Virus record (IMG/VR): IMGVR_UViG_2537561575_000012 | Reading direction: 5' to 3' (one strand) | Length of the DNA: 23,622 nucleotides | DNA from: a virus | Taxonomy: Duplodnaviria; Heunggongvirae; Uroviricota; Caudoviricetes | In this document: positions 1 to 23,622 of the stretch, in pieces | Numbering within the stretch: position 1 is the first letter of the stretch | Layout: each line of letters begins with the position of its first letter | The notes under the pieces: model-generated | Seen by the model: the letters and a program-made list of their open reading frames with translations, nothing else | Told to the model about the DNA's origin: nothing | Database searches by the model: none | Program-made: the position numbers and the translations under genes

Positions 1-1
1 A

Positions 2-568
2 TTAGCCTCTTATCTTGAATTCTGCTATAACTTTGCCGATGAATACAAGGTCATTAATGTTCATATCAACAATGATATTCCCATAGTTAATCTTAACTTT
101 ATTATCAGGAATTCTAATAACTTGTTTTATAGAATGCTTTCCATCAATGGAGATTAACCAATCACCATCAACTACATCTGTGAAATCCCTCTCAATAAAA
201 TAAGAGTTATTCCCGTTTGATATCACAGATGGTGATGATAAACCATCAGGAATGAACACCTTGTCAAACATTAGTGTTCCTGCATCCAATAGCACTCCAT
301 CAATCAATTTTATTTTTTGAATATTGATGATGTCAGAAGTTAAATATTCATGTTTAGGAGGTAAGCCTGTTACCAGCCACTTTATGTTTACTCCTGTTTC
401 GAGCGCGCACTGAATAACCCAATCAGAAGGGAATGAATCTCTCATGTAGCGTGTAGCAAGACTGCTTTTTGATATGCCTAGTTGTTCACATAACGCCTGT
501 CTTGTAGTGAACCCATAGGCTTCAACCATCCTTTCGATAGCTTTCTTTCCACCTTGACTAAAATCCAT
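2..568 (-). CDS. cI: CI-type prophage repressor (186 CI-like)
   Basis: ORF 2..673 minus; start placed at internal ATG 568-566 (MDFSQGG...), stop TAA at 4-2, about 188 aa. N-terminal region EAYGF...QL...SSL..RY.R...DW...CALETG.N..WL.TG matches my memory of the P2/186 CI repressor N-terminal domain. Faces the early operon across a 126-bp control region. Confidence 0.75.
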   Translation of the reverse strand: MDFSQGGKKAIERMVEAYGFTTRQALCEQLGISKSSLATRYMRDSFPSDWVIQCALETGVNIKWLVTGLPPKHEYLTSDIINIQKIKLIDGVLLDAGTLMFDKVFIPDGLSSPSVISNGNNSYFIERDFTDVVDGDWLISIDGKHSIKQVIRIPDNKVKINYGNIIVDMNINDLVFIGKVIAEFKIRG

Positions 569-570
569 CG

Positions 571-644
571 ATTTCACCTTGTGAACTTTATGGTTGACGA
601 TTTCAATTTGTGATCTTATAGTCGCATTGATTTCAAAATGTGAC
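571..644. repeat. Three direct repeats ATTTCA-N4-TGTGA in the cI/apl switch region (candidate operator sites)
   Basis: Seen directly: atttcaccttgtgaa (571-585), atttcaatttgtgat (600-614), atttcaaaatgtgac (630-644), spaced about 29-30 bp. They flank and interleave the -35/-10 of the rightward promoter. Confidence 0.45.
594..622 (+). promoter_or_regulatory. Candidate sigma70 early lytic promoter (pR-like)
   Basis: -35 TTGACG at 594-599, 17-bp spacer, -10 TATAGT at 617-622, reading toward the apl-like gene at 695. A mirror TTGACG on the minus strand (656-661) may be the -35 of a face-to-face lysogenic promoter, but its -10 is weak. Confidence 0.5.
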
Positions 645-694
645 TTACAACTACTCGTCAATGTTAAACACACTTAAACAGGAGATGTTGCCTT

Positions 695-916
695 ATGACT
701 CAGCACATTTCAATCACATTAGCTGTCCCATCCATTTCGGTTGAAAAGTACAGTGAACTCACAGGGTTATCTGTAGACACTATCAACAGTATGCTCGCAG
801 ATGGACGCCTTAAGCGGCATCGTCTTCGCAAGGATAAAAAACGTGAAAAGGTAATGATCAACATTGCAGCCATGACAGTGGATGCGCTTGCCGATTCCAA
901 TGTCGTAATCAATTGA
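695..916 (+). CDS. Apl/Cox-like small excisionase/regulator (by position and size)
   Basis: 73-aa ORF immediately downstream of the pR-like promoter and opposite cI; GGAG at 681-684 about 10 nt before the ATG; small basic protein. The call is positional. Confidence 0.5.
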   Translation: MTQHISITLAVPSISVEKYSELTGLSVDTINSMLADGRLKRHRLRKDKKREKVMINIAAMTVDALADSNVVIN

Positions 917-948
917 TTCGATTTTGAAATAAAGGGAAGGGGCTGACT

Positions 949-1458
949 ATGTTTGATTATCAAGTTTCCAAACATCCACATTTTGACGAAGCCTGTCGTG
1001 CATTCGCACTGCGCCACAACCTGGTGCGACTGGCAGAACGTGCAGGCATGAATGTACAGATTCTGCGGAACAAGCTGAACCCAGCTCAACCTCATTTATT
1101 AACCGCACCAGAAATCTGGTTGCTTACCGATCTGACTGAAGATTCAACGCTGGTAGATGGCTTTCTGGCACAGATTCACTGCCTGCCATGTGTACCGATT
1201 AATGAGGTGGCAAAAGAGAAACTGCCGCATTATGTCATGAGTGCAACCGCAGAGATCGGGCGTGTTGCTGCAGGTGCGGTATCTGGCGATGTAAAAACCA
1301 GTGCAGGTCGTCGTGATGCTATCAGCAGCATTAACTCTGTAACACGACTGATGGCGCTGGCCGCTGTTTCATTGCAGGCCCGTTTACAGGCTAATCCTGC
1401 GATGGCGAGTGCAGTTGATACCGTGACTGGCCTCGGTGCTTCATTCGGTTTGCTGTGA
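949..1458 (+). CDS. cII: CII-like lysogeny establishment regulator (186 CII-like)
   Basis: 169-aa ORF, the same length I recall for 186 CII; N-terminus [20 protein letters not shown]... and C-terminus ...GASFGL resemble my memory of 186 CII; second gene of the early operon. Confidence 0.7.
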
Positions 1459-1465
1459 GGTGCTT

Positions 1466-1666
1466 ATGCTGACGAAAGAACCATCATTTGCATCGCTGCT
1501 GGTAAAACAAAGTCCGGCAATGCACTACGGTCACGGCTGGATCATGGGTGAGGATGGTAAACGCTGGCATCCGTGCCGTTCACAAGATGAATTGCTGGCA
1601 GAACTATCTACGAAAAAACGGGGGAACAAATGGCTATTGAAGGCGCTGCGGCGACTGTTCCATTAA
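1466..1666 (+). CDS. Hypothetical small early protein (position of 186 fil)
   Basis: ORF 1436..1666 trimmed to ATG 1466, which is preceded by GAGGTG. No recognisable motif. Confidence 0.4.
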   Translation: MLTKEPSFASLLVKQSPAMHYGHGWIMGEDGKRWHPCRSQDELLAELSTKKRGNKWLLKALRRLFH

Positions 1667-1971
1667 GACCCGGTGAACGCCTGAATGGACTTAATCATAT
1701 TGCGGAGTTAAGGGCGAAATTTTTTGGTTTGAATATTGAGTCAGAGCTTGAGCGGTTTATTAAAGATATGCGTGATCCTCGGGATATCAATAATGAACAA
1801 AATAAACGGGCACTGGCTGCCATATTCTTTATGGCAAAAATTCCAGCTGAACGTCATAGCATCAGCATTAATGAGCTGACCACTGACGAAAAGCGGGAGT
1901 TGATTAAAGCAATGAATCATTTTCGTGCAGTGGTGAGCTTATTTCCCAGACGGCTAACCATGCCGAATTAA
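1630..1971 (+). CDS. Hypothetical early protein
   Basis: 113-aa ORF in the early operon; overlaps the previous ORF by 37 nt in another frame. No recognisable domain. Confidence 0.5.
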   Translation: MAIEGAAATVPLRPGERLNGLNHIAELRAKFFGLNIESELERFIKDMRDPRDINNEQNKRALAAIFFMAKIPAERHSISINELTTDEKRELIKAMNHFRAVVSLFPRRLTMPN

Positions 1972-2038
1972 CCAACTAATGAAATTAATGGCGTAAACCC
2001 GCCGGGCATCCCTTTATCTAAATTCAGGAGAATTGCTT

Positions 2039-2272
2039 ATGCGTAATATTGAAACCCTCACGACCAAAACCGGACCGGATGATGCAGGTCTTAATCTTTT
2101 ACTGACAGAGGCTCGTCTGGAAGAACGCCGGGCAAGGGCTGAAGCAATGGCTGCTCGCCTCGATAGCCTGGCGTGTCATATCACCTCCCGCCAGCTAAAC
2201 CACGTCGAAGCGGCAGAACTGCTGCGTGTGACTGCTGAAGCAATCCAGAACGAAGCGCAGGAGATCCACTGA
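2039..2272 (+). CDS. Hypothetical early protein
   Basis: ORF 2033..2272 with start at ATG 2039 preceded by AGGAGA; stop overlaps the next start (TGATG at 2270-2274). Confidence 0.5.
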   Translation: MRNIETLTTKTGPDDAGLNLLLTEARLEERRARAEAMAARLDSLACHITSRQLNHVEAAELLRVTAEAIQNEAQEIH

Positions 2273-2499
2273 TGGCTGATGCAATGGATCTCGTACAGCA
2301 GCGCGTTGAAGAAGAACGCCAACTCCATATCCGTGCTGCCCGTGCCAAAACGCCGGGCGTGTCCCGCGTGCTTTGCGTTGAGTGTGAAGCGCCAATTCCG
2401 CCAGCACGCCGCCGTGCCATTCCGGGTGTGCAGCTTTGCATTACCTGTCAGGAAATCGCAGAGCTGAAAGGCAAACATTACAACGGAGGTGCTGTATGA
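2272..2499 (+). CDS. TraR/DksA-family C4 zinc-finger protein
   Basis: 75 aa; C-terminal CVEC-x17-CITC zinc ribbon with upstream acidic helix (DLVQQRVEEERQ) fits the TraR/DksA pattern; translationally coupled to neighbours. Confidence 0.7.
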   Translation: MADAMDLVQQRVEEERQLHIRAARAKTPGVSRVLCVECEAPIPPARRRAIPGVQLCITCQEIAELKGKHYNGGAV

Positions 2500-3350
2500 G
2501 CACCATCCTGAAATGGGCAGGAAATAAAACCGCCATAATGTCCGAACTGAAAAAGCATCTTCCTGCTGGCCCGCGACTGGTTGAACCTTTCGCGGGTTCC
2601 TGTGCAGTGATGATGGAGACGGATTACCCCAGCTATCTTGTTGCGGATATTAATCCTGATTTAATCAACCTCTATAAAAAGGTTGCTGCTGATTGTGAGG
2701 CGTTTATATCTCGTGCCAGAGCTTTATTTGAGGAAGCAAACAGGGAGGTGGCTTATTACAACATAAGGCAGGAGTTTAATTACTCCACTGAAATTACTGA
2801 TTTCATGAAAGCGGTATATTTCCTGTATCTCAATCGTCACGGTTACCGTGGTTTATGTCGCTATAACAAGAGCGGGCATTTCAACATTCCCTACGGTAAT
2901 TATAAAAATCCGTATTTCCCTGAAAAAGAAATTCGCGCATTTGCAGAGAAAGCCCAGCGGGCAACGTTTATCTGCGCCAGCTTTGATGAAACGCTGGCGA
3001 TGTTGAAGGTGGGGGATGTGGTGTATTGCGATCCGCCTTATGACGGTACGTTTTCCGGCTATCACACTGATGGTTTCACTGAAGATGATCAGTATCACCT
3101 GGCATCCATTCTTGAACATCGGTCATCAGAAGGACATCCGGTCATTGTTTCTAACAGTAACACGTCTTTGACCCGGTCCCTTTATCGTAATTTCACTCAC
3201 CACTACATCAGGGCGAAACGCAGCATCGGCGTTGCAGCGGGGGAGGGAAAATTTGCAACAGAGATGATTGCCACTAAATCTGCTAATTGGTTTAGTGCCG
3301 ATTTTAGTAGGGGACGTGACTCTACTGTTATTTTCGGGGTGCAAGTGTGA
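2496..3350 (+). CDS. dam: DNA adenine methyltransferase (Dam family)
   Basis: ORF 2436..3350 with start at ATG 2496 ([18 protein letters not shown] upstream); motif I PFAGS and catalytic DPPY ([10 protein letters not shown]); ATGA overlap with the TraR-like stop. Confidence 0.85.
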
Positions 3351-4177
3351 AAGAAATGCACCACGGAATTCATCATTTCCATGGGACGCCTGTCTGGGGA
3401 AGTGCTGGCGACGTTCATCGTATTGCGGTGAGCGGAGCTGGCGCTTTCGTCTCCTATGTACGACCAGATCAGATTGCGGCGTCCATTCAGCACGCTCAGG
3501 TCGTCGGCATTGATAACGGCGCATTTTCTGCATGGGTGCGTGGGCTAAAAATTAACTGGAGTGATTTTTATAAATGGCTCCTGAACTATTACCACCATCC
3601 TAAGGTCGCTTTTTTTGTCATTCCTGATGTTGTGGACGGAGGTGAACGTGACAATGATGCCCTGATAAACGAAGTTCCGAAAATGTTCTACGGGAAGGCA
3701 ACTCCCGTCTGGCATCTGCACGAGTCAATCGATCGGCTTATCGAGCTATGTCGTGAATGGCCTCGTGTCTGCTTTGGATCGTCTGGTGAATATGCGGCTA
3801 TCAGAACTGCGCACTGGCATCGTCGTATGCAGGACGCTTTTGAAGCAATTTATTGCCGACACAATTTCAAAACAGCTGTTCATGGTTTGCGCATGCTTGA
3901 CGGTCGTGTGTTGGGAAATTACCCACTGGCGACTGCCGACAGTACAAATCTTGCCTGCAATGTCCCCAAATTTAATAGCAAATATCCTGAGCTGACGCGG
4001 GCTATTCAGGAGGCTGAGTATTCGCGCAATCTGACGGAAAAGGAGCTGAAAGCTGTCATTCTGAAAAACCGTTGCGCAATTTTAAAAGGTGCAATTGAAG
4101 CTGTTCGCCCACCTTCAGTTTCTGATTGGCTGTCGAATGGTTTGCAGCCTTCACAGCTCGAACTGGAGATTGCGTAA
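3347..4177 (+). CDS. Conserved hypothetical protein, translationally coupled between dam and the replication gene
   Basis: 276-aa ORF; GTG start at 3347 overlaps the dam stop (alternative ATG at 3356); its stop overlaps the next start (TAATG at 4175-4179). No motif I can assign with confidence. Confidence 0.6.
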
Positions 4178-6549
4178 TGAACTACAGCTATTCCTGGAAT
4201 GCTGAGAAAAAAGCAATCAATCCTTACGTAGAGACGGAAGAGCAATCTTCAGTTTCTGCGCTTTCAACCCTGATCGCTCTGTACGCTGCCGATAACGAGC
4301 AGGAACAGCTGCGCCGCGAGGCACTGAGTGATCAGGTCTGGGAGCGTTATTTCTTTAATGAATCCCGTGATCCTGTCCAGCGCGAAATGGAGCAGGATAA
4401 GCTCATTAGTCGGGCAAAGCTGGCGCATGAGCAGCAGCGTTTTAATCCAGATATGGTCATTCTGGCGGACGTTAATGCCCAGCCTTCCCATATCAGCAAG
4501 CCACTGATGCAACGTATTGAATACTTCAGCAGCCTGGGCAGGCCAAAGGCTTATTCCCGCTATTTGCGTGAGACGATTAAGCCATGTCTGGAACGGCTGG
4601 AGCATGTACGCGACTGTCAGCTATCCACTTCTTTTCGCTTTATGGCAAGCCATGAAGGGCTGGACGGCCTGCTGATCCTGCCTGAAATGAGTCAGGATCA
4701 GGTGAAACGCCTGTCCACCCTGGTAGCTGCGCATATGAGCATGTGCCTTGATGCAGCTTGTGGCGATTTGTATGTCACCGATGACGTTAAGCCAGAAGAA
4801 ATCCGCAAGACATGGGAAAAGGTGGCAGCGGAAACCCTGCGTCTGGATGTCATCCCGCCTGCGTTTGAGCAACTCCGCCGGAAAAGAAACCGCCGTAAAC
4901 CCGTGCCCTATGAACTCATTCCGGGTTCGCTGGCGCGTATGTTGTGCGCTGACTGGTGGTACCGGAAATTATGGAAGATGCGTTGCGAATGGCGGGAAGA
5001 GCAGTTGCGTGCTGTCTGCCTGGTCAGCAAAAAAGCATCTCCCTATGTCAGCTATGAAGCCGTGATGCATAAACGTGAGCAGCGCCGTAAGTCGCTGGAG
5101 TTTTTTCGTTCTCATGAACTGGTGAACGAAGACGGCGACACGCTGGACATGGAGGATGTGGTAAACGCCAGCAGCAGCAACCCTGCGCATCGCCGCAATG
5201 AGATGATGGCCTGTGTTAAAGGCCTGGAGCTTATCGCGGAAATGCGCGGTGACTGCGCCGTTTTCTACACCATCACCTGTCCGTCACGTTTCCATTCCAC
5301 GCTAAATAATGGCAGGCCCAACCCAACTTGGACAAATGCGACGGTAAGACAAAGCAGTGATTATCTGGTCGGCATGTTTGCTGCATTTCGTAAGGCGATG
5401 CACAAAGCCGGATTGCGGTGGTATGGCGTGCGGGTGGCTGAGCCGCATCATGACGGTACAGTTCACTGGCACCTGTTGTGTTTTATGCGCAAAAAAGACC
5501 GCCGCGCCATCACTGCATTACTGCGTAAGTTTGCCATCCGTGAAGACCGCGAGGAACTGGGCAATAACACTGGGCCGCGCTTTAAGTCTGAGTTGATTAA
5601 CCCGCGCAAAGGTACGCCAACAAGCTACATCGCGAAATACATCAGTAAGAACATTGACGGGCGTGGTCTGGCTGGCGAGATCAGCAAGGAAACGGGGAAA
5701 TCCCTGCGTGATAATGCTGAATACGTTAATGCCTGGGCGTCTCTGCATCGTGTTCAGCAATTCCGCTTCTTTGGCATTCCGGGGCGTCAGGCTTACCGTG
5801 AACTGCGATTGCTGGCTGGTCAGGCGGCAAGGCAACAGGGGGACAAAAAAGCAGGTGCGCCGGTACTGGATAACCCGCGCCTTGATGCCATCCTGGCTGC
5901 TGCTGATGCTGGTTGTTTTGCCACCTACATCATGAAGCAGGGCGGCGTACTGGTTCCCCGCAAATATCACCTCATCAGAACCGCTTATGAAATCAACGAA
6001 GAGCCGACCGCCTATGGCGATCACGGCATTCGTATTTATGGCATCTGGTCACCTATTGCAGAGGGCAAGATCTGCACTCATGCCGTGAAGTGGAAAATGG
6101 TTCGTAAGGCCGTTGATGTTCAGGAGGCGGCAGCCGACCAGGGCGCTTGCGCCCCTTGGACTCGTGGCAATAACTGTCCCCTTGCTGAAAATTTGAACCA
6201 ACAGGAGAAAGATAAATCAGCTGATGGGGACCCCAGAACGGACATTACCAGCATGGATGACAAGGAGTTGCACGAATACCTGCACAGTATGAGCAAAAAA
6301 GAGCGCCGGGAACTGGCAGCAAGGTTACGCCTGGTGAAACCGAAACGGCGTAAAGACTACAAACAGCGAATTACAGACCATCAGCGACTGCAGCTCGTGT
6401 ATGAGCTGAAGTCCAGAGGATTTGATGGCAGCGAGAAAGAGGTCGATTTACTCCTTCGCGGAGGCAGTATTCCGTCAGGAGCAGGCCTGCGTATCTTCTA
6501 TCGGAACCAGCGTTTGCAGGAAGATGATCAGTGGCGGAACCTGTATTAA
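4177..6549 (+). CDS. Rolling-circle replication initiation protein (P2 gpA-like, HUH endonuclease)
   Basis: ORF 4126..6549 with start at ATG 4177; motifs [14 protein letters not shown] (TVHWHLLCF) and double-tyrosine YIAKYISKN typical of phiX174/P2 gpA-type initiators. Confidence 0.8.
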
Positions 6550-6641
6550 TTACGCGGGTTAACAATTCGTACTCTTAATAATACCAGGCATATCAGGCTG
6601 ATGAACGTAAAAAATCGTTTTACATCAGTAAGATTATTATA

Positions 6642-6661
6642 TACTGTAAATATAAACAGTG
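6642..6661 (+). promoter_or_regulatory. LexA (SOS) box upstream of the small ORF/dinI-like operon
   Basis: taCTGTaaatataaACAGtg at 6642-6661 matches the LexA consensus CTGT-N8-ACAG with an AT-rich centre; about 44 bp upstream of ATG 6703. Confidence 0.6.
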
Positions 6662-6702
6662 GTTATGCATACAGCGTTGCGTGTGGTGTCATAGGAGGAA
6701 AG

Positions 6703-6891
6703 ATGCAGGACTATTTTTTGGAGTCTTTGAAGCTCCAGCGCATTGATTTTTTTCTTAAGCTTGTAGCGGCTAGTGAGTGTAGTGATGAAGAGAAGGGGCT
6801 GGCTCTGCAGTGGGTTTCTGAATTGACTGATGAACTCATGGCAAAAATCAGAACCCACGAATACAACCGCTCAATGGATGTCATCAGCTGA
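6703..6891 (+). CDS. Hypothetical 62-aa protein downstream of the LexA box
   Basis: ORF 6601..6891 trimmed to ATG 6703, preceded by AGGAGG. Position parallels the SOS-controlled operon near cos in phage 186; no sequence evidence for function. Confidence 0.5.
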   Translation: MQDYFLESLKLQRIDFFLKLVAASECSDEEKGLALQWVSELTDELMAKIRTHEYNRSMDVIS

Positions 6892-6901
6892 GGTGACTTT
6901 T

Positions 6902-7135
6902 ATGCGCATTGAAATAATGATCGATAAAGAGCAGAAGATTAGCCAGTCTACCCTGGACGCCCTTGAATCCGAGCTTTACCGCAATCTGCGCCCCCTGTAT
7001 CCCAAAACGGTAATTCGCATTCGCAAAGGTAGCTCTAACGGTGTGGAACTAACCGGACTGCAACTGGACGAAGAAAGAAAACAAGTGATGAAAATTATGC
7101 AGAAGGTGTGGGAAGACGACAGCTGGCTGCATTAA
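6902..7135 (+). CDS. dinI: DinI-family protein
   Basis: ORF 6830..7135 trimmed to ATG 6902 (GAGGTGA upstream); 77 aa. MRIEIMIDK...LDALESEL...KVWEDDSWL matches my memory of E. coli DinI (MRIEVTIAK...ALAGEL...ETWESADDW). Confidence 0.75.
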   Translation: MRIEIMIDKEQKISQSTLDALESELYRNLRPLYPKTVIRIRKGSSNGVELTGLQLDEERKQVMKIMQKVWEDDSWLH

Positions 7136-7270
7136 GAAACGTTGCTGGCGTCTGAACTTGCTTCTGGCGTCAGCAAGGTTGAACAACGAGCCCTTGCGAG
7201 GCGTTAGCTCTGTAGTGCATGTCTATGCCGCATGAGATCGCATGATCGTTTGAGGATCGTTTTTGCTAAG

Positions 7271-7295
7271 GCCCGCCAGAACTGGCGGGCTTTTG
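7271..7295 (+). terminator. Rho-independent terminator after the dinI-like gene
   Basis: GC-rich inverted repeat gcccgccag/ctggcgggc (7271-7290) followed by TTTT (7291-7294). Confidence 0.6.
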
Positions 7296-7329
7296 CGTAG
7301 ATCATGCAGGTGCATGAAAACCACTACAT

Positions 7330-7348
7330 AAAGCGGGCAGGCGTGGCG
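7330..7348. other. Candidate cos (cohesive end) site
   Basis: GGCGTGGCGGGGATACGAG; the first 13 nt match my recollection of the 186/P2 cohesive ends (GGCG[T/A]GGCGGGGAAAGCA...). Lies between the replication side and the portal side, as in P2/186. Confidence 0.45.
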
Positions 7349-7510
7349 GGGATACGAGCGCGCGTTAAGCCATATAAGAGTTATATATTGATTTGATTGC
7401 TGGACATACATACAGTATCGCTCTATCATCTAATAAATCTTAGGGTATTTGACAATGTTTGGATAAAATGGAACCTAACTTATTCATAATCCGCTAAACA
7501 GGGATGTCAG

Positions 7511-8425
7511 ATGCCATACCAATTGGTAGAGCTTAGCCCCGTAGCTAACGATCTTGAACAGTTAGGAACCAAAGAGAAGTTTTGGTTCTATTTCTCCGAT
7601 GACACTGTAAATTTGCAGTTGTTTAAGTACTCTAGGCCAGGTACTGGCGAGCATTGGTCTGAAAAGTGTGCTGCTGAGTTATGTCATTTGCTTAACATTC
7701 CACATGCTAGCTATGATTTGGCGCGATACAATGGTCGATTCGGTGTGGTGACTCAGAATATCATTCCATCTGGTTTCCGGATGGTAATGGGAAATGAAGT
7801 GCTTCACAGTTCGACATTCGATTATCCTGGGCCTTTACAAGCCGGGGAAAAGCCGGTAAGGGTCAGAGAACACACTGTCACAAGGGTCTTGGGTTGTTTA
7901 GATAGGGAATCTATCAAGCCTCCTCCGAGTGTATATGATCTAACCGGGCTAAATGCAGCAGATGTATTTTGTGGATATTTGATGCTCGATGCACTTGTGA
8001 GTAATCAAGATCGCCACCATGAAAATTGGGCAATCATGCTTAACAATGAAACTGGTGAGCAGTTTTTGTGTCCAACATACGATCATGCCGCTAGTTTAGG
8101 AAGGGAGATGTTAGATGATGAGCGTAACGAACGGCTTAATACTAAAGATAAAAATCGACAAATCCCATGTTTTGTAAGAAAAGCTCGCTCTGAGCTATTC
8201 AAAGCAAAAACTGATAAAAAGCCCTTGCTGACTGTTGAAGCATTTCAACATGCAGTTGAAGGGAGAGTTGCCGCTCGCGACCATTGGTTAGGTAAGTTGA
8301 GCGTTTTAACAGAAGATTCCATTACAGATGTGTTTAACCAAGTGCCTTCATCGTGTATATCCGACAGTGCACGTAGATTTGCAACGTTAATGGTAATGGA
8401 AAATCGCAGAAGGTTACTAGAATGA
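7511..8425 (+). CDS. HipA-like Ser/Thr kinase, C-terminal catalytic domain only (HipT-like)
   Basis: 304 aa; G-x-x-E-K loop LGTKEKF (aa 18-24), catalytic-loop-like SNQDRHHENWA (aa 164-174) and YDHAAS (aa 190-195) parallel HipA motifs; no HipA N-terminal domain; AGGGA before the ATG; stop overlaps the next start (ATGA at 8422-8425). Confidence 0.7.
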   Translation: MPYQLVELSPVANDLEQLGTKEKFWFYFSDDTVNLQLFKYSRPGTGEHWSEKCAAELCHLLNIPHASYDLARYNGRFGVVTQNIIPSGFRMVMGNEVLHSSTFDYPGPLQAGEKPVRVREHTVTRVLGCLDRESIKPPPSVYDLTGLNAADVFCGYLMLDALVSNQDRHHENWAIMLNNETGEQFLCPTYDHAASLGREMLDDERNERLNTKDKNRQIPCFVRKARSELFKAKTDKKPLLTVEAFQHAVEGRVAARDHWLGKLSVLTEDSITDVFNQVPSSCISDSARRFATLMVMENRRRLLE

Positions 8426-9162
8426 CTAATACAAACTCCGTTTACGTCGCATGGCAGGCACCAGATACCAGAGACTGGCATGTTGTTGGTAACTTGCAAG
8501 AGCGCAAATCGGGGTATGTTTTCAGGTATACCAAAGGTGCTCTTAAATCTTCTAAATTTACAAAGTTTAGCGGCATGAGTGATGTTCGTGAAACTTATGT
8601 ATCGGAAGAATTGTTTCCTCTTTTTAAAAATCGCCTTTTATCACCGAGACGTCCAGAGTATCCGAGTTTCATTAAATGGCTTGGATTTGAAGAAGATAAG
8701 GTAAATCCTATCGATATTCTTGCTCGCTCGGGAGGCTTACGAAGCACTGATCAGCTGCAGATTTTCAAAAAAATTGATTTTGATTCTGATGGTAACTTTG
8801 AGCATTTTTTCTTCTTACATGGACTTGGTTACTTGAATAGCTTAGCTAATGCTCGTGTATCTGAATTGAAACCGGGGCAAATTTTGCGTCTTTGCTTGGA
8901 TCTTCAAAATGAATACGATGGGGATGCTGTTGTCGTTCGTGCAGATAAACCAGCTGAAATCGTTGGTTACTGCCCTAGGTATTTAAGTAATGACATCAAG
9001 AAGATGTTATTGGATGATCCAAAATCAATCACTTTAACGGTCGAAAAGATTAGCGATGATGCTCCTCATAACTATCGGTTATTATGTAAATTATCAGGGG
9101 TACTAAGCCAAGCCTGTCAATCGACGCTGATTCCTCAAGATGAGTTTGAACCTATTGAGTAA
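8422..9162 (+). CDS. HipS/HipA-N-like domain fused to a C-terminal HIRAN domain
   Basis: 246 aa. N-terminal ~120 aa (VVGNL...YVFRY...LFPLFKNRLLSP...NPIDILARSGGL) resemble the HipA N-subdomain and HipS (LFPFFDGLIPEG...). C-terminal aa ~125-215 (ILRLCLDLQNEYDGDAVVVRADKPAEIVGYCPRYLSNDIKKMLLD) fit the HIRAN pattern. Confidence 0.6.
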   Translation: MTNTNSVYVAWQAPDTRDWHVVGNLQERKSGYVFRYTKGALKSSKFTKFSGMSDVRETYVSEELFPLFKNRLLSPRRPEYPSFIKWLGFEEDKVNPIDILARSGGLRSTDQLQIFKKIDFDSDGNFEHFFFLHGLGYLNSLANARVSELKPGQILRLCLDLQNEYDGDAVVVRADKPAEIVGYCPRYLSNDIKKMLLDDPKSITLTVEKISDDAPHNYRLLCKLSGVLSQACQSTLIPQDEFEPIE

Positions 9163-9171
9163 ATGAAGAAA

Positions 9172-9193
9172 AGCCACCAAACGGTGGCTTTTC
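9172..9193. terminator. Bidirectional rho-independent terminator between convergent genes
   Basis: agccacc-aaac-ggtggct hairpin (9172-9189) with a T-run after it and an A-run before it; sits in the 34-bp gap between the HIRAN gene stop (9162) and the portal stop (9197). Confidence 0.6.
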
Positions 9194-9196
9194 TTA

Positions 9197-10234
9197 TTAT
9201 GGGGCTATATCTAGCGAGTAGGTATCAAACCGTATCGCCTCCTTGCCAAGCCAATCATTCATCTCCTGTAATCGCTTTTGTAGTGGCATTAGCTCATTTC
9301 GGACGAATACACGGCTTGCCTTCTCCACATCCCCAAACCCCCCAACATTATTCGGCATAATCCCCATCATTTGCGGTGGCACACGGTGCGCTGCCATCAT
9401 GTCATCGCGGCTGACATTTTTGATATTCAGAAACTCATCCTTCGCCGCGACTTCTGACAATGGGATGATCTGAAGTCCGTCCTTTTTGCCGTTAGGCGAG
9501 TACATAAACAGATTGCGGAAGTTACCTGGTCCTTTGGCGCTTTTCATCGCGTTACGGAGGTTGTTTACATCCTCCTGGTTCTGCGCGGCGTCGGTCATGT
9601 ACATGATGAAGCCTGCATGACTGCCGTTAATGTAATACTTTCGACGGAACAGCGTGGCGGACTCGTTGAGCAGGGCTGACGGAATGGCAGAAAGATAACC
9701 AGGCAGGCCGTAGATCTCCTGGTTGATGTCCGGTTCCATCAGATGAAAAATGTTGCCTTTCGTGAACTGATACGGCTGTGTAGTCATGCCGTATTGCACA
9801 AACCAGTAGGTATCAAGGTCTAACCCGCGTCGGGTGTATTTTGCCAGTGCAGGCTCAAGGGCGATAACTTCACCGAAGCGGTTCGTGCGTTTCTCCAGGT
9901 AGGCGTTACCAAAAACCAGATAGTCCTGTACAAAACGCGAAAAAGCCTGCTGGCTGAGCAGCGGGTGAGGGATGTAGGTGCTGGTCAGAATGTTGCACTT
10001 CACTGCAATCGGTGAGCTGTGATGCACGGCGGCGCGGAAGGTTCGCGCCAGTCCGTCGAAACTCACAGGCGGCTCGTACCAACGATCCATCTGTACGCAT
10101 TCCACATAGTCCAGCAGTTCGCGGCGGTCCAGAACAGGAACGGGATCACCGAAGCTGAATGCTTCGGCTGAAGTCTGGCTTTTATGCTGGATCTGTTTCG
10201 TCGACGCAGCGCGGTTCTTCTTACTCTTTCCCAT
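9197..10234 (-). CDS. Portal protein (P2 gpQ-like)
   Basis: ORF 9197..10237 minus; start taken as ATG at 10234-10232, forming an ATGA overlap with the upstream terminase stop; about 345 aa, matching P2 Q in size and position. Confidence 0.75.
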   Translation of the reverse strand: MGKSKKNRAASTKQIQHKSQTSAEAFSFGDPVPVLDRRELLDYVECVQMDRWYEPPVSFDGLARTFRAAVHHSSPIAVKCNILTSTYIPHPLLSQQAFSRFVQDYLVFGNAYLEKRTNRFGEVIALEPALAKYTRRGLDLDTYWFVQYGMTTQPYQFTKGNIFHLMEPDINQEIYGLPGYLSAIPSALLNESATLFRRKYYINGSHAGFIMYMTDAAQNQEDVNNLRNAMKSAKGPGNFRNLFMYSPNGKKDGLQIIPLSEVAAKDEFLNIKNVSRDDMMAAHRVPPQMMGIMPNNVGGFGDVEKASRVFVRNELMPLQKRLQEMNDWLGKEAIRFDTYSLDIAP

Positions 10235-12000
10235 CAAAAAATCTCCACAATATTGCTGGTATTGGCGGACTCGCCCTGCAGCGGTTCGTTAAACAGTGCG
10301 TGCATTGTTGCCCAGGCCAGATCGGCATGGCTGGCTTCTTCGCTGCGGCTGGCTTCATAGGTCGGGCGGTTGCCACTGGCAGTGGTAGCGCGACGGATTG
10401 CCATAAATGACTGCGCAATGTCGGTGTGCCCGGCGTCAAACTCCAGACGGCGGTGGCTGATAATGTCGTAGGCCTTGAGTACCAGGGCGTTTTTAACGTT
10501 GGGGTTATAGACAAACTCCCTGACGGCAGGAAAAAACGCTTTCACGTTCTCGTAAACCCCGTGACCGACGCCGGTCGAGTCGATACCGATATAGGTCACG
10601 TTATACTGTTCGGTCAGTTTTTTGATGGCGTCAGCCTGGGCGCGGAAGTCCATCCCGCGCCACTGGTGACGCTCAAGAATGCGGAACTTACCACCCGGCA
10701 CGGCTGGCGGAGCCACCACCACGCATCCGGCACTGTCGCCGTTCTGCGTACCTTTTGCCGGGTCATAACCGATCCACACTTCGCGCCAGCCAAACGGGCG
10801 CAGGGCCAGTGCATGAAAGTCGGTCCAGACTTCCCAGCTGTCCACCATGCACGCCTGCAGTTCGCTGAGCGGGAACACGGACGCGAGATCGTCCACGAAC
10901 TCGCACATCAGCAGGTTCTGGTATTCGTCCGGGCTGTACTCCATGCGCAGCTGGTCGAGGTCGAACAGGTTACAGCCGCCGCGCACCGCATCTTCCACGG
11001 TGACTATCTGGCGGTATTGCCCGTCTGCGCACAGTAGGCCGGGGGCCAGATTGCTGTGGGACAGGTCGATGTCCACCTTGTCAGCTTTGTTGCGTCCACG
11101 GTTGAACAGCGCACCGGACCAGAACGGATAAGCACTGTGGGTCAGGCTGGATGGCGTGGAAAAATAGGTTTGTCGCCATTTCTTGTGAATAGCCATACCG
11201 GAAGCCACTTTGCGCAACTCCTGGAATTTCGGTATCCAGAAATATTCATCCAGATACAGGTTGCCGTGGTAACTCTGCGCCGTGCGGGCATTGGTGCCGA
11301 GGAAGTAAAGCGTGGCCCCGTTAGGAAGCACCATCGGATCGCCTTTCAGCTCCACCTCGACTTCTTTGGCGAAGTCGATGATGTACTGCTTAAAGACGTG
11401 AGCCTGTGCCTTACTGGCAGAAAGGAAAATCTGGTTACGTCCGGTAAGCAGGGCGTCAATCAGGGCTTCACGGGCAAAGTAAAAGGTCGCGCCGATCTGG
11501 CGTGACTTCAGCAGGTTGCGGATGCGGTTGGTTTTTCCGGCTTCCCACCAGTGGCGCTGGTAGTTGAACATGGAGGAATGGAAGATTTCTTCCAGTTTCT
11601 CTATCTGTTCATCGGTGAAAACATTCTTTTCCGGCTGACGGCGCGGGCCTTTGTTGCGGTTGGCGACGTTAGGGTTTAAGTCGGCTTCGTTGCCGCCATT
11701 GTTAAACTTGCCGATCCGCGCGTGGCGCTCCGACTGGCGCGCCAGCAGGTCAATTTCTTTGAAATCTTTCCCTTCTTTGTGCTCCTTCATAATGAGCTGG
11801 CAGTAACGTGCGGCGGTGGTGAGCTGCATCTGATCCAGCGGCCCATAGTCACCCCACTTGTCGCGTTTCTTCCAGCTGTGAACGGTTGCAACTTTCTCGC
11901 CCAGCATTTCAGCAATGCGGGCTACGCGGTATCCCTGAAAGTACAGCAGCATGGCCTGCCGACGGGGATCGAGATCTGCGGGTGTCAGTGTGGTGTTCAT
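10234..12000 (-). CDS. Terminase large (ATPase) subunit (P2 gpP-like)
   Basis: 588-aa ORF on the minus strand, divergent from the scaffold gene; N-terminal HTH-like segment; size and position match P2 P (about 590 aa). Confidence 0.75.
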   Translation of the reverse strand: MNTTLTPADLDPRRQAMLLYFQGYRVARIAEMLGEKVATVHSWKKRDKWGDYGPLDQMQLTTAARYCQLIMKEHKEGKDFKEIDLLARQSERHARIGKFNNGGNEADLNPNVANRNKGPRRQPEKNVFTDEQIEKLEEIFHSSMFNYQRHWWEAGKTNRIRNLLKSRQIGATFYFAREALIDALLTGRNQIFLSASKAQAHVFKQYIIDFAKEVEVELKGDPMVLPNGATLYFLGTNARTAQSYHGNLYLDEYFWIPKFQELRKVASGMAIHKKWRQTYFSTPSSLTHSAYPFWSGALFNRGRNKADKVDIDLSHSNLAPGLLCADGQYRQIVTVEDAVRGGCNLFDLDQLRMEYSPDEYQNLLMCEFVDDLASVFPLSELQACMVDSWEVWTDFHALALRPFGWREVWIGYDPAKGTQNGDSAGCVVVAPPAVPGGKFRILERHQWRGMDFRAQADAIKKLTEQYNVTYIGIDSTGVGHGVYENVKAFFPAVREFVYNPNVKNALVLKAYDIISHRRLEFDAGHTDIAQSFMAIRRATTASGNRPTYEASRSEEASHADLAWATMHALFNEPLQGESANTSNIVEIF

Positions 12001-12046
12001 GGCACAAACCTACAGCCTTGAATGAAGGCTTTCCCCGCCTGCGGTT

Positions 12047-12064
12047 TGTGTGGTTGTCGGTACA
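12047..12064. promoter_or_regulatory. TGT-N12-ACA dyad (Ogr/B-type late activator site) in the divergent packaging/head promoter region
   Basis: tgt-gtggttgtcggt-aca at 12047-12064, in the 142-bp region between the terminase start (12000, minus) and the scaffold start (12143, plus). P2/186/P4 late promoters carry this dyad upstream of the -35. Confidence 0.45.
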
Positions 12065-12142
12065 AATACCGCGCATTGTTTCACTGCCCCCATCACCGCA
12101 ACCATAAGGCTCCAGTAAGTTATTTCTAACGGAGCACGGCTC

Positions 12143-12976
12143 ATGACAGTGAAAGCAAAGCGTTTTCGCATCGGGGGGGAAGGTGCCACCACCGACGGAC
12201 GCGAAATCCAGCGTGAATGGCTGGAACAGATGGCAGCCAGCTACAACCCGGCGGGGTATACCGCGCTGATTAACCTTGAGCACATCAAGTCTTATCTCCC
12301 GGACAGCACCTTTAACCGTTACGGCAAGGTGACGGCGCTGTTTGCTGAAGAAATCACGGAAGGCCCGCTGGCAGGCAAGATGGCGCTGTATGCCGACGTT
12401 GAGCCAACGGAGTCCCTGGTGGAATTGGTGAAAAAAGGCCAGAAATTATTCACCTCTATGGAAGTCAGCCCGAAGTTCGCTGATACGGGCAAAGCCTACC
12501 TGGTCGGCCTGGCTGCCACTGATGACCCTGCCAGTTTGGGTACGGAAATGCTGACATTCAGCGCCAGTGCAGCCCATAACCCGCTGGCAAACCGCAAGCA
12601 GAATCCCGCCAATCTCTTTACCGCCGCAGAGGAAACGGTGATCGAACTGGAAGAAATCCAGGAGGACAAACCGTCCCTGTTTGCCCGTGTCACGGCGCTG
12701 TTTACCAAAAAAGAGCAGTCCGACGATGCCCGGTTCTCTGATGTGCATAAGGCCGTGGAGCTGGTCGCCACTGAGCAGCAAAACCTGAGCGCACGCACCG
12801 AAAAATCCCTGTCTGAGCAGGAAGAACGTCTGTCTGAGCTGGAGACTGCCCTGCAGGCACAGCAGACCGCCTTTAACGAACTGGTGGACAAGCTGAGTCA
12901 TGAAGACAGCCGCCAGGACTACCGCCAGCGTGCAACAGGCGGTAACGCCCCCGCTGACACTCTGACCAATTGCTGA
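12143..12976 (+). CDS. Capsid scaffolding protein (P2 gpO-like)
   Basis: 277 aa; first gene rightward of the divergent late promoter region; acidic, coiled-coil-rich C-terminal half; position and size as P2 O. Confidence 0.7.
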   Translation: MTVKAKRFRIGGEGATTDGREIQREWLEQMAASYNPAGYTALINLEHIKSYLPDSTFNRYGKVTALFAEEITEGPLAGKMALYADVEPTESLVELVKKGQKLFTSMEVSPKFADTGKAYLVGLAATDDPASLGTEMLTFSASAAHNPLANRKQNPANLFTAAEETVIELEEIQEDKPSLFARVTALFTKKEQSDDARFSDVHKAVELVATEQQNLSARTEKSLSEQEERLSELETALQAQQTAFNELVDKLSHEDSRQDYRQRATGGNAPADTLTNC

Positions 12977-12992
12977 TGGAGCACAAACCCCG

Positions 12993-14051
12993 ATGAAGAA
13001 GAATACCCGCTTTGCTTTTAACGCTTACCTGCAGCAGCTGGCGCGTCTGAACGGTGTGGCAGTTGAAGAACTGTCCAGCAAGTTCACCGTAGAGCCGTCC
13101 GTGCAGCAGACGCTGGAAGACCAGATCCAGCAGTCCGCCTCTTTCCTGACGCTGATTAACGTCACGCCAGTGACTGAGCAGTCTGGTCAGTTGCTGGGGC
13201 TGGGTGTTGGCAGCACCATTGCCGGAACCACTGATACCACCGCGAAAGAGCGAGAACCTGTCGATCCGACGCTGATGGTCGATGTGGAATACAAATGCGA
13301 ACAGACCAACTTTGACACGGTGCTGACCTACGCGAAGCTGGACCTGTGGGCGAAGTTTCAGGATTTCCAGGTGCGTATCCGTAACGCCATCGTGAAACGT
13401 CAGGCACTGGACCGCATCATGATCGGCTTTAACGGCGTGAAGCGTGCGAAAACCTCCAACCGTAGCGAAAACCCGCTGCTGCAGGATGTGAACAAAGGCT
13501 GGCTGCAGAAAATCCGTGAGGATGCACCGGATCACGTCATGGGCAGCACCACCACGGGCGGTGAAACCACACCGGGCGCGGTGAAAGTCGGGAAAGGTGG
13601 CGAATATGCCAACCTGGACGCCGTAGTGATGGATGCCGTCAATGAGCTTATCGACGTGGTCTACCAGGACGATGACGATCTGGTGGTGATTTGCGGTCGT
13701 GAACTGCTGTCTGACAAGTATTTCCCGCTGGTCAACAAAGAGCAGGAAAACAGTGAAAAACTGGCTGCCGATATGATCATCAGTCAGAAACGCATGGGTG
13801 GTCTGCAGGCGGTGCGTGCGCCGTTCTTCCCGCCGAATGCGCTGCTGATCACCCGTCTGGATAACCTGTCCATCTACTGGCAGGAAGATACCCGCCGCCG
13901 TTCAGTTATCGACAACCCGAAACGTGACCGGATTGAAAATTTTGAATCCGTTAACGAAGCCTATGTGGTTGAGGACTATCGCTGCGCTGCACTGGTGGAA
14001 AACATCCAGATTGGTGACTTCAGCGCCACCGCAGCAGAAACCGGAGCGTAA
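12993..14051 (+). CDS. Major capsid protein (P2 gpN-like)
   Basis: 352 aa, directly after the scaffold gene; size and order as P2 N. Confidence 0.75.
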   Translation: MKKNTRFAFNAYLQQLARLNGVAVEELSSKFTVEPSVQQTLEDQIQQSASFLTLINVTPVTEQSGQLLGLGVGSTIAGTTDTTAKEREPVDPTLMVDVEYKCEQTNFDTVLTYAKLDLWAKFQDFQVRIRNAIVKRQALDRIMIGFNGVKRAKTSNRSENPLLQDVNKGWLQKIREDAPDHVMGSTTTGGETTPGAVKVGKGGEYANLDAVVMDAVNELIDVVYQDDDDLVVICGRELLSDKYFPLVNKEQENSEKLAADMIISQKRMGGLQAVRAPFFPPNALLITRLDNLSIYWQEDTRRRSVIDNPKRDRIENFESVNEAYVVEDYRCAALVENIQIGDFSATAAETGA

Positions 14052-14054
14052 TTC

Positions 14055-14705
14055 ATGAGCCTGAGTCCCGCACGGCAGCATCGCCTGCGCGTTCAGGCTG
14101 AACAGGCCGCTCGCGAGGGTGGCAGTGTTCGCCACGCGTCGGGCTATGACCTGATGCTGCTGCAACTGGCGGAAGACCGCCGCCGTCTCAAGGGCGTTCA
14201 GTCCACGGTCAAAAAAGCGGAAATCAAGGTGGAGCTGCTGCCGAAATATGCCGCCTGGGCGGAGGGCGTTCTGGCTGCCGGAGGCGCTCAACAGGATGAC
14301 GTGCTGATGTACGTGATGCTGTGGCGCATTGATGCCGGAGATTATGCAGGGGCGCTGGAGATCGGGCGTCATGCCCTGCGTCATGGCTGGGTGATGCCGC
14401 TGGGTAACCGCAACGTGCAGACCGTGCTGGCAGAGGAAATGGCAGACGCGGCGCAGAGCGCAATGCTTGCCGCCACCGGCTTTGATGCCGATCTGTTGCT
14501 GCAGACGCTGGAGCTGGCAGACGGTCTGGATATGCCGGACCAGTCACGGGCGCGTCTGCATAAAGCGATTGGCGCTGTCCTGAGTGAAAGCAACCCGGCT
14601 TCCGCCCTTAATCATCTCAACCATGCGTTACAGCTCGATCCTCGCTGTGGCGTGAAAAAAGACAAACAGCAGCTGGAGCGCAGACTGCGCAATGACAGCC
14701 GCTGA
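14055..14705 (+). CDS. Terminase small (endonuclease) subunit (P2 gpM-like)
   Basis: 216 aa, after the capsid gene; order as P2 O-N-M. Confidence 0.65.
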   Translation: MSLSPARQHRLRVQAEQAAREGGSVRHASGYDLMLLQLAEDRRRLKGVQSTVKKAEIKVELLPKYAAWAEGVLAAGGAQQDDVLMYVMLWRIDAGDYAGALEIGRHALRHGWVMPLGNRNVQTVLAEEMADAAQSAMLAATGFDADLLLQTLELADGLDMPDQSRARLHKAIGAVLSESNPASALNHLNHALQLDPRCGVKKDKQQLERRLRNDSR

Positions 14706-14800
14706 CAGAACGTGCCCCCGCGCACGGGCGGCACGGGGTGGCGAAAGGCACTGCCACATCAAAACCCCGTCCACCGCCCTCTATTTCAGGAGAAAGCAGC

Positions 14801-15265
14801 ATGAAGTTTGTTGCGCCAGAACAGGCACCGGAACAGGCGGAAATCATCAGGAATACGCCGTTCTGGCCTGATGTGGACCTGTCGGAGTTTCGCAGCGTGA
14901 TGCGCACTGACGGCACGGTGACGCAGCCGCGTTTAAAGCAGGTTGCGCTGTCGGCAATTTCGGAGGTCAACGCAGAGCTGTATGAGTTTCGCAGACGCCA
15001 GCAGATGCTGGGGTATGCCTCGCTGGCAGAAGTTCCGGCGGAACAGCTGGACGGCAAAAGTGAGCGCATTCAGCACTATTTCAACGCGGTTTACTGCTGG
15101 GCACGCGCCATGCTCAACGAACGATACCAGGACTATGACGCCACGGCGTCCGGTGTGAAGCGGGGCGAGGAACTGGCGGAAGCAAGCGGTGATTTGTGGC
15201 GTGACGCCCGCTGGGCCATCAGCCGGGTGCAGGATGCGCCGCACTGCACAGTGGAGCTTATCTGA
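14801..15265 (+). CDS. Head completion/stabilisation protein (P2 gpL-like)
   Basis: ORF 14738..15265 trimmed to ATG 14801 (MKFVAPEQ, AGGAGA upstream); stop overlaps the next start (ATGA at 15263-15267). Confidence 0.65.
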   Translation: MKFVAPEQAPEQAEIIRNTPFWPDVDLSEFRSVMRTDGTVTQPRLKQVALSAISEVNAELYEFRRRQQMLGYASLAEVPAEQLDGKSERIQHYFNAVYCWARAMLNERYQDYDATASGVKRGEELAEASGDLWRDARWAISRVQDAPHCTVELI

Positions 15266-15468
15266 TGAAAGTGCGTGCGCATCAGTATGACACGGTGGAC
15301 GCGCTTTGCTGGCGTCATTACGGGCGCACGCAGGGGGTCACGGAGCAGGTACTGAAGGCAAATCCGGGGCTTGCCGAATACGGCCCCTTTTTACCTCACG
15401 GGCTGCAGGTGGAGCTGCCGGACATTCCGACCACCACCACCGTGCAGACCGTCCAGCTATGGGACTGA
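15265..15468 (+). CDS. Tail protein X (P2 gpX-like, LysM-like)
   Basis: 67 aa, the same length as P2 gpX; position between the head completion gene and the lysis cassette. Confidence 0.65.
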   Translation: MKVRAHQYDTVDALCWRHYGRTQGVTEQVLKANPGLAEYGPFLPHGLQVELPDIPTTTTVQTVQLWD

Positions 15469-15471
15469 ATT

Positions 15472-15687
15472 ATGACGCTTGAGCGAATCAGCGCCTTTAT
15501 CACGTATTGCATCGCCGTCGTGCTGGCCTGGCTGGGCGATTTGTCCATCAAGGATGCCTCAACGCTGGGCGGCCTGATGATTGGTGTACTGATGCTGGCT
15601 ATCAACTGGTACTACAAACACAAATCCTACCAGCTTCTGCGCGACGGGCAGATCTCGCGGGAGGACTATGAATCCATCAATCGTTAA
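15472..15687 (+). CDS. Holin (two predicted transmembrane helices)
   Basis: 71 aa with two hydrophobic segments (FITYCIAVVLAWL; LGGLMIGVLMLAINW) and a charged C-terminus; immediately upstream of the endolysin. Confidence 0.6.
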   Translation: MTLERISAFITYCIAVVLAWLGDLSIKDASTLGGLMIGVLMLAINWYYKHKSYQLLRDGQISREDYESINR

Positions 15688-16180
15688 ACGCTGCCTTGTC
15701 GGGGCCGTGCTGGCTATTGCTGCCACGCTGCCGGGTTTTCAGCAGCTTCACACCTCCGTGGAGGGGCTGAAACTGATTGCTGATTACGAAGGCTGTCGTC
15801 TGCAGCCGTATCAGTGCAGCGCGGGGGTCTGGACCGACGGCATTGGTAATACATCGGGCGTCATTCCCGGCAAAACAATCACGGAACGACAGGCAGCAGA
15901 AGGGCTGATCTCCAACGTGCTGCGTGTGGAGCGGGTACTGGAAAGGTGTGTGAAGCAACTGCCACCACAGAAGGTGTATGACGCTACGGTGTCGTTTGCC
16001 TTCAACGTGGGGACGGGCAATGCCTGCAGCTCCACGCTGGTGAAATTGCTCAATCAGCGGCGCTGGGCGGATGCGTGCCGACAGTTGCCGCGCTGGGTTT
16101 ATGTAAAAGGTGTGTTTAATCAGGGGCTGGATAACCGCCGTGCGCGGGAGATGGCCTGGTGTTTACAGGGAGCAAACTGA
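15668..16180 (+). CDS. Endolysin, phage lysozyme (GH24-like; P2 gpK-like)
   Basis: 170 aa; N-terminal signal-anchor-like segment, then GLKLIADYEGCRLQPYQCSAGVWTDGIGNT, a lysozyme-type signature; GGAGG before the ATG. Confidence 0.8.
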   Translation: MNPSIVKRCLVGAVLAIAATLPGFQQLHTSVEGLKLIADYEGCRLQPYQCSAGVWTDGIGNTSGVIPGKTITERQAAEGLISNVLRVERVLERCVKQLPPQKVYDATVSFAFNVGTGNACSSTLVKLLNQRRWADACRQLPRWVYVKGVFNQGLDNRRAREMAWCLQGAN

Positions 16181-16181
16181 A

Positions 16182-16559
16182 ATGAAAAAGAAATTAATCA
16201 GCGGACTGTTTCTGATGTTATGGATGGCGCTGTTAATCGCAGCAATGGTGTATCCGCAGGGGATTTTTCCGGTACTGGCAGCGTCCGGCGTTTGGGTAGC
16301 CTGTTTGCTGACATGGGCGGTAATTCCGGTAGCACTGGCTGCGTTAATTAAGAATGGCCCGCTCTGGCAGGAGTTAAGGGCATCTTTACTGAAGACAATT
16401 ACCCGAAAAGAAAACGTATTTATCAGTTGGGTGATGCGATTGCTGATTGTTGTAAGTCTCGCCTGGACGGGGTGGGCTATTACCCTGGTCTTTTATCTAC
16501 TGACCGTTATTGCCTTCTGGATCACCCGTAATCAGATGGCGAAACAGGTAGCAGCATGA
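16182..16559 (+). CDS. LysA-like membrane protein (lysis timing)
   Basis: ORF 16110..16559 trimmed to ATG 16182 (MKKKLISGLF); several hydrophobic helices; position as P2 lysA. Confidence 0.5.
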   Translation: MKKKLISGLFLMLWMALLIAAMVYPQGIFPVLAASGVWVACLLTWAVIPVALAALIKNGPLWQELRASLLKTITRKENVFISWVMRLLIVVSLAWTGWAITLVFYLLTVIAFWITRNQMAKQVAA

Positions 16560-16984
16560 ACCGGTTGCTGCTGGTTGTGCTGGCGTTATTACTGGCGGCG
16601 CTGGGCTGGCAGACGTGGCGGCTGGCTGATGCCAGCCAGACCATCAGCACGCAGGCAGACGAGCTGCAGAGCAAAAGCCAGGCACTGGCAAAGAGCAACA
16701 GCCAGCTTATCAGCCTGTCCATTCTGACTGAAACCAATAACCGGGAGCAGGCGCGGCTCTATGCCGAAGCAGAACAGACCAGCACGCTGCTGAGACAACG
16801 ACAACACCGGATCGAGGAACTGAAACGTGAGAACGAGGATTTACGCCGCTGGGCTGATACTCCTTTGCCTGCTGACATTATCCGGCTGCGGAAACGTCCG
16901 GCACTCACCGGAGGTATGGCTTACCGTCAGTGGTTGTCCGCGAGTGACGCCGTGTCGGCTGGATCAGGCAACGCCGCGCACTAA
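16556..16984 (+). CDS. i-spanin (Rz-like, P2 LysB-like)
   Basis: 142 aa; N-terminal transmembrane segment (LLLVVLALLLAALGW) followed by a coiled-coil-rich periplasmic domain; contains the embedded o-spanin ORF. Confidence 0.6.
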   Translation: MNRLLLVVLALLLAALGWQTWRLADASQTISTQADELQSKSQALAKSNSQLISLSILTETNNREQARLYAEAEQTSTLLRQRQHRIEELKRENEDLRRWADTPLPADIIRLRKRPALTGGMAYRQWLSASDAVSAGSGNAAH

Positions 16985-17117
16985 CGGTGATCTGAACGCG
17001 TTGCTGGATGAAACGGAGGCCGCCTGGGCGGTCTGTGCAGACAAAGTGGACATGATTATTGCGTGTCAGGAGCGAAACAGTGAACAAACCACAATCCCTG
17101 CGCCACGCCCTCAATAA
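16827..17117 (+). CDS. o-spanin lipoprotein (Rz1-like, P2 LysC-like), embedded in and extending beyond the i-spanin gene
   Basis: 96 aa in an alternative frame overlapping the 3' end of the i-spanin gene; lipobox LTLSGC near the N-terminus. Confidence 0.55.
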   Translation: MRTRIYAAGLILLCLLTLSGCGNVRHSPEVWLTVSGCPRVTPCRLDQATPRTNGDLNALLDETEAAWAVCADKVDMIIACQERNSEQTTIPAPRPQ

Positions 17118-17511
17118 AGCGGTGCCTTATGTCCGCAATAACCCGGACAAACTGCATCTGTTTGTGGATAACGGTTCGCTGGTTGCCACGGGGGCCAGCT
17201 CCATGTCGTGGGAGTACCGTTACACACTGAACGCGGTGATTGAGGATTTCAGCGGCGACCAGAATCTGCTGATGGCCCCGGTTTTGCTGTGGCTGAGGGA
17301 TAACCAGCCCGATGCCATCAATAACCCGGCGTTACGGGAAAAGCTATTCACCTTTGAGGTGGATATTCTGCGCAACGATGTCTGTGATATCAGCCTGAAC
17401 CTGCAACTGACGGAACGTGTGCTGGTCAGCACTGACGGCAGTGTGTCGAGCGTTGAAGCTATAGCGGAACCTGATGCACCTGAAGAAATGTGGACGGTGA
17501 AACGTGGCTGA
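17080..17511 (+). CDS. Tail completion protein (P2 gpR-like)
   Basis: ORF 17059..17511; start taken at GTG 17080 with AGGAG at 17068-17072; N-terminus ...SLRHALNKAVPYVRNNPDKLHLFVDNGSLVA resembles my memory of P2 R. Confidence 0.65.
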   Translation: MNKPQSLRHALNKAVPYVRNNPDKLHLFVDNGSLVATGASSMSWEYRYTLNAVIEDFSGDQNLLMAPVLLWLRDNQPDAINNPALREKLFTFEVDILRNDVCDISLNLQLTERVLVSTDGSVSSVEAIAEPDAPEEMWTVKRG

Positions 17512-17950
17512 ACTGCAGAAGGTGGACGACTGGCTGAGTGCCTTGCTGGCGAATCTGGAACCAGCCTCGAGAAGCCGCATGATGCGCCAGCTGGCGCAGG
17601 AACTTCGCCGGACACAGCAGCAGAATATCAGGATGCAGCGCAACCCTGACGGCAGCAGCTATGAACCGCGACGGGTAACAGCACGCAGTAAAAAAGGCCG
17701 TATCAAACGTCAGATGTTTGCAAAGCTGCGCACCACAAAATACCTGAAAACTGCCGCCAGCACCGACTCTGCCAGCGTGCAGTTTGAAGGCAAGGTGCAG
17801 CGCATTGCCCGCGTTCACCATTACGGCCTGCGAGATCGCGTCAGTCGTAAGGGACCGGAGGTGCGTTACGCAGAGCGTCGCCTTCTGGGTGTAAATGATG
17901 ATGTTGAGGCAATGACCCGCGACATGATTCTGCAATGGCTGGCGGGGTGA
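17504..17950 (+). CDS. Tail completion/virion morphogenesis protein (P2 gpS-like)
   Basis: 148 aa; overlaps the R stop; size and position as P2 S. Confidence 0.65.
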   Translation: MAELQKVDDWLSALLANLEPASRSRMMRQLAQELRRTQQQNIRMQRNPDGSSYEPRRVTARSKKGRIKRQMFAKLRTTKYLKTAASTDSASVQFEGKVQRIARVHHYGLRDRVSRKGPEVRYAERRLLGVNDDVEAMTRDMILQWLAG

Positions 17951-17953
17951 TCT

Positions 17954-17971
17954 TTGTATCAGCACTGATAC
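17954..17971. promoter_or_regulatory. TGT-N12-ACA dyad upstream of the baseplate operon (late promoter activator site)
   Basis: tgt-atcagcactgat-aca at 17954-17971, a perfect inverted repeat (ttgtatca/tgatacaa) in the gap between S (ends 17950) and V (starts 18019). Confidence 0.5.
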
Positions 17972-18018
17972 AAGTTGCAGCACTGCCGCCTTTCTTCCCC
18001 TGATGGCAACCTTTCCCT

Positions 18019-18597
18019 ATGAACGCACAATTAACCGAAATCATGCGCCTTATCACCAACCTGATCCGCACAGGGGTAGTCACCGAAGTGGACAGGGAAA
18101 ACTGGCTTTGCCGGGTGAAAACGGGCGAGCTTGAAACCAACTGGATCAGCTGGCTGACGCTGCGTGCCGGGAATGCCCGTACATGGTGGCGACCATCGGA
18201 AGGTGAGCAGGTGGTGCTGCTGAGTCTGGGCGGCAATCTGGAAACCGCCTTTGCGCTGCCCGCTGTCTATTCGAATCAGTTCGCACCACCGTCGACGTCG
18301 GCGGACGCCTGCGTGACAGAACATCCTGACGGTGGCTGGTTTGAATACGAACCCGCCACCGGGCGCTGGTATGTCAGGGGCATCAAATCAATGGTCATTG
18401 AGGCTGCTGACAACATCACCATGAAAACCAGTGAGTTTGTACTGGAGGCTGACCGCACGCGCATTAACAGCGAAGTGGTGATCAATGGTGGCGTTACCCA
18501 GGGCGGCGGAGCGATGAGTTCTAACGGGATCGTGGTTGATGCGCATCAGCATACTGGCGTCCTGAAAGGCGGCGATACAACCGGAGGCCCGGTATGA
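18019..18597 (+). CDS. Baseplate assembly protein V (spike; P2 gpV-like)
   Basis: 192 aa; N-terminus ...RLITNLIRTGVVTEVD and C-terminal ...HTGVLKGGDTTGGP resemble my memory of P2 V. Confidence 0.75.
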   Translation: MNAQLTEIMRLITNLIRTGVVTEVDRENWLCRVKTGELETNWISWLTLRAGNARTWWRPSEGEQVVLLSLGGNLETAFALPAVYSNQFAPPSTSADACVTEHPDGGWFEYEPATGRWYVRGIKSMVIEAADNITMKTSEFVLEADRTRINSEVVINGGVTQGGGAMSSNGIVVDAHQHTGVLKGGDTTGGPV

Positions 18598-18953
18598 CGC
18601 TTTATAGCGGGATGAACAATACCAGCGGCAAAGTCATTACTGATATTGATCATCTGCGCCAGTCGGTGCGGGACATTCTGCTGACACCGCAGGGTAGCCG
18701 TATTGCCCGCCGGGAATATGGTTCCCTGCTGTCGGCACTGATAGATCAGCCACAAAATCCGGCATTACGCCTGCAGGTCATGTCGGCAGTGTATGTGGCG
18801 CTGAGTCGCTGGGAGCCACGGTTGACGCTGGATTCCATCACCATCAACAGCAATTTTGACGGTTCAATGGTGGTGGAGCTGACCGGGCGGCGGAATAACG
18901 GTGTGCCTGTGTCCCTTTCCGTATCAACAGGAGCAGAGAATGGCAGTGATTGA
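18594..18953 (+). CDS. Baseplate protein W (gp25-like)
   Basis: 119 aa; overlaps the V stop and precedes J; size and position as P2 W. Confidence 0.75.
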   Translation: MTLYSGMNNTSGKVITDIDHLRQSVRDILLTPQGSRIARREYGSLLSALIDQPQNPALRLQVMSAVYVALSRWEPRLTLDSITINSNFDGSMVVELTGRRNNGVPVSLSVSTGAENGSD

Positions 18954-19847
18954 CCTTTCGCAGTTGCCTGCACCGCAGATTGTGGATGTGCCGGACTTTG
19001 AGACGCTGCTTGCCGAACGCAAGGCAGAATTTGTGGCGCTTCATCCGAAAGAGGAGCAGGAAGAGGTCACCCGCGCGCGGAAACTGAAATCTAACCCGCC
19101 ACTAAATTGTTGCAGGAGAATGCTTACCGTGAGTTGCTTCTGCGCCAGCGCATTAACGAAGCCGCGCAGGCGGTGATGGTGGCTTACGCGATGGGCGGCG
19201 ATCTTGACCAGCTCGCTGCCAACTACAACGTGACACGCCTGACGGTGACGCCTGCTGATAATGATGCTGTGCCGCCCGTTGCAGCTGTGATGGAAAGCGA
19301 TGAAGCGTTACGCCTGCGTGTGCCTGCAGCCTTTGAAGGGCTTTCTGTTGCGGGGCCAACTGCAGCTTATGAATTTCATGCCCGAAGCGCCGACGGTCGG
19401 GTGGCGGATGCCAGTGCAACCAGCCCGGCACCTGCAGAGGTGGTGCTGACTGTCCTTAGCCGCGAAGGCGATGGAACTGCAGAAAAAGACCTGCTGGACG
19501 TGGTGGAAAAAGCTCTGAACAGTGAGAACGTCCGCCCGGTGGCTGACCGTCTTACGGTTCGCAGCGCAGAAATCATCCCGTATCGCGTGGAAGCCACCAT
19601 TTTTCTCTATCCTGGACCGGAAGCAGAGCCGGTAATGGCAGCGGCAAAAGCCAGCCTGCAGAAGTACATCGCCAGTCAGACGCGTCTTGGTCGGGATATT
19701 CGCCGTAGCGCCATCTTTGCCGCCCTGCATGTTGAGGGGGTGCAGCGTGTGGAGCTGGCTTCTCCTCTGGCGGATGTGGTCCTGAACAAAACACAGGCGG
19801 CATCATGTACGCAGTGGAGCGTAACCAACGGAGGAACGGATGAATAG
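18940..19847 (+). pseudogene. Baseplate assembly protein J (P2 gpJ-like) interrupted by a frameshift near 19099-19107
   Basis: N-terminal part (ATG 18940, MAVIDLSQLPAPQIV...) runs in one frame to a stop at 19174-19176; the remainder (LLQENAYRELLLRQRINEAA...) is in another frame from about 19104 to 19847. The span is 908 nt, which is 3n+2. Junction lies in ccgccactaaattgttg. Confidence 0.55.
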
Positions 19848-20445
19848 TCTGCTGCCACCGGGTTCAACACCACTGGAGCGCCGACTGGCGCAAACCTGCA
19901 GCGGGATTTCTGATCTGCAGGTGCCGCTTCGTGACTTGTGGAATCCGGCAACCTGTCCGGTCAGTTTCCTGCCTTATCTCGCCTGGGCGTTCTCTGTGGA
20001 TCGCTGGGACGAGGGCTGGACAGAAAGCGTCAAGCGCCAGGTGGTGAAGGATGCTTTTTATATTCATCAGCATAAAGGGACCACCAGTGCCGTGCGGCGG
20101 GTGGTGGAGCCGTTCGGATTCCTGATCCGCATTATTGAGTGGTGGCAGACCGGAGAAACACCGGGCACGTTTCGCCTGGATATCGGCGTGCAGGACCAGG
20201 GCATCACTGAAGATACCTATCTGGAACTTGAGCGACTGATAAGCGATGCCAAACCATGTAGCCGCCACATGATCGGCATGTCCATCAATCTGCAGACCAG
20301 CGGCCCGCATTGGGTGGGAGCCGCCAGCTATCTTGGCGAAGAAATCACGATCTATCCGTATATCAACGAAACGATTATTTCCGGTGGCACCGCGCATGAA
20401 GGCGGGGCGGTCCATGTTATTGATACAATGAGAGTGAATCCATGA
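19840..20445 (+). CDS. Baseplate/tail protein I (P2 gpI-like)
   Basis: 201 aa; overlaps the J stop and the H start (ATGA at 20442-20445). Confidence 0.7.
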   Translation: MNSLLPPGSTPLERRLAQTCSGISDLQVPLRDLWNPATCPVSFLPYLAWAFSVDRWDEGWTESVKRQVVKDAFYIHQHKGTTSAVRRVVEPFGFLIRIIEWWQTGETPGTFRLDIGVQDQGITEDTYLELERLISDAKPCSRHMIGMSINLQTSGPHWVGAASYLGEEITIYPYINETIISGGTAHEGGAVHVIDTMRVNP

Positions 20446-21677
20446 GCACAAAATTTTATACCCTGCTGACGGATATTGGCGCGGCGAAACTTGCCAGCGC
20501 CGCCGCGCTCGGTGTGCCGCTAAAAATTACCCATATGGCGGTGGGCGATGGCGGTGGAGTATTGCCAACGCCGGACGCAAAGCAGACGGCACTGGTAAAT
20601 GAGAAACGCCGGGCTGCGCTGAATATGCTTTATATCGACCCGCAGAACAGCAGCCAGATTATTGCCGAACAGGTGATCCCTGAAAACGAGGGCGGTTGGT
20701 GGATACGTGAAGTGGGCTTGTTTGATGAGTCCGGGGCATTGATTGCCGTGGGCAACTGCCCGGAAAGCTATAAGCCGCAACTGGCTGAAGGTAGCGGGCG
20801 CACTCAGACCGTGCGCATGGTGCTGATTACCAGCAGCACGGACAATATCACCCTGAAAATCGACCCTGCTGTAGTGCTGGCAACCCGCAAGTATGTGGAT
20901 GACAAGGCACTGGAGCTGAAGGTGTACGCGGATGATCAGATGGCAAAACATCTTGCCGCACCGGACCCGCATTCACAGTACGCGCCAAAAGCCAGCCCGA
21001 CATTTACCGGAACCCCCAAAGCGCCAACGCCAGCGGCGGGGAATAATACCACGCAGGTTGCGACCACTGCGTTTGTACAGGCGGCACTGACGGCCCTTAT
21101 TAATGGTGCGCCAGCCACGCTGGACACGCTGAAAGAAATAGCCGCAGCCATTAACAATGATCCGAATTTCAGTACCACCATTAACAATGCGCTGGCACTA
21201 AAAGCACCGTTGTCGAGTCCGGCACTCACCGGAACGCCAACAGCCCCCACGGCGGCGCAGTCGGTCAACAATACACAGATTGCCACTACGGCTTTTGTGA
21301 AATCGGCGATTGCAGGAATGGTGGGTTCTGCACCTGCTGCACTGGATACACTGAACGAACTGGCGGCGGCACTGGGGAATGATCCGAACTTTGCCACGAC
21401 AATGCTTAATGCGCTGGCAGGTAAACAACCGCTGGACAATACGCTTACCAATTTGAGTGGAAAGGATGTAGCTGGTCTTCTCACATACCTTGGTTTGGGA
21501 GAAGGCTCTGCATTACCTGTTGGTGTCCCTGTTCCGTGGCCTTCAGCCACTCCGCCGACAGGCTGGCTGAAATGCAACGGTGCGGCTTTTTCTGCCGAAG
21601 AATACCCGGAACTGGCAAAGGCTTACCCGACAAATAAATTACCTGATTTACGCGGTGAGTTTATTCGTCACCTGTAA
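20442..21677 (+). CDS. Tail fibre protein H, constant region plus shared segment, in its current orientation
   Basis: 411 aa; conserved N-terminus MSTKFYTLLTDIGAAKLA; two internal fibre repeats; the last 57 aa before ...GEFIR are encoded by the left inverted repeat; the ORF stops 2 codons after the repeat (HL-stop). Confidence 0.75.
   Translation: MSTKFYTLLTDIGAAKLASAAALGVPLKITHMAVGDGGGVLPTPDAKQTALVNEKRRAALNMLYIDPQNSSQIIAEQVIPENEGGWWIREVGLFDESGALIAVGNCPESYKPQLAEGSGRTQTVRMVLITSSTDNITLKIDPAVVLATRKYVDDKALELKVYADDQMAKHLAAPDPHSQYAPKASPTFTGTPKAPTPAAGNNTTQVATTAFVQAALTALINGAPATLDTLKEIAAAINNDPNFSTTINNALALKAPLSSPALTGTPTAPTAAQSVNNTQIATTAFVKSAIAGMVGSAPAALDTLNELAAALGNDPNFATTMLNALAGKQPLDNTLTNLSGKDVAGLLTYLGLGEGSALPVGVPVPWPSATPPTGWLKCNGAAFSAEEYPELAKAYPTNKLPDLRGEFIRHL
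20991..21434 (+). repeat. Two tandem ~74-aa tail-fibre repeat units within H
   Basis: aa 184-257 and 258-331 share P.FTGTP.APT.....N.TQ.ATTAFV..A......AP..LDTL.E.AAA..NDPNF.TT..NALA.K.PL, a phage tail-fibre repeat pattern. Confidence 0.5.
21478..21503. other. Candidate recombinase crossover site (hix/gix/pix-like), left
   Basis: TTCTCACATACC-TT-GGTTTGGGAGAA: two 12-bp half-sites in imperfect dyad (10/12) around a 2-bp core, similar to hixL as I recall it (TTCTTGAAAACC AA GGTTTTTGATAA); at the outer end of the left inverted repeat. Confidence 0.45.
21490..21668. repeat. Left arm of a ~179-bp inverted repeat
   Basis: Reverse complement of 23183-23361; I saw three synonymous mismatches in spot checks; both arms encode the same 57 aa (GEGSALPVGVPVPWPSATPPTGWLKCNGAAFSAEEYPELAKAYPTNKLPDLRGEFIR). 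Confidence 0.75.
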
Positions 21678-21871
21678 ATATCCCCCTGCCGATATCTTTC
21701 AGCAATACCAATTATTGTGTTGTTGCATCGTACGATAATGCACGGTCAGGTGTGTCAACAATGGTTAGTTTTGCAGCATTGCCTGTTTCACCATCGCAAT
21801 TTTCCCTGATGTCATCTGTGACTGAGCAAGGAATAAATCCTTTTGCTTACTGGATTGCTTTTGGAGATTGA
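21659..21871 (+). pseudogene. Possible frameshifted remnant of the plus-orientation fibre variable segment
   Basis: A 70-codon open frame (no stops from 21659 to TGA 21869-21871) shifted by one nucleotide from the H frame; it ends 3 nt before the Tfa start (TGA TAA ATG). Only internal ATG (21761) or GTG (21752) starts, so it is absent from the ORF track. Confidence 0.3.
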
Positions 21872-21874
21872 TAA

Positions 21875-22294
21875 ATGGACAGATACTTCTATTCACAAAA
21901 AGAAAATGGTTTTTTTACCGATTTAAATAAAGCACCTTCAGATGCTGTTGAGATAAACACGGATGAATGGCTGTTACTACTGGATGGTCAGGATAATGGC
22001 ATGAAAATAGTCAGCAATCAGGAGGGATATCCGGTTTTGACAGAGCAACCACCTTTATCAAAAGAAAACCTTATTGCATTGGTGGAGTTGAAAAAAAGAA
22101 AACTTATTAATGAAGCCAACGAGCACATGAACAGCAGACAATGGCCAGGTAAAGCGGCTATTGGTCGTCTGAAAGGTGAGGAACTGGCGCAATATAATTT
22201 ATGGCTGGATTATCTGGACGCACTGGAACTGGTTGATCCCTCCAGTGCTCCAGATATTGAATGGCCTACGCCTCCGGCAGTTCAGGCCAGATGA
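21875..22294 (+). CDS. Tail fibre assembly protein (Tfa/U-like), plus orientation
   Basis: 139 aa; C-terminus ...DYLDALELVDPSSAPDIEWPTPP parallels the C-terminus of the convergent minus-strand paralogue; 3' ends overlap by 29 nt. Confidence 0.65.
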   Translation: MDRYFYSQKENGFFTDLNKAPSDAVEINTDEWLLLLDGQDNGMKIVSNQEGYPVLTEQPPLSKENLIALVELKKRKLINEANEHMNSRQWPGKAAIGRLKGEELAQYNLWLDYLDALELVDPSSAPDIEWPTPPAVQAR

Positions 22295-22868
22295 CATCCG
22301 GTGCGGTGCTGGTATCTGTTGCCGTCACCGCGTCAATGTAATCCAGCGCAGCGTTAAGTCGGGCGGTTTCTGCCTGCGTCAGATTCCGTCCGGCCTGTAA
22401 TTTCAGTTGAATCAGACTGATAGAAGCCATTGCTGTATCAATCAGCGACTGGCGCTGTGCTTCTGCTGCATCTACTACGGCGCTATGCTGTGCCTCGGTA
22501 TCCGTCACCCATTTCTCACCATCCCATTTATCGTATGGCGTTAACGGGGCGATAGTGGTTGTATTATCAGGGTAATCACCCGGTGCTGTGATTTCTTTTG
22601 ATTCTCCTGTTTCGGTGCTAAAGACAATTTCACCGCGATGGTCTGGTACATATTCCCATGAGTTAAAATCTGCAGAGCGGCAGATTGCATAACCAGCTTT
22701 GTAGGTGCCTGGAGCATCTAAACAGGAATATGCCGGAATGCCGACACCAACAGCAAGATATTCAGTTGAAGCTGAAATATACTCCCGACTCATGACGTCA
22801 AAGTTATAAACAGTAATTTCTCCTGCCATAGTGGCAATTAATTCACTGTTTAATTCTGCGTTATTCAT
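22266..22868 (-). CDS. Tail fibre assembly protein (Tfa'/U'-like), minus orientation
   Basis: 200 aa; C-terminus ...DYIDAVTATDTSTAPDVIWPELP; its start overlaps the stop of the alternative fibre segment (TAATG). Confidence 0.7.
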   Translation of the reverse strand: MNNAELNSELIATMAGEITVYNFDVMSREYISASTEYLAVGVGIPAYSCLDAPGTYKAGYAICRSADFNSWEYVPDHRGEIVFSTETGESKEITAPGDYPDNTTTIAPLTPYDKWDGEKWVTDTEAQHSAVVDAAEAQRQSLIDTAMASISLIQLKLQAGRNLTQAETARLNAALDYIDAVTATDTSTAPDVIWPELPEA

Positions 22869-23361
22869 TATGCAGCCCTCACAATATAGTTAAAAGCGAC
22901 ATTTCGTGGGCGTGTTTCATTCGCACCTGCATGTTTAGTCGTTGCCGCAACAACACCACCCTCTGTAATAGCCGGGTTGGGAATTGGGTAATTATCGAAG
23001 TCAATGGCCGGAGACAGGGGCGTGATTTGTTTTAAAATCGTGGTGCCTGTAAAACTTTCCAGAGTCTGGTCGTTAGTTCGTGAAGTCCAGATTCCCCAAT
23101 AGTGGTTATGACTGACAATCGCACCGTCCTGAAGCGTTAATAATCCCCTTCCGTTATCCCCTCCACGTCCGTCATCCCAGCCACGAATAAACTCACCGCG
23201 TAAATCAGGCAATTTATTTGTCGGGTAAGCCTTTGCCAGTTCCGGGTATTCTTCAGCAGAAAAAGCCGCACCGTTGCATTTCAGCCAGCCTGTCGGCGGG
23301 GTGGCTGAAGGCCACGGAACAGGGACACCAACAGGTAATGCAGAGCCTTCTCCCAAACCAA
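22868..23361 (-). CDS. Alternative tail-fibre C-terminal segment (Hv'), fused to H only after inversion
   Basis: Minus-strand ORF 22868..23356; begins inside the right inverted repeat with the same 57 aa as the end of H, continues ~104 aa further (GWDDGRGG...NVAFNYIVRAA), then stop; no credible independent start. Confidence 0.65.
23183..23361. repeat. Right arm of the ~179-bp inverted repeat
   Basis: Reverse complement of 21490-21668 with a few synonymous differences. Confidence 0.75.
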
Positions 23362-23373
23362 CCTTTTAGAAAA
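23348..23373. other. Candidate recombinase crossover site (hix/gix/pix-like), right
   Basis: TTCTCCCAAACC-AA-CCTTTTAGAAAA at the outer end of the right repeat; shares the half-site GGTTTGGGAGAA (as reverse complement) with the left site. Confidence 0.45.
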
Positions 23374-23427
23374 TGCAGTTATTCGGCTCAGATGGCATGA
23401 TCCCGGATTTTTACAGGGTTATTTCTC

Positions 23428-23622
23428 ATGCTTATTGGCTATGTACGTGTGTCAACAAATGACCAGAACACAGATCTACAACGTAATGCGCTGAACTGTG
23501 CAGGATGTGAGCTGATTTTTGAAGACAAGATAAGCGGTACAAAGTCCGACAGACCAGGACTGAAAAAGCTGCTCAGGACATTATCGGCAGGTGACACGCT
23601 GGTGGTCTGGAAACTGGACCGA
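23428..23622 (+). CDS. Serine DNA invertase (Pin/Gin/Hin/Cin family), N-terminal fragment running off the window
   Basis: MLIGYVRVSTNDQNTDLQRNAL...DRPGL...GDTLVVWKLDR matches the N-terminal catalytic domain of Pin/Gin invertases as I recall them, including the catalytic serine in VRVSTNDQ; truncated by the window end. Confidence 0.85.
   Translation, partial: MLIGYVRVSTNDQNTDLQRNALNCAGCELIFEDKISGTKSDRPGLKKLLRTLSAGDTLVVWKLDR

Follow-up and report, generated by a model that had tools for sequence, protein, structure and literature searches.

A predicted DpdA-type 7-deazaguanine DNA transglycosylase encoded between Dam and the replication initiator gpA in a P2/186-like Escherichia coli prophage

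What is the function of the unnamed 276-aa protein that is encoded between a DNA adenine methyltransferase gene and the replication initiator gene of a P2-like prophage, and does it act with the methyltransferase or on DNA? The locus was analyzed within a window of 23,622 nucleotides (IMG/VR record IMGVR_UViG_2537561575_000012), which is part of a P2/186-like (Peduoviridae) E. coli prophage. The gene of a 186-type CI repressor (2..673, minus strand; PF07022, E 1.3e-28; PF16452, E 2.4e-26) diverges from the early lytic operon on the plus strand, and a sigma-70-like sequence upstream of apl/cII (594..622, plus strand; TTGACG-17-TATAGT, 10 of 12 positions matching) is a candidate early lytic promoter, being a consensus match and weak evidence. 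The same scan for promoters and terminators, also weak evidence, found no other strong match on the plus strand between 953 and 6549 and no internal consensus signal that would split the methyltransferase gene or the 276-aa ORF off from the operon. The operon is composed, in order, of an ORF at the position of Apl, CII (PF06892), Fil (PF10893), DUF5347, DUF2732, a TraR/DksA-family C4 zinc-finger protein (2272..2499, plus strand; PF01258, E 2.4e-11; PHROG 54; TIGR02419, 66.8 bits with a cut-off of 59.7), Dam, the 276-aa ORF, the rolling-circle replication initiator/endonuclease gpA (4177..6549, plus strand; PF05840, E 4.9e-128; PHROG 91, E 1e-287), and a DinI-like gene. The late genes downstream, for portal, terminase, capsid, lysis, and tail fibre, are of the usual P2 type.

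The gene before the 276-aa ORF (2496..3350, plus strand) encodes a Dam-family (D12 class) N6-adenine DNA methyltransferase of 284 aa, with matches to PF02086 (E 2e-76), TIGR00571 (318 bits, cut-off 115), and the PADLOC "orphan methyltransferase" profile (E 6e-110). Its DPPY motif is encoded at 3030-3041, and the Dam-family assignment made in the first-pass annotation on the basis of this motif was thus borne out. Because its score of 288 lies below the cut-off of 441 for the E. coli Dam equivalog, the protein is a Dam-family enzyme and not the orthologue of the host Dam.

RefSeq, UniRef, and Pfam give the 276-aa protein (3347..4177, plus strand) no name, and in its 274-member cluster at 90% identity the named ones among the 40 members looked at were all "hypothetical" or uncharacterised. 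No meaningful match was obtained in Pfam and NCBIfam scans, and PDB sequences, searched with phmmer and with two HMM profiles built from 41 and 71 sequences, yielded nothing beyond spurious coiled-coil matches. The protein matched PHROG 887, "queuine tRNA-ribosyltransferase", with an E-value of 2.4e-96, and tblastn against phage genomes showed identities of 75% to proteins of the Salmonella P2-like phages SEN1, SW9, and SI22, 61% to a protein of a bat-gut siphovirus, 55% to the DpdA of Pantoea phage MED16, 38% to the lambdoid phage HK106, and 34-36% to Salmonella phage 7-11 and its relatives (34% for 7-11 itself). When a family alignment of 71 sequences, with identities down to about 28%, was compared with the DpdA of phage CAjan by hhalign, the probability was 98.8% (E 4.7e-17, 172 columns) at an identity of only about 19-25%. 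Clustering of the database homologues gave 4313 clusters at an identity of 90% and 906 clusters at 50%, and dN/dS against relatives was below 0.07 with saturated dS, demonstrating strong purifying selection. A chance ORF is ruled out by the thousands of homologues, and a degenerate gene or pseudogene by the dN/dS together with invariant catalytic residues. Judged by this homology, the unnamed ORF product is a phage DpdA of the singleton kind and a member of the 7-deazaguanine DNA transglycosylase family within the TGT superfamily, with a predicted enzyme activity. A DpdA-type TIM-barrel transglycosylase had been offered in the first-pass annotation as a pure guess, which the match to PHROG 887, the homology to MED16 DpdA, and the hhalign alignment with CAjan DpdA all upheld; neither the HMM searches nor the structural comparison assigned the protein to a replication-accessory or unrelated family, the outcome which that annotation had set against its own proposal.

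The predicted structure agreed with this assignment. The AlphaFold2 model, built from a 41-sequence alignment (pLDDT 89.5, pTM 0.85), showed strands alternating with helices in the (beta/alpha)8 barrel of the TGT superfamily and, behind them, a helical extension at the C-terminus, with clade-specific helices at about residues 205-265. The predicted active-site codons are those of D56 (3512-3514), D94 (3626-3628), H123 (3713-3715), H179 (3881-3883), and D198 (3938-3940), all on the plus strand, and in the 71-sequence alignment D56, D94, H123, H179, D198, and S199 were the sole invariant columns. In the hhalign pairing, D56 corresponded to CAjan Asp63, the general base, and D198 to CAjan Asp206, the nucleophile (roles proposed in PMC7544227), while N57, F60, H123, G144, and H179 were paired with Ser64, Phe67, His132, Gly153, and His187. 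CAjan Asp105 was paired with D97, yet the invariant residue of the family is D94. The DpdA of S. Montevideo has a signature of three invariant aspartates plus a histidine (PMC10164549), which the invariant residues of the family match in the alignment. The protein is not a canonical TGT: no PF01702 match was found at E<=1 and no NCBIfam match, and hhalign of the family profile against one E. coli Tgt sequence gave a probability of 1.2%, which is no match. Unlike bacterial TGT and arcTGT, which have a CxCxxC...H zinc motif and tRNA-binding C-terminal domains, the window DpdA has neither.

The DpdA family has been described before, in publications as well as in PHROGs, and this includes its members in the P2-like phages SEN1 and SW9; the window protein can be placed among its described types. 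MED16 and 7-11, the two gamma-proteobacterial phages of this kind that have been studied experimentally, have dpdA only, and their DNA contains 354 and 50 dADG per 10^6 nucleotides (PMC8306585, PMC6884629); SEN1 gp38 and SW9 gp39 were named as the closest viral homologues of MED16 DpdA (PMC8306585). These singleton DpdAs (MED16 gp38, SEN1 gp38, SW9 gp39, and that of 7-11) are of the same clade as the window protein and are likewise without genes for the synthesis of preQ0 or G+, and this lack places the window DpdA in the published "DpdA-only" group. SEN1 and SW9 are likewise P2/186-like and have dpdA directly upstream of A, and they differ in the preceding slot, since the window lineage has Dam between TraR and DpdA where SEN1 has DUF5405. 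The DpdA1 of the Queuovirinae (CAjan, 9g, Bas24) has no DpdB partner and inserts preQ0 after replication, and deletion of dpdA in CAjan abolishes dPreQ0 in the phage DNA (PMC6884629). Its catalytic core is homologous, and the general-base and nucleophile aspartates, the pocket histidine, the phenylalanine, and the glycine are kept in the window DpdA. CAjan and 9g have folE-queD-queE-queC together with a YhhQ-like gene, and 25-32% of their G is modified, whereas the window prophage is without these genes and the singleton phages related to its DpdA modify at most 0.13% of G, as dADG. The bacterial DpdA of S. Montevideo (PDB 7UI4), a protein of 413 aa, depends on the DpdB ATPase, and preQ0-DNA is turned into ADG-DNA by DpdC (PMC10164549). 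That DpdA belongs to a restriction-modification island for host defence, whereas the window DpdA is a phage gene; no homologue of DpdB or DpdC and no ParB-like ATPase was found among the annotated genes of the window, where its neighbours are TraR, Dam, and gpA, and the locus is therefore not a bacterial Dpd system (DpdB plus DpdC, dpdA-K island). The 276-aa protein also had no PADLOC match.

[quoted passage not shown] The E. coli host makes preQ0 and preQ1. Since the phage has no genes for preQ0 synthesis, the base would have to come from the host queuosine pathway. The best explanation as a whole, to which we give a probability of about 0.72, is that a singleton DpdA marks the phage DNA with a host-derived 7-deazaguanine alongside the methylation by Dam; of this, the analysis showed that the protein belongs to the family, has the fold, and keeps the catalytic residues, and it showed the order of the genes and the lack of synthesis genes in cis.

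The arrangement of the genes was the next source of evidence. The Dam start overlaps the TraR stop as ATGA. In the longest form of the ORF (276 aa), the GTG start at 3347 overlaps the Dam TGA as GTGA; the alternative ATG at 3356, which is used by database entries (P0001), gives 273 aa and a gap of 5 nt to Dam, and in the relatives dpdA starts with TTG or GTG 10-30 nt past the Dam stop. The spacing of Dam and dpdA is always tight, and the overlap is not conserved and hinges on the choice of the GTG start. The overlap of the Dam stop with the start of the 276-aa ORF that had been noted from the sequence therefore holds with GTG 3347, but neither with ATG 3356 nor in the relatives. The second overlap proposed at the same time, between the stop of the ORF and the start of the replication gene, stood up fully: the dpdA TAA at 4175-4177 has one base in common with the gpA ATG at 4177 (TAATG), and an overlap of this kind (GC-ATGA or TAATG) is kept in nearly all P2-like relatives.

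The survey of the genomic context took in relatives with identities of 58% or more and a few loci picked by hand, and the closest relatives (71-100% identity) were in 80 IMG/VR contigs. The gene directly downstream of dpdA was gpA in 78 of these contigs and in 7 of the 10 loci from genomes or phages. The slot 5' of dpdA in the 80 contigs was occupied by Dam in 50 and by DUF5405 in 21 and was empty in 8, and all 48 contigs with a DpdA at least 80% identical to the window protein were among the 50 with Dam. Nine genome loci and SEN1, which has DUF5405 instead of Dam, followed the same pattern, and Klebsiella P2-like phages showed TraR-Dam-A without dpdA. Because variants with Dam, with DUF5405, with an empty slot, and without dpdA all exist, the TraR-to-A slot is a mosaic accessory position in which Dam is not obligate. 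The order TraR-Dam-dpdA-gpA is a real and recurrent arrangement, and the conserved neighbour of dpdA is gpA. Outside the P2 group, homologues with 61-67% identity occupied other genomic positions: between holin and endolysin in lambdoid prophages, one of them with a ParB-MTase gene 0.8 kb downstream; in the lambdoid nin region as DnaB-NinB-DpdA-RusA; and after RdgC, overlapping a Dcm+Dam methylase of 808 aa. Homologues also adjoined Dmt, and that of HK106 lay in the pL operon. The adjacent Dcm/Dam and ParB-MTase genes point to DNA as the substrate of DpdA.

DpdA was also found fused to methyltransferases. In Rosenbergiella (locus L011, one genome) a single ORF of 577 aa combines DpdA with a D12 Dam domain; a second protein of this type, also DpdA with Dam (P0123, 575 aa), shares only 42% identity with it and occurs in NCBI, ENA, and Logan assemblies; and a protein of 483 aa (P0125) joins DpdA to an MT-A70 adenine methylase and is full-length in five contigs. 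Both P0123 and P0125 occurred in several independent assemblies. Two further candidates, a Dam-DpdA protein (P0011) and a DpdA-gpA protein (P0124), were rejected as fusions, since one arose by a deletion within the sequence and the other by reading through a frameshift, and each was present in one assembly only. A short gene of the Vut_1/YhhQ type lay directly 5' of DpdA in three lineages (L015/L016, L017, and the bat siphovirus L098). YhhQ/Vut_1 is the family to which the preQ0/preQ1 transporter belongs. Together, the methyltransferase fusions and the YhhQ-type neighbours suggest that DpdA acts on DNA and uses a scavenged 7-deazaguanine as its co-substrate. Neither the DpdA-methyltransferase fusions nor the YhhQ-like neighbours were described in the literature searched.

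For the base itself, the target sites, the timing of expression, and an anti-restriction benefit, we infer the following course of events. Upon induction or infection, the early promoter would drive the whole operon, in which dpdA is predicted to be repressed by CI and translationally coupled to gpA; because of this early position and the coupling to gpA, the enzyme would be made at the start of replication. DpdA, as a barrel enzyme of the TGT superfamily, would flip out a guanine in double-stranded DNA, which the predicted nucleophile D198 would displace with formation of a covalent enzyme-DNA intermediate, and D56, the predicted general acid/base, would activate the incoming 7-deazaguanine. 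The host queuosine pathway would supply the incoming base, as preQ0 or as a closely related compound that ends up as dADG, and the exchange of selected guanines would proceed as a TGT-type double displacement on replicated phage DNA. Dam would add N6-methyladenine in parallel, such that the progeny DNA would be doubly marked and dam and dpdA would form a mosaic "DNA self-modification" cassette. The likely benefit would be the evasion of restriction-type defences in the next host. An anti-restriction role of the DpdA of the P2-like clade is plausible but unproven: the sparse modification of MED16 protected its DNA only slightly from the restriction enzymes used in vitro (PMC8306585), and DNA with 7-deazaguanine marks can in turn be attacked by defence systems, for example by GrwAB (PMC12137116). 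Since CI represses the operon in lysogens, a comparison of lysogens with cured strains would probably show no difference.

A stronger form of the link to Dam would be that Dam and DpdA constitute an obligate two-enzyme system acting at the same or overlapping sites, for instance on the G and A of GATC-containing motifs, to produce a composite double mark. The two genes are adjacent and tightly spaced in the window, in locus L009, and in 50 of the 80 IMG/VR relatives, DpdA is fused to D12 Dam or MT-A70 in three lineages, MED16 has a Dam-like gene in the same operon, and CAjan DpdA targets the G in GA (PMC7544227), which is part of GATC. However, 29 of the 80 close relatives have DpdA without Dam (the 21 with DUF5405 and the 8 with an empty slot), as does SEN1, while the Klebsiella phages have Dam without DpdA; the neighbouring methylases are varied (D12, MT-A70, C5, ParB-N6_N4), as would sooner be expected of a generic "modification island" than of a shared site; and the distribution of GATC in the window is not unusual, with an observed/expected ratio of 0.75 and nothing remarkable for GATC among the frequencies of 4-mer palindromes. 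We consider such an obligate pair unlikely. The suggestion in the first-pass annotation that the 276-aa protein acts with Dam or on DNA is accordingly to be refined, in that Dam, present in 50 of 80 relatives, is not an obligate partner, but the looser functional link between DpdA and DNA methyltransferases is real, since DpdA-Dam and DpdA-MT-A70 fusions exist.

Similarly doubtful is a variant in which the gamma-proteobacterial singleton DpdAs, instead of being weak forms of the bulk genome modifiers, are "epigenetic" writers with sequence specificity, by which each genome receives a few dADG marks, maybe together with an adenine methyltransferase on a shared composite site. Here ADG would possibly be inserted directly, or be made without DpdC. 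If this were the case, the proteins in which DpdA is fused to Dam or MT-A70 would be naturally occurring bifunctional enzymes that place both marks, and the coupling to gpA would tie the mark to the initiation of replication in P2-like phages.

A TGT-like enzyme could also act on a substrate other than DNA, either tRNA or a protein, as does Cap10 of type IV CBASS (PDB 9NTN), which acts on the deazaguanylated N-terminus of the CD-NTase together with the QueC-like Cap9 (bioRxiv 10.1101/2025.04.06.647259). Cap10 was the best structural match of the window DpdA, but the identity between the two is only 10%, and its partners were not found: neither the window nor about 100 related loci showed a Cap9/QueC-like gene, and Pfam and PHROG scans of the window ORFs showed no CD-NTase. 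Against tRNA stands the lack of the C-terminal tRNA-binding domains of TGT and arcTGT and of a CxCxxC zinc motif in the sequence. Moreover, the family profile matches the DNA-acting DpdA of CAjan, the fusion partners and neighbours are DNA methyltransferases, and the DNA of MED16, a phage with a DpdA of 55% identity, contains dADG by measurement, making a non-DNA substrate quite improbable. Least probable of all, and very unlikely, is that the protein is mainly an accessory of gpA replication, for example at the origin or nick site, using its fold for DNA binding or base flipping: this would agree with its position directly upstream of gpA in nearly all of the viral contigs and most of the genome or phage loci, with the stop/start overlap that is kept even where gpA is only 30-35% identical, and with the sparse modification in related phages, which would come to a handful of sites per genome, but the homologues of 61-67% identity are placed quite differently in non-P2 phages, many P2/186-like phages replicate without dpdA, and the slot upstream of A also houses other accessory genes.

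The reading of the protein as a DNA-marking singleton DpdA gives a name and a testable mechanism to a "hypothetical" protein of about 2% of complete E. coli genomes and of many Enterobacteriaceae prophages. The literature searches found no paper on DpdA in P2-like phages, and the conserved placement and translational coupling of dpdA upstream of gpA, as well as the mosaic Dam/DUF5405 slot, were undescribed in the literature searched. Temperate P2/186-like phages lend themselves to genetic work, and a 7-deazaguanine DNA-modification enzyme encoded by them would provide a tractable model for the questions raised by MED16 and 7-11, namely which base is inserted by DpdA-only phages and at which sites, how dADG originates without DpdC, and whether sparse marks are protective or a target, for example of GrwAB.

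The distribution among E. coli genomes and the base composition were also recorded. By megablast, about 102-105 genomes out of 5426 complete ones of E. coli, among them those of RM10466, ACN001, and UMNK88, carry the dam-ORF-A segment at an identity of at least 99%, and its flanks were matched by 1241 genomes, of which only about 105 carry dpdA and about 1100 have the flanks alone. The GC content was 0.46 for dam and 0.49 for dpdA, compared with 0.53-0.57 for the neighbouring genes, so both are somewhat richer in AT.

Natural fusion proteins were found in which DpdA, the predicted 7-deazaguanine DNA transglycosylase, forms the N-terminal part and a methyltransferase domain of either the D12 Dam or the MT-A70 type forms the C-terminal part. 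The D12 Dam type occurred in two lineages whose fusions were 42% identical to each other, one at the Rosenbergiella locus L011 (5977-7710) and the other, the database protein P0123, at the loci L015/L016 (6001-7728), and the MT-A70 type was represented by P0125 at the locus L017 (721-2172). P0123 and P0125 were each present in several independent assemblies, and the L011 fusion was present in one genome only. Two further chimeric database proteins were rejected as evidence of functional fusion, namely P0011 (421 aa), which joins a Dam N-terminus to a DpdA C-terminus through an internal deletion, and P0124 (568 aa), in which a frameshift makes DpdA read through into gpA; each came from a single assembly.

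A short gene (155-158 aa) similar to Vut_1/YhhQ, a family of queuosine-precursor transporters, lay immediately 5' of dpdA and overlapped it in three lineages, at L015/L016 (5564-6031), at L017 (275-748) and in the bat-gut siphovirus L098 (2525-3001).

Directly upstream of dpdA, a DUF5405 protein of 92 aa replaced Dam at the locus L001 (3692-3970) and in 21 of the 80 IMG/VR loci, and this protein might be a partner of DpdA. In the Lelliottia prophage L004, a 19-aa ORF (5946-6005) ending in STIFEIRA, similar to the Dam C-terminus of the window (STVIFGVQV), looks like the remnant of a dam deletion upstream of dpdA. The traR-dam-dpdA-A segment was interrupted by an IS3-family transposase in one E. 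coli strain, H32 (NZ_CP184262.1, 3196223-3199664), where the segment matched in two pieces and the features given for the dpdA match did not include dam.

Homologues of DpdA, 63-67% identical to it, were located between the holin and endolysin genes of the late lysis cassette in the lambdoid E. coli prophages L100 (4001-4804) and L101 (4001-4810), and in L101 a ParB_N-N6_N4 methyltransferase was encoded 0.8 kb downstream of the homologue.

Elsewhere in the window, the region 20442-23356 carries a tail-fibre gene and a tail-fibre assembly gene on the plus strand and, on the minus strand, another assembly gene (22266-22868) together with a tail-fibre C-terminal fragment (22868-23356). This arrangement is reminiscent of an invertible host-range segment; no invertase gene was found within the window. 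Two overlapping low-GC genes on the plus strand (7511-9162; GC 0.43 and 0.39), flanked by gpA/DinI on one side and the portal gene on the other, encode a HipA_C-like kinase of 304 aa and a HIRAN-domain protein of 246 aa, and they matched the PADLOC candidate defence pair PDC-M03A/B with E values of 2e-122 and 7e-93.

Follow-up and report, generated by a model that had tools for sequence, protein, structure and literature searches.

Does the AT-rich DNA between the replication gene and the portal gene of this phage move as one foreign island? The window that we analysed, a 23,622-nucleotide stretch of viral DNA (Caudoviricetes), had been predicted to contain at 6550-9196 a horizontally exchanged hotspot around cos. 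Every feature listed in the original prediction (a LexA box, a 62-aa open reading frame, a DinI-like gene, a terminator, a cos-like sequence and a kinase/HIRAN cassette) was located. The interval is a composite, not a single island. We read it, with a probability of about 0.85, as the cos-proximal accessory region between genes A and Q of a Fels-2/186-type P2-like (Peduoviridae) prophage, a published exchange hotspot consisting of an SOS operon, a first insertion slot (slot 1), cos and a second slot (slot 2). The rest of the window corresponds to a P2-type late operon.

Base composition and codon usage of the interval

The GC content of 6550-9196 is 0.424, whereas the window as a whole has 0.517, gpA 0.529 and the late genes (9197-21677) 0.562. 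Sliding-window analysis of the entire sequence places the start of the lowest-GC 2647-bp window at 6564, with only 0.25% of windows of this length having a GC content this low. The claimed AT-richness is thus borne out, this being the lowest 2.6-kb stretch in the window. The lowest-GC 1.8-kb window begins at 7370. Codon usage was also expected to distinguish the interval, and it does so for the kinase and HIRAN genes, which appear foreign in both third-position GC (GC3 of 0.37 and 0.33) and codon choice (log-likelihood ratios of -0.28 and -0.24). Conversely, dinI is core-like (GC3 0.56, ratio +0.31) and orf62 has a GC3 of 0.52, similar to the 0.57 of gpA, with a ratio of -0.01.

Low GC need not point to a foreign origin and could merely reflect promoters, small genes and regulatory DNA. 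This is a fair description of 6550-6702, an intergenic region with a GC content of 0.36 that carries a promoter and an operator, and GC-poor early genes are found elsewhere in the same phage (apl/cox, 0.44; DUF5347, 0.43). The same explanation is contradicted for 7366-9270: 1.65 kb of the trough is coding, with a GC3 of 0.33-0.37 versus 0.55-0.74 in the late genes, and the cassette it encodes has a lower GC content than its surroundings in five further genomic contexts and is missing from 98% of related prophages. For the interval as a whole we consider this explanation very improbable.

A conserved backbone from gpA to cos

The left anchor of the region is the conserved replication endonuclease gene gpA (4177-6549, plus strand; Pfam Phage_GPA at 4126-6549, 5.2e-128), whose 3' end (5600-6549) is present in 1,297 of 5,426 complete E. 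coli genomes. It is followed by a predicted p95-like promoter at 6619-6660 on the plus strand (TTTACA, 17-nt spacer, TACTGT; hexamers read from the sequence). A single perfect LexA box, TACTGTAAATATAAACAGT, overlaps the -10 element at 6642-6660 and is the sole site in the window against 0.15 expected; the layout agrees with the annotated p95/LexA site of phage 186. The first gene of the operon is the conserved small gene orf62 (6703-6891, plus strand; 62 aa; phrog_698, 3.6e-38), annotated in relatives as WP_001154434, followed by the DinI-like gene (6902-7135, plus strand; Pfam DinI, 6.6e-23). The operon ends at a Rho-independent terminator hairpin (7268-7294, plus strand; -27.9 kcal/mol, z -5.6), the stem of which is conserved in relatives and the 186 equivalent of which, t95b, is annotated at the corresponding position.

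This arrangement resembles the SOS operon of 186 (p95, LexA site, tum, t95b) in having a LexA box over the -10 element, a DinI-like product and a terminator ahead of cos, and in its location behind gene A. The DinI-like product is 41% identical to residues 71-145 of 186 Tum (E 3e-24). Unlike in 186, where Tum is one 146-aa protein, two genes are found here: homology is confined to the DinI-like C-terminal half, and no counterpart of the N-terminal (antirepressor) half of Tum was found. We considered orf62 as the missing half and rejected it, as BLASTP gave no similarity between its product and 186 Tum. By analogy with 186 Tum, the SOS operon (6619-7294), presumably repressed by LexA, may link prophage behaviour to DNA damage.

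The packaging site cos occupies 7300-7365 and comprises a conserved left arm, a 19-nt cohesive-end sequence and CGCGCG, identified by homology to 186 cos, whose annotated sequence aligns over 7274-7352 at 80%. The 19-mer GGCGTGGCGGGGATACGAG (7340-7358) is the predicted site of cleavage. Across 15 relatives from E. coli, Klebsiella, Salmonella, Yersinia and Pectobacterium, cos is near-invariant and all similarity ends past 7364-7370.

Altogether, 1,281 of the 5,426 complete E. coli genomes contain 6550-7380, a frequency close to that of gpA and of the portal gene segment 9300-10234 (1,268). The segment 6550-7365, with its LexA box, orf62, dinI, terminator and cos, is therefore a conserved lineage backbone, kept in relatives at 95-99% identity beside at least 10 different cargos. 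It had been thought that the interval holds only accessory functions; cos is instead the site of packaging, and practically every close relative retains the LexA/orf62/DinI unit. In more distant phages (P2, 186 and a Pectobacterium prophage) the orf62/dinI unit varies too, so that "accessory" is defensible at the family level only. Nor is the interval bounded by terminators on both sides, since the gpA end shows no terminator-like signal (fold of 6530-6610, z +0.54, and none in a separate scan) and the left hairpin is the internal one at 7268-7294.

These observations bear on whether the whole of 6550-9196 could be one foreign island moving as a unit. GC does lie below the flanks across the entire interval, P2 and 186 do hold different genes between A and cos at the family level, and dinI is absent from a Pectobacterium relative and from E. 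coli EC19. Movement as a unit is nonetheless difficult to reconcile with a left part found beside so many cargos and in 1,281 genomes versus 21 for the cargo, with the core-like GC3 and codon usage of dinI, with the presence of an essential site, cos, and with the junction map given below, which contradicts it. We find this possibility highly unlikely and retain the composite reading.

The backbone itself contains a second variable insertion point. Slot 1, between dinI and the terminator (7136-7216), is empty here and filled with 0.77-3.2 kb in CFSAN061772, BL21, Kp 4LV2017, Fels-2, 23CRST010 and EC19; the content is an HNH endonuclease in 23CRST010 and an HsdR-N protein in EC19. The 186 counterpart of slot 1 holds orf97, the downstream sequence of which matches 7177-7208. 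CFSAN061772 carries the same slot 2 cargo as the present phage together with a filled slot 1, suggesting that the two slots assort independently.

Junctions of the exchanged block

Slot 2 holds a cargo block (7366 to about 9270, GC 0.41) that is exchanged among close relatives. We found this cargo in 21 of the 5,426 complete E. coli genomes, each time next to a portal gene. Alignment with 12 relatives carrying other or no cargo gave a common left junction at 7364-7370, 6 nt past the cos 19-mer, and a right junction at 9205-9278, with flanks at 90-99% identity. The right junction lies within the last ~25 codons of the conserved right anchor, portal gene Q (9197-10234, minus strand; Pfam Phage_portal at 9197-10237, 1.1e-19). 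Other AT-rich cargo (GC 0.33-0.39) is present in 11 of the 12 relatives, and the alternative slot 2 cargo includes retron St85/Ec86, TIR, Abi-alpha/AIPR, KAP NTPase and Hypoth_Ymh as well as unknowns. In Yersinia phage MLG42 the slot is empty, with 183 bp at a GC content of 0.61.

The alignment thus supports the prediction of a horizontally exchanged hotspot around cos: the locus matches the published gpA-gpQ hotspot, breakpoints are conserved and content is not identical across relatives. The boundaries require correction. The swapped block extends from 7366 to 9205-9278 instead of covering 6550-9196, with 6550-7365 retained beside different cargos, and on the right the exchange reaches up to ~80 bp beyond 9196, into the 3' end of Q. 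This 3' end (9197-9270, minus strand; the last ~25 codons) is AT-rich, variable and swapped with the cargo, homology resuming at 9205-9278. The C-termini of Q differ cargo by cargo while remaining diverged but homologous tails, and the last 75 nt of Q have a GC content of 0.23-0.45 in cargo-bearing relatives versus 0.57 at the empty Yersinia site.

A left junction exact to a few nucleotides is what a site-specific event predicts, raising the possibility of an insertion by transposition or site-specific integration. We searched the region for signatures of such events and found no direct repeats flanking the cargo, no recombinase or transposase ORF in 6300-9400 and no tRNA in or beside the cargo; the only inverted repeats were the terminator stem and a chance 20-mer. 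The right junction, conversely, is spread over ~70 bp within homologous coding sequence, and each cargo has its own diverged but homologous Q tail, as crossovers in homologous DNA produce. Insertion by transposase or integrase is accordingly improbable. Phages that are otherwise nearly identical differ in their slot 2 cargo, and the positions of the junctions suggest homologous recombination as the likely route of replacement: the left crossover would fall in the terminator-cos block and the right one in Q. In line with the proposal of Rousset et al., DNA ends close by may stimulate such recombination.

The P2-like hotspot as such has reportedly an earlier account, by Odegrip and colleagues in 2006, which both Rousset and Vassallo cite. 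The cos-proximal gpA-gpQ hotspot of P2-like phages is published (Rousset 2022, PMC9122126; Vassallo 2022, PMC9519451) and is also covered by an NAR 2026 survey (PMC13586616). The present locus shares with the Rousset hotspot its gpA and gpQ anchors, cos adjacency, high turnover among near-identical phages and dominance of defence-type cargo, and does not differ from it in any essential respect. What our analysis adds is resolution: slots on both sides of an invariant terminator-cos block, a left junction at cos plus 6 nt and a right junction in the last ~25 codons of Q. Non-essential AT-rich genes also lie between gene A and the portal gene in P2 (tin and old) and in 186 (orf97), all three annotated for phage exclusion. 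In P2 and 186, however, the cargo lies left of cos, on the slot 1 side, with only 187-196 bp between cos and Q, whereas here it lies to the right.

Loci of this type are already catalogued, as are their adjacency to cos, their role as anti-phage reservoirs and the presence of this cassette at this locus. As a discovery the prediction therefore matters little, being a correct rediscovery with wrong boundaries. Its practical use lies in the corrected exchange unit, from cos plus 6 nt to inside the Q 3' end, in the location of a second slot left of cos and in flagging the cassette as a candidate anti-phage system. The junction coordinates can also serve as exact anchors when short contigs are mined for cargo.

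A more speculative reading, with clearly less than even odds, is that the gpA-gpQ hotspot may consist of two independent slots plus portal-tail swapping and, separately, that the kinase/HIRAN pair in slot 2, hipIN (see below), could act as a DNA-end sensor. The two slots may be separated by the invariant terminator-cos block of ~150 bp, and in the right slot each cargo may be accompanied by an AT-rich Q end (last ~25 codons) of its own. If so, a swap of defence cargo would also swap the portal C-terminus.

The kinase/HIRAN cassette

The cargo forms a self-contained operon of two genes, equipped with a predicted promoter and a bidirectional terminator. The promoter-like site (TGGACA, 17-nt spacer, TATCAT; 7401-7429, plus strand; 10/12 in a consensus scan) precedes a gene for a 304-aa HipI-like short Ser/Thr kinase of the HipA family (7511-8425, plus strand; PADLOC PDC-M03A, 2.1e-122). 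The second gene (8422-9162, plus strand; Pfam HIRAN, 1e-13; PDC-M03B, 6.8e-93) starts 4 nt inside the end of the kinase gene and encodes a HipN-like protein of 246 aa. Both PADLOC profiles are matched over their full length by these adjacent overlapping genes. The hairpin at 9166-9195 would terminate the cargo operon on the plus strand and the Q-P operon on the minus strand; it folds on both (-21.0/-20.4 kcal/mol, z -5.3 and -6.8) and occupies the place of P2 tQ and 186 tW. The only structured RNA match in the region, to the Brucella sRNA BSnc120 over this hairpin, is below threshold (36 vs 114 bits) and was dismissed as a hairpin artefact.

A PDB sequence search with both cassette proteins returned nothing significant, and fold searches were therefore needed. 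The kinase, which matches Pfam HipA_C below threshold (20.7 vs a gathering cutoff of 30.5 bits), has a predicted structure (pLDDT 83.8) whose fold matches CtkA (TM 0.68-0.74), HipA and HipT. All 32 homologues compared share its residues G19-T-K-E-K23, D167-R-H-H-E-N172 and Y190-D-H192. The HipN-like protein combines an N-terminal domain resembling HipS and the HipA N-subdomain with a C-terminal HIRAN domain, a type of domain that binds DNA ends, and its predicted structure (pLDDT 88.7) matches HLTF HIRAN structures and HipA 3tpd (prob 0.96). The HipS-like assignment is suggested by this one structural match and by weak Couple_hipA matches in 25 of 32 homologues (best 7e-4), weak but consistent signals.

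This gene pair matches the PADLOC candidate PDC-M03 and the "HIRAN-kinase" of Rousset 2022 (PMC9122126, Table S6), and it probably corresponds to hipIN, described as the HipI kinase plus HipN, a HipS-like/HIRAN protein (Gerdes 2021). Like hipIN, it has a short kinase (279-321 aa in that study) without HipA N-subdomain 1, a Gly-rich loop near the N-terminus, an intact catalytic loop and a downstream HipS-like plus HIRAN gene. Table S5A of Rousset 2022 (PMC9122126) lists WP_001146828 and WP_000185756. Both proteins belong to the cassette of CFSAN061772, which matches 7380-9200 at 100% DNA identity. The HipAD/DS-6 entry of DefensePredictor also belongs to the HipA family but is another system.

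Gerdes 2021, the source of the DNA-end-sensing hypothesis, classes hipIN as a putative toxin-antitoxin (TA) module within clade XI, for which it lists no experimentally analysed module. We found no experiments in the searched literature that tested hipIN, HIRAN-kinase or PDC-M03 for defence or TA activity. The pair could be a prophage-stabilising addiction module or a persistence module and not an anti-phage system: HipA-family kinases are classical TA toxins, the 4-nt gene overlap is typical of TA pairs, and the cassette is also found alone between housekeeping genes. On the other hand, the known occupants of the slot are mostly defence systems and the cassette is in the PADLOC candidate defence set; TA activity and abortive-infection defence are, moreover, not mutually exclusive. 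We consider a pure addiction or persistence role unlikely, though less so than the alternatives discussed above.

As an anti-phage system, the cassette would most likely act through its kinase. The HipS-like domain would keep the kinase inactive, and binding of the 3' ends or single-stranded DNA of an infecting phage by HIRAN would release it. An essential translation factor would be the target of the freed kinase, its phosphorylation leading to abortive infection and protecting the lysogen population. The hipIN cargo lies 6 nt from the phage's own DNA end and could be a DNA-end sensor; if so, it must tell foreign ends from its own cos ends, for example 3' ends or single-stranded DNA from P2-type 5' overhangs. 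The pairing of a HipA-family kinase with HIRAN, if validated, would represent a DNA-end-triggered kinase defence.

Comparison of the cargo DNA with a phage collection gave only an 84-bp match in Vibrio elements and no phage record with the cassette. The gene pair stands by itself in an E. coli island, a Proteus chromosome and a V. cholerae chromosome, and P2-like prophages of Klebsiella and Pectobacterium carry it in the same slot as here. Divergence of the cassette in Klebsiella prophage L026 equals that of the backbone (77-80%), suggesting that the association there is old and vertical rather than recently swapped.

Composition of the gpA-portal interval

The window, a P2-like (Peduoviridae) prophage, begins with an early region (CI/Apl/CII), a dam methylase and gpA (4177-6549), and the portal gene Q (9197-10234, minus strand) is followed by terminase P, capsid, lysis and tail genes. 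The original prediction held that positions 6550-9196 form an AT-rich cargo island around cos, with terminators on both sides, that is exchanged horizontally. The AT-richness was borne out: GC content is 0.424 in this segment against 0.517 for the window, 0.529 for gpA and 0.562 for the late genes, and the lowest-GC stretch of 2647 bp in the sequence starts at 6564. The corresponding minimum for 1831 bp starts at 7370, and a dip at 6550-6702 (0.36) coincides with the intergenic promoter-operator region. The immunity region (positions 1-1000), containing a CI repressor fragment and an Apl/Cox-like gene, is GC-poor as well (0.33-0.40); low GC by itself is no marker of cargo in this phage.

Each feature named for the island is present, namely a perfect and unique LexA box (6642-6660), a 62-aa ORF (orf62, 6703-6891, phrog_698), a DinI-like gene (6902-7135), a strong hairpin (7268-7294), a cos-like 19-mer (7340-7358), a kinase gene (7511-8425), a HIRAN gene (8422-9162) and a second hairpin (9166-9195) that folds equally on both strands. 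Terminators on both sides hold for the kinase/HIRAN cargo but not for 6550-9196, whose gpA end has no terminator-like structure. We scored synonymous codon choice gene by gene as a leave-one-out log-likelihood ratio of core versus cargo: core genes score +0.23 to +0.60, the kinase and HIRAN genes -0.28 and -0.24. The dinI gene is core-like (+0.31), and orf62 scores -0.01. GC content at third codon positions is 0.52 for orf62 and 0.56 for dinI, similar to gpA (0.57), while the values for the kinase (0.37) and HIRAN (0.33) genes are remote from all core genes (late genes 0.55-0.74). The segment is therefore a composite of two gene classes set apart by GC3 and codon choice.

The left class resembles the SOS operon of phage 186. 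Its putative promoter (TTTACA-17-TACTGT), with a -10 element overlapped by the LexA box, is laid out like the annotated p95 of 186. Residues 71-145 of 186 Tum share 41% identity with the DinI-like product, orf62 has no detectable relationship to the N-terminal half of Tum, and the hairpin at 7268-7294 is the positional counterpart of 186 t95b. The left module is homologous to the 186 SOS operon and belongs to the lineage backbone. It differs in P2 and 186 and is incomplete in the relative EC19 and in a Pectobacterium prophage.

Exchange between cos and the portal gene

A megablast search with 5500-10300 returned 74 phage records, with query coverage never above ~60%; in all of them similarity extends from gpA to cos and picks up again at the portal gene, and the intervening genes differ. 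Among 5,426 complete E. coli genomes, the gpA 3' end (5600-6549), the left segment (6550-7380) and portal Q (9300-10234) were matched in 1,297, 1,281 and 1,268 genomes, respectively, and the cargo (7380-9200) in 21, the portal gene adjoining it every time. In carriers of a 99-100% identical cassette, the portal segment is just 96-98% identical to that of the window, which suggests mosaicism of cargo and backbone even among carriers.

We then retrieved 13 related loci and mapped their alignment ends onto the window. In all 12 loci with other content, similarity ends at 7364-7370 and resumes at 9205-9278, so that the breakpoints are conserved and alternative cargo occupies the same site, here termed slot 2 (7366 to ~9270). 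On the left, the multiple alignment runs through a near-invariant block (...ATGCAGGTGCATGAAAACCACTACATAAAGCGGGCA-GGCGTGGCGGGGATACGAG-CGCGCG) into total divergence. The alternative cargos, all with a GC content of 0.33-0.39, comprise a 469-aa protein with no assigned function, retron St85/Ec86 (in BL21(DE3) and Klebsiella phage 4LV2017), a Hypoth_Ymh protein, TIR proteins, Abi-alpha/AIPR, a KAP-type P-loop NTPase, a 565-aa protein in Fels-2 and small proteins with no assigned function. In Yersinia phage MLG42 the site is empty (183 bp, GC 0.61), and P2 and 186 resemble it in having merely 187-196 bp from cos to the portal stop.

The right junction is inside Q. In every relative with cargo, the 3' end of the gene (9197-9270) is AT-rich and hypervariable: the last ~25 codons keep a homologous pattern but differ in sequence with each cargo type, and the last 75 nt have a GC content of 0.23-0.45 with cargo versus 0.57 at the empty Yersinia site. 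Swapping cargo therefore also swaps the portal C-terminus, and the exchanged block passes the predicted right edge by at most ~80 bp. Exchange at this site thus stands, but the predicted left boundary lies too far out and the right one falls slightly short.

Direct repeats, a recombinase, a transposase and a tRNA were all sought in the slot 2 region and not found. The left junction adjoins the near-invariant block of ~100-150 bp, and the right junctions vary in position within ~70 bp of homologous coding sequence. Such a pattern fits a double crossover between related phages, which is the probable route of exchange; nearby cohesive ends have been suggested to stimulate such recombination (Rousset et al., 2022, PMC9122126).

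The hotspot reading agrees with published work. The same study identifies the locus as a hotspot and counts 1,650 gene arrangements among 18,150 E. coli loci, and the hotspot was confirmed by Vassallo et al. (2022, PMC9519451) and a 2026 NAR survey (PMC13586616), whose set comprises ~8,000 P2-like prophages. The original prediction, made without tools, correctly rediscovered a known hotspot; the remaining value lies in the candidate kinase/HIRAN system and the fine structure of the junctions. Table S5A of Rousset et al. lists WP_001146828 and WP_000185756 with WP_001154434 (orf62) and a DinI protein. The former pair is encoded by the cassette of the relative CFSAN061772, which at the DNA level is 100% identical to 7380-9200; two places in that genome match the cassette. 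Their Table S6 calls a Vibrio homologue "HIRAN-kinase".

The kinase/HIRAN cassette

Both cassette genes have full-length matches to the PADLOC candidate system PDC-M03 (2e-122 and 7e-93). The kinase was modelled with a pLDDT of 83.8, and its fold can be superposed on HipA, HipT and H. pylori CtkA (TM 0.68-0.74 for CtkA). Three of its motifs do not vary among 32 homologues (down to 57% identity): the Gly-rich loop GTKEK (19-23), the catalytic loop DRHHEN (167-172) and YDH (190-192). In the model of the second protein (pLDDT 88.7), the C-terminal part (residues ~125-246) adopts a HIRAN fold matching HLTF HIRAN-DNA complexes; for the N-terminal domain there are weak Couple_hipA matches in 25 of the 32 homologues and a structural match to HipA. 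The pair has the hipIN architecture (HipI kinase with a HipS-like/HIRAN protein, HipN) of Gerdes et al. (2021), who proposed without experiments that HIRAN senses the DNA ends of an invading phage, releasing the kinase for abortive infection. Our literature search found no experimental test of the cassette.

The two genes form a mobile unit. P2-like prophages of Klebsiella and Pectobacterium have it in the same cos-Q slot, and it occurs alone in an E. coli island, next to a primase and a two-partner secretion locus, in Proteus, where asd and gyrB flank it, and in V. cholerae, with housekeeping genes on either side. Its GC content is below that of its flanks in all contexts but AT-rich Proteus. 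In the contigs of E. coli, Proteus penneri and Vibrio cholerae the insertion consists of these two genes alone and is not part of a phage; they encode ~302-310 aa and 246-247 aa and overlap in every case.

Slot 1 and further candidate variable sites

A separate site, slot 1, lies left of cos and extends from the end of dinI to about 7216, at the position equivalent to 186 orf97 and on the same side as P2 tin and old. The window holds only ~80 bp here, part of which matches DNA downstream of 186 orf97, and the slot is empty. Relatives hold 0.77-3.2 kb, including an HNH endonuclease, an HsdR-N-domain protein, an orf97-sized gene (Fels-2) and a 176-aa ORF (CFSAN061772). Since CFSAN061772 shares the slot 2 cargo of the window and has slot 1 filled, the two slots assort independently.

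Between dam and gpA, a 273-aa ORF (3356-4177) with no match in Pfam or PADLOC is shared by the window, CFSAN061772 and PO06101; most other relatives lack it and have dam directly next to gpA. The position has the look of a third variable site of the lineage.

At the other end of the window, a 179-nt inverted repeat (21490-21668 and 23183-23361, 98% complementary) encloses a 1.5-kb low-GC segment, which accounts for the second GC trough of the window. The window contains no invertase gene. The segment encodes a tail-fibre assembly gene on the plus strand and, in the opposite orientation, another assembly gene and a Collar-domain tail-fibre C-terminus, and looks like an invertible host-range switch of the Mu G-segment or P1 C-segment type.

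Follow-up and report, generated by a model that had tools for sequence, protein, structure and literature searches.

A probable SOS-induction operon of the split-tum form in a 186/Fels-2-type P2-like prophage

Background

P2 itself is not SOS-inducible. The P2-like prophage described here carries, just downstream of its replication gene A, a LexA-like palindrome followed by a 62-aa open reading frame (ORF) and a dinI-like gene, and this arrangement raises the question of whether the locus couples the prophage to DNA damage in its host and, if so, which of the two small proteins is the trigger. The DNA analysed is a 23,622-nt stretch, referred to below as the window, from the IMG/VR virus record IMGVR_UViG_2537561575_000012.

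A known system of this kind is the tum gene of phage 186. Tum of 186 has been reported to bind its repressor, CI, and to block operator binding (Shearwin 1998, as cited, including in PMC3121763). Lemire 2011 (PMC3121763) noted that Tum resembles an antirepressor fused to DinI, and that tum is split by a stop codon in Fels-2 and PSP3. Antirepressor activity has been ascribed to the upstream gene of PSP3 in a personal communication of G. Christie in Bunny et al. 2002, as cited by PMC3121763. More recently, a P2-like prophage of E. coli HS, DuoHS, was used in an induction study (PMC12055606; Phollow, Nat Microbiol 2025). A split-tum SOS operon of the Fels-2/PSP3/DuoHS kind is thus already described. 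The preliminary description of the present locus had drawn the parallel with the tum region of 186, but mentioned neither the DinI domain of 186 Tum itself nor the earlier reports of the split form.

Results

Genomic setting

The window is a P2-like (Peduoviridae) prophage in which replication gene A (gpA; Pfam Phage_GPA) occupies positions 4126-6549 and the morphogenetic genes begin at about 9200. The features discussed below are as follows, with positions counted in the window.

2-568, minus strand: cI immunity repressor gene, 188 aa, presumed target of TumA (Phage_CI_repr 1e-28; Phage_CI_C 1.7e-26)
6619-6624, plus strand: putative -35 hexamer TTTACA of the tum-operon promoter (invariant in six phages with diverged flanks; analogy with p95 of 186)
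6640-6647, plus strand: putative -10 region, either TATACT (6640-6645) or TACTGT (6642-6647) (analogy with p95; TATACTGT invariant)
6642-6661, plus strand: LexA (SOS) box, the 20-mer TACTGTAAATATAAACAGTG (consensus match, shuffles and conservation)
6657-6676, plus strand: conserved element CAGTGGTTAT-N3-TACAG, overlapping the right arm of the LexA box
6693-6698, plus strand: Shine-Dalgarno sequence AGGAGG of tumA, four nt 5' of the ATG (from the sequence)
6703-6891, plus strand: tumA, encoding a predicted antirepressor of 62 aa with homology to the Tum N-terminal domain of 186 (hhalign, DuoHS deletion and dN/dS)
6902-7135, plus strand: tumB, or dinI-like gene, 77 aa (Pfam DinI, PF06183, E 6.6e-23)
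7138-7180, plus strand: strong hairpin without a U-tract, directly 3' of the dinI-like stop codon (RNA fold)
7268-7297, plus strand: intrinsic terminator with a GC-rich 11-bp stem, the loop GAAC and TTTT, marking the end of the operon (RNA fold; region z -3.7)

The immunity region had been thought to look 186-like, and this is upheld by CII (Pfam Phage_CP76), which is 69% identical to 186 CII, and by CI, in which both Phage_CI domains are present and identity is 31% to 186 CI and 47% to DuoHS CI. The layout in which gene A is followed by the tum operon is common to the window, 186, PSP3, Fels-2 and HS.

Between the terminator of the tum operon and the portal gene lies a two-gene cargo (7511-9162) with a promoter-like site at 7401-7429. 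One cargo gene encodes a HipA_C-like kinase (304 aa) and the other a HIRAN-domain protein (246 aa), and the two match components A and B of the PADLOC candidate defence system PDC-M03 (E 2.1e-122 and 6.8e-93, respectively). They occupy the variable P2 'hotspot' position, where other genes are found in HS, Fels-2 and phage 500465-1.

Promoter and LexA box

The 20-mer TACTGTAAATATAAACAGTG differs from the E. coli consensus TACTGTATATATATACAGTA at three positions (17/20 matching) and keeps the CTG and CAG cores intact; it forms a CTG-N10-CAG palindrome with an AT-rich centre, as in LexA boxes of the gammaproteobacterial type. No 20-mer with three or fewer mismatches to the consensus arose in any of 100 shuffles. 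The embedded 16-mer CTGTAAATATAAACAG at 6644-6659 is the sole match to CTGT-N8-ACAG across the whole window, a minimal pattern that is not significant alone given at least one match in 28 of 100 shuffles. The gap to the tumA ATG is 43 nt from the 16-mer, agreeing with the distance of about 44 bp first given, and 41 nt from the 20-mer.

By analogy with promoter p95 of 186, for which TTCACA is annotated as the -35 hexamer, TTTACA at 6619-6624 would be the equivalent -35. Two hexamers can be considered for the -10 region: TATACT, which is the better hexamer and leaves a 15-nt spacer, and TACTGT, which leaves a 17-nt spacer; either of them overlaps the LexA box. The 186 record places the -10 of p95 on TACTGT, the first bases of the 186 LexA site, and by the same analogy we take TACTGT as the putative -10, with TATACT as the alternative. 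A simple promoter scan did not report the tum-operon promoter, because TACTGT matches at only 3/6 positions and the spacer of TATACT is 15 nt.

A LexA box with three or fewer mismatches stands just 5' of tum or tumA in 10/10 reference phages, and it is kept even where the surrounding promoter sequence cannot be aligned. It was present in 79/81 window-type and 80/80 186-type loci of IMG/VR, at a fixed distance from the start codon of 41 nt in the former and about 18 nt in the latter. When six phages with diverged flanks and with tumA genes differing at dS ~1 were aligned, the invariant blocks were TTTACA (6619-6624), TATACTGT together with the box, GGTTAT-N3-TACAG and the AGGAGG Shine-Dalgarno sequence. 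Sequence and conservation alike point to a promoter overlapped by a LexA box, an arrangement expected of Tum and TumA genes, and in this prophage LexA would be expected to bind at 6642-6661. A search of the accessible literature turned up no direct measurements of LexA binding to boxes of this type.

The third of these blocks belongs to the element at 6657-6676, whose GGTTAT and TACAG parts are invariant in the six phages and were seen again in the IMG/VR loci. In this element GTG replaces CTG, and it has four to eight mismatches to the LexA consensus among loci, with eight in the window. It is possibly a degenerate second LexA site, and this conserved half-site beside the box might provide an additional level of control by LexA. 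The element also accounts for the longer leader of 41 nt, compared with 18 nt in 186.

The 62-aa gene

The small ORF named in the preliminary description lies at 6703-6891, with AGGAGG four nt before its ATG. It belongs to PHROG 698 ('unknown function') and is named 'hypothetical protein' in RefSeq, and neither Pfam nor PADLOC has a model that matches it. A BLASTP comparison with 186 Tum gave no match, and profile-profile comparison was therefore needed. With hhalign, the ORF aligned to the N domains of 186-type Tum proteins at 96.6% (E 5.9e-10), and at 98.1% (E 6.6e-14) when a more diverse profile was used; both alignments with 186 Tum start from residue 1 and cover 45 columns. A graded series of homologues (ESSI-2-type, Yersinia YenM_324, 06.16-2, annotated as 'tum protein', and ENT90) bridges the window ORF to 186, and TumA and Tum have in common the motif [QE]R[IV]-x-[LFM]-[FI]-x-[KR]-[LM]-x-A-x3-C-x3-[EDK]-[KR]-x-[LIV]-A-[LI]-x-[WL]-[IVL]-[SA]-E-[LIM]. 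The ORF is thus a homologue of 186 Tum's N-terminal, non-DinI part, and it has the position of a tum gene, being the first gene of the operon, just 3' of gene A, in a P2-like genome with 186-type CI and CII. We refer to it as tumA.

Strong purifying selection acts on tumA (dN/dS 0.06-0.12 at dS ~1), and the range over tumA and the dinI-like gene together is 0.03-0.12. An AlphaFold model of TumA (pLDDT 90.7) is a two-helix hairpin with helices at residues 2-23 and 28-61; a Foldseek search of this model against the PDB returned generic helical hairpins only, with no hit at E <= 0.001.

The true gene is the one of 62 aa. Among gene callers, the predicted tumA products vary (62-123 aa), and some records have a 96-aa reading from the ATG at 6601 (e.g., phage 500465-1 gp07). 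We rejected the latter: it starts upstream of the promoter and would contain the LexA box, and HS has no in-frame ATG between the upstream stop codon and the 62-aa start. A few records (a UniRef name and GenBank MK416009) call the ORF a 'levan regulatory (domain) protein', a name for which no support was found here and which is probably a propagated misannotation.

The family of window-type TumA proteins is small, comprising 85 clusters at 50% identity, with protein lengths of 35-130 aa in nearly all cases. ENT90, ESSI-2 and Yersinia phages have stand-alone TumA homologues that are preceded by a LexA box but not accompanied by dinI, which indicates that the N domain works without DinI. Many stand-alone homologues that are not followed by dinI have a glycine-rich C-terminal tail, ...GG-x-SGGG-x-[FL]Q (P0146, P0153, P0156, P0160, P0177, P0179, P0184, P0185 and P0190, and L006, L007 and L008), which window TumA does not have. 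In place of the DinI partner, this tail may serve as a tag or as a motif for interaction.

The dinI-like gene and the end of the operon

The second gene (6902-7135), assigned to the DinI family from the outset, is a full member of it: its product scores 81.3 bits against PF06183 (cut-off 24.2) and aligns over profile positions 1-63 of 63. The protein falls in PHROG 189, matches E. coli DinI (1GHH) at E 2.7e-6 and is 41% identical to residues 71-145 of 186 Tum. Translational coupling is possible, because AGGTGA (6891-6896), the Shine-Dalgarno sequence of the dinI-like gene, overlaps the stop codon of tumA. Among IMG/VR loci, a separate dinI-like gene lies 3' of tumA in 80/81 of the window type, whereas the two are fused in 76/80 of the 186 type.

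The dinI-like product is likely to bind RecA filaments and to adjust how strong the SOS signal is or how long it lasts, which would make it an accessory and not the trigger. For 186, the record states that truncated (DinI-only) Tum 'modulates SOS induction', and in the Gifsy prophages non-polar dinI deletions were without measurable effect.

Two RNA structures follow the dinI-like gene. The strong hairpin at 7138-7180 lacks a U-tract; it is missing from the corresponding site in HS and Fels-2, both of which continue with a third gene. A canonical intrinsic terminator does exist, as had been proposed, but at 7268-7297, outside the interval 6642-7135 in which it had been placed. A simple terminator scan missed it; a 148-bp segment that includes it (window 7217-7364) is also found in Fels-2 and HS, 3' of their third operon gene.

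Related operons

The 186 locus resembles that of the window in several respects. Its tum operon lies after replication gene A and before the portal end, its LexA box overlaps the -10, and it is paired with CI and CII of the 186 family. The N-terminal 45 residues of Tum correspond to the 62-aa ORF and its C-terminal DinI domain, at 41% identity, to the second gene. Tum of 186, however, is a single polypeptide of 146 aa, whereas the window has two cistrons; starts are nested inside the 186 gene, and its shortest product consists of DinI alone. Identity of the N domain to window TumA is only about 20%, the box lies 18 nt from the start codon as against 41 nt in the window, and the 186 operon runs on into orf97 while that of the window ends at the terminator after the dinI-like gene. 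Since both halves of 186 Tum are matched, the window locus is the orthologous tum locus in split form, which goes beyond the parallel first drawn with 186 tum.

In PSP3 the split is annotated as such: tumA is described as 'similar to 5' end of 186 tum; UV induction of prophage' and tumB as 'similar to dinI and 3' end of 186 tum', with a LexA box 20 nt upstream. PSP3 differs in having a longer CI (861-nt gene) and a TumA that forms a divergent branch, which hhalign relates to the 186 type at 85.9% but directly to the window ORF at a probability of only 2%.

Fels-2 and DuoHS are far closer. STM2728 of Fels-2 is identical to window TumA at 61/62 residues, STM2726.1 is dinI-like, and the Fels-2 record refers its DinI gene to PSP3 TumB. 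Both prophages have a DinI-like protein identical to that of the window (77/77) and the same LexA box and spacing, but Fels-2 and HS contain a third operon gene (225-243 aa) before the common terminator, which the window does not. An equivalence of this third gene with 186 orf97 was considered and rejected: the two are not similar, even though the Fels-2 copy equals orf97 in length (243 aa).

Two further systems are related in part. The prophages Gifsy-1, -2 and -3 have a LexA-repressed operon with a small antirepressor (gfoA, gftA or gfhA) and a DinI homologue (plus irsA), acting with an uncleaved repressor; dinI comes first in these lambdoid prophages, in reversed order, and the repressor family is different; the operon logic is the same. 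E. coli DinI (1GHH) belongs to the same Pfam family and aligns over its full length with the window protein, including the C-terminal W-E-x-x-D-x-W helix region, but the window copy is phage-borne and predicted to be co-transcribed with an antirepressor.

Induction genetics of a near-identical operon

One of the checks proposed in the preliminary description, deletion of the 62-aa ORF, has been published for DuoHS (PMC12055606). In that study, an in-frame delta-tum (ECHS_RS04495) and lexA(Ind-) were made in E. coli HS, and with neither were lysis or viral foci observed after mitomycin C. The SOS reporter response of delta-tum stayed normal (PMC12055606), while lexA(Ind-) blocks the whole SOS response and not one LexA site. 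A figure legend of the same paper states that tum 'inhibits pro-lysogenic regulators' (PMC12055606).

The gene deleted there is the counterpart of window tumA. In RefSeq, ECHS_RS04495 is a 189-nt gene for a 'hypothetical protein', followed by the DinI-like gene ECHS_RS04500; the first product is identical to window TumA at 61/62 residues and the second is 100% (77/77) identical to the window DinI-like protein. The LexA box and its spacing are identical as well. The ATG-TGA fusion made with the published primers NHR24 and NHR28 (PMC12055606) takes out the 62-aa ORF alone, and the deletion junctions match the window at 6683-6705 and 6889-6911 with 0 mismatches. In principle, the DinI-like gene downstream might be translated less well in this mutant. 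On this near-identity, the requirement of TumA for SOS induction, demonstrated for the DuoHS gene, would carry over to the present prophage. The earlier suggestion of a compact antirepressor under LexA control is accordingly supported by homology to Tum, by tumA and tumB of PSP3, by the DuoHS deletion and by the conserved box.

Pairing of TumA with CI

Window TumA is 61/62 identical to that of DuoHS while the CI proteins are only 47% identical, and the same looseness was seen among IMG/VR loci. A TumA identical at 62/62 residues is linked to at least 41 distinct CI proteins, including divergent ones of 198 aa and 210 aa. The N-terminal DNA-binding domains of these CI proteins average 77% identity (minimum 54%) and the C-terminal domains 41% (minimum 22%), in a set of loci chosen by TumA identity, which biases the comparison, and for a protein whose N-domains are generally more conserved. 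A similar pattern of pairing with diverse CIs was found for 186-type Tum. The two Tum classes correspond to two distinct CI N-domain signatures, and no CI domain is common to both classes. From these sequence comparisons, the immunity module and the induction module are shuffled independently. The pattern would fit recognition by TumA of a conserved surface on the CI N-domain, for which it is only suggestive.

Discussion

Taken together, the region is very probably a split-tum operon through which a P2-like prophage of the 186/Fels-2 type is induced by the SOS response, and it would encode a TumA antirepressor and a DinI homologue. In a lysogen, host LexA would sit on the box over the promoter -10 and keep the operon off. 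Upon DNA damage, active RecA would promote self-cleavage of LexA, the promoter would fire, and one transcript would yield two small proteins, TumA and the DinI homologue. TumA, a predicted two-helix hairpin, would bind the 186-type CI and keep it from its operators, thereby releasing the early lytic promoter and allowing lytic growth, while the DinI homologue would probably act on RecA filaments and modulate the SOS signal. The need for tumA and for a cleavable LexA was established in DuoHS and CI binding has been reported for 186 Tum, while the homology, the anatomy of the operon and its conservation come from the present analysis. Direct contact of TumA with window CI is what we infer by analogy with these systems, this CI being only 47% identical to DuoHS CI and 31% to 186 CI.

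It is at this last step that another reading carries most weight. TumA might trigger induction without binding CI, for example by acting on Apl, CII, a protease or an adaptor; the presence of one and the same TumA beside 41 distinct CIs, whose C-terminal domains average only 41% identity, speaks for this, as do the equally loose pairing of 186-type Tum and the wording of the legend in PMC12055606, which mentions only inhibition of 'pro-lysogenic regulators'. On the other hand, 186 Tum was reported to bind CI and to prevent operator binding (Shearwin 1998, as cited), the well-conserved N-terminal DNA-binding domains of the CIs (mean 77%) offer a common docking surface, and each of the two Tum classes is accompanied by its own CI N-domain signature, so we regard action elsewhere than on CI as improbable. 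Still less probable is that the DinI-like protein is the real inducer and that the 62-aa ORF is a leader or translational coupler, the deletion of which acts by polarity. The overlap of the dinI-like Shine-Dalgarno sequence with the tumA stop codon would permit such coupling, and the two genes are equally conserved; but LexA-controlled TumA homologues occur in relatives that lack dinI altogether, the antirepressor activity of PSP3 was reported for the upstream gene (as cited above), and non-polar dinI deletions had no effect in Gifsy. Moreover, purifying selection acts on the 62-aa protein sequence, beyond the reading frame, and this protein is homologous to the non-DinI half of Tum.

That the LexA-like palindrome is a chance match in AT-rich DNA, with the operon under some other control, we hold to be next to impossible. 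The minimal pattern CTGT-N8-ACAG does occur by chance in 28/100 shuffles, but the full 20-mer with three or fewer mismatches occurs in none of 100; the box has been retained, at a constant distance, in 79/81 and 80/80 loci and in ten phages with unalignable promoters, and lexA(Ind-) blocks induction of DuoHS, in which the box is identical. LexA control of a split tum operon, with TumA as the antirepressor, is therefore the reading we retain.

The diversity of CIs beside an identical TumA also allows a more speculative proposal, which we consider possible but rather doubtful. TumA may be a broad-specificity 'master key' that docks on the conserved surface of the CI N-domain and could inactivate the repressors of heteroimmune, co-resident P2-like prophages. 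If this is true, a single SOS-induced TumA would act in trans and cause cross-induction, as shown for the Gifsy phages.

Conclusions

The operon is already known as the trigger that renders P2-like prophages of the 186/Fels-2 type inducible by SOS, and in this sense it is biologically ordinary. It is also widespread: an 801-bp region matches 1146/5426 complete E. coli genomes, with 80% or more of the region covered in 735. The value of the finding lies in annotation, as the 62-aa gene is recorded as 'hypothetical', yet there is genetic evidence that it decides prophage inducibility. Together with its LexA box, tumA is a usable marker for predicting which P2-like prophages are inducible.

Follow-up and report, generated by a model that had tools for sequence, protein, structure and literature searches.

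The P2/186-like E. coli prophage analysed here carries, next to its DNA-packaging (cos) site, a two-gene cassette whose architecture is that of hipIN as defined by Gerdes, Baerentsen and Brodersen (mBio 2021; PMC8262856); the same pair is the PADLOC candidate PDC-M03, both of whose models are matched end to end by the adjacent genes. The hipIN family is not new, but a catalogued anti-phage candidate that was rediscovered by genome scan, and the first-pass annotation overrated its novelty: the pair already stands in print as hipIN, as PDC-M03 and in the P2-hotspot tables of Rousset et al. (2022). We propose, giving the idea an even chance, that the prophage carries the cassette as a switch for defence: the partner protein, HipN, would hold the kinase, HipI, in check and release it once the HIRAN domain of HipN encounters 3′ ends of foreign DNA.

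Layout and boundaries of the cassette

In the window (the whole stretch of DNA analysed, 23,622 nucleotides), hipI and hipN make up a 1.8-kb AT-rich cargo (GC content ~41%, versus 50–60% in the flanks) that starts 6 bp past cos and stops at the terminator of the portal operon (Table 1). Both open reading frames of the coupled pair described in the first-pass annotation are present, the ATG of hipN (8422–8424) overlapping the TGA of hipI (8423–8425), and the gene coordinates bear out the reversed order, with the kinase first. Strong PADLOC and PHROGs matches (PHROGs family E-values of 2e-184 and 3e-136 for the two proteins), together with the occurrence of each exact protein on at least 1000 contigs, argue that neither is a chance open reading frame.

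Table 1. Features of the cassette and its flanks (positions in the window).
Feature	Position	Strand	Remarks
DinI-like gene	6902..7135	+	Conserved left flank of hotspot, outside cassette; Pfam DinI E 1.3e-22; RefSeq annotation of identical prophage
Candidate cos (cohesive-end) site, GGCGTGGCGGGGATACGAG	7340..7358	.	15 of 19 bases identical to annotated phage 186 cos
Left cargo junction and cassette-specific upstream region	7365..7510	+	Identity to other P2-like phages stops at 7364
hipI	7511..8425	+	304 aa; small HipA-superfamily Ser/Thr kinase without HipA N-subdomain 1
hipN, whole	8422..9162	+	246 aa; coupled to hipI by ATGA overlap 8422–8425
hipN, N-terminal HipS-like domain	8422..8775	+	Residues 1 to ~118; invariant LFPLFxNR motif, R77
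hipN, C-terminal HIRAN domain	8800..9105	+	Residues 127–228; N163-x-Y165-D166-x-x-A169 and G182-Y-C-P-R186
Hairpin, AAAAGCCACC-AAAC-GGTGGCTTTT	9169..9192	.	Between convergent hipN and portal genes; right end of cargo
Portal gene (P2 Q / 186 W homologue)	9197..10237	-	Conserved right flank, outside cassette; RefSeq annotation of identical prophage, ORF list

The placement of the cassette between cos and the portal gene, as first read from the sequence, holds up. The candidate cos lies within a stretch conserved among P2-like phages and is followed by a GCGCG that phage 186 shares; it was confirmed by alignment with the annotated 186 cos, whereas the P2 cos sequence, used as a query with up to three mismatches, gave no match. 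At the right end, the hairpin matches by position and sequence the phage's own tQ/tW terminator (aligned with the annotated tW of 186 and tQ of P2), and was missed by a simple terminator scan. Upstream of hipI, a promoter scan picked out a promoter-like TGGACA-17-TATCAT at 7401–7429, a consensus match only, and a Shine–Dalgarno-like AGGGA lies at 7500–7504; the cassette brings an upstream region of its own, and its expression in the lysogen is probable. The stretch from the DinI-like gene to the kinase holds no HTH gene, either annotated in RefSeq or plausible as an open reading frame, and as far as the portal gene no annotated or plausible gene was found besides hipI and hipN. This agrees with the earlier observation that a HipB-like HTH partner is missing, none being found in the ORF list or the RefSeq annotation. 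A hidden RNA or third gene was rejected: an Rfam search at a permissive threshold returned only a match far below threshold, over the terminator, and no operator-like repeats were found.

HipI is a HipA-type kinase

Judged by its catalytic residues and predicted fold, HipI is an active-type HipA-superfamily kinase. Fold comparison places it with HipA and CtkA, the closest structures (CtkA, HipT and HipA) all being protein Ser/Thr kinases, and upholds the first reading of gene 1 as a HipA-type kinase core without the N-domain. The Gly-rich loop reads E16-x-x-G19-T20-K21-x-K23, the DRHHEN motif singled out at the outset is indeed present as the catalytic loop (residues 167–172, D167-R-H-H-E-N172), and K39, D167, N172 and D191 are invariant across 61 relatives. 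D167, N172 and D191 align with D309, N314 and D332 of E. coli HipA by hhalign, a comparison that was non-significant alone, though the correct motifs were aligned, and that agrees with the fold match. Motif alignment (G-x-x-E-K) puts E16 at the position of HipA S150 and HipT S57, and the residue is Glu in 60 of the 61 relatives; HipI has no autophosphorylatable Ser at this position, with Ser/Thr only at +1 of the Gly.

Profile searches, proposed earlier as a check on these assignments, gave a divided answer. Pfam HIRAN on HipN was clearly above threshold (51.3 bits versus 24.7), but HipA_C on HipI (20.7 bits versus a gathering threshold of 30.5; E 3.6e-4) and Couple_hipA on HipN (E 0.014) were both sub-threshold, so that these two assignments rest on predicted structure and family context. 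Searches with phmmer and hmmsearch against the PDB returned CtkA as the sole match for HipI (E 8e-4) and nothing significant for HipN, and an NCBIfam search of the cassette proteins gave nothing useful; the assignments of both proteins were settled by fold comparison. In the PADLOC check, PDC-M03A matched HipI (E 2.1e-122, residues 2–304) and PDC-M03B matched HipN (E 6.8e-93, residues 1–244).

The fold of HipI is also common to PI4-kinases, Fam20 and CotH, UniRef labels the protein a ‘phosphatidylinositol kinase’, and its partner carries a HIRAN domain, a type that binds DNA 3′ ends. Each of these could be taken to point to a substrate other than protein, be it a HIRAN-presented nucleic-acid end, a lipid or a nucleotide. 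With protein kinases as its nearest structures, with the recognised 3′-OH buried by HIRAN in the HLTF structures, and with no precedent known to us for DNA phosphorylation by a HipI-type fold, we consider a non-protein substrate extremely unlikely.

HipN joins a HipS-like domain to a HIRAN domain

The predicted structure of HipN is a confident one (pLDDT 88.4, pTM 0.83) and holds a HipS fold and a HIRAN fold in one model, which, together with the Pfam HIRAN match, sustains the original description of gene 2 as a HipS-like/HIRAN fusion. By fold comparison the N-terminal domain resembles HipA N-subdomain 1. In the C-terminal domain, N163, Y165 and D166 correspond to the NxYD motif seen in solved HIRAN domains, and N163-x-Y165-D166-x-x-A169 aligns with GNQYDDNA of 3k2y; the motif also resembles NNPYD of HLTF. 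The presumed 3′-end residues Y165 and D166 are kept only in the gammaproteobacterial clade, which includes the copy in the window (D in 34 and T in 44 of 81 relatives). A fold search of a viral library found isolated HIRAN domains only.

Accessory cargo in defence-type locations

Of 5,426 complete E. coli genomes, 21 contain the hipIN pair, whereas the flanks are present in 1,277; some 98% of related prophages with the same flanks are without it, and it is absent from P2, 186 and 60 phage records matching the flank. The cassette is accessory cargo rather than a core pair of the P2/186 lineage, and the conserved-core case that the first-pass annotation had set against its own proposal fails on these counts. 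In sister phages the same slot is taken by either a TIR gene or one that encodes a Ymh domain. Several defence systems in this gpA–gpQ hotspot were validated by Rousset et al. (2022; PMC9122126), who listed the HIRAN-gene arrangement in their P2-hotspot Table S5 and a ‘HIRAN-kinase’ in Table S6; the HIRAN system lay outside the set that they tested.

Beyond E. coli, a search with HipN gave 1,226 cluster representatives at 50% identity, spread over many phyla. The pairing is conserved across phyla: in 70 of 80 HipN loci, again drawn from a wide range of phyla, the HipN gene directly follows that of a HipI-type kinase on the same strand, in most cases with the two overlapping by 4 nt, and at least 36 kinase and HipN clusters fall on shared contigs. 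The other 10 HipN relatives have no kinase nearby, and HipN can therefore act without HipI. Single-chain fusions with the same domain order, HipL, were reported by Gerdes et al. (PMC8262856); their existence rests on that report, because none of the six longer HipN relatives that we checked for a natural kinase fusion was a HipL.

Type I restriction subunits flank about a third of the sampled loci, and the pair also sits within non-phage chromosomal restriction loci, on plasmids and mobile elements, and as cargo of Vibrio Vinavirales temperate elements, which belong to an unrelated virus realm. The family is thus widespread in two unrelated kinds of temperate virus, in plasmids and in restriction operons, and its locations are of the defence type: hotspot and restriction loci, variable among close relatives. 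Embedding in type I restriction operons is also the setting in which PDC-M03 was predicted, by ‘guilt by embedding’, as one of 145 candidates, unvalidated, in the preprint of Payne et al. (2024; supplementary file 8; 10.1101/2024.01.29.577857), whereas the carrier in our case is a prophage hotspot.

This distribution bears on two readings in which the cassette has no part in excluding other phages. It adjoins cos, and HIRAN binds DNA ends, which would suit a role in lytic growth of the carrier phage itself, such as host takeover or cos processing. We regard such a role as very unlikely, given how few of the related flank-bearing prophages carry the cassette, the presence of the same pair in restriction loci of non-phage chromosomes as well as in viruses of an unrelated realm, and its orientation against the late operon (ORF list).

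More can be said for plain addiction, with the pair as a toxin–antitoxin module that keeps the prophage or the cargo slot stable and plays no part against other phages: HipA-family pairs are classical type II toxin–antitoxin modules, hipIN is found on plasmids and mobile elements, and Gerdes et al. classify it as a putative toxin–antitoxin module (PMC8262856). The type II hallmark, an HTH antitoxin or autoregulator with an operator, is lacking at the hipIN locus, where neither a DNA-binding autoregulator nor an operator-like inverted repeat upstream of hipI was found when looked for. It is not obvious what a domain that binds DNA ends would do in an addiction module, the cassette is strongly associated with restriction operons as well as a validated defence hotspot, and HipL fusions are incompatible with differential decay of an antitoxin, all of which makes simple addiction improbable in our view.

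A possible DNA-end-triggered defence switch

For the defence switch proposed at the outset, we envisage that HipN would bind HipI through its HipS-like domain, the detached counterpart of HipA N-subdomain 1, and that this binding would most likely hold HipI off, in analogy to the action of HipS on HipT. The HIRAN domain would engage free DNA 3′ ends arising from phage injection, replication, recombination or DNA degradation, and this engagement would lift the restraint; the freed kinase would then phosphorylate an essential host or phage protein, possibly an aminoacyl-tRNA synthetase by analogy with HipA and HipT, leading to a growth arrest in which the superinfecting phage would fail. We infer for the cassette, on this scheme, an abortive-infection or exclusion function and a corresponding defence phenotype.

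Several points count against this scheme: the N-subdomain of HipA is part of the active enzyme and no inhibitor, a labile antitoxin would not usually be encoded behind its kinase and translationally coupled to it, ten of the 80 HipN relatives lack a nearby kinase, and the HIRAN residues Y165 and D166 are conserved in the gammaproteobacterial clade alone. Inhibition in the style of HipS may be inapplicable here, because E16 replaces Ser57 and the phosphomimetic S57D variant of HipT escapes neutralisation by HipS (PMC10627512).

The same residue lends weight to HipN as an obligatory activating or targeting subunit, whose HipS-like domain would complete the kinase in the way that N-subdomain 1 completes HipA: an acidic residue in place of the regulatory Ser blocks HipS inhibition in HipT, the coupled, kinase-first order fits a stoichiometric complex, and HipL fusions hold the domains together permanently. 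HIRAN would then recruit the holo-kinase to DNA 3′ ends, and its substrates would be phage or host proteins bound to the DNA there, such as factors of replication, recombination or packaging; defence would still be possible, but HipI alone would be non-toxic. Against this stand the HipN relatives that have no kinase, and the finding that in HipBST of E. coli and Legionella, the sole split HipS/kinase pairs studied, HipS is an inhibitor (PMC10627512); on balance we think an activating HipN rather unlikely.

We also entertain, tentatively, a DNA-end-triggered kinase switch in which HIRAN would sense the 3′ ends of an invader and the rigidly joined HipS-like domain would turn HipI from off to on. 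The regulatory loop of HipI might in that case be hard-wired, with Glu standing in for phospho-Ser, a conjecture that we put forward with similar caution. If such a switch exists, HipIN would be the first immune sensor of bacteria that reads DNA ends via HIRAN and answers with protein phosphorylation, and the kinase-less HipN of restriction operons would represent this sensor coupled to different effectors.

Returning to defence in general, a demonstration of it would extend bacterial immunity by a DNA sensor based on HIRAN and by a second kinase effector of the HipA type, and would make it clearer how split HipA kinases are controlled in the absence of HipB. The copy in this E. coli prophage offers a convenient native example: it is short, self-contained and equipped with an upstream region of its own, and its hotspot has validated neighbours.

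Comparison with known systems

The phylogenetic survey with HIRAN-linked kinases that the first-pass annotation mentioned is that of Gerdes et al. [quoted passage not shown] That study was bioinformatic only, and the P2-hotspot location does not appear in it. No functional study of hipIN, HipL or PDC-M03 was found in the literature searched.

The site had at first been likened to the P2 old/tin locus, and this was right in so far as both are variable cargo of the gpA–gpQ hotspot beside cos. However, P2 has old/tin across cos from this site, in the interval from gene A to cosR, and hipIN occupies that from cos to the portal terminator; the slots differ and the proteins are unrelated.

Among HipA relatives, HipBST (E. 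coli O127:H6, Legionella) has a HipB, which hipIN is without; its HipS is free-standing rather than HIRAN-fused, the gene order is reversed, and the Gly-rich loop of HipT carries autophosphorylated Ser57 and Ser59 where HipI has Glu. Sequence similarity between HipBST and the cassette was undetectable by HMMER. HipA of E. coli K-12 HipBA consists of one chain and comes with both an HTH antitoxin and an operator, neither of which hipIN has, and it autophosphorylates Ser150, at the position where HipI carries Glu16. CtkA of Helicobacter pylori (JHP0940; PDB 3akj) is described as a stand-alone pro-inflammatory kinase, and its entry description reports no HipS or HIRAN partner. HipAD/DS-6 (DeWeirdt et al., 2026; PMC13092281) is likewise a two-gene system with a HipA-family kinase, which protects E. 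coli from phage and needs its catalytic residue to do so, a parallel that favours a defence role for hipIN; its partner is a DUF3037/DUF1829 protein, whereas that of hipIN is a HipS–HIRAN protein.

A prophage-borne gene pair

The two genes, hipI for a HipA-superfamily kinase and hipN for its HipS-like/HIRAN partner, are plus-strand ORFs at the positions that the first-pass annotation had assigned to them, the ATG of hipN overlapping the TGA of hipI in an ATGA. RefSeq names their products 'HipA domain-containing protein' (or 'hypothetical protein') and 'HIRAN domain-containing protein' in 21 complete E. coli genomes, and sets the pair in a P2/186-like prophage with a DinI-like gene on one side and the portal gene on the other; the carrier encodes a CI repressor, CII, Fil, Dam methylase, replication endonuclease A, portal, terminase and capsid. 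PHROGs lists both protein families as 'unknown function', and both proteins recur in identical form in public sequence from E. coli, Salmonella and other Enterobacteriaceae (at least 1000 contigs).

Features of the cargo locus and the tail-fibre region
Feature	Position	Strand	Remark
cos candidate	7340-7358		GGCGTGGCGGGGATACGAG; 15 of 19 bases as in annotated phage 186 cohesive end
Promoter-like site	7401-7429		in the insert's own upstream region
hipI (gene 1)	7511-8425	+	ORF, 304 aa
hipN (gene 2)	8422-9162	+	ORF, 246 aa
ATGA overlap	8422-8425
Hairpin, right boundary of cargo	9169-9192		aligns to annotated tW (186) and tQ (P2) terminators
BSnc120 match	9148-9250	-	sub-threshold
Tail-fibre gene, C-terminal Collar domain	20442-21677		upstream of invertible-looking segment
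Tail-fibre assembly gene	21875-22294	+	listed with upstream tail-fibre gene
Second tail-fibre assembly gene	22266-22868	opposite	inside segment
Alternative Collar-domain C-terminus	22868-23356	opposite	inside segment
Inverted repeats	21490-21668 and 23183-23361		179 nt, 98% complementary
Segment between repeats	21669-23182		1.5 kb

That the pair sits between a cos candidate and the portal gene is confirmed by the RefSeq setting and by the match to the 186 cohesive end, with GCGCG following directly as in that phage. Identity with differently loaded sister phages, carrying a Ymh-domain gene (vB_EcoM-813R9) or a TIR-domain gene (500465-1) as cargo, extends across the cos candidate and ends at 7364. 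The cos-to-terminator spacing is about 140–160 bp in P2 and 186; here 1.8 kb is inserted into that gap, with a G+C content of ~41% against 50–60% in the flanks. AGGGA stands six bases 5′ of the hipI ATG, and no operator-like repeat was found in the upstream region of the cassette. The slot had been equated with that of old and tin in P2, which holds at the level of the hotspot, as all three lie within the gpA–gpQ interval defined as the P2 defence hotspot by Rousset et al. (2022; PMC9122126), but P2 carries tin and old beyond cos, on the opposite side from hipIN.

The cassette is accessory: the flanks are present in 1,277 of 5,426 complete E. coli genomes and the cassette in 21 of these (all chromosomal, all ≥99.2% identity), while 60 phage records match the flank only, which rules out a conserved core gene pair of the lineage. 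We consider it less likely that the pair serves the carrier phage's own cycle.

In several E. coli genomes (as in locus L002, NZ_CP042893.1, 3037-4390) the stretch from the cos region to hipI is longer by ~980 bp and holds a hypothetical gene for 176 aa (WP_000246368.1) in the opposite orientation; the slot thus gains cargo stepwise. The BSnc120 (Brucella sRNA 120) model of Rfam scores 36.4 bits over the tQ-like terminator and the portal gene 3′ end, below its gathering score of 114 (E = 2.8e-6 in a small search); chance similarity driven by the terminator is the probable cause. Directly to the left of the window's first position, as read in the genome that carries the identical prophage (L001, NZ_CM151382.1, 20-1790), genes for a GmrSD-domain restriction protein and a HEPN-domain protein adjoin the CI repressor gene; here the prophage probably has another locus for defence cargo. 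By its sequence, the tail-fibre segment between inverted repeats appears to be an invertible switch of host range, of the Mu G/P1 C type, whose invertase would fall past the window end.

Domain architecture of HipI and HipN

Profile searches recovered the predicted HIRAN domain far above threshold (HipN residues 127-228, E = 1e-13), whereas HipA_C on HipI was sub-threshold (20.7 against 30.5 bits, E = 3.6e-4) and Couple_hipA on HipN gave only a hint (E = 0.014). Many HipI homologues carry a precomputed PF07804 match. The original domain interpretation of both genes is right.

In structure comparison (scores in brackets) HipI is nearest CtkA (22.4), followed by Legionella HipT (16.4), E. coli O127 HipT (14.9) and HipA (14.7), then PI4-kinase II, Fam20 and CotH; CtkA was also the sole sequence reached by a PDB profile search (E = 8e-4). 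The catalytic loop SNQD167RHHEN172 and the motif YD191HAA align with HipA D309, N314 and D332, and D167, N172, D191, K21, K23, K39, E47 and E51 are invariant among 61 relatives from many phyla. Action on a non-protein substrate appears less likely than protein kinase activity. Where HipA and HipT have Ser150 and Ser57 in the Gly-rich loop, HipI has Glu16, as placed by alignment on the G-x-x-E-K motif and not by residue-level superposition; Glu is found there in 60 of the 61 relatives, and Ser/Thr occurs in the loop only directly after Gly, which indicates that HipI lacks a canonical autophosphorylation site.

The HipN structure was predicted with confidence (pLDDT 88.4), and the pTM of 0.83 points to both domains packing into a single unit. 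Its HIRAN domain resembles 3k2y (13.7), HLTF (11.0) and Rad5 (9.5), and its HipS-like domain 7vkb_B (10.4), 7ab3_B (10.3, 97 of 100 residues aligned) and the HipA N-subdomain (8.5); conservation in the N-domain peaks at L64-F-P-L-F-x-N-R71, which aligns with HipA V57-F-N-F-F-D-N-L. N163-E-Y165-D166-G-D-A169 matches GNQYDDNA of 3k2y, and also resembles the NNPYD motif by which HLTF holds the 3′-OH. Conservation of Y165 and D166 is confined to the gammaproteobacterial clade of the window copy, position 166 being D in 34 and T in 44 of 81 relatives. P0282, a relative of HipN with 408 aa, runs on for ~180 aa at its C-terminus, where it faintly matches pPIWI_RE_REase, a domain of restriction-endonuclease type (E = 0.0017), and may be a HipS-HIRAN-nuclease fusion.

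The pair across genomes

Clustered at 50% identity, HipN relatives give 1,226 representatives, nearly all 240–260 aa and matched over their full length. When one genome per species was scanned for loci, 231 relatives were found and 80 loci kept; a HipI-type kinase lies immediately upstream on the same strand in 70, mostly with the 4-nt overlap of the window, and in the protein searches 36 or more clusters of kinases and of HipN occur together on contigs. Single-chain fusions, HipL, have the order kinase, HipS-like, HIRAN (Gerdes et al.; PMC8262856). Among 130 ORFs flanking 33 loci (two of P2-like prophages), 11 are type I restriction specificity subunits, 11 type I methyltransferases and five HsdR. 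The pair also occurs on cyanobacterial and actinobacterial plasmids, and as cargo beside the integrase in Vibrio cyclitrophicus Vinavirales (PM2-like) temperate elements. A purely addictive role for the pair seems less likely. In one Vibrio element (PQ189359.1, 14 kb, classed Vinavirales, with a PM2-like capsid gene), a HipA-like and HIRAN pair with a 4-nt overlap adjoins the integrase (L086, 10953-12646); hipIN-type cargo is thus also found in a virus realm unrelated to P2.

In the remaining 10 of the 80 loci, no HipI-type kinase lies within 8 kb of hipN, and so the HipS-like-HIRAN didomain may work alone or with other effectors. These hipN copies occupy the interval from hsdS to hsdR in type I restriction operons or neighbour genes for SNF2/SWIM, UvrD-like, Schlafen-AlbA2/ATPase or HD-domain proteins; such loci include L064 (1087-5075), L076 (6120-12491), L034, L062, L082, L045, L026 and L051.

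Possible function and relation to known systems

A defence or exclusion module borne by the prophage is the most likely reading, and a plausible function. We propose that HipI is a catalytically competent protein kinase held by HipN through the HipS-like domain, that HIRAN would sense DNA 3′ ends arising during infection by another phage, and that HipI, once released or activated, would phosphorylate an essential factor and arrest growth; HipI–HipN binding, direction of regulation, trigger, target and phenotype are all inferred. The main rival makes HipN a required co-subunit or targeting factor instead of an inhibitor: the segment homologous to its N-domain belongs to active HipA, the position at which S57D frees HipT from HipS (PMC10627512) is a fixed Glu in HipI, and gene order and coupling fit a stoichiometric complex.

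The survey of HIRAN-linked HipA homologues mentioned in the first-pass annotation is that of Gerdes, Baerentsen and Brodersen (mBio 2021; PMC8262856), who named the architecture hipIN, proposed HipN as antitoxin and suggested that HIRAN may bind ssDNA. The PADLOC scan suggested at that stage recovered both genes as PDC-M03 (E = 2e-122 and 7e-93), proposed by 'guilt by embedding' and one of 145 candidates (Payne et al., 2024 preprint; 10.1101/2024.01.29.577857). Rousset et al. (2022; PMC9122126) list P2-hotspot arrangements with a HIRAN gene in Table S5 ('HIRAN' 46 times) and a Vibrio 'HIRAN-kinase' in Table S6, with no HIRAN entry in their table of tested systems; HipA and HIRAN operons beside diDNase genes appear in a 2025 NAR paper, which calls the link uninvestigated. 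No experiment on hipIN itself was found in the literature searched. HipAD/DS-6, a different HipA-family system, is validated defence (PMC13092281). The system already has two catalogue names, hipIN and PDC-M03. Its interest is not novelty of kind but how it may work, together with two details: the invariant Glu of the regulatory loop, and the HipN copies that lack a kinase in restriction operons.

Follow-up and report, generated by a model that had tools for sequence, protein, structure and literature searches.

The results of this work suggest that the broken reading frame of the baseplate gene J in the stretch of DNA analysed here (23,622 nucleotides in its whole length, hereafter the window) is very probably an artefact of the consensus or assembly of one draft genome. 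This reading comes from the comparison of assemblies, and under it the true prophage sequence would encode a normal J of 302 residues, as it does in sibling colonies of the same clone and in an independent assembly. The window is part of contig APZH01000079.1 (57,838 bp) of the assembly GCA_000357825.2, from Escherichia coli P0302308.5; it ends where the contig ends, and contig coordinates are obtained by adding 34,216 to those of the window. It holds a P2-like (Peduoviridae) E. coli prophage, with late genes in the order portal, terminase, scaffold, capsid, lysis, R, S, V, W, J, I and H.

As read from the deposited sequence, the 5′ frame of J starts at the ATG at 18940 and runs for 78 amino acids to a TGA at 19174-19176, and the remainder of the gpJ homolog lies in a second, −1 frame that stays open from 19095 through 19847 and overlaps the first one by 79 nt (19095-19173). 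The whole span of 18940-19847 measures 908 nt (i.e., 3n+2), against the 909 nt, or 302 codons, of intact J in annotated relatives; a single continuous frame of about 302 codons is absent from the window contig and present in all the relatives and clonal copies examined. GenBank calls the 3′ part of the gene from a GTG start, at 19176-19847, as a product of 223 amino acids (END24027.1). In the product of the 5′ frame, residues 1-37 are those of intact J, residues 38-51 are changed by a cluster of substitutions described below, and residues 52-78 are out-of-frame read-through to the TGA; a Pfam search with this 78-residue fragment alone gives no hit. The first-pass annotation had reported two J-like frames, a stop at 19174, a span of 3n+2 and the lack of a slippery heptamer, and all of these hold in the deposited sequence, where no heptamer of the form X_XXY_YYZ is found in the zero frame across 18940-19176. 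Homopolymers of at least four bases were likewise looked for within 19040-19180 and not found.

That the gene is J was correctly recognized at first pass, since it is of the P2 gpJ type by its Pfam family, by its alignment to the pyocin protein PA0618 and by gene order. The Baseplate_J family (PF04865) is hit by the 223-residue fragment with E = 1.1e-24 and by the intact clonal copy with E = 3.2e-24 (cutoff 21.1 bits), and residues 3-302 of the clonal J align with residues 2-295 of PA0618/Tri1a, from the baseplate of an R-type pyocin (PDB 6u5b), with E = 3.4e-105. In gene calls and annotations of both the window and its relatives, J sits at its canonical place in the order V-W-J-I-H. The intact J is therefore, by family, colinearity with PA0618 and gene order, an ordinary member of the Baseplate_J family with nothing novel to it, and a counterpart of the wedge protein of the P2 gpJ type; only in the window contig does it depart from that protein, being split into two ORFs (of 78 and 223 residues) with residues 38-51 altered.

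Coordinates of the features discussed (window numbering)
Feature	Position	Strand	Remarks
5′ gpJ fragment	18940..19176	+	78-codon ORF, GenBank END24006.1
Corrupted patch of 40 nt	19053..19092	+	nine substitutions; ends at the missing G
Missing single G	19092..19093	+	intact TCT G AAC; cause of the frame change
3′ gpJ part, −1 frame	19095..19847	+	otherwise the same as the clone's intact J
H anomaly	21505..21669	+	164 nt of Collar-type variable part; private to the contig

The lesion is larger than a single-base frameshift. Alignment with intact J genes of relatives, starting with E. coli 13E0767, phage 500465-1 and phage Cartapus, located the indel and, with it, a patch of nine substitutions that had been overlooked earlier. 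At the site of the missing base the intact relatives read TCTGAACCC and the window reads TCT-AACCC, and the loss of the G creates a TAA at 19092-19094 in the downstream J frame. A switch of frame had been placed near 19099-19107: the shift is real in the deposited sequence, and its position has to be moved 7-15 nt upstream, to 19092/19093. The proposal that a slip in the short A/T run ‘ctaaattg’ was responsible was tried and rejected, as this run is unchanged in the intact copies of 13E0767 and 500465-1 and the base that was lost is a G, 10 nt upstream of it.

The nine substitutions, given from the intact to the window state, are T>G at 19053, C>A at 19064, A>G at 19065, G>C at 19068, T>C at 19070, A>G at 19075, T>G at 19079, G>A at 19081 and G>A at 19087. 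Seven of the eight codons that they alter change the amino acid, one change being silent; through the patch the conserved DEQEAVIRTLELES becomes EEQEEVTRARKLKS, and the motif R-T-L-x-L-E-S-E-P is broken, the residues of which (R, T, L, L, E, S, E and P) are constant in every intact J aligned, including those of P2 and of Salmonella phage SEN5. The flanks of the patch are nearly identical to the relatives, and ten of the eleven differences private to the window in the 3.5 kb that it has in common with five relatives fall inside the patch. Among 83 relatives (94.6-99.3% identity) the G is present in all and the nine patch bases in none; seven of the nine show no variation within this set, and only one other private site occurs in 1,852 nt. 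When the set was enlarged to about 110 relatives, the G was still a constant feature of them and the nine bases were still private to the window. The patch also creates a perfect palindrome of 10 nt, CCGCGCGCGG, at 19071-19080, where the intact sequence is CCGCACGCTGG. Quasi-palindrome correction was considered as the origin of the patch and dropped, because the palindrome covers at most two of the ten changes.

Further evidence on the nature of the lesion comes from the clone itself. The P0302308.x isolates are several colonies of a single Bangladeshi patient who had ETEC diarrhoea resembling cholera in 2011 (PMC4309559), and colonies were clonal in 10 of the 12 patients of the study (PMC4462620). 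They were sequenced on a HiSeq 2000 with paired ends, 300-bp inserts and more than 200x coverage (PMC4462620), from 100-bp reads (PMC5469772), and assembled with Celera Assembler (PMC5469772, PMC4462620). Exact protein matches to lysozyme K, the portal protein and the tail-fibre assembly protein of the window served as handles for the recovery of siblings (gpV, the HIRAN-domain cargo protein and H were discarded as handles, being too common or unique to the window contig), and brought up five more assemblies: APZB01000013.1, APZD01000025.1, APZF01000081.1, APZA01000022.1 and DADDZQ010000032.1, the last from outside the APZ batch. APZH is colony.5 and APZE is colony.2 (reads SRR446987); from the order of accessions and from sequence identity we infer that APZA, APZB, APZD and APZF also come from this patient. 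J is intact, with 302 amino acids, in all four of the assemblies that cover it (APZB, APZD, APZF and DADDZQ).

Over 20.2 kb, the ten changes of the patch and only 10-14 other positions separate APZB, APZD and DADDZQ from the window, and the substitutions outside the patch are all A<>C or G<>T. The T at 20424, a rare allele found in 2 of 107 relatives, is common to the window and APZB, and by sequence the window and its sibling contigs belong to the same prophage lineage. DADDZQ010000032.1 has a private insertion of 6 bp, GACTCG, after window position 6164 in gene A (replication endonuclease), giving a product of 792 rather than 790 amino acids; the insertion is absent from the window and from APZB and APZD, the clonal copies that cover the site, and may come from a difference in a short in-frame repeat or from assembly. 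With the patch confined to one draft assembly and J intact in the clone's other colonies, a sequencing or assembly error is almost certain. The kind of cause that had been offered at first pass as one of two options, an error of assembly or sequencing, is strongly supported by a lesion private to one assembly, by the intact siblings and by the signature of miscalls described next, even if the A/T run is not where it arose.

In seven of the nine substitutions of the patch the new base is the one that follows in the intact sequence, and in none is it the preceding one (P ~0.008), the exceptions to the pattern being those at 19068 and 19075. Taken position by position, 24 of the 40 nucleotides of the patch match the intact sequence in the correct register only, seven in the +1 register only, seven in both and two in neither, and at its end the patch has made a true advance of +1, which is what is seen as the ‘deleted G’. 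The patch thus looks, on its letters, as if two registers of the same sequence had been blended. The default minimum overlap of Celera Assembler is 40 nt, the same as the length of the patch, which may be taken as a lead only. The next-base signature is, however, not exclusive to sequencing artefacts, because dislocation (misalignment) mutagenesis by error-prone polymerases yields next-template-base substitutions together with −1 frameshifts.

A different trace of error runs through the whole assembly batch. Comparison of the six assemblies gives 27 singleton positions, at which one assembly alone differs; T>G, or A>C on the complement, accounts for 21, of which 17 come immediately after GG, and not one of the 27 is a transition; natural variation in the same genes, as seen in the portal region, is transition-rich. 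The miscalling of T as G after GG (GGT>GGG) is a known sequence-specific error of HiSeq instruments. The window has eight singletons, the most of any assembly (2324, 4268, 12177, 12255, 12988, 15826, 21683 and 23160), six of them T>G (or A>C) directly after GG. By their spectrum these calls show systematic Illumina miscalls in the consensus of the window contig, and to judge from sequence no between-colony singleton difference in the region looks natural. All five IGS Celera assemblies of the clone that were examined carry private single-base calls, at about 1-4 per 10 kb here. The drafts are thus demonstrably imperfect at the level of the consensus. Among 15 billion proteins, the scaffold protein of the window and that of APZB are each found on a single contig, their own, and END23997.1 and ENH25036.1 are such singleton database variants of the scaffold protein arising from private calls. 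The likeness to known Illumina miscalls and phasing errors is twofold: singletons of T>G after GG on one side, and next-base substitutions with an end one base ahead on the other. The substitutions of the patch have a mixed spectrum, unlike that of the GGT>GGG singletons, and the two kinds of error therefore need different technical causes.

The contig has a further anomaly, in the tail-fibre gene H, 2.6 kb from the patch. H ends in an invertible cassette in which two C-terminal parts alternate, and which also holds two tail-fibre assembly genes and a serine invertase; the crossover site, a short inverted repeat, has the sequence GGTTGGTTTGGGAGAAG and its last base at 21504. Downstream of it the window has 164 nt of the Collar-type variable part; at 21668/21669 this is joined, with no homology at the junction, to the terminal 204 nt of the Gp53-like part in the wrong frame, so that the H of the window is truncated to 411 amino acids with the ending HL*. 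The H of APZB passes in frame through the crossover into the Gp53-like C-terminal part (469 aa), and in APZF the cassette is flipped, H having 513 amino acids and the Collar-type end. The window has in addition an inverted repeat of 179 nt (21490-21668 and 23183-23361), absent from APZB, which looks artificial. From its sequence the H of the window looks like a chimera of the two orientations of the cassette; it is found in the window contig only, and it shows this contig to be unreliable in the neighbourhood of J. The cassette is otherwise like those of Gin, Cin and Pin (of Mu, P1 and e14) in its variable H ends, assembly genes, serine invertase and crossover sites, and differs from them in being assembled as a chimera; it is separate from the finding on J.

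The invertase start at the contig end (23362-23622) matches the cassette of APZB, after which come genes for a 184-aa resolvase, a GIY-YIG protein and an AraC-type regulator. To the 188-aa invertase of the prophage itself, which in APZF and APZA precedes the sheath and tube genes, its identity is no more than 84%. There seem, by sequence, to be two near-identical invertible tail-fibre cassettes in the genome, and the window contig may cross from one cassette element into another. The same 139-aa tail-fibre assembly protein also adjoins Mu-like baseplate genes, at two other loci.

The patch was searched for well beyond the clone. The 47-mer used for it has no match in 5,426 complete E. coli genomes, and a 27-mer spanning six of the substitutions has none in GTDB representative genomes, IMG/VR or the JGI metagenomes. 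Among about 15 billion proteins, in a collection to which Logan assemblies of public reads contribute, the exact 78-residue product occurs on one contig only, its source being NCBI alone and not Logan, a set that may lack the reads of P0302308.5. The 223-residue fragment is called on 17 contigs, the source contig included; in nine other places among the matches listed, it is owed to an N-run in a scaffold, a contig end or a deletion, and the patch is in none of them. Three unrelated scaffolds (two from ENA metagenomes and one NCBI assembly contig) have their N-run gaps within J nucleotides ~117-198, and another ENA metagenome scaffold loses its alignment in the same stretch, which corresponds to window 19056-19137, about 80 nt that overlap the patch. 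Positions 19065, 19099, 19103 and 19110 are variable among relatives, and the gaps may mark a local polymorphism hotspot or sequence that assembles poorly; the scaffolds are a biased sample, because they were chosen by way of the 223-residue product.

Taken together, these observations would be accounted for if the consensus over 40 nt of J had been built from poor or mis-registered read sequence. The wrong bases would then mostly be the next true base, and the stretch would finish one base ahead, leaving an apparent ‘deleted G’. The technical cause could be pre-phased, low-quality read tails, or read sets overlapped one base out of register, and the error would probably sit where coverage was locally thin or interrupted, or where overlap failed. 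What speaks against an artefact is that a consensus at more than 200x should not normally follow bad read tails, and a run of errors over 40 nt in such a consensus is unusual.

A much less probable alternative is that the changes are real and arose in a single colony, where error-prone synthesis with template dislocation would have produced nine substitutions and a −1 frameshift in one shower of mutations and inactivated J. The patch is, after all, present in the deposited sequence, dislocation would also give next-base changes and −1 frameshifts, and the host can do without the tail genes of a prophage. Even so, we regard such an event as unlikely: it would be private to one assembly where the clone's others are intact, and a density of 25% changes over 40 nt is orders of magnitude beyond known polymerase error rates. 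The same contig has eight miscalls of Illumina type and a chimeric H, and the 78-residue product has turned up in no other assembly (with NCBI as sole source, and Logan possibly without the P0302308.5 reads). The reading of the prophage as defective in tail assembly, raised at first pass, is likewise unsupported, because it requires ten clustered changes, unique among the sequences searched, in one colony. Less probable again is that the patch is a short tract of gene conversion or recombination from a divergent J, with the frameshift at the edge of the tract. P2-like prophages are mosaic, J is polymorphic here among relatives, and four or five of the nine variant bases match the state of one or another divergent lineage; yet none of the lineages sampled (Wadgaonvirus and Elveevirus relatives, Klebsiella and Yersinia phages, P2 and SEN5) supplies the patch, and four of the changes are at positions invariant in all of them. 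Alignment to six divergent J genes, including those of P2 and SEN5, gave no lineage that matches, and a k-mer search of both strands of the window gave no donor either, the longest shared k-mer being 11 nt; both the 27-mer and the 47-mer are absent from the collections searched. Seven nonsynonymous codons out of the eight altered are, moreover, unlike what tracts from functional homologs leave. Templated hypermutation in the manner of diversity-generating elements (DGR-like) finds no support, as there is no template in the window or in the collections searched, and the changes hit T, C, A and G and are therefore not adenine-specific.

It could also be asked whether J is functional in two frames, being made either as two polypeptides or by programmed −1 ribosomal frameshifting. 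In favour are the 79-nt overlap of the frames, the −1 direction of the shift that would be needed, and the use by P2-like phages of a programmed −1 frameshift in their tail chaperone genes E/E′. The zero frame has, however, no slippery heptamer, J is in one frame in more than 100 relatives and in all clonal copies, and the patch destroys conserved residues and leaves a 78-residue fragment without a domain hit, so that this reading has the lowest probability of all and a programmed frameshift is effectively excluded.

The lesion resembles the frameshifted pseudogenes of cryptic prophages in that a single-base frameshift falls in an essential tail gene. Real lesions of decay, by comparison, are inherited by clonal relatives and have a transition-rich spectrum, whereas that of the window is private to one assembly, has nine unnatural substitutions clustered beside it, and lies in a prophage that is intact elsewhere. 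An example of genuine decay, contrasting with the window, is the heavily deleted relative on Logan contig ERR8651352_156, where the scaffold protein is down to 62 amino acids, LysA to 41, W to 50 and I to 38, and J is without its first ~186 nt.

The biological weight of the split J is most likely nil, because the J of the clone is intact. END24006.1 and END24027.1 are, together with the unique variant of the scaffold protein and the truncated H, most likely database noise; bogus products of this sort enter protein databases as singleton “variants”, and would lead prophage-completeness tools to label the element defective. Consensus miscalls of the GGT>GGG kind in this ETEC draft batch of about 200 genomes, of which five assemblies were examined, can inflate counts of SNPs within a patient. 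Were the changes real instead, this would be a rare natural case of clustered, next-base-templated mutation in bacteria, in which the J of an otherwise intact clonal prophage was lost during, or shortly before, human infection.

Apart from the tail genes, the prophage carries cargo between its DinI-like and portal genes (7511-9162), consisting of a 304-aa protein without a domain hit and a 246-aa protein with a HIRAN domain. The same slot is occupied in one relative by DarT, a macro-domain protein and AIPR, and in another by a TIR-domain protein, and some relatives have a second slot, between S and V, with TIR, DUF2971 or AIPR genes. Both slots look like the anti-phage defence hotspots of P2-type phages.

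Follow-up and report, generated by a model that had tools for sequence, protein, structure and literature searches.

An e14-type invertible tail-fibre switch behind gene H of a P2-like Escherichia coli prophage, deposited with one chimeric arm

The locus behind tail-fibre gene H in a P2-like prophage of E. coli P0302308.5 is a standard invertible tail-fibre switch of the Pin/Gin family (e14 P-segment type). In the deposited draft contig, one of its two arms is broken by a chimeric join, and this join is slightly more likely to be an assembly error than real DNA. This type of switch is already known, and the truncation of H reflects ordinary biology either way, whether it is an artefact or a lesion.

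The sequence analyzed (referred to as the window; 23,622 nucleotides) is from contig APZH01000079.1 of assembly GCA_000357825.2, and the end of the window is the end of the contig. It displayed the P2 gene order and hallmarks, with replication protein A, portal, terminase, P2 capsid and the baseplate genes V-W-J-I followed by H, and was 96-98% identical to annotated P2-family prophages. Window positions 1-21480 are covered to at least 80% in approximately 760 complete genomes. The crossover sites and the repeat and segment associated with them were as follows.

21478-21503: left 26-bp crossover site, TTCTCACATACCTTGGTTTGGGAGAA (TTCTCACATACC TT GGTTTGGGAGAA), with the central TT at 21490-91
23348-23373: right 26-bp crossover site, TTCTCCCAAACC AA CCTTTTAGAAAA, with the central AA at 23360-61
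21490-21668 and 23183-23361: inverted repeat, 179 nt, 98% complementary
21491-23360: invertible segment, 1,870 bp between the site centres, from simulated inversion and from both orientations in relatives

The reverse complement of the right site is TTTTCTAAAAGGTTGGTTTGGGAGAA, and the inner half-site TTGGTTTGGGAGAAGG is the same as the repeat published for the e14 P segment (PMC12529663). A degenerate 26-mer pattern search identified exactly these two sites (0 expected by chance), and their exact outer ends are the positions 21478 and 23373 between which a preliminary description of this DNA had placed an invertible tail-fibre segment. A third or cryptic site at the join, or a Min-like system, was ruled out, as only two sites were found even with three mismatches allowed; the join contained no site-like sequence, and its two partners have only one T in common. 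The arms of the inverted repeat are mismatched at three positions (21551/23300, 21596/23255 and 21641/23210).

The features of gene H and the plus-strand arm in the deposited sequence were as follows.

20442-21677, plus strand: tail-fibre gene H, 411 aa, ending RGEFIR-H-L-stop (open reading frame list)
21505-21668, plus strand: ectopic piece, collar-type arm nt 1-164 at the start position of the gp53-like arm (alignments)
21668-21669: chimeric join of collar arm nt 164 to gp53-like arm nt 145, with 1 nt (T) shared
21659-21868, plus strand: remnant frame of 70 codons (stop at 21869-71), the last three quarters of the gp53-like tip domain

Residues 1-351 of H were the same as in the intact H (469 aa) of E. 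coli 13TMH22. The constant part of the gene ends at the crossover centre (21490) and is followed by 60 codons of collar-type arm and then H-L-stop; the 411-aa product and the stop two codons past the left repeat, both reported previously, are present in the sequence. Analysis of Pfam domains revealed a Phage_tail_fib N-terminal domain at residues 1-150 and a Collar domain at residues 361-408, the latter complete despite the truncation. Positions 19557-21668 were identical (2112/2112) to the 513-aa H of sibling loci L022 and L023, through the site and into the collar arm. When the plus arm was aligned with intact arms, 176 nt from the prophage's own collar arm were found in place of the first 156 nt, a gain of 20 nt that shifts the frame by +20 nt. 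The ectopic piece and the site core together make up the left arm of the inverted repeat (179 nt); the chimeric join thus accounts for both the repeat and the 411-aa H.

From position 21669 the remnant arm was 99% identical to intact arms. The remnant frame is preceded in its own frame by TGA at 21656-58, is offset from H by -1 (equivalently +2) and ends 3 nt before the 139-aa chaperone gene, in agreement with the earlier observation that the plus side carries only a stop-free 70-codon frame, one nucleotide out of register with H and directly before a chaperone gene. Pfam analysis of this frame, whose alignment to fibre C-termini had been proposed as a check, revealed a real tip remnant matching positions 21-83 of 84 in Gp53-like_C (E = 1e-6). 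The suggestion that one arm had decayed requires revision: the change is not gradual, but a sharp collar/gp53-like chimera with a 1-nt overlap that is private to one draft assembly.

The remaining parts of the switch were all intact up to the end of the contig.

21875-22294, plus strand: chaperone Tfa of the gp53-like arm, 139 aa, intact, Caudo_TAP (E = 1e-24)
22266-22868, minus strand: TfaE-like chaperone of the collar-type arm, 200 aa, intact, Caudo_TAP (E = 9e-33)
22868-23361, minus strand: StfE-like collar-type arm (open reading frame 22868-23356), 162 aa, in frame with the right site
23428-23622, plus strand: PinE-type serine invertase, first 65 codons, Resolvase N-terminal domain (E = 1e-20)

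The 139-aa Tfa was identical at 138/139 residues to that of 13TMH22, and the exact protein is present on at least 24 other contigs. The 200-aa chaperone matched 13TMH22 at 200/200 residues and K-12 TfaE at 174/200. The collar-type arm contains a Collar domain (E = 8e-16) and was identical at 160/162 residues to the arms of strains a7 and 13TMH22. These results confirmed that the minus strand carries an intact alternative C-terminus in frame with the right repeat, followed by its own chaperone. Only 65 codons of the invertase gene are present because the contig ends. The fragment begins MLIGYVRVSTNDQ, contains Ser9 and was identical to PinE of strain a7 (65/65) and nearly so to K-12 PinE (64/65). 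Positions 23428-23622 share approximately 96% nucleotide identity with K-12 pinE, and from this identity a Fis-dependent enhancer is predicted in the 5' part of the gene.

The Pfam domains of the locus fit a two-arm design, in which two alternative fibre 3' ends are each followed by their own chaperone: a Gp53-like_C remnant with Caudo_TAP (139 aa) on the plus strand, and Collar with Caudo_TAP (200 aa) on the minus strand. With two sites, an adjacent invertase and this domain content, an invertase-controlled fibre switch, as originally proposed, was upheld. A PinE-type serine invertase would recombine the two inverted 26-bp sites and flip the 1.87-kb segment, attaching the constant part of H to either of two C-terminal tips. 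The gp53-like tip, followed by the 139-aa chaperone, would give a 469-aa H, as in relatives, and the collar-type tip, followed by the 200-aa chaperone, would give a 513-aa H. Inversion of the deposited segment was simulated; H stayed in frame as a 513-aa product identical at 511/513 residues to an intact relative. The deposited sequence thus yields a complete fibre in one orientation only, consistent with the preliminary account of a segment captured in a non-productive orientation.

The deposited contig records one orientation only, whereas the 13TMH22 prophage and the sibling loci record both. In 13TMH22 the P2-like prophage encodes a 513-aa H on the chromosome and a 469-aa H on a circular 36-kb copy, and five near-identical sibling loci have intact arms with an H of 469 or 513 aa; an intact gp53 arm is present in sibling contig APZB01000013. 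Among complete genomes, the H-collar join was found in 856 and the H-gp53 join in 59. Inversion has been demonstrated by sequencing in P2-like prophages (PMC4272514) and experimentally in e14 (PMC12529663), and probably also takes place in P0302308.5 itself.

The chimeric join was absent from 5,426 complete E. coli genomes and from GTDB representatives, IMG/VR and JGI metagenomes examined by DNA pattern scans. Exact-protein look-ups placed the 411-aa and 59-aa products on this contig alone. For the ectopic collar piece, the best match among complete genomes was 98.3%, and an exact match was found in sibling draft loci only. An internal deletion of a longer arm carrying both collar and gp53-like tip was rejected, as the two parts never occur within approximately 600 nt on one strand in complete E. 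coli genomes. Other private changes were identified on the contig. Gene J contains a patch (19053-19092) with nine substitutions and a 1-nt deletion within 35 nt and is frameshifted; no donor for the patch was found, with nothing matching better than 91% anywhere, and no nearby repeat could have templated it. Two further changes, at 21683 and 23160, are both A>C in a C-rich context. The idea that inversion acts as an on/off switch is not indicated in any evolved form, since the join is private and five sibling loci have intact arms. The choice therefore lies between mis-assembly and a de novo lesion.

We consider the chances about even that the chimeric join is an error of one draft assembly. 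The strain carries two near-identical copies of the region, and both orientations are present in cultures. An artefact is favoured by the absence of the join from all databases searched and from the five sibling loci, and by L021, a locus whose H matches one named for isolate P0302308.4, and which shares the flanks of the window, with H (469 aa) and J both intact. The private patch in J and the two private A>C changes point in the same direction, as does the right flank (pinE), which is of another prophage type; among the complete genomes inspected, it was found at 99% identity or more only in e14-like prophages. Across sibling assemblies the four flanks (P2 H, P2 pin-sheath, e14 YmfQ-fibre and pinE-LEM3) are paired differently, a pattern expected from an assembler unable to separate the two copies of a repeat, and another draft assembly contains an N-containing scrambled join in the same segment. 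If the join is an artefact, P0302308.5 would have a normal two-state host-range switch. Against an artefact, an overlap of 1 nt is unusual for de Bruijn or overlap assemblers and requires a chimeric molecule or forced gap closure. Both partners lie within one 2-kb locus, a position also compatible with genuine local illegitimate recombination between oppositely oriented copies, and the rest of the contig is clean, with only two gaps in a 17.4-kb alignment to a relative.

The alternative, to which we assign a somewhat less than even chance, is that the chimeric arm exists in the isolate as a very recent lesion of P0302308.5 that gave rise to an accidental on/off switch. Two copies of the element with oppositely oriented segments may have undergone one illegitimate crossover, or the left site may have been broken and then repaired with the other arm as template; either route would join H, the site and collar nt 1-164 to the gp53 arm from nt 145 to its end. 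A join between sequences with no shared k-mer is hard for an assembler to make. The ectopic piece corresponds exactly to the collar arm of the prophage itself (100% identical to siblings), and its three differences from the right arm of the contig show that it is not a duplicated consensus. The frameshift in baseplate gene J would fit a prophage under relaxed selection, and inversion would restore a full fibre from the parts that remain. Such a decaying prophage would have one productive orientation (513-aa H) and another giving a tip-less 411-aa H. However, neither the near-identical sibling loci nor any database searched yielded a second example of the join, the segment is flanked by sequences of two prophage types, and the change in J, with its dense substitutions and no donor, resembles poor consensus rather than mutation.

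It is unlikely that the join is not only real but was made at the switch, and that the flank pairings seen in sibling assemblies are real Pin-mediated exchanges between two prophages. By one such route, an invertase break at the left site, copying of the opposite arm and illegitimate sealing could have produced an on/off switch in one clone; the P2-left/e14-right and e14-left/P2-right pairings could represent large programmed chromosomal inversions via the shared segment.

A one-base sequencing error that masks an in-frame hybrid fibre of approximately 476 aa, in which a partial gp53-like tip follows a collar domain, is very improbable. The remnant is open from 21659 and the H stop lies at 21675-77, and one additional nucleotide within 21659-21674 would fuse the two frames; the candidates are an extra T in TTT (21660-62), in TT (21664-65) or at CGT|CACC, after which H would read into the remnant. 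This is the sole arithmetically possible form of the homopolymer idea. The CCCCC run at 21683-21687, suspected earlier of being such an error, is an A>C substitution without a change in length; relatives read ATCACCCTG at this position, and because the run lies downstream of the in-frame TAA, an indel there could not rescue H. Where the left repeat arm (21490-21668) enters the interval 21659-21674, every base agrees with the right arm and with the collar arms of the siblings, and there is thus no hint of a missing base. The fused Gp53-like_C domain would lack its first 20 positions, a collar N-terminus within approximately 600 nt upstream of the gp53 module was found in no complete E. coli genome, and the seven database homologues of the 70-aa frame all lack a Collar domain. 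A programmed -1 frameshift joining H to the 70-codon frame was rejected, as inspection of the overlap at 21659-21677 (GAG TTT ATT CGT CAC CTG TAA) revealed no slippery X XXY YYZ heptamer.

We regard as extremely unlikely a functional truncated state, whether as a phase switch selected to turn fibre completion on and off, as the product of programmed frameshifting or as a truncated or orphan fibre fragment with which the host blocks receptors in defence: chimeric fibre fragments made by inversion in e14 (StfE2) are reported to block T2 adsorption (PMC12529663) and the 411-aa H keeps its complete Collar domain, but the allele is unique with no conservation, the overlap offers no slippery heptamer and the lesion is a frame-breaking illegitimate join.

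Taken together, these data call for caution with invertible, multi-copy prophage fibre segments, which are assembled unreliably from short reads. Such contigs commonly break at a crossover site, the pairing of their flanks is arbitrary and unusual joins arise; an evolved on/off fibre switch should therefore not be read from one draft contig. If the join is real, it would provide a small natural example of a two-state host-range switch degrading to one state, and of the origin of a long inverted repeat at a Din-type site.

The closest known system is the invertible P segment of the E. coli K-12 element e14 with its invertase PinE, reportedly described by Plasterk and van de Putte in 1985. The window shares with it the inner half-site, the invertase N-terminus (64/65 residues) and the two-arm design, in which gp53-like StfP with TfaP and collar StfE with TfaE are arranged so that the chaperone genes converge and overlap; the segments are of similar size (1,797 bp in e14 and 1,870 bp here). 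In contrast to e14, which has a short StfP N-terminus, the constant part here is a P2-type gene H, the gp53-like arm and its chaperone represent a different allele, and the deposited sequence has one broken arm. Because of the ectopic piece, the inverted repeat extends over 179 nt, compared with 16 nt in e14.

The same switch is found in P2-like E. coli prophages (13TMH22, phage pro483 and EPEC E2348/69), with a backbone 96-98% identical over 21 kb, 99.5% identity across 21668-23361 and both orientations recorded. These relatives differ in having intact arms (H of 469 or 513 aa), a perfect repeat core of only 15 nt and, in place of the pinE-type allele of the window, a 188-aa P2-associated invertase allele with the tail sheath gene behind it.

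The G segment of Mu with Gin and the C segment of P1 with Cin follow the same logic, a likeness drawn from published descriptions rather than sequence: the constant fibre N-terminus lies outside the segment, two C-termini with their own chaperones lie inside it and the invertase gene is adjacent. In P1, long inverted repeats form part of the arms. The fibre tips of Mu and P1 belong to families different from those in the window. Min of p15B, a three-repeat P2-like prophage of EPEC and the shufflons likewise rearrange fibre or pilus tips through site-specific inversion; these multiple-inversion systems need at least three crossover sites, whereas the window has two.

The elements listed in the preliminary description, namely the inverted repeat, the 411-aa fibre H, the minus-strand tip with its chaperone and the 70-codon frame, were all recovered, and the ends it gave for the segment coincided with the outer boundaries of a pair of 26-bp sites. 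The features were located as follows:

20442-21677, plus strand: H, 411 aa, with its stop 2 codons past the left repeat arm
21478-21503: left 26-bp site, TTCTCACATACC-TT-GGTTTGGGAGAA
21490-21668 and 23183-23361: arms of the inverted repeat, 179 nt, 98% complementary
21659-21868, plus strand: 70-codon open frame, offset -1 relative to H, ending 3 nt before a 139-aa ORF
minus strand: collar-type arm ORF of 162 aa, sharing the frame of the right site; a 200-aa ORF follows it
23348-23373: right 26-bp site, reverse complement TTTTCTAAAAGG-TT-GGTTTGGGAGAA
from 23428: ORF with a Resolvase N-terminal domain (Pfam)

A search of the window with a degenerate 26-mer pattern identified these two sites only (chance expectation, none), ruling out a multiple-inversion system. 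The invertase gene was represented by 195 nt, after which the contig ends. Analysis with Pfam revealed a P2-type fibre N-terminal domain (residues 1-150) and a Collar domain (361-408) in H, a Collar domain in the minus-strand arm, and Caudo_TAP fibre chaperones in both the 139-aa and 200-aa ORFs (Tfa139 and Tfa200). The 70-codon frame matched positions 21-83 of the 84 in Gp53-like_C and had database homologues, bearing out its suspected homology to fibre tips.

Window positions 1-21480 were covered to at least 80% at 96-98% identity in approximately 760 of 5,426 complete E. coli genomes, and outside the segment the window is, judged by its sequence, a P2-family prophage. Between their replication and portal genes, P2-like prophages have a variable cargo spot, which in relatives holds SIR2, KAP NTPase, TIR or AAA ATPase genes. 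In the window it was occupied by two ORFs (7511-9162) that match the two genes of PDC-M03, a candidate defence system in PADLOC (E = 2e-122 and 7e-93): an ORF of 304 aa with a weak HipA-like kinase match and an ORF of 246 aa with a HIRAN domain.

Every relative inspected carried one gp53-like and one collar-type arm, with differing alleles. In E. coli 13TMH22, the chromosomal H had the collar tip and a length of 513 aa, and an orphan gp53-like arm of 133 aa adjoined the invertase; on the circular 36-kb 13TMH22 record the segment was flipped and H was 469 aa with the gp53-like tip. The P2-like prophage thus appears in two records of this strain (L001 and L003), with the fibre segment in opposite orientations on the chromosome and on the circular record (36,172 bp, labelled plasmid), which is probably an excised phage genome caught by the assembly. 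Among complete genomes, the H-collar join was found in 856, which may include switch-less prophages, and the H-gp53 join in 59. The H protein cluster also contained many 'partial' members of 343-349 aa, from contigs ending near the crossover site, a signature of cultures holding both orientations at sequencing. Inversion has been demonstrated experimentally in P2-like prophages (PMC4272514) and in e14 (PMC12529663). From what is known of the family and from these relatives, the invertase would pair the two sites, cut their central dinucleotides and rotate the strands, joining the constant part of H to one or other tip, and Fis at a putative enhancer inside the invertase gene would aid the reaction. 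The chaperone gene directly downstream of each tip would serve the folding of that tip.

Alignment of the plus arm with the intact arms of relatives revealed a chimera. The window was identical to the intact arms up to the site core GGTTTGGGAGAAG, past which 164 nt of collar-type arm stood in for nt 1-144 of the gp53-like arm; the latter resumed at TCACCTGTAAAT. Between common landmarks the window contained 176 nt and the intact arm 156 nt, and the frame is therefore shifted by +20 nt. The two join partners (21668/21669) have a single T in common. The perfect repeat in relatives is 15 nt only, and the 179-nt repeat arose because the collar piece was swapped into the plus arm. Compared with 13TMH22, Tfa139 was identical at 138/139 residues, Tfa200 at 200/200 and the collar arm at 160/162, and when 21491-23360 was flipped in silico H became 513 aa, with 511/513 residues identical to the 13TMH22 chromosomal H. 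On these alignments, all components other than the chimeric plus arm are intact. A further E. coli contig (L010 1-274, GCA_034496305.1) differed upstream and agreed exactly with the gp53-like tip module once past the start of GTAAATATC; since this switch point lies 6 nt from the join position, the comparison suggests a natural module boundary there in gp53-like tips.

A simple sequencing error is unlikely to account for the truncation. The CCCCC run, previously suspected of a homopolymer error, reflects an A>C substitution (relatives read ATCACCCTG, of equal length) and is not the cause, as it sits after the in-frame TAA. Continuation of H in frame, also raised earlier, would need one extra base within 21659-21674, and there was no sign of a missing base, because these positions agree fully with both the other arm and the collar arms of sibling loci. 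No slippery heptamer for programmed frameshifting was present in 21659-21674.

The window forms the final 23.6 kb of contig APZH01000079.1 in the draft assembly of E. coli P0302308.5 (GCA_000357825.2). A 221-nt probe across the join was not covered to even 80% by any of the 5,426 complete E. coli genomes, and no exact match to the join was found in GTDB species representatives, IMG/VR or JGI metagenomes. By exact-protein look-up, the window contig was the only carrier of the 411-aa H and of a 59-aa protein called from the remnant. Near-identical loci were gathered by exact Tfa139 protein, several from the same sequencing series. L021 (266-kb contig; H named for isolate P0302308.4) had both flanks as in the window, with intact H (469 aa) and J (302 aa). 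In L018, L019, L022 and L023 the P2 arrangement was normal and the segment lay the other way round (H, 513 aa), and L026 paired an e14-type left flank with P2-type invertase and sheath. Across H, site and collar arm, window 19557-21668 was identical to L022 and L023 at 2112/2112 positions, and the ectopic piece is therefore the window prophage's own collar arm; 21668-23361 was 99.7% identical to the same loci.

We put the chance that the join is an assembly artefact at about even. None of the near-identical sibling loci shares it. Gene J of this contig carries a private patch at 19053-19092, where 35 nt contain 9 substitutions plus a 1-nt deletion; the resulting frameshift leaves ORFs of 91 aa and 246 aa, while J is intact (302 aa) in sibling loci and all relatives. 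Matches to the patch reached at most 91% in the 5,426 complete genomes, GTDB and IMG/VR gave no exact one, and the patch is probably low-quality consensus rather than mutation. The remaining private differences of the segment from all sibling loci were A>C at 21683 and 23160 only, each extending a C run on the plus strand (ATCACCC to ATCCCCC; TCCACTCC to TCCCCTCC) and reading on the opposite strand as T>G following a G run. Illumina miscalls commonly take this form. Among complete genomes inspected, the right flank (23362-23622) matched at 99% or more only in e14-like prophages (YmfQ ... pinE-LEM-3), the left flank being P2-type, and sibling assemblies paired the four flanks three ways (P2-P2, P2-e14, e14-P2). 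Such flanks and pairings are expected if the 1.9-kb two-copy repeat could not be resolved; they reflect either an assembly that failed to separate the two copies of the segment or genuine exchange between the two prophages. In many draft assemblies H was broken close to the crossover site, at about residue 349, and another draft (L011 183-960, GCA_949281695.1) had an N-containing scrambled join in the same segment, showing that the segment is prone to scrambled assembly. There, the gp53-like arm met the middle of the 200-aa chaperone gene, and in one called protein residues 1-28 of the 139-aa chaperone were fused to the gp53-like arm.

A real lesion, which we hold to fall somewhat short of an even chance, would better fit a 1-nt-overlap join, which is not usual assembler output, and join partners that are both local, as in illegitimate recombination between oppositely oriented copies. 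The ectopic piece and the contig's right arm also differ at 3 positions, so the piece is not copied consensus, and the rest of the contig is clean. A genuine repair event associated with the switch, combined with genuine Pin-mediated exchange of P2-like with e14-like copies, is improbable. Were the join real, the plus orientation would yield an H of 411 aa without a distal tip and an unused chaperone and the minus orientation the full 513-aa fibre, and inversion would therefore amount to an on/off switch that arose by accident; as J is broken too, a prophage with the deposited join would be defective in any case.

The sole unusual element is a private join of doubtful reality. The Invertase fragment was identical to PinE at 64/65 residues in K-12 and 65/65 in strain a7. 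Both window sites have as their inner half TTGGTTTGGGAGAAGG, the inverted repeat published for the e14 P segment (PMC12529663). Given this likeness to PinE, the e14 half-site, the domain content and the P2-family backbone, the locus can be assigned to the known Pin/e14-type invertible fibre segment, behind a P2-type gene H, a system whose arms, sites and inversion have already been described and which is annotated in hundreds of genomes.
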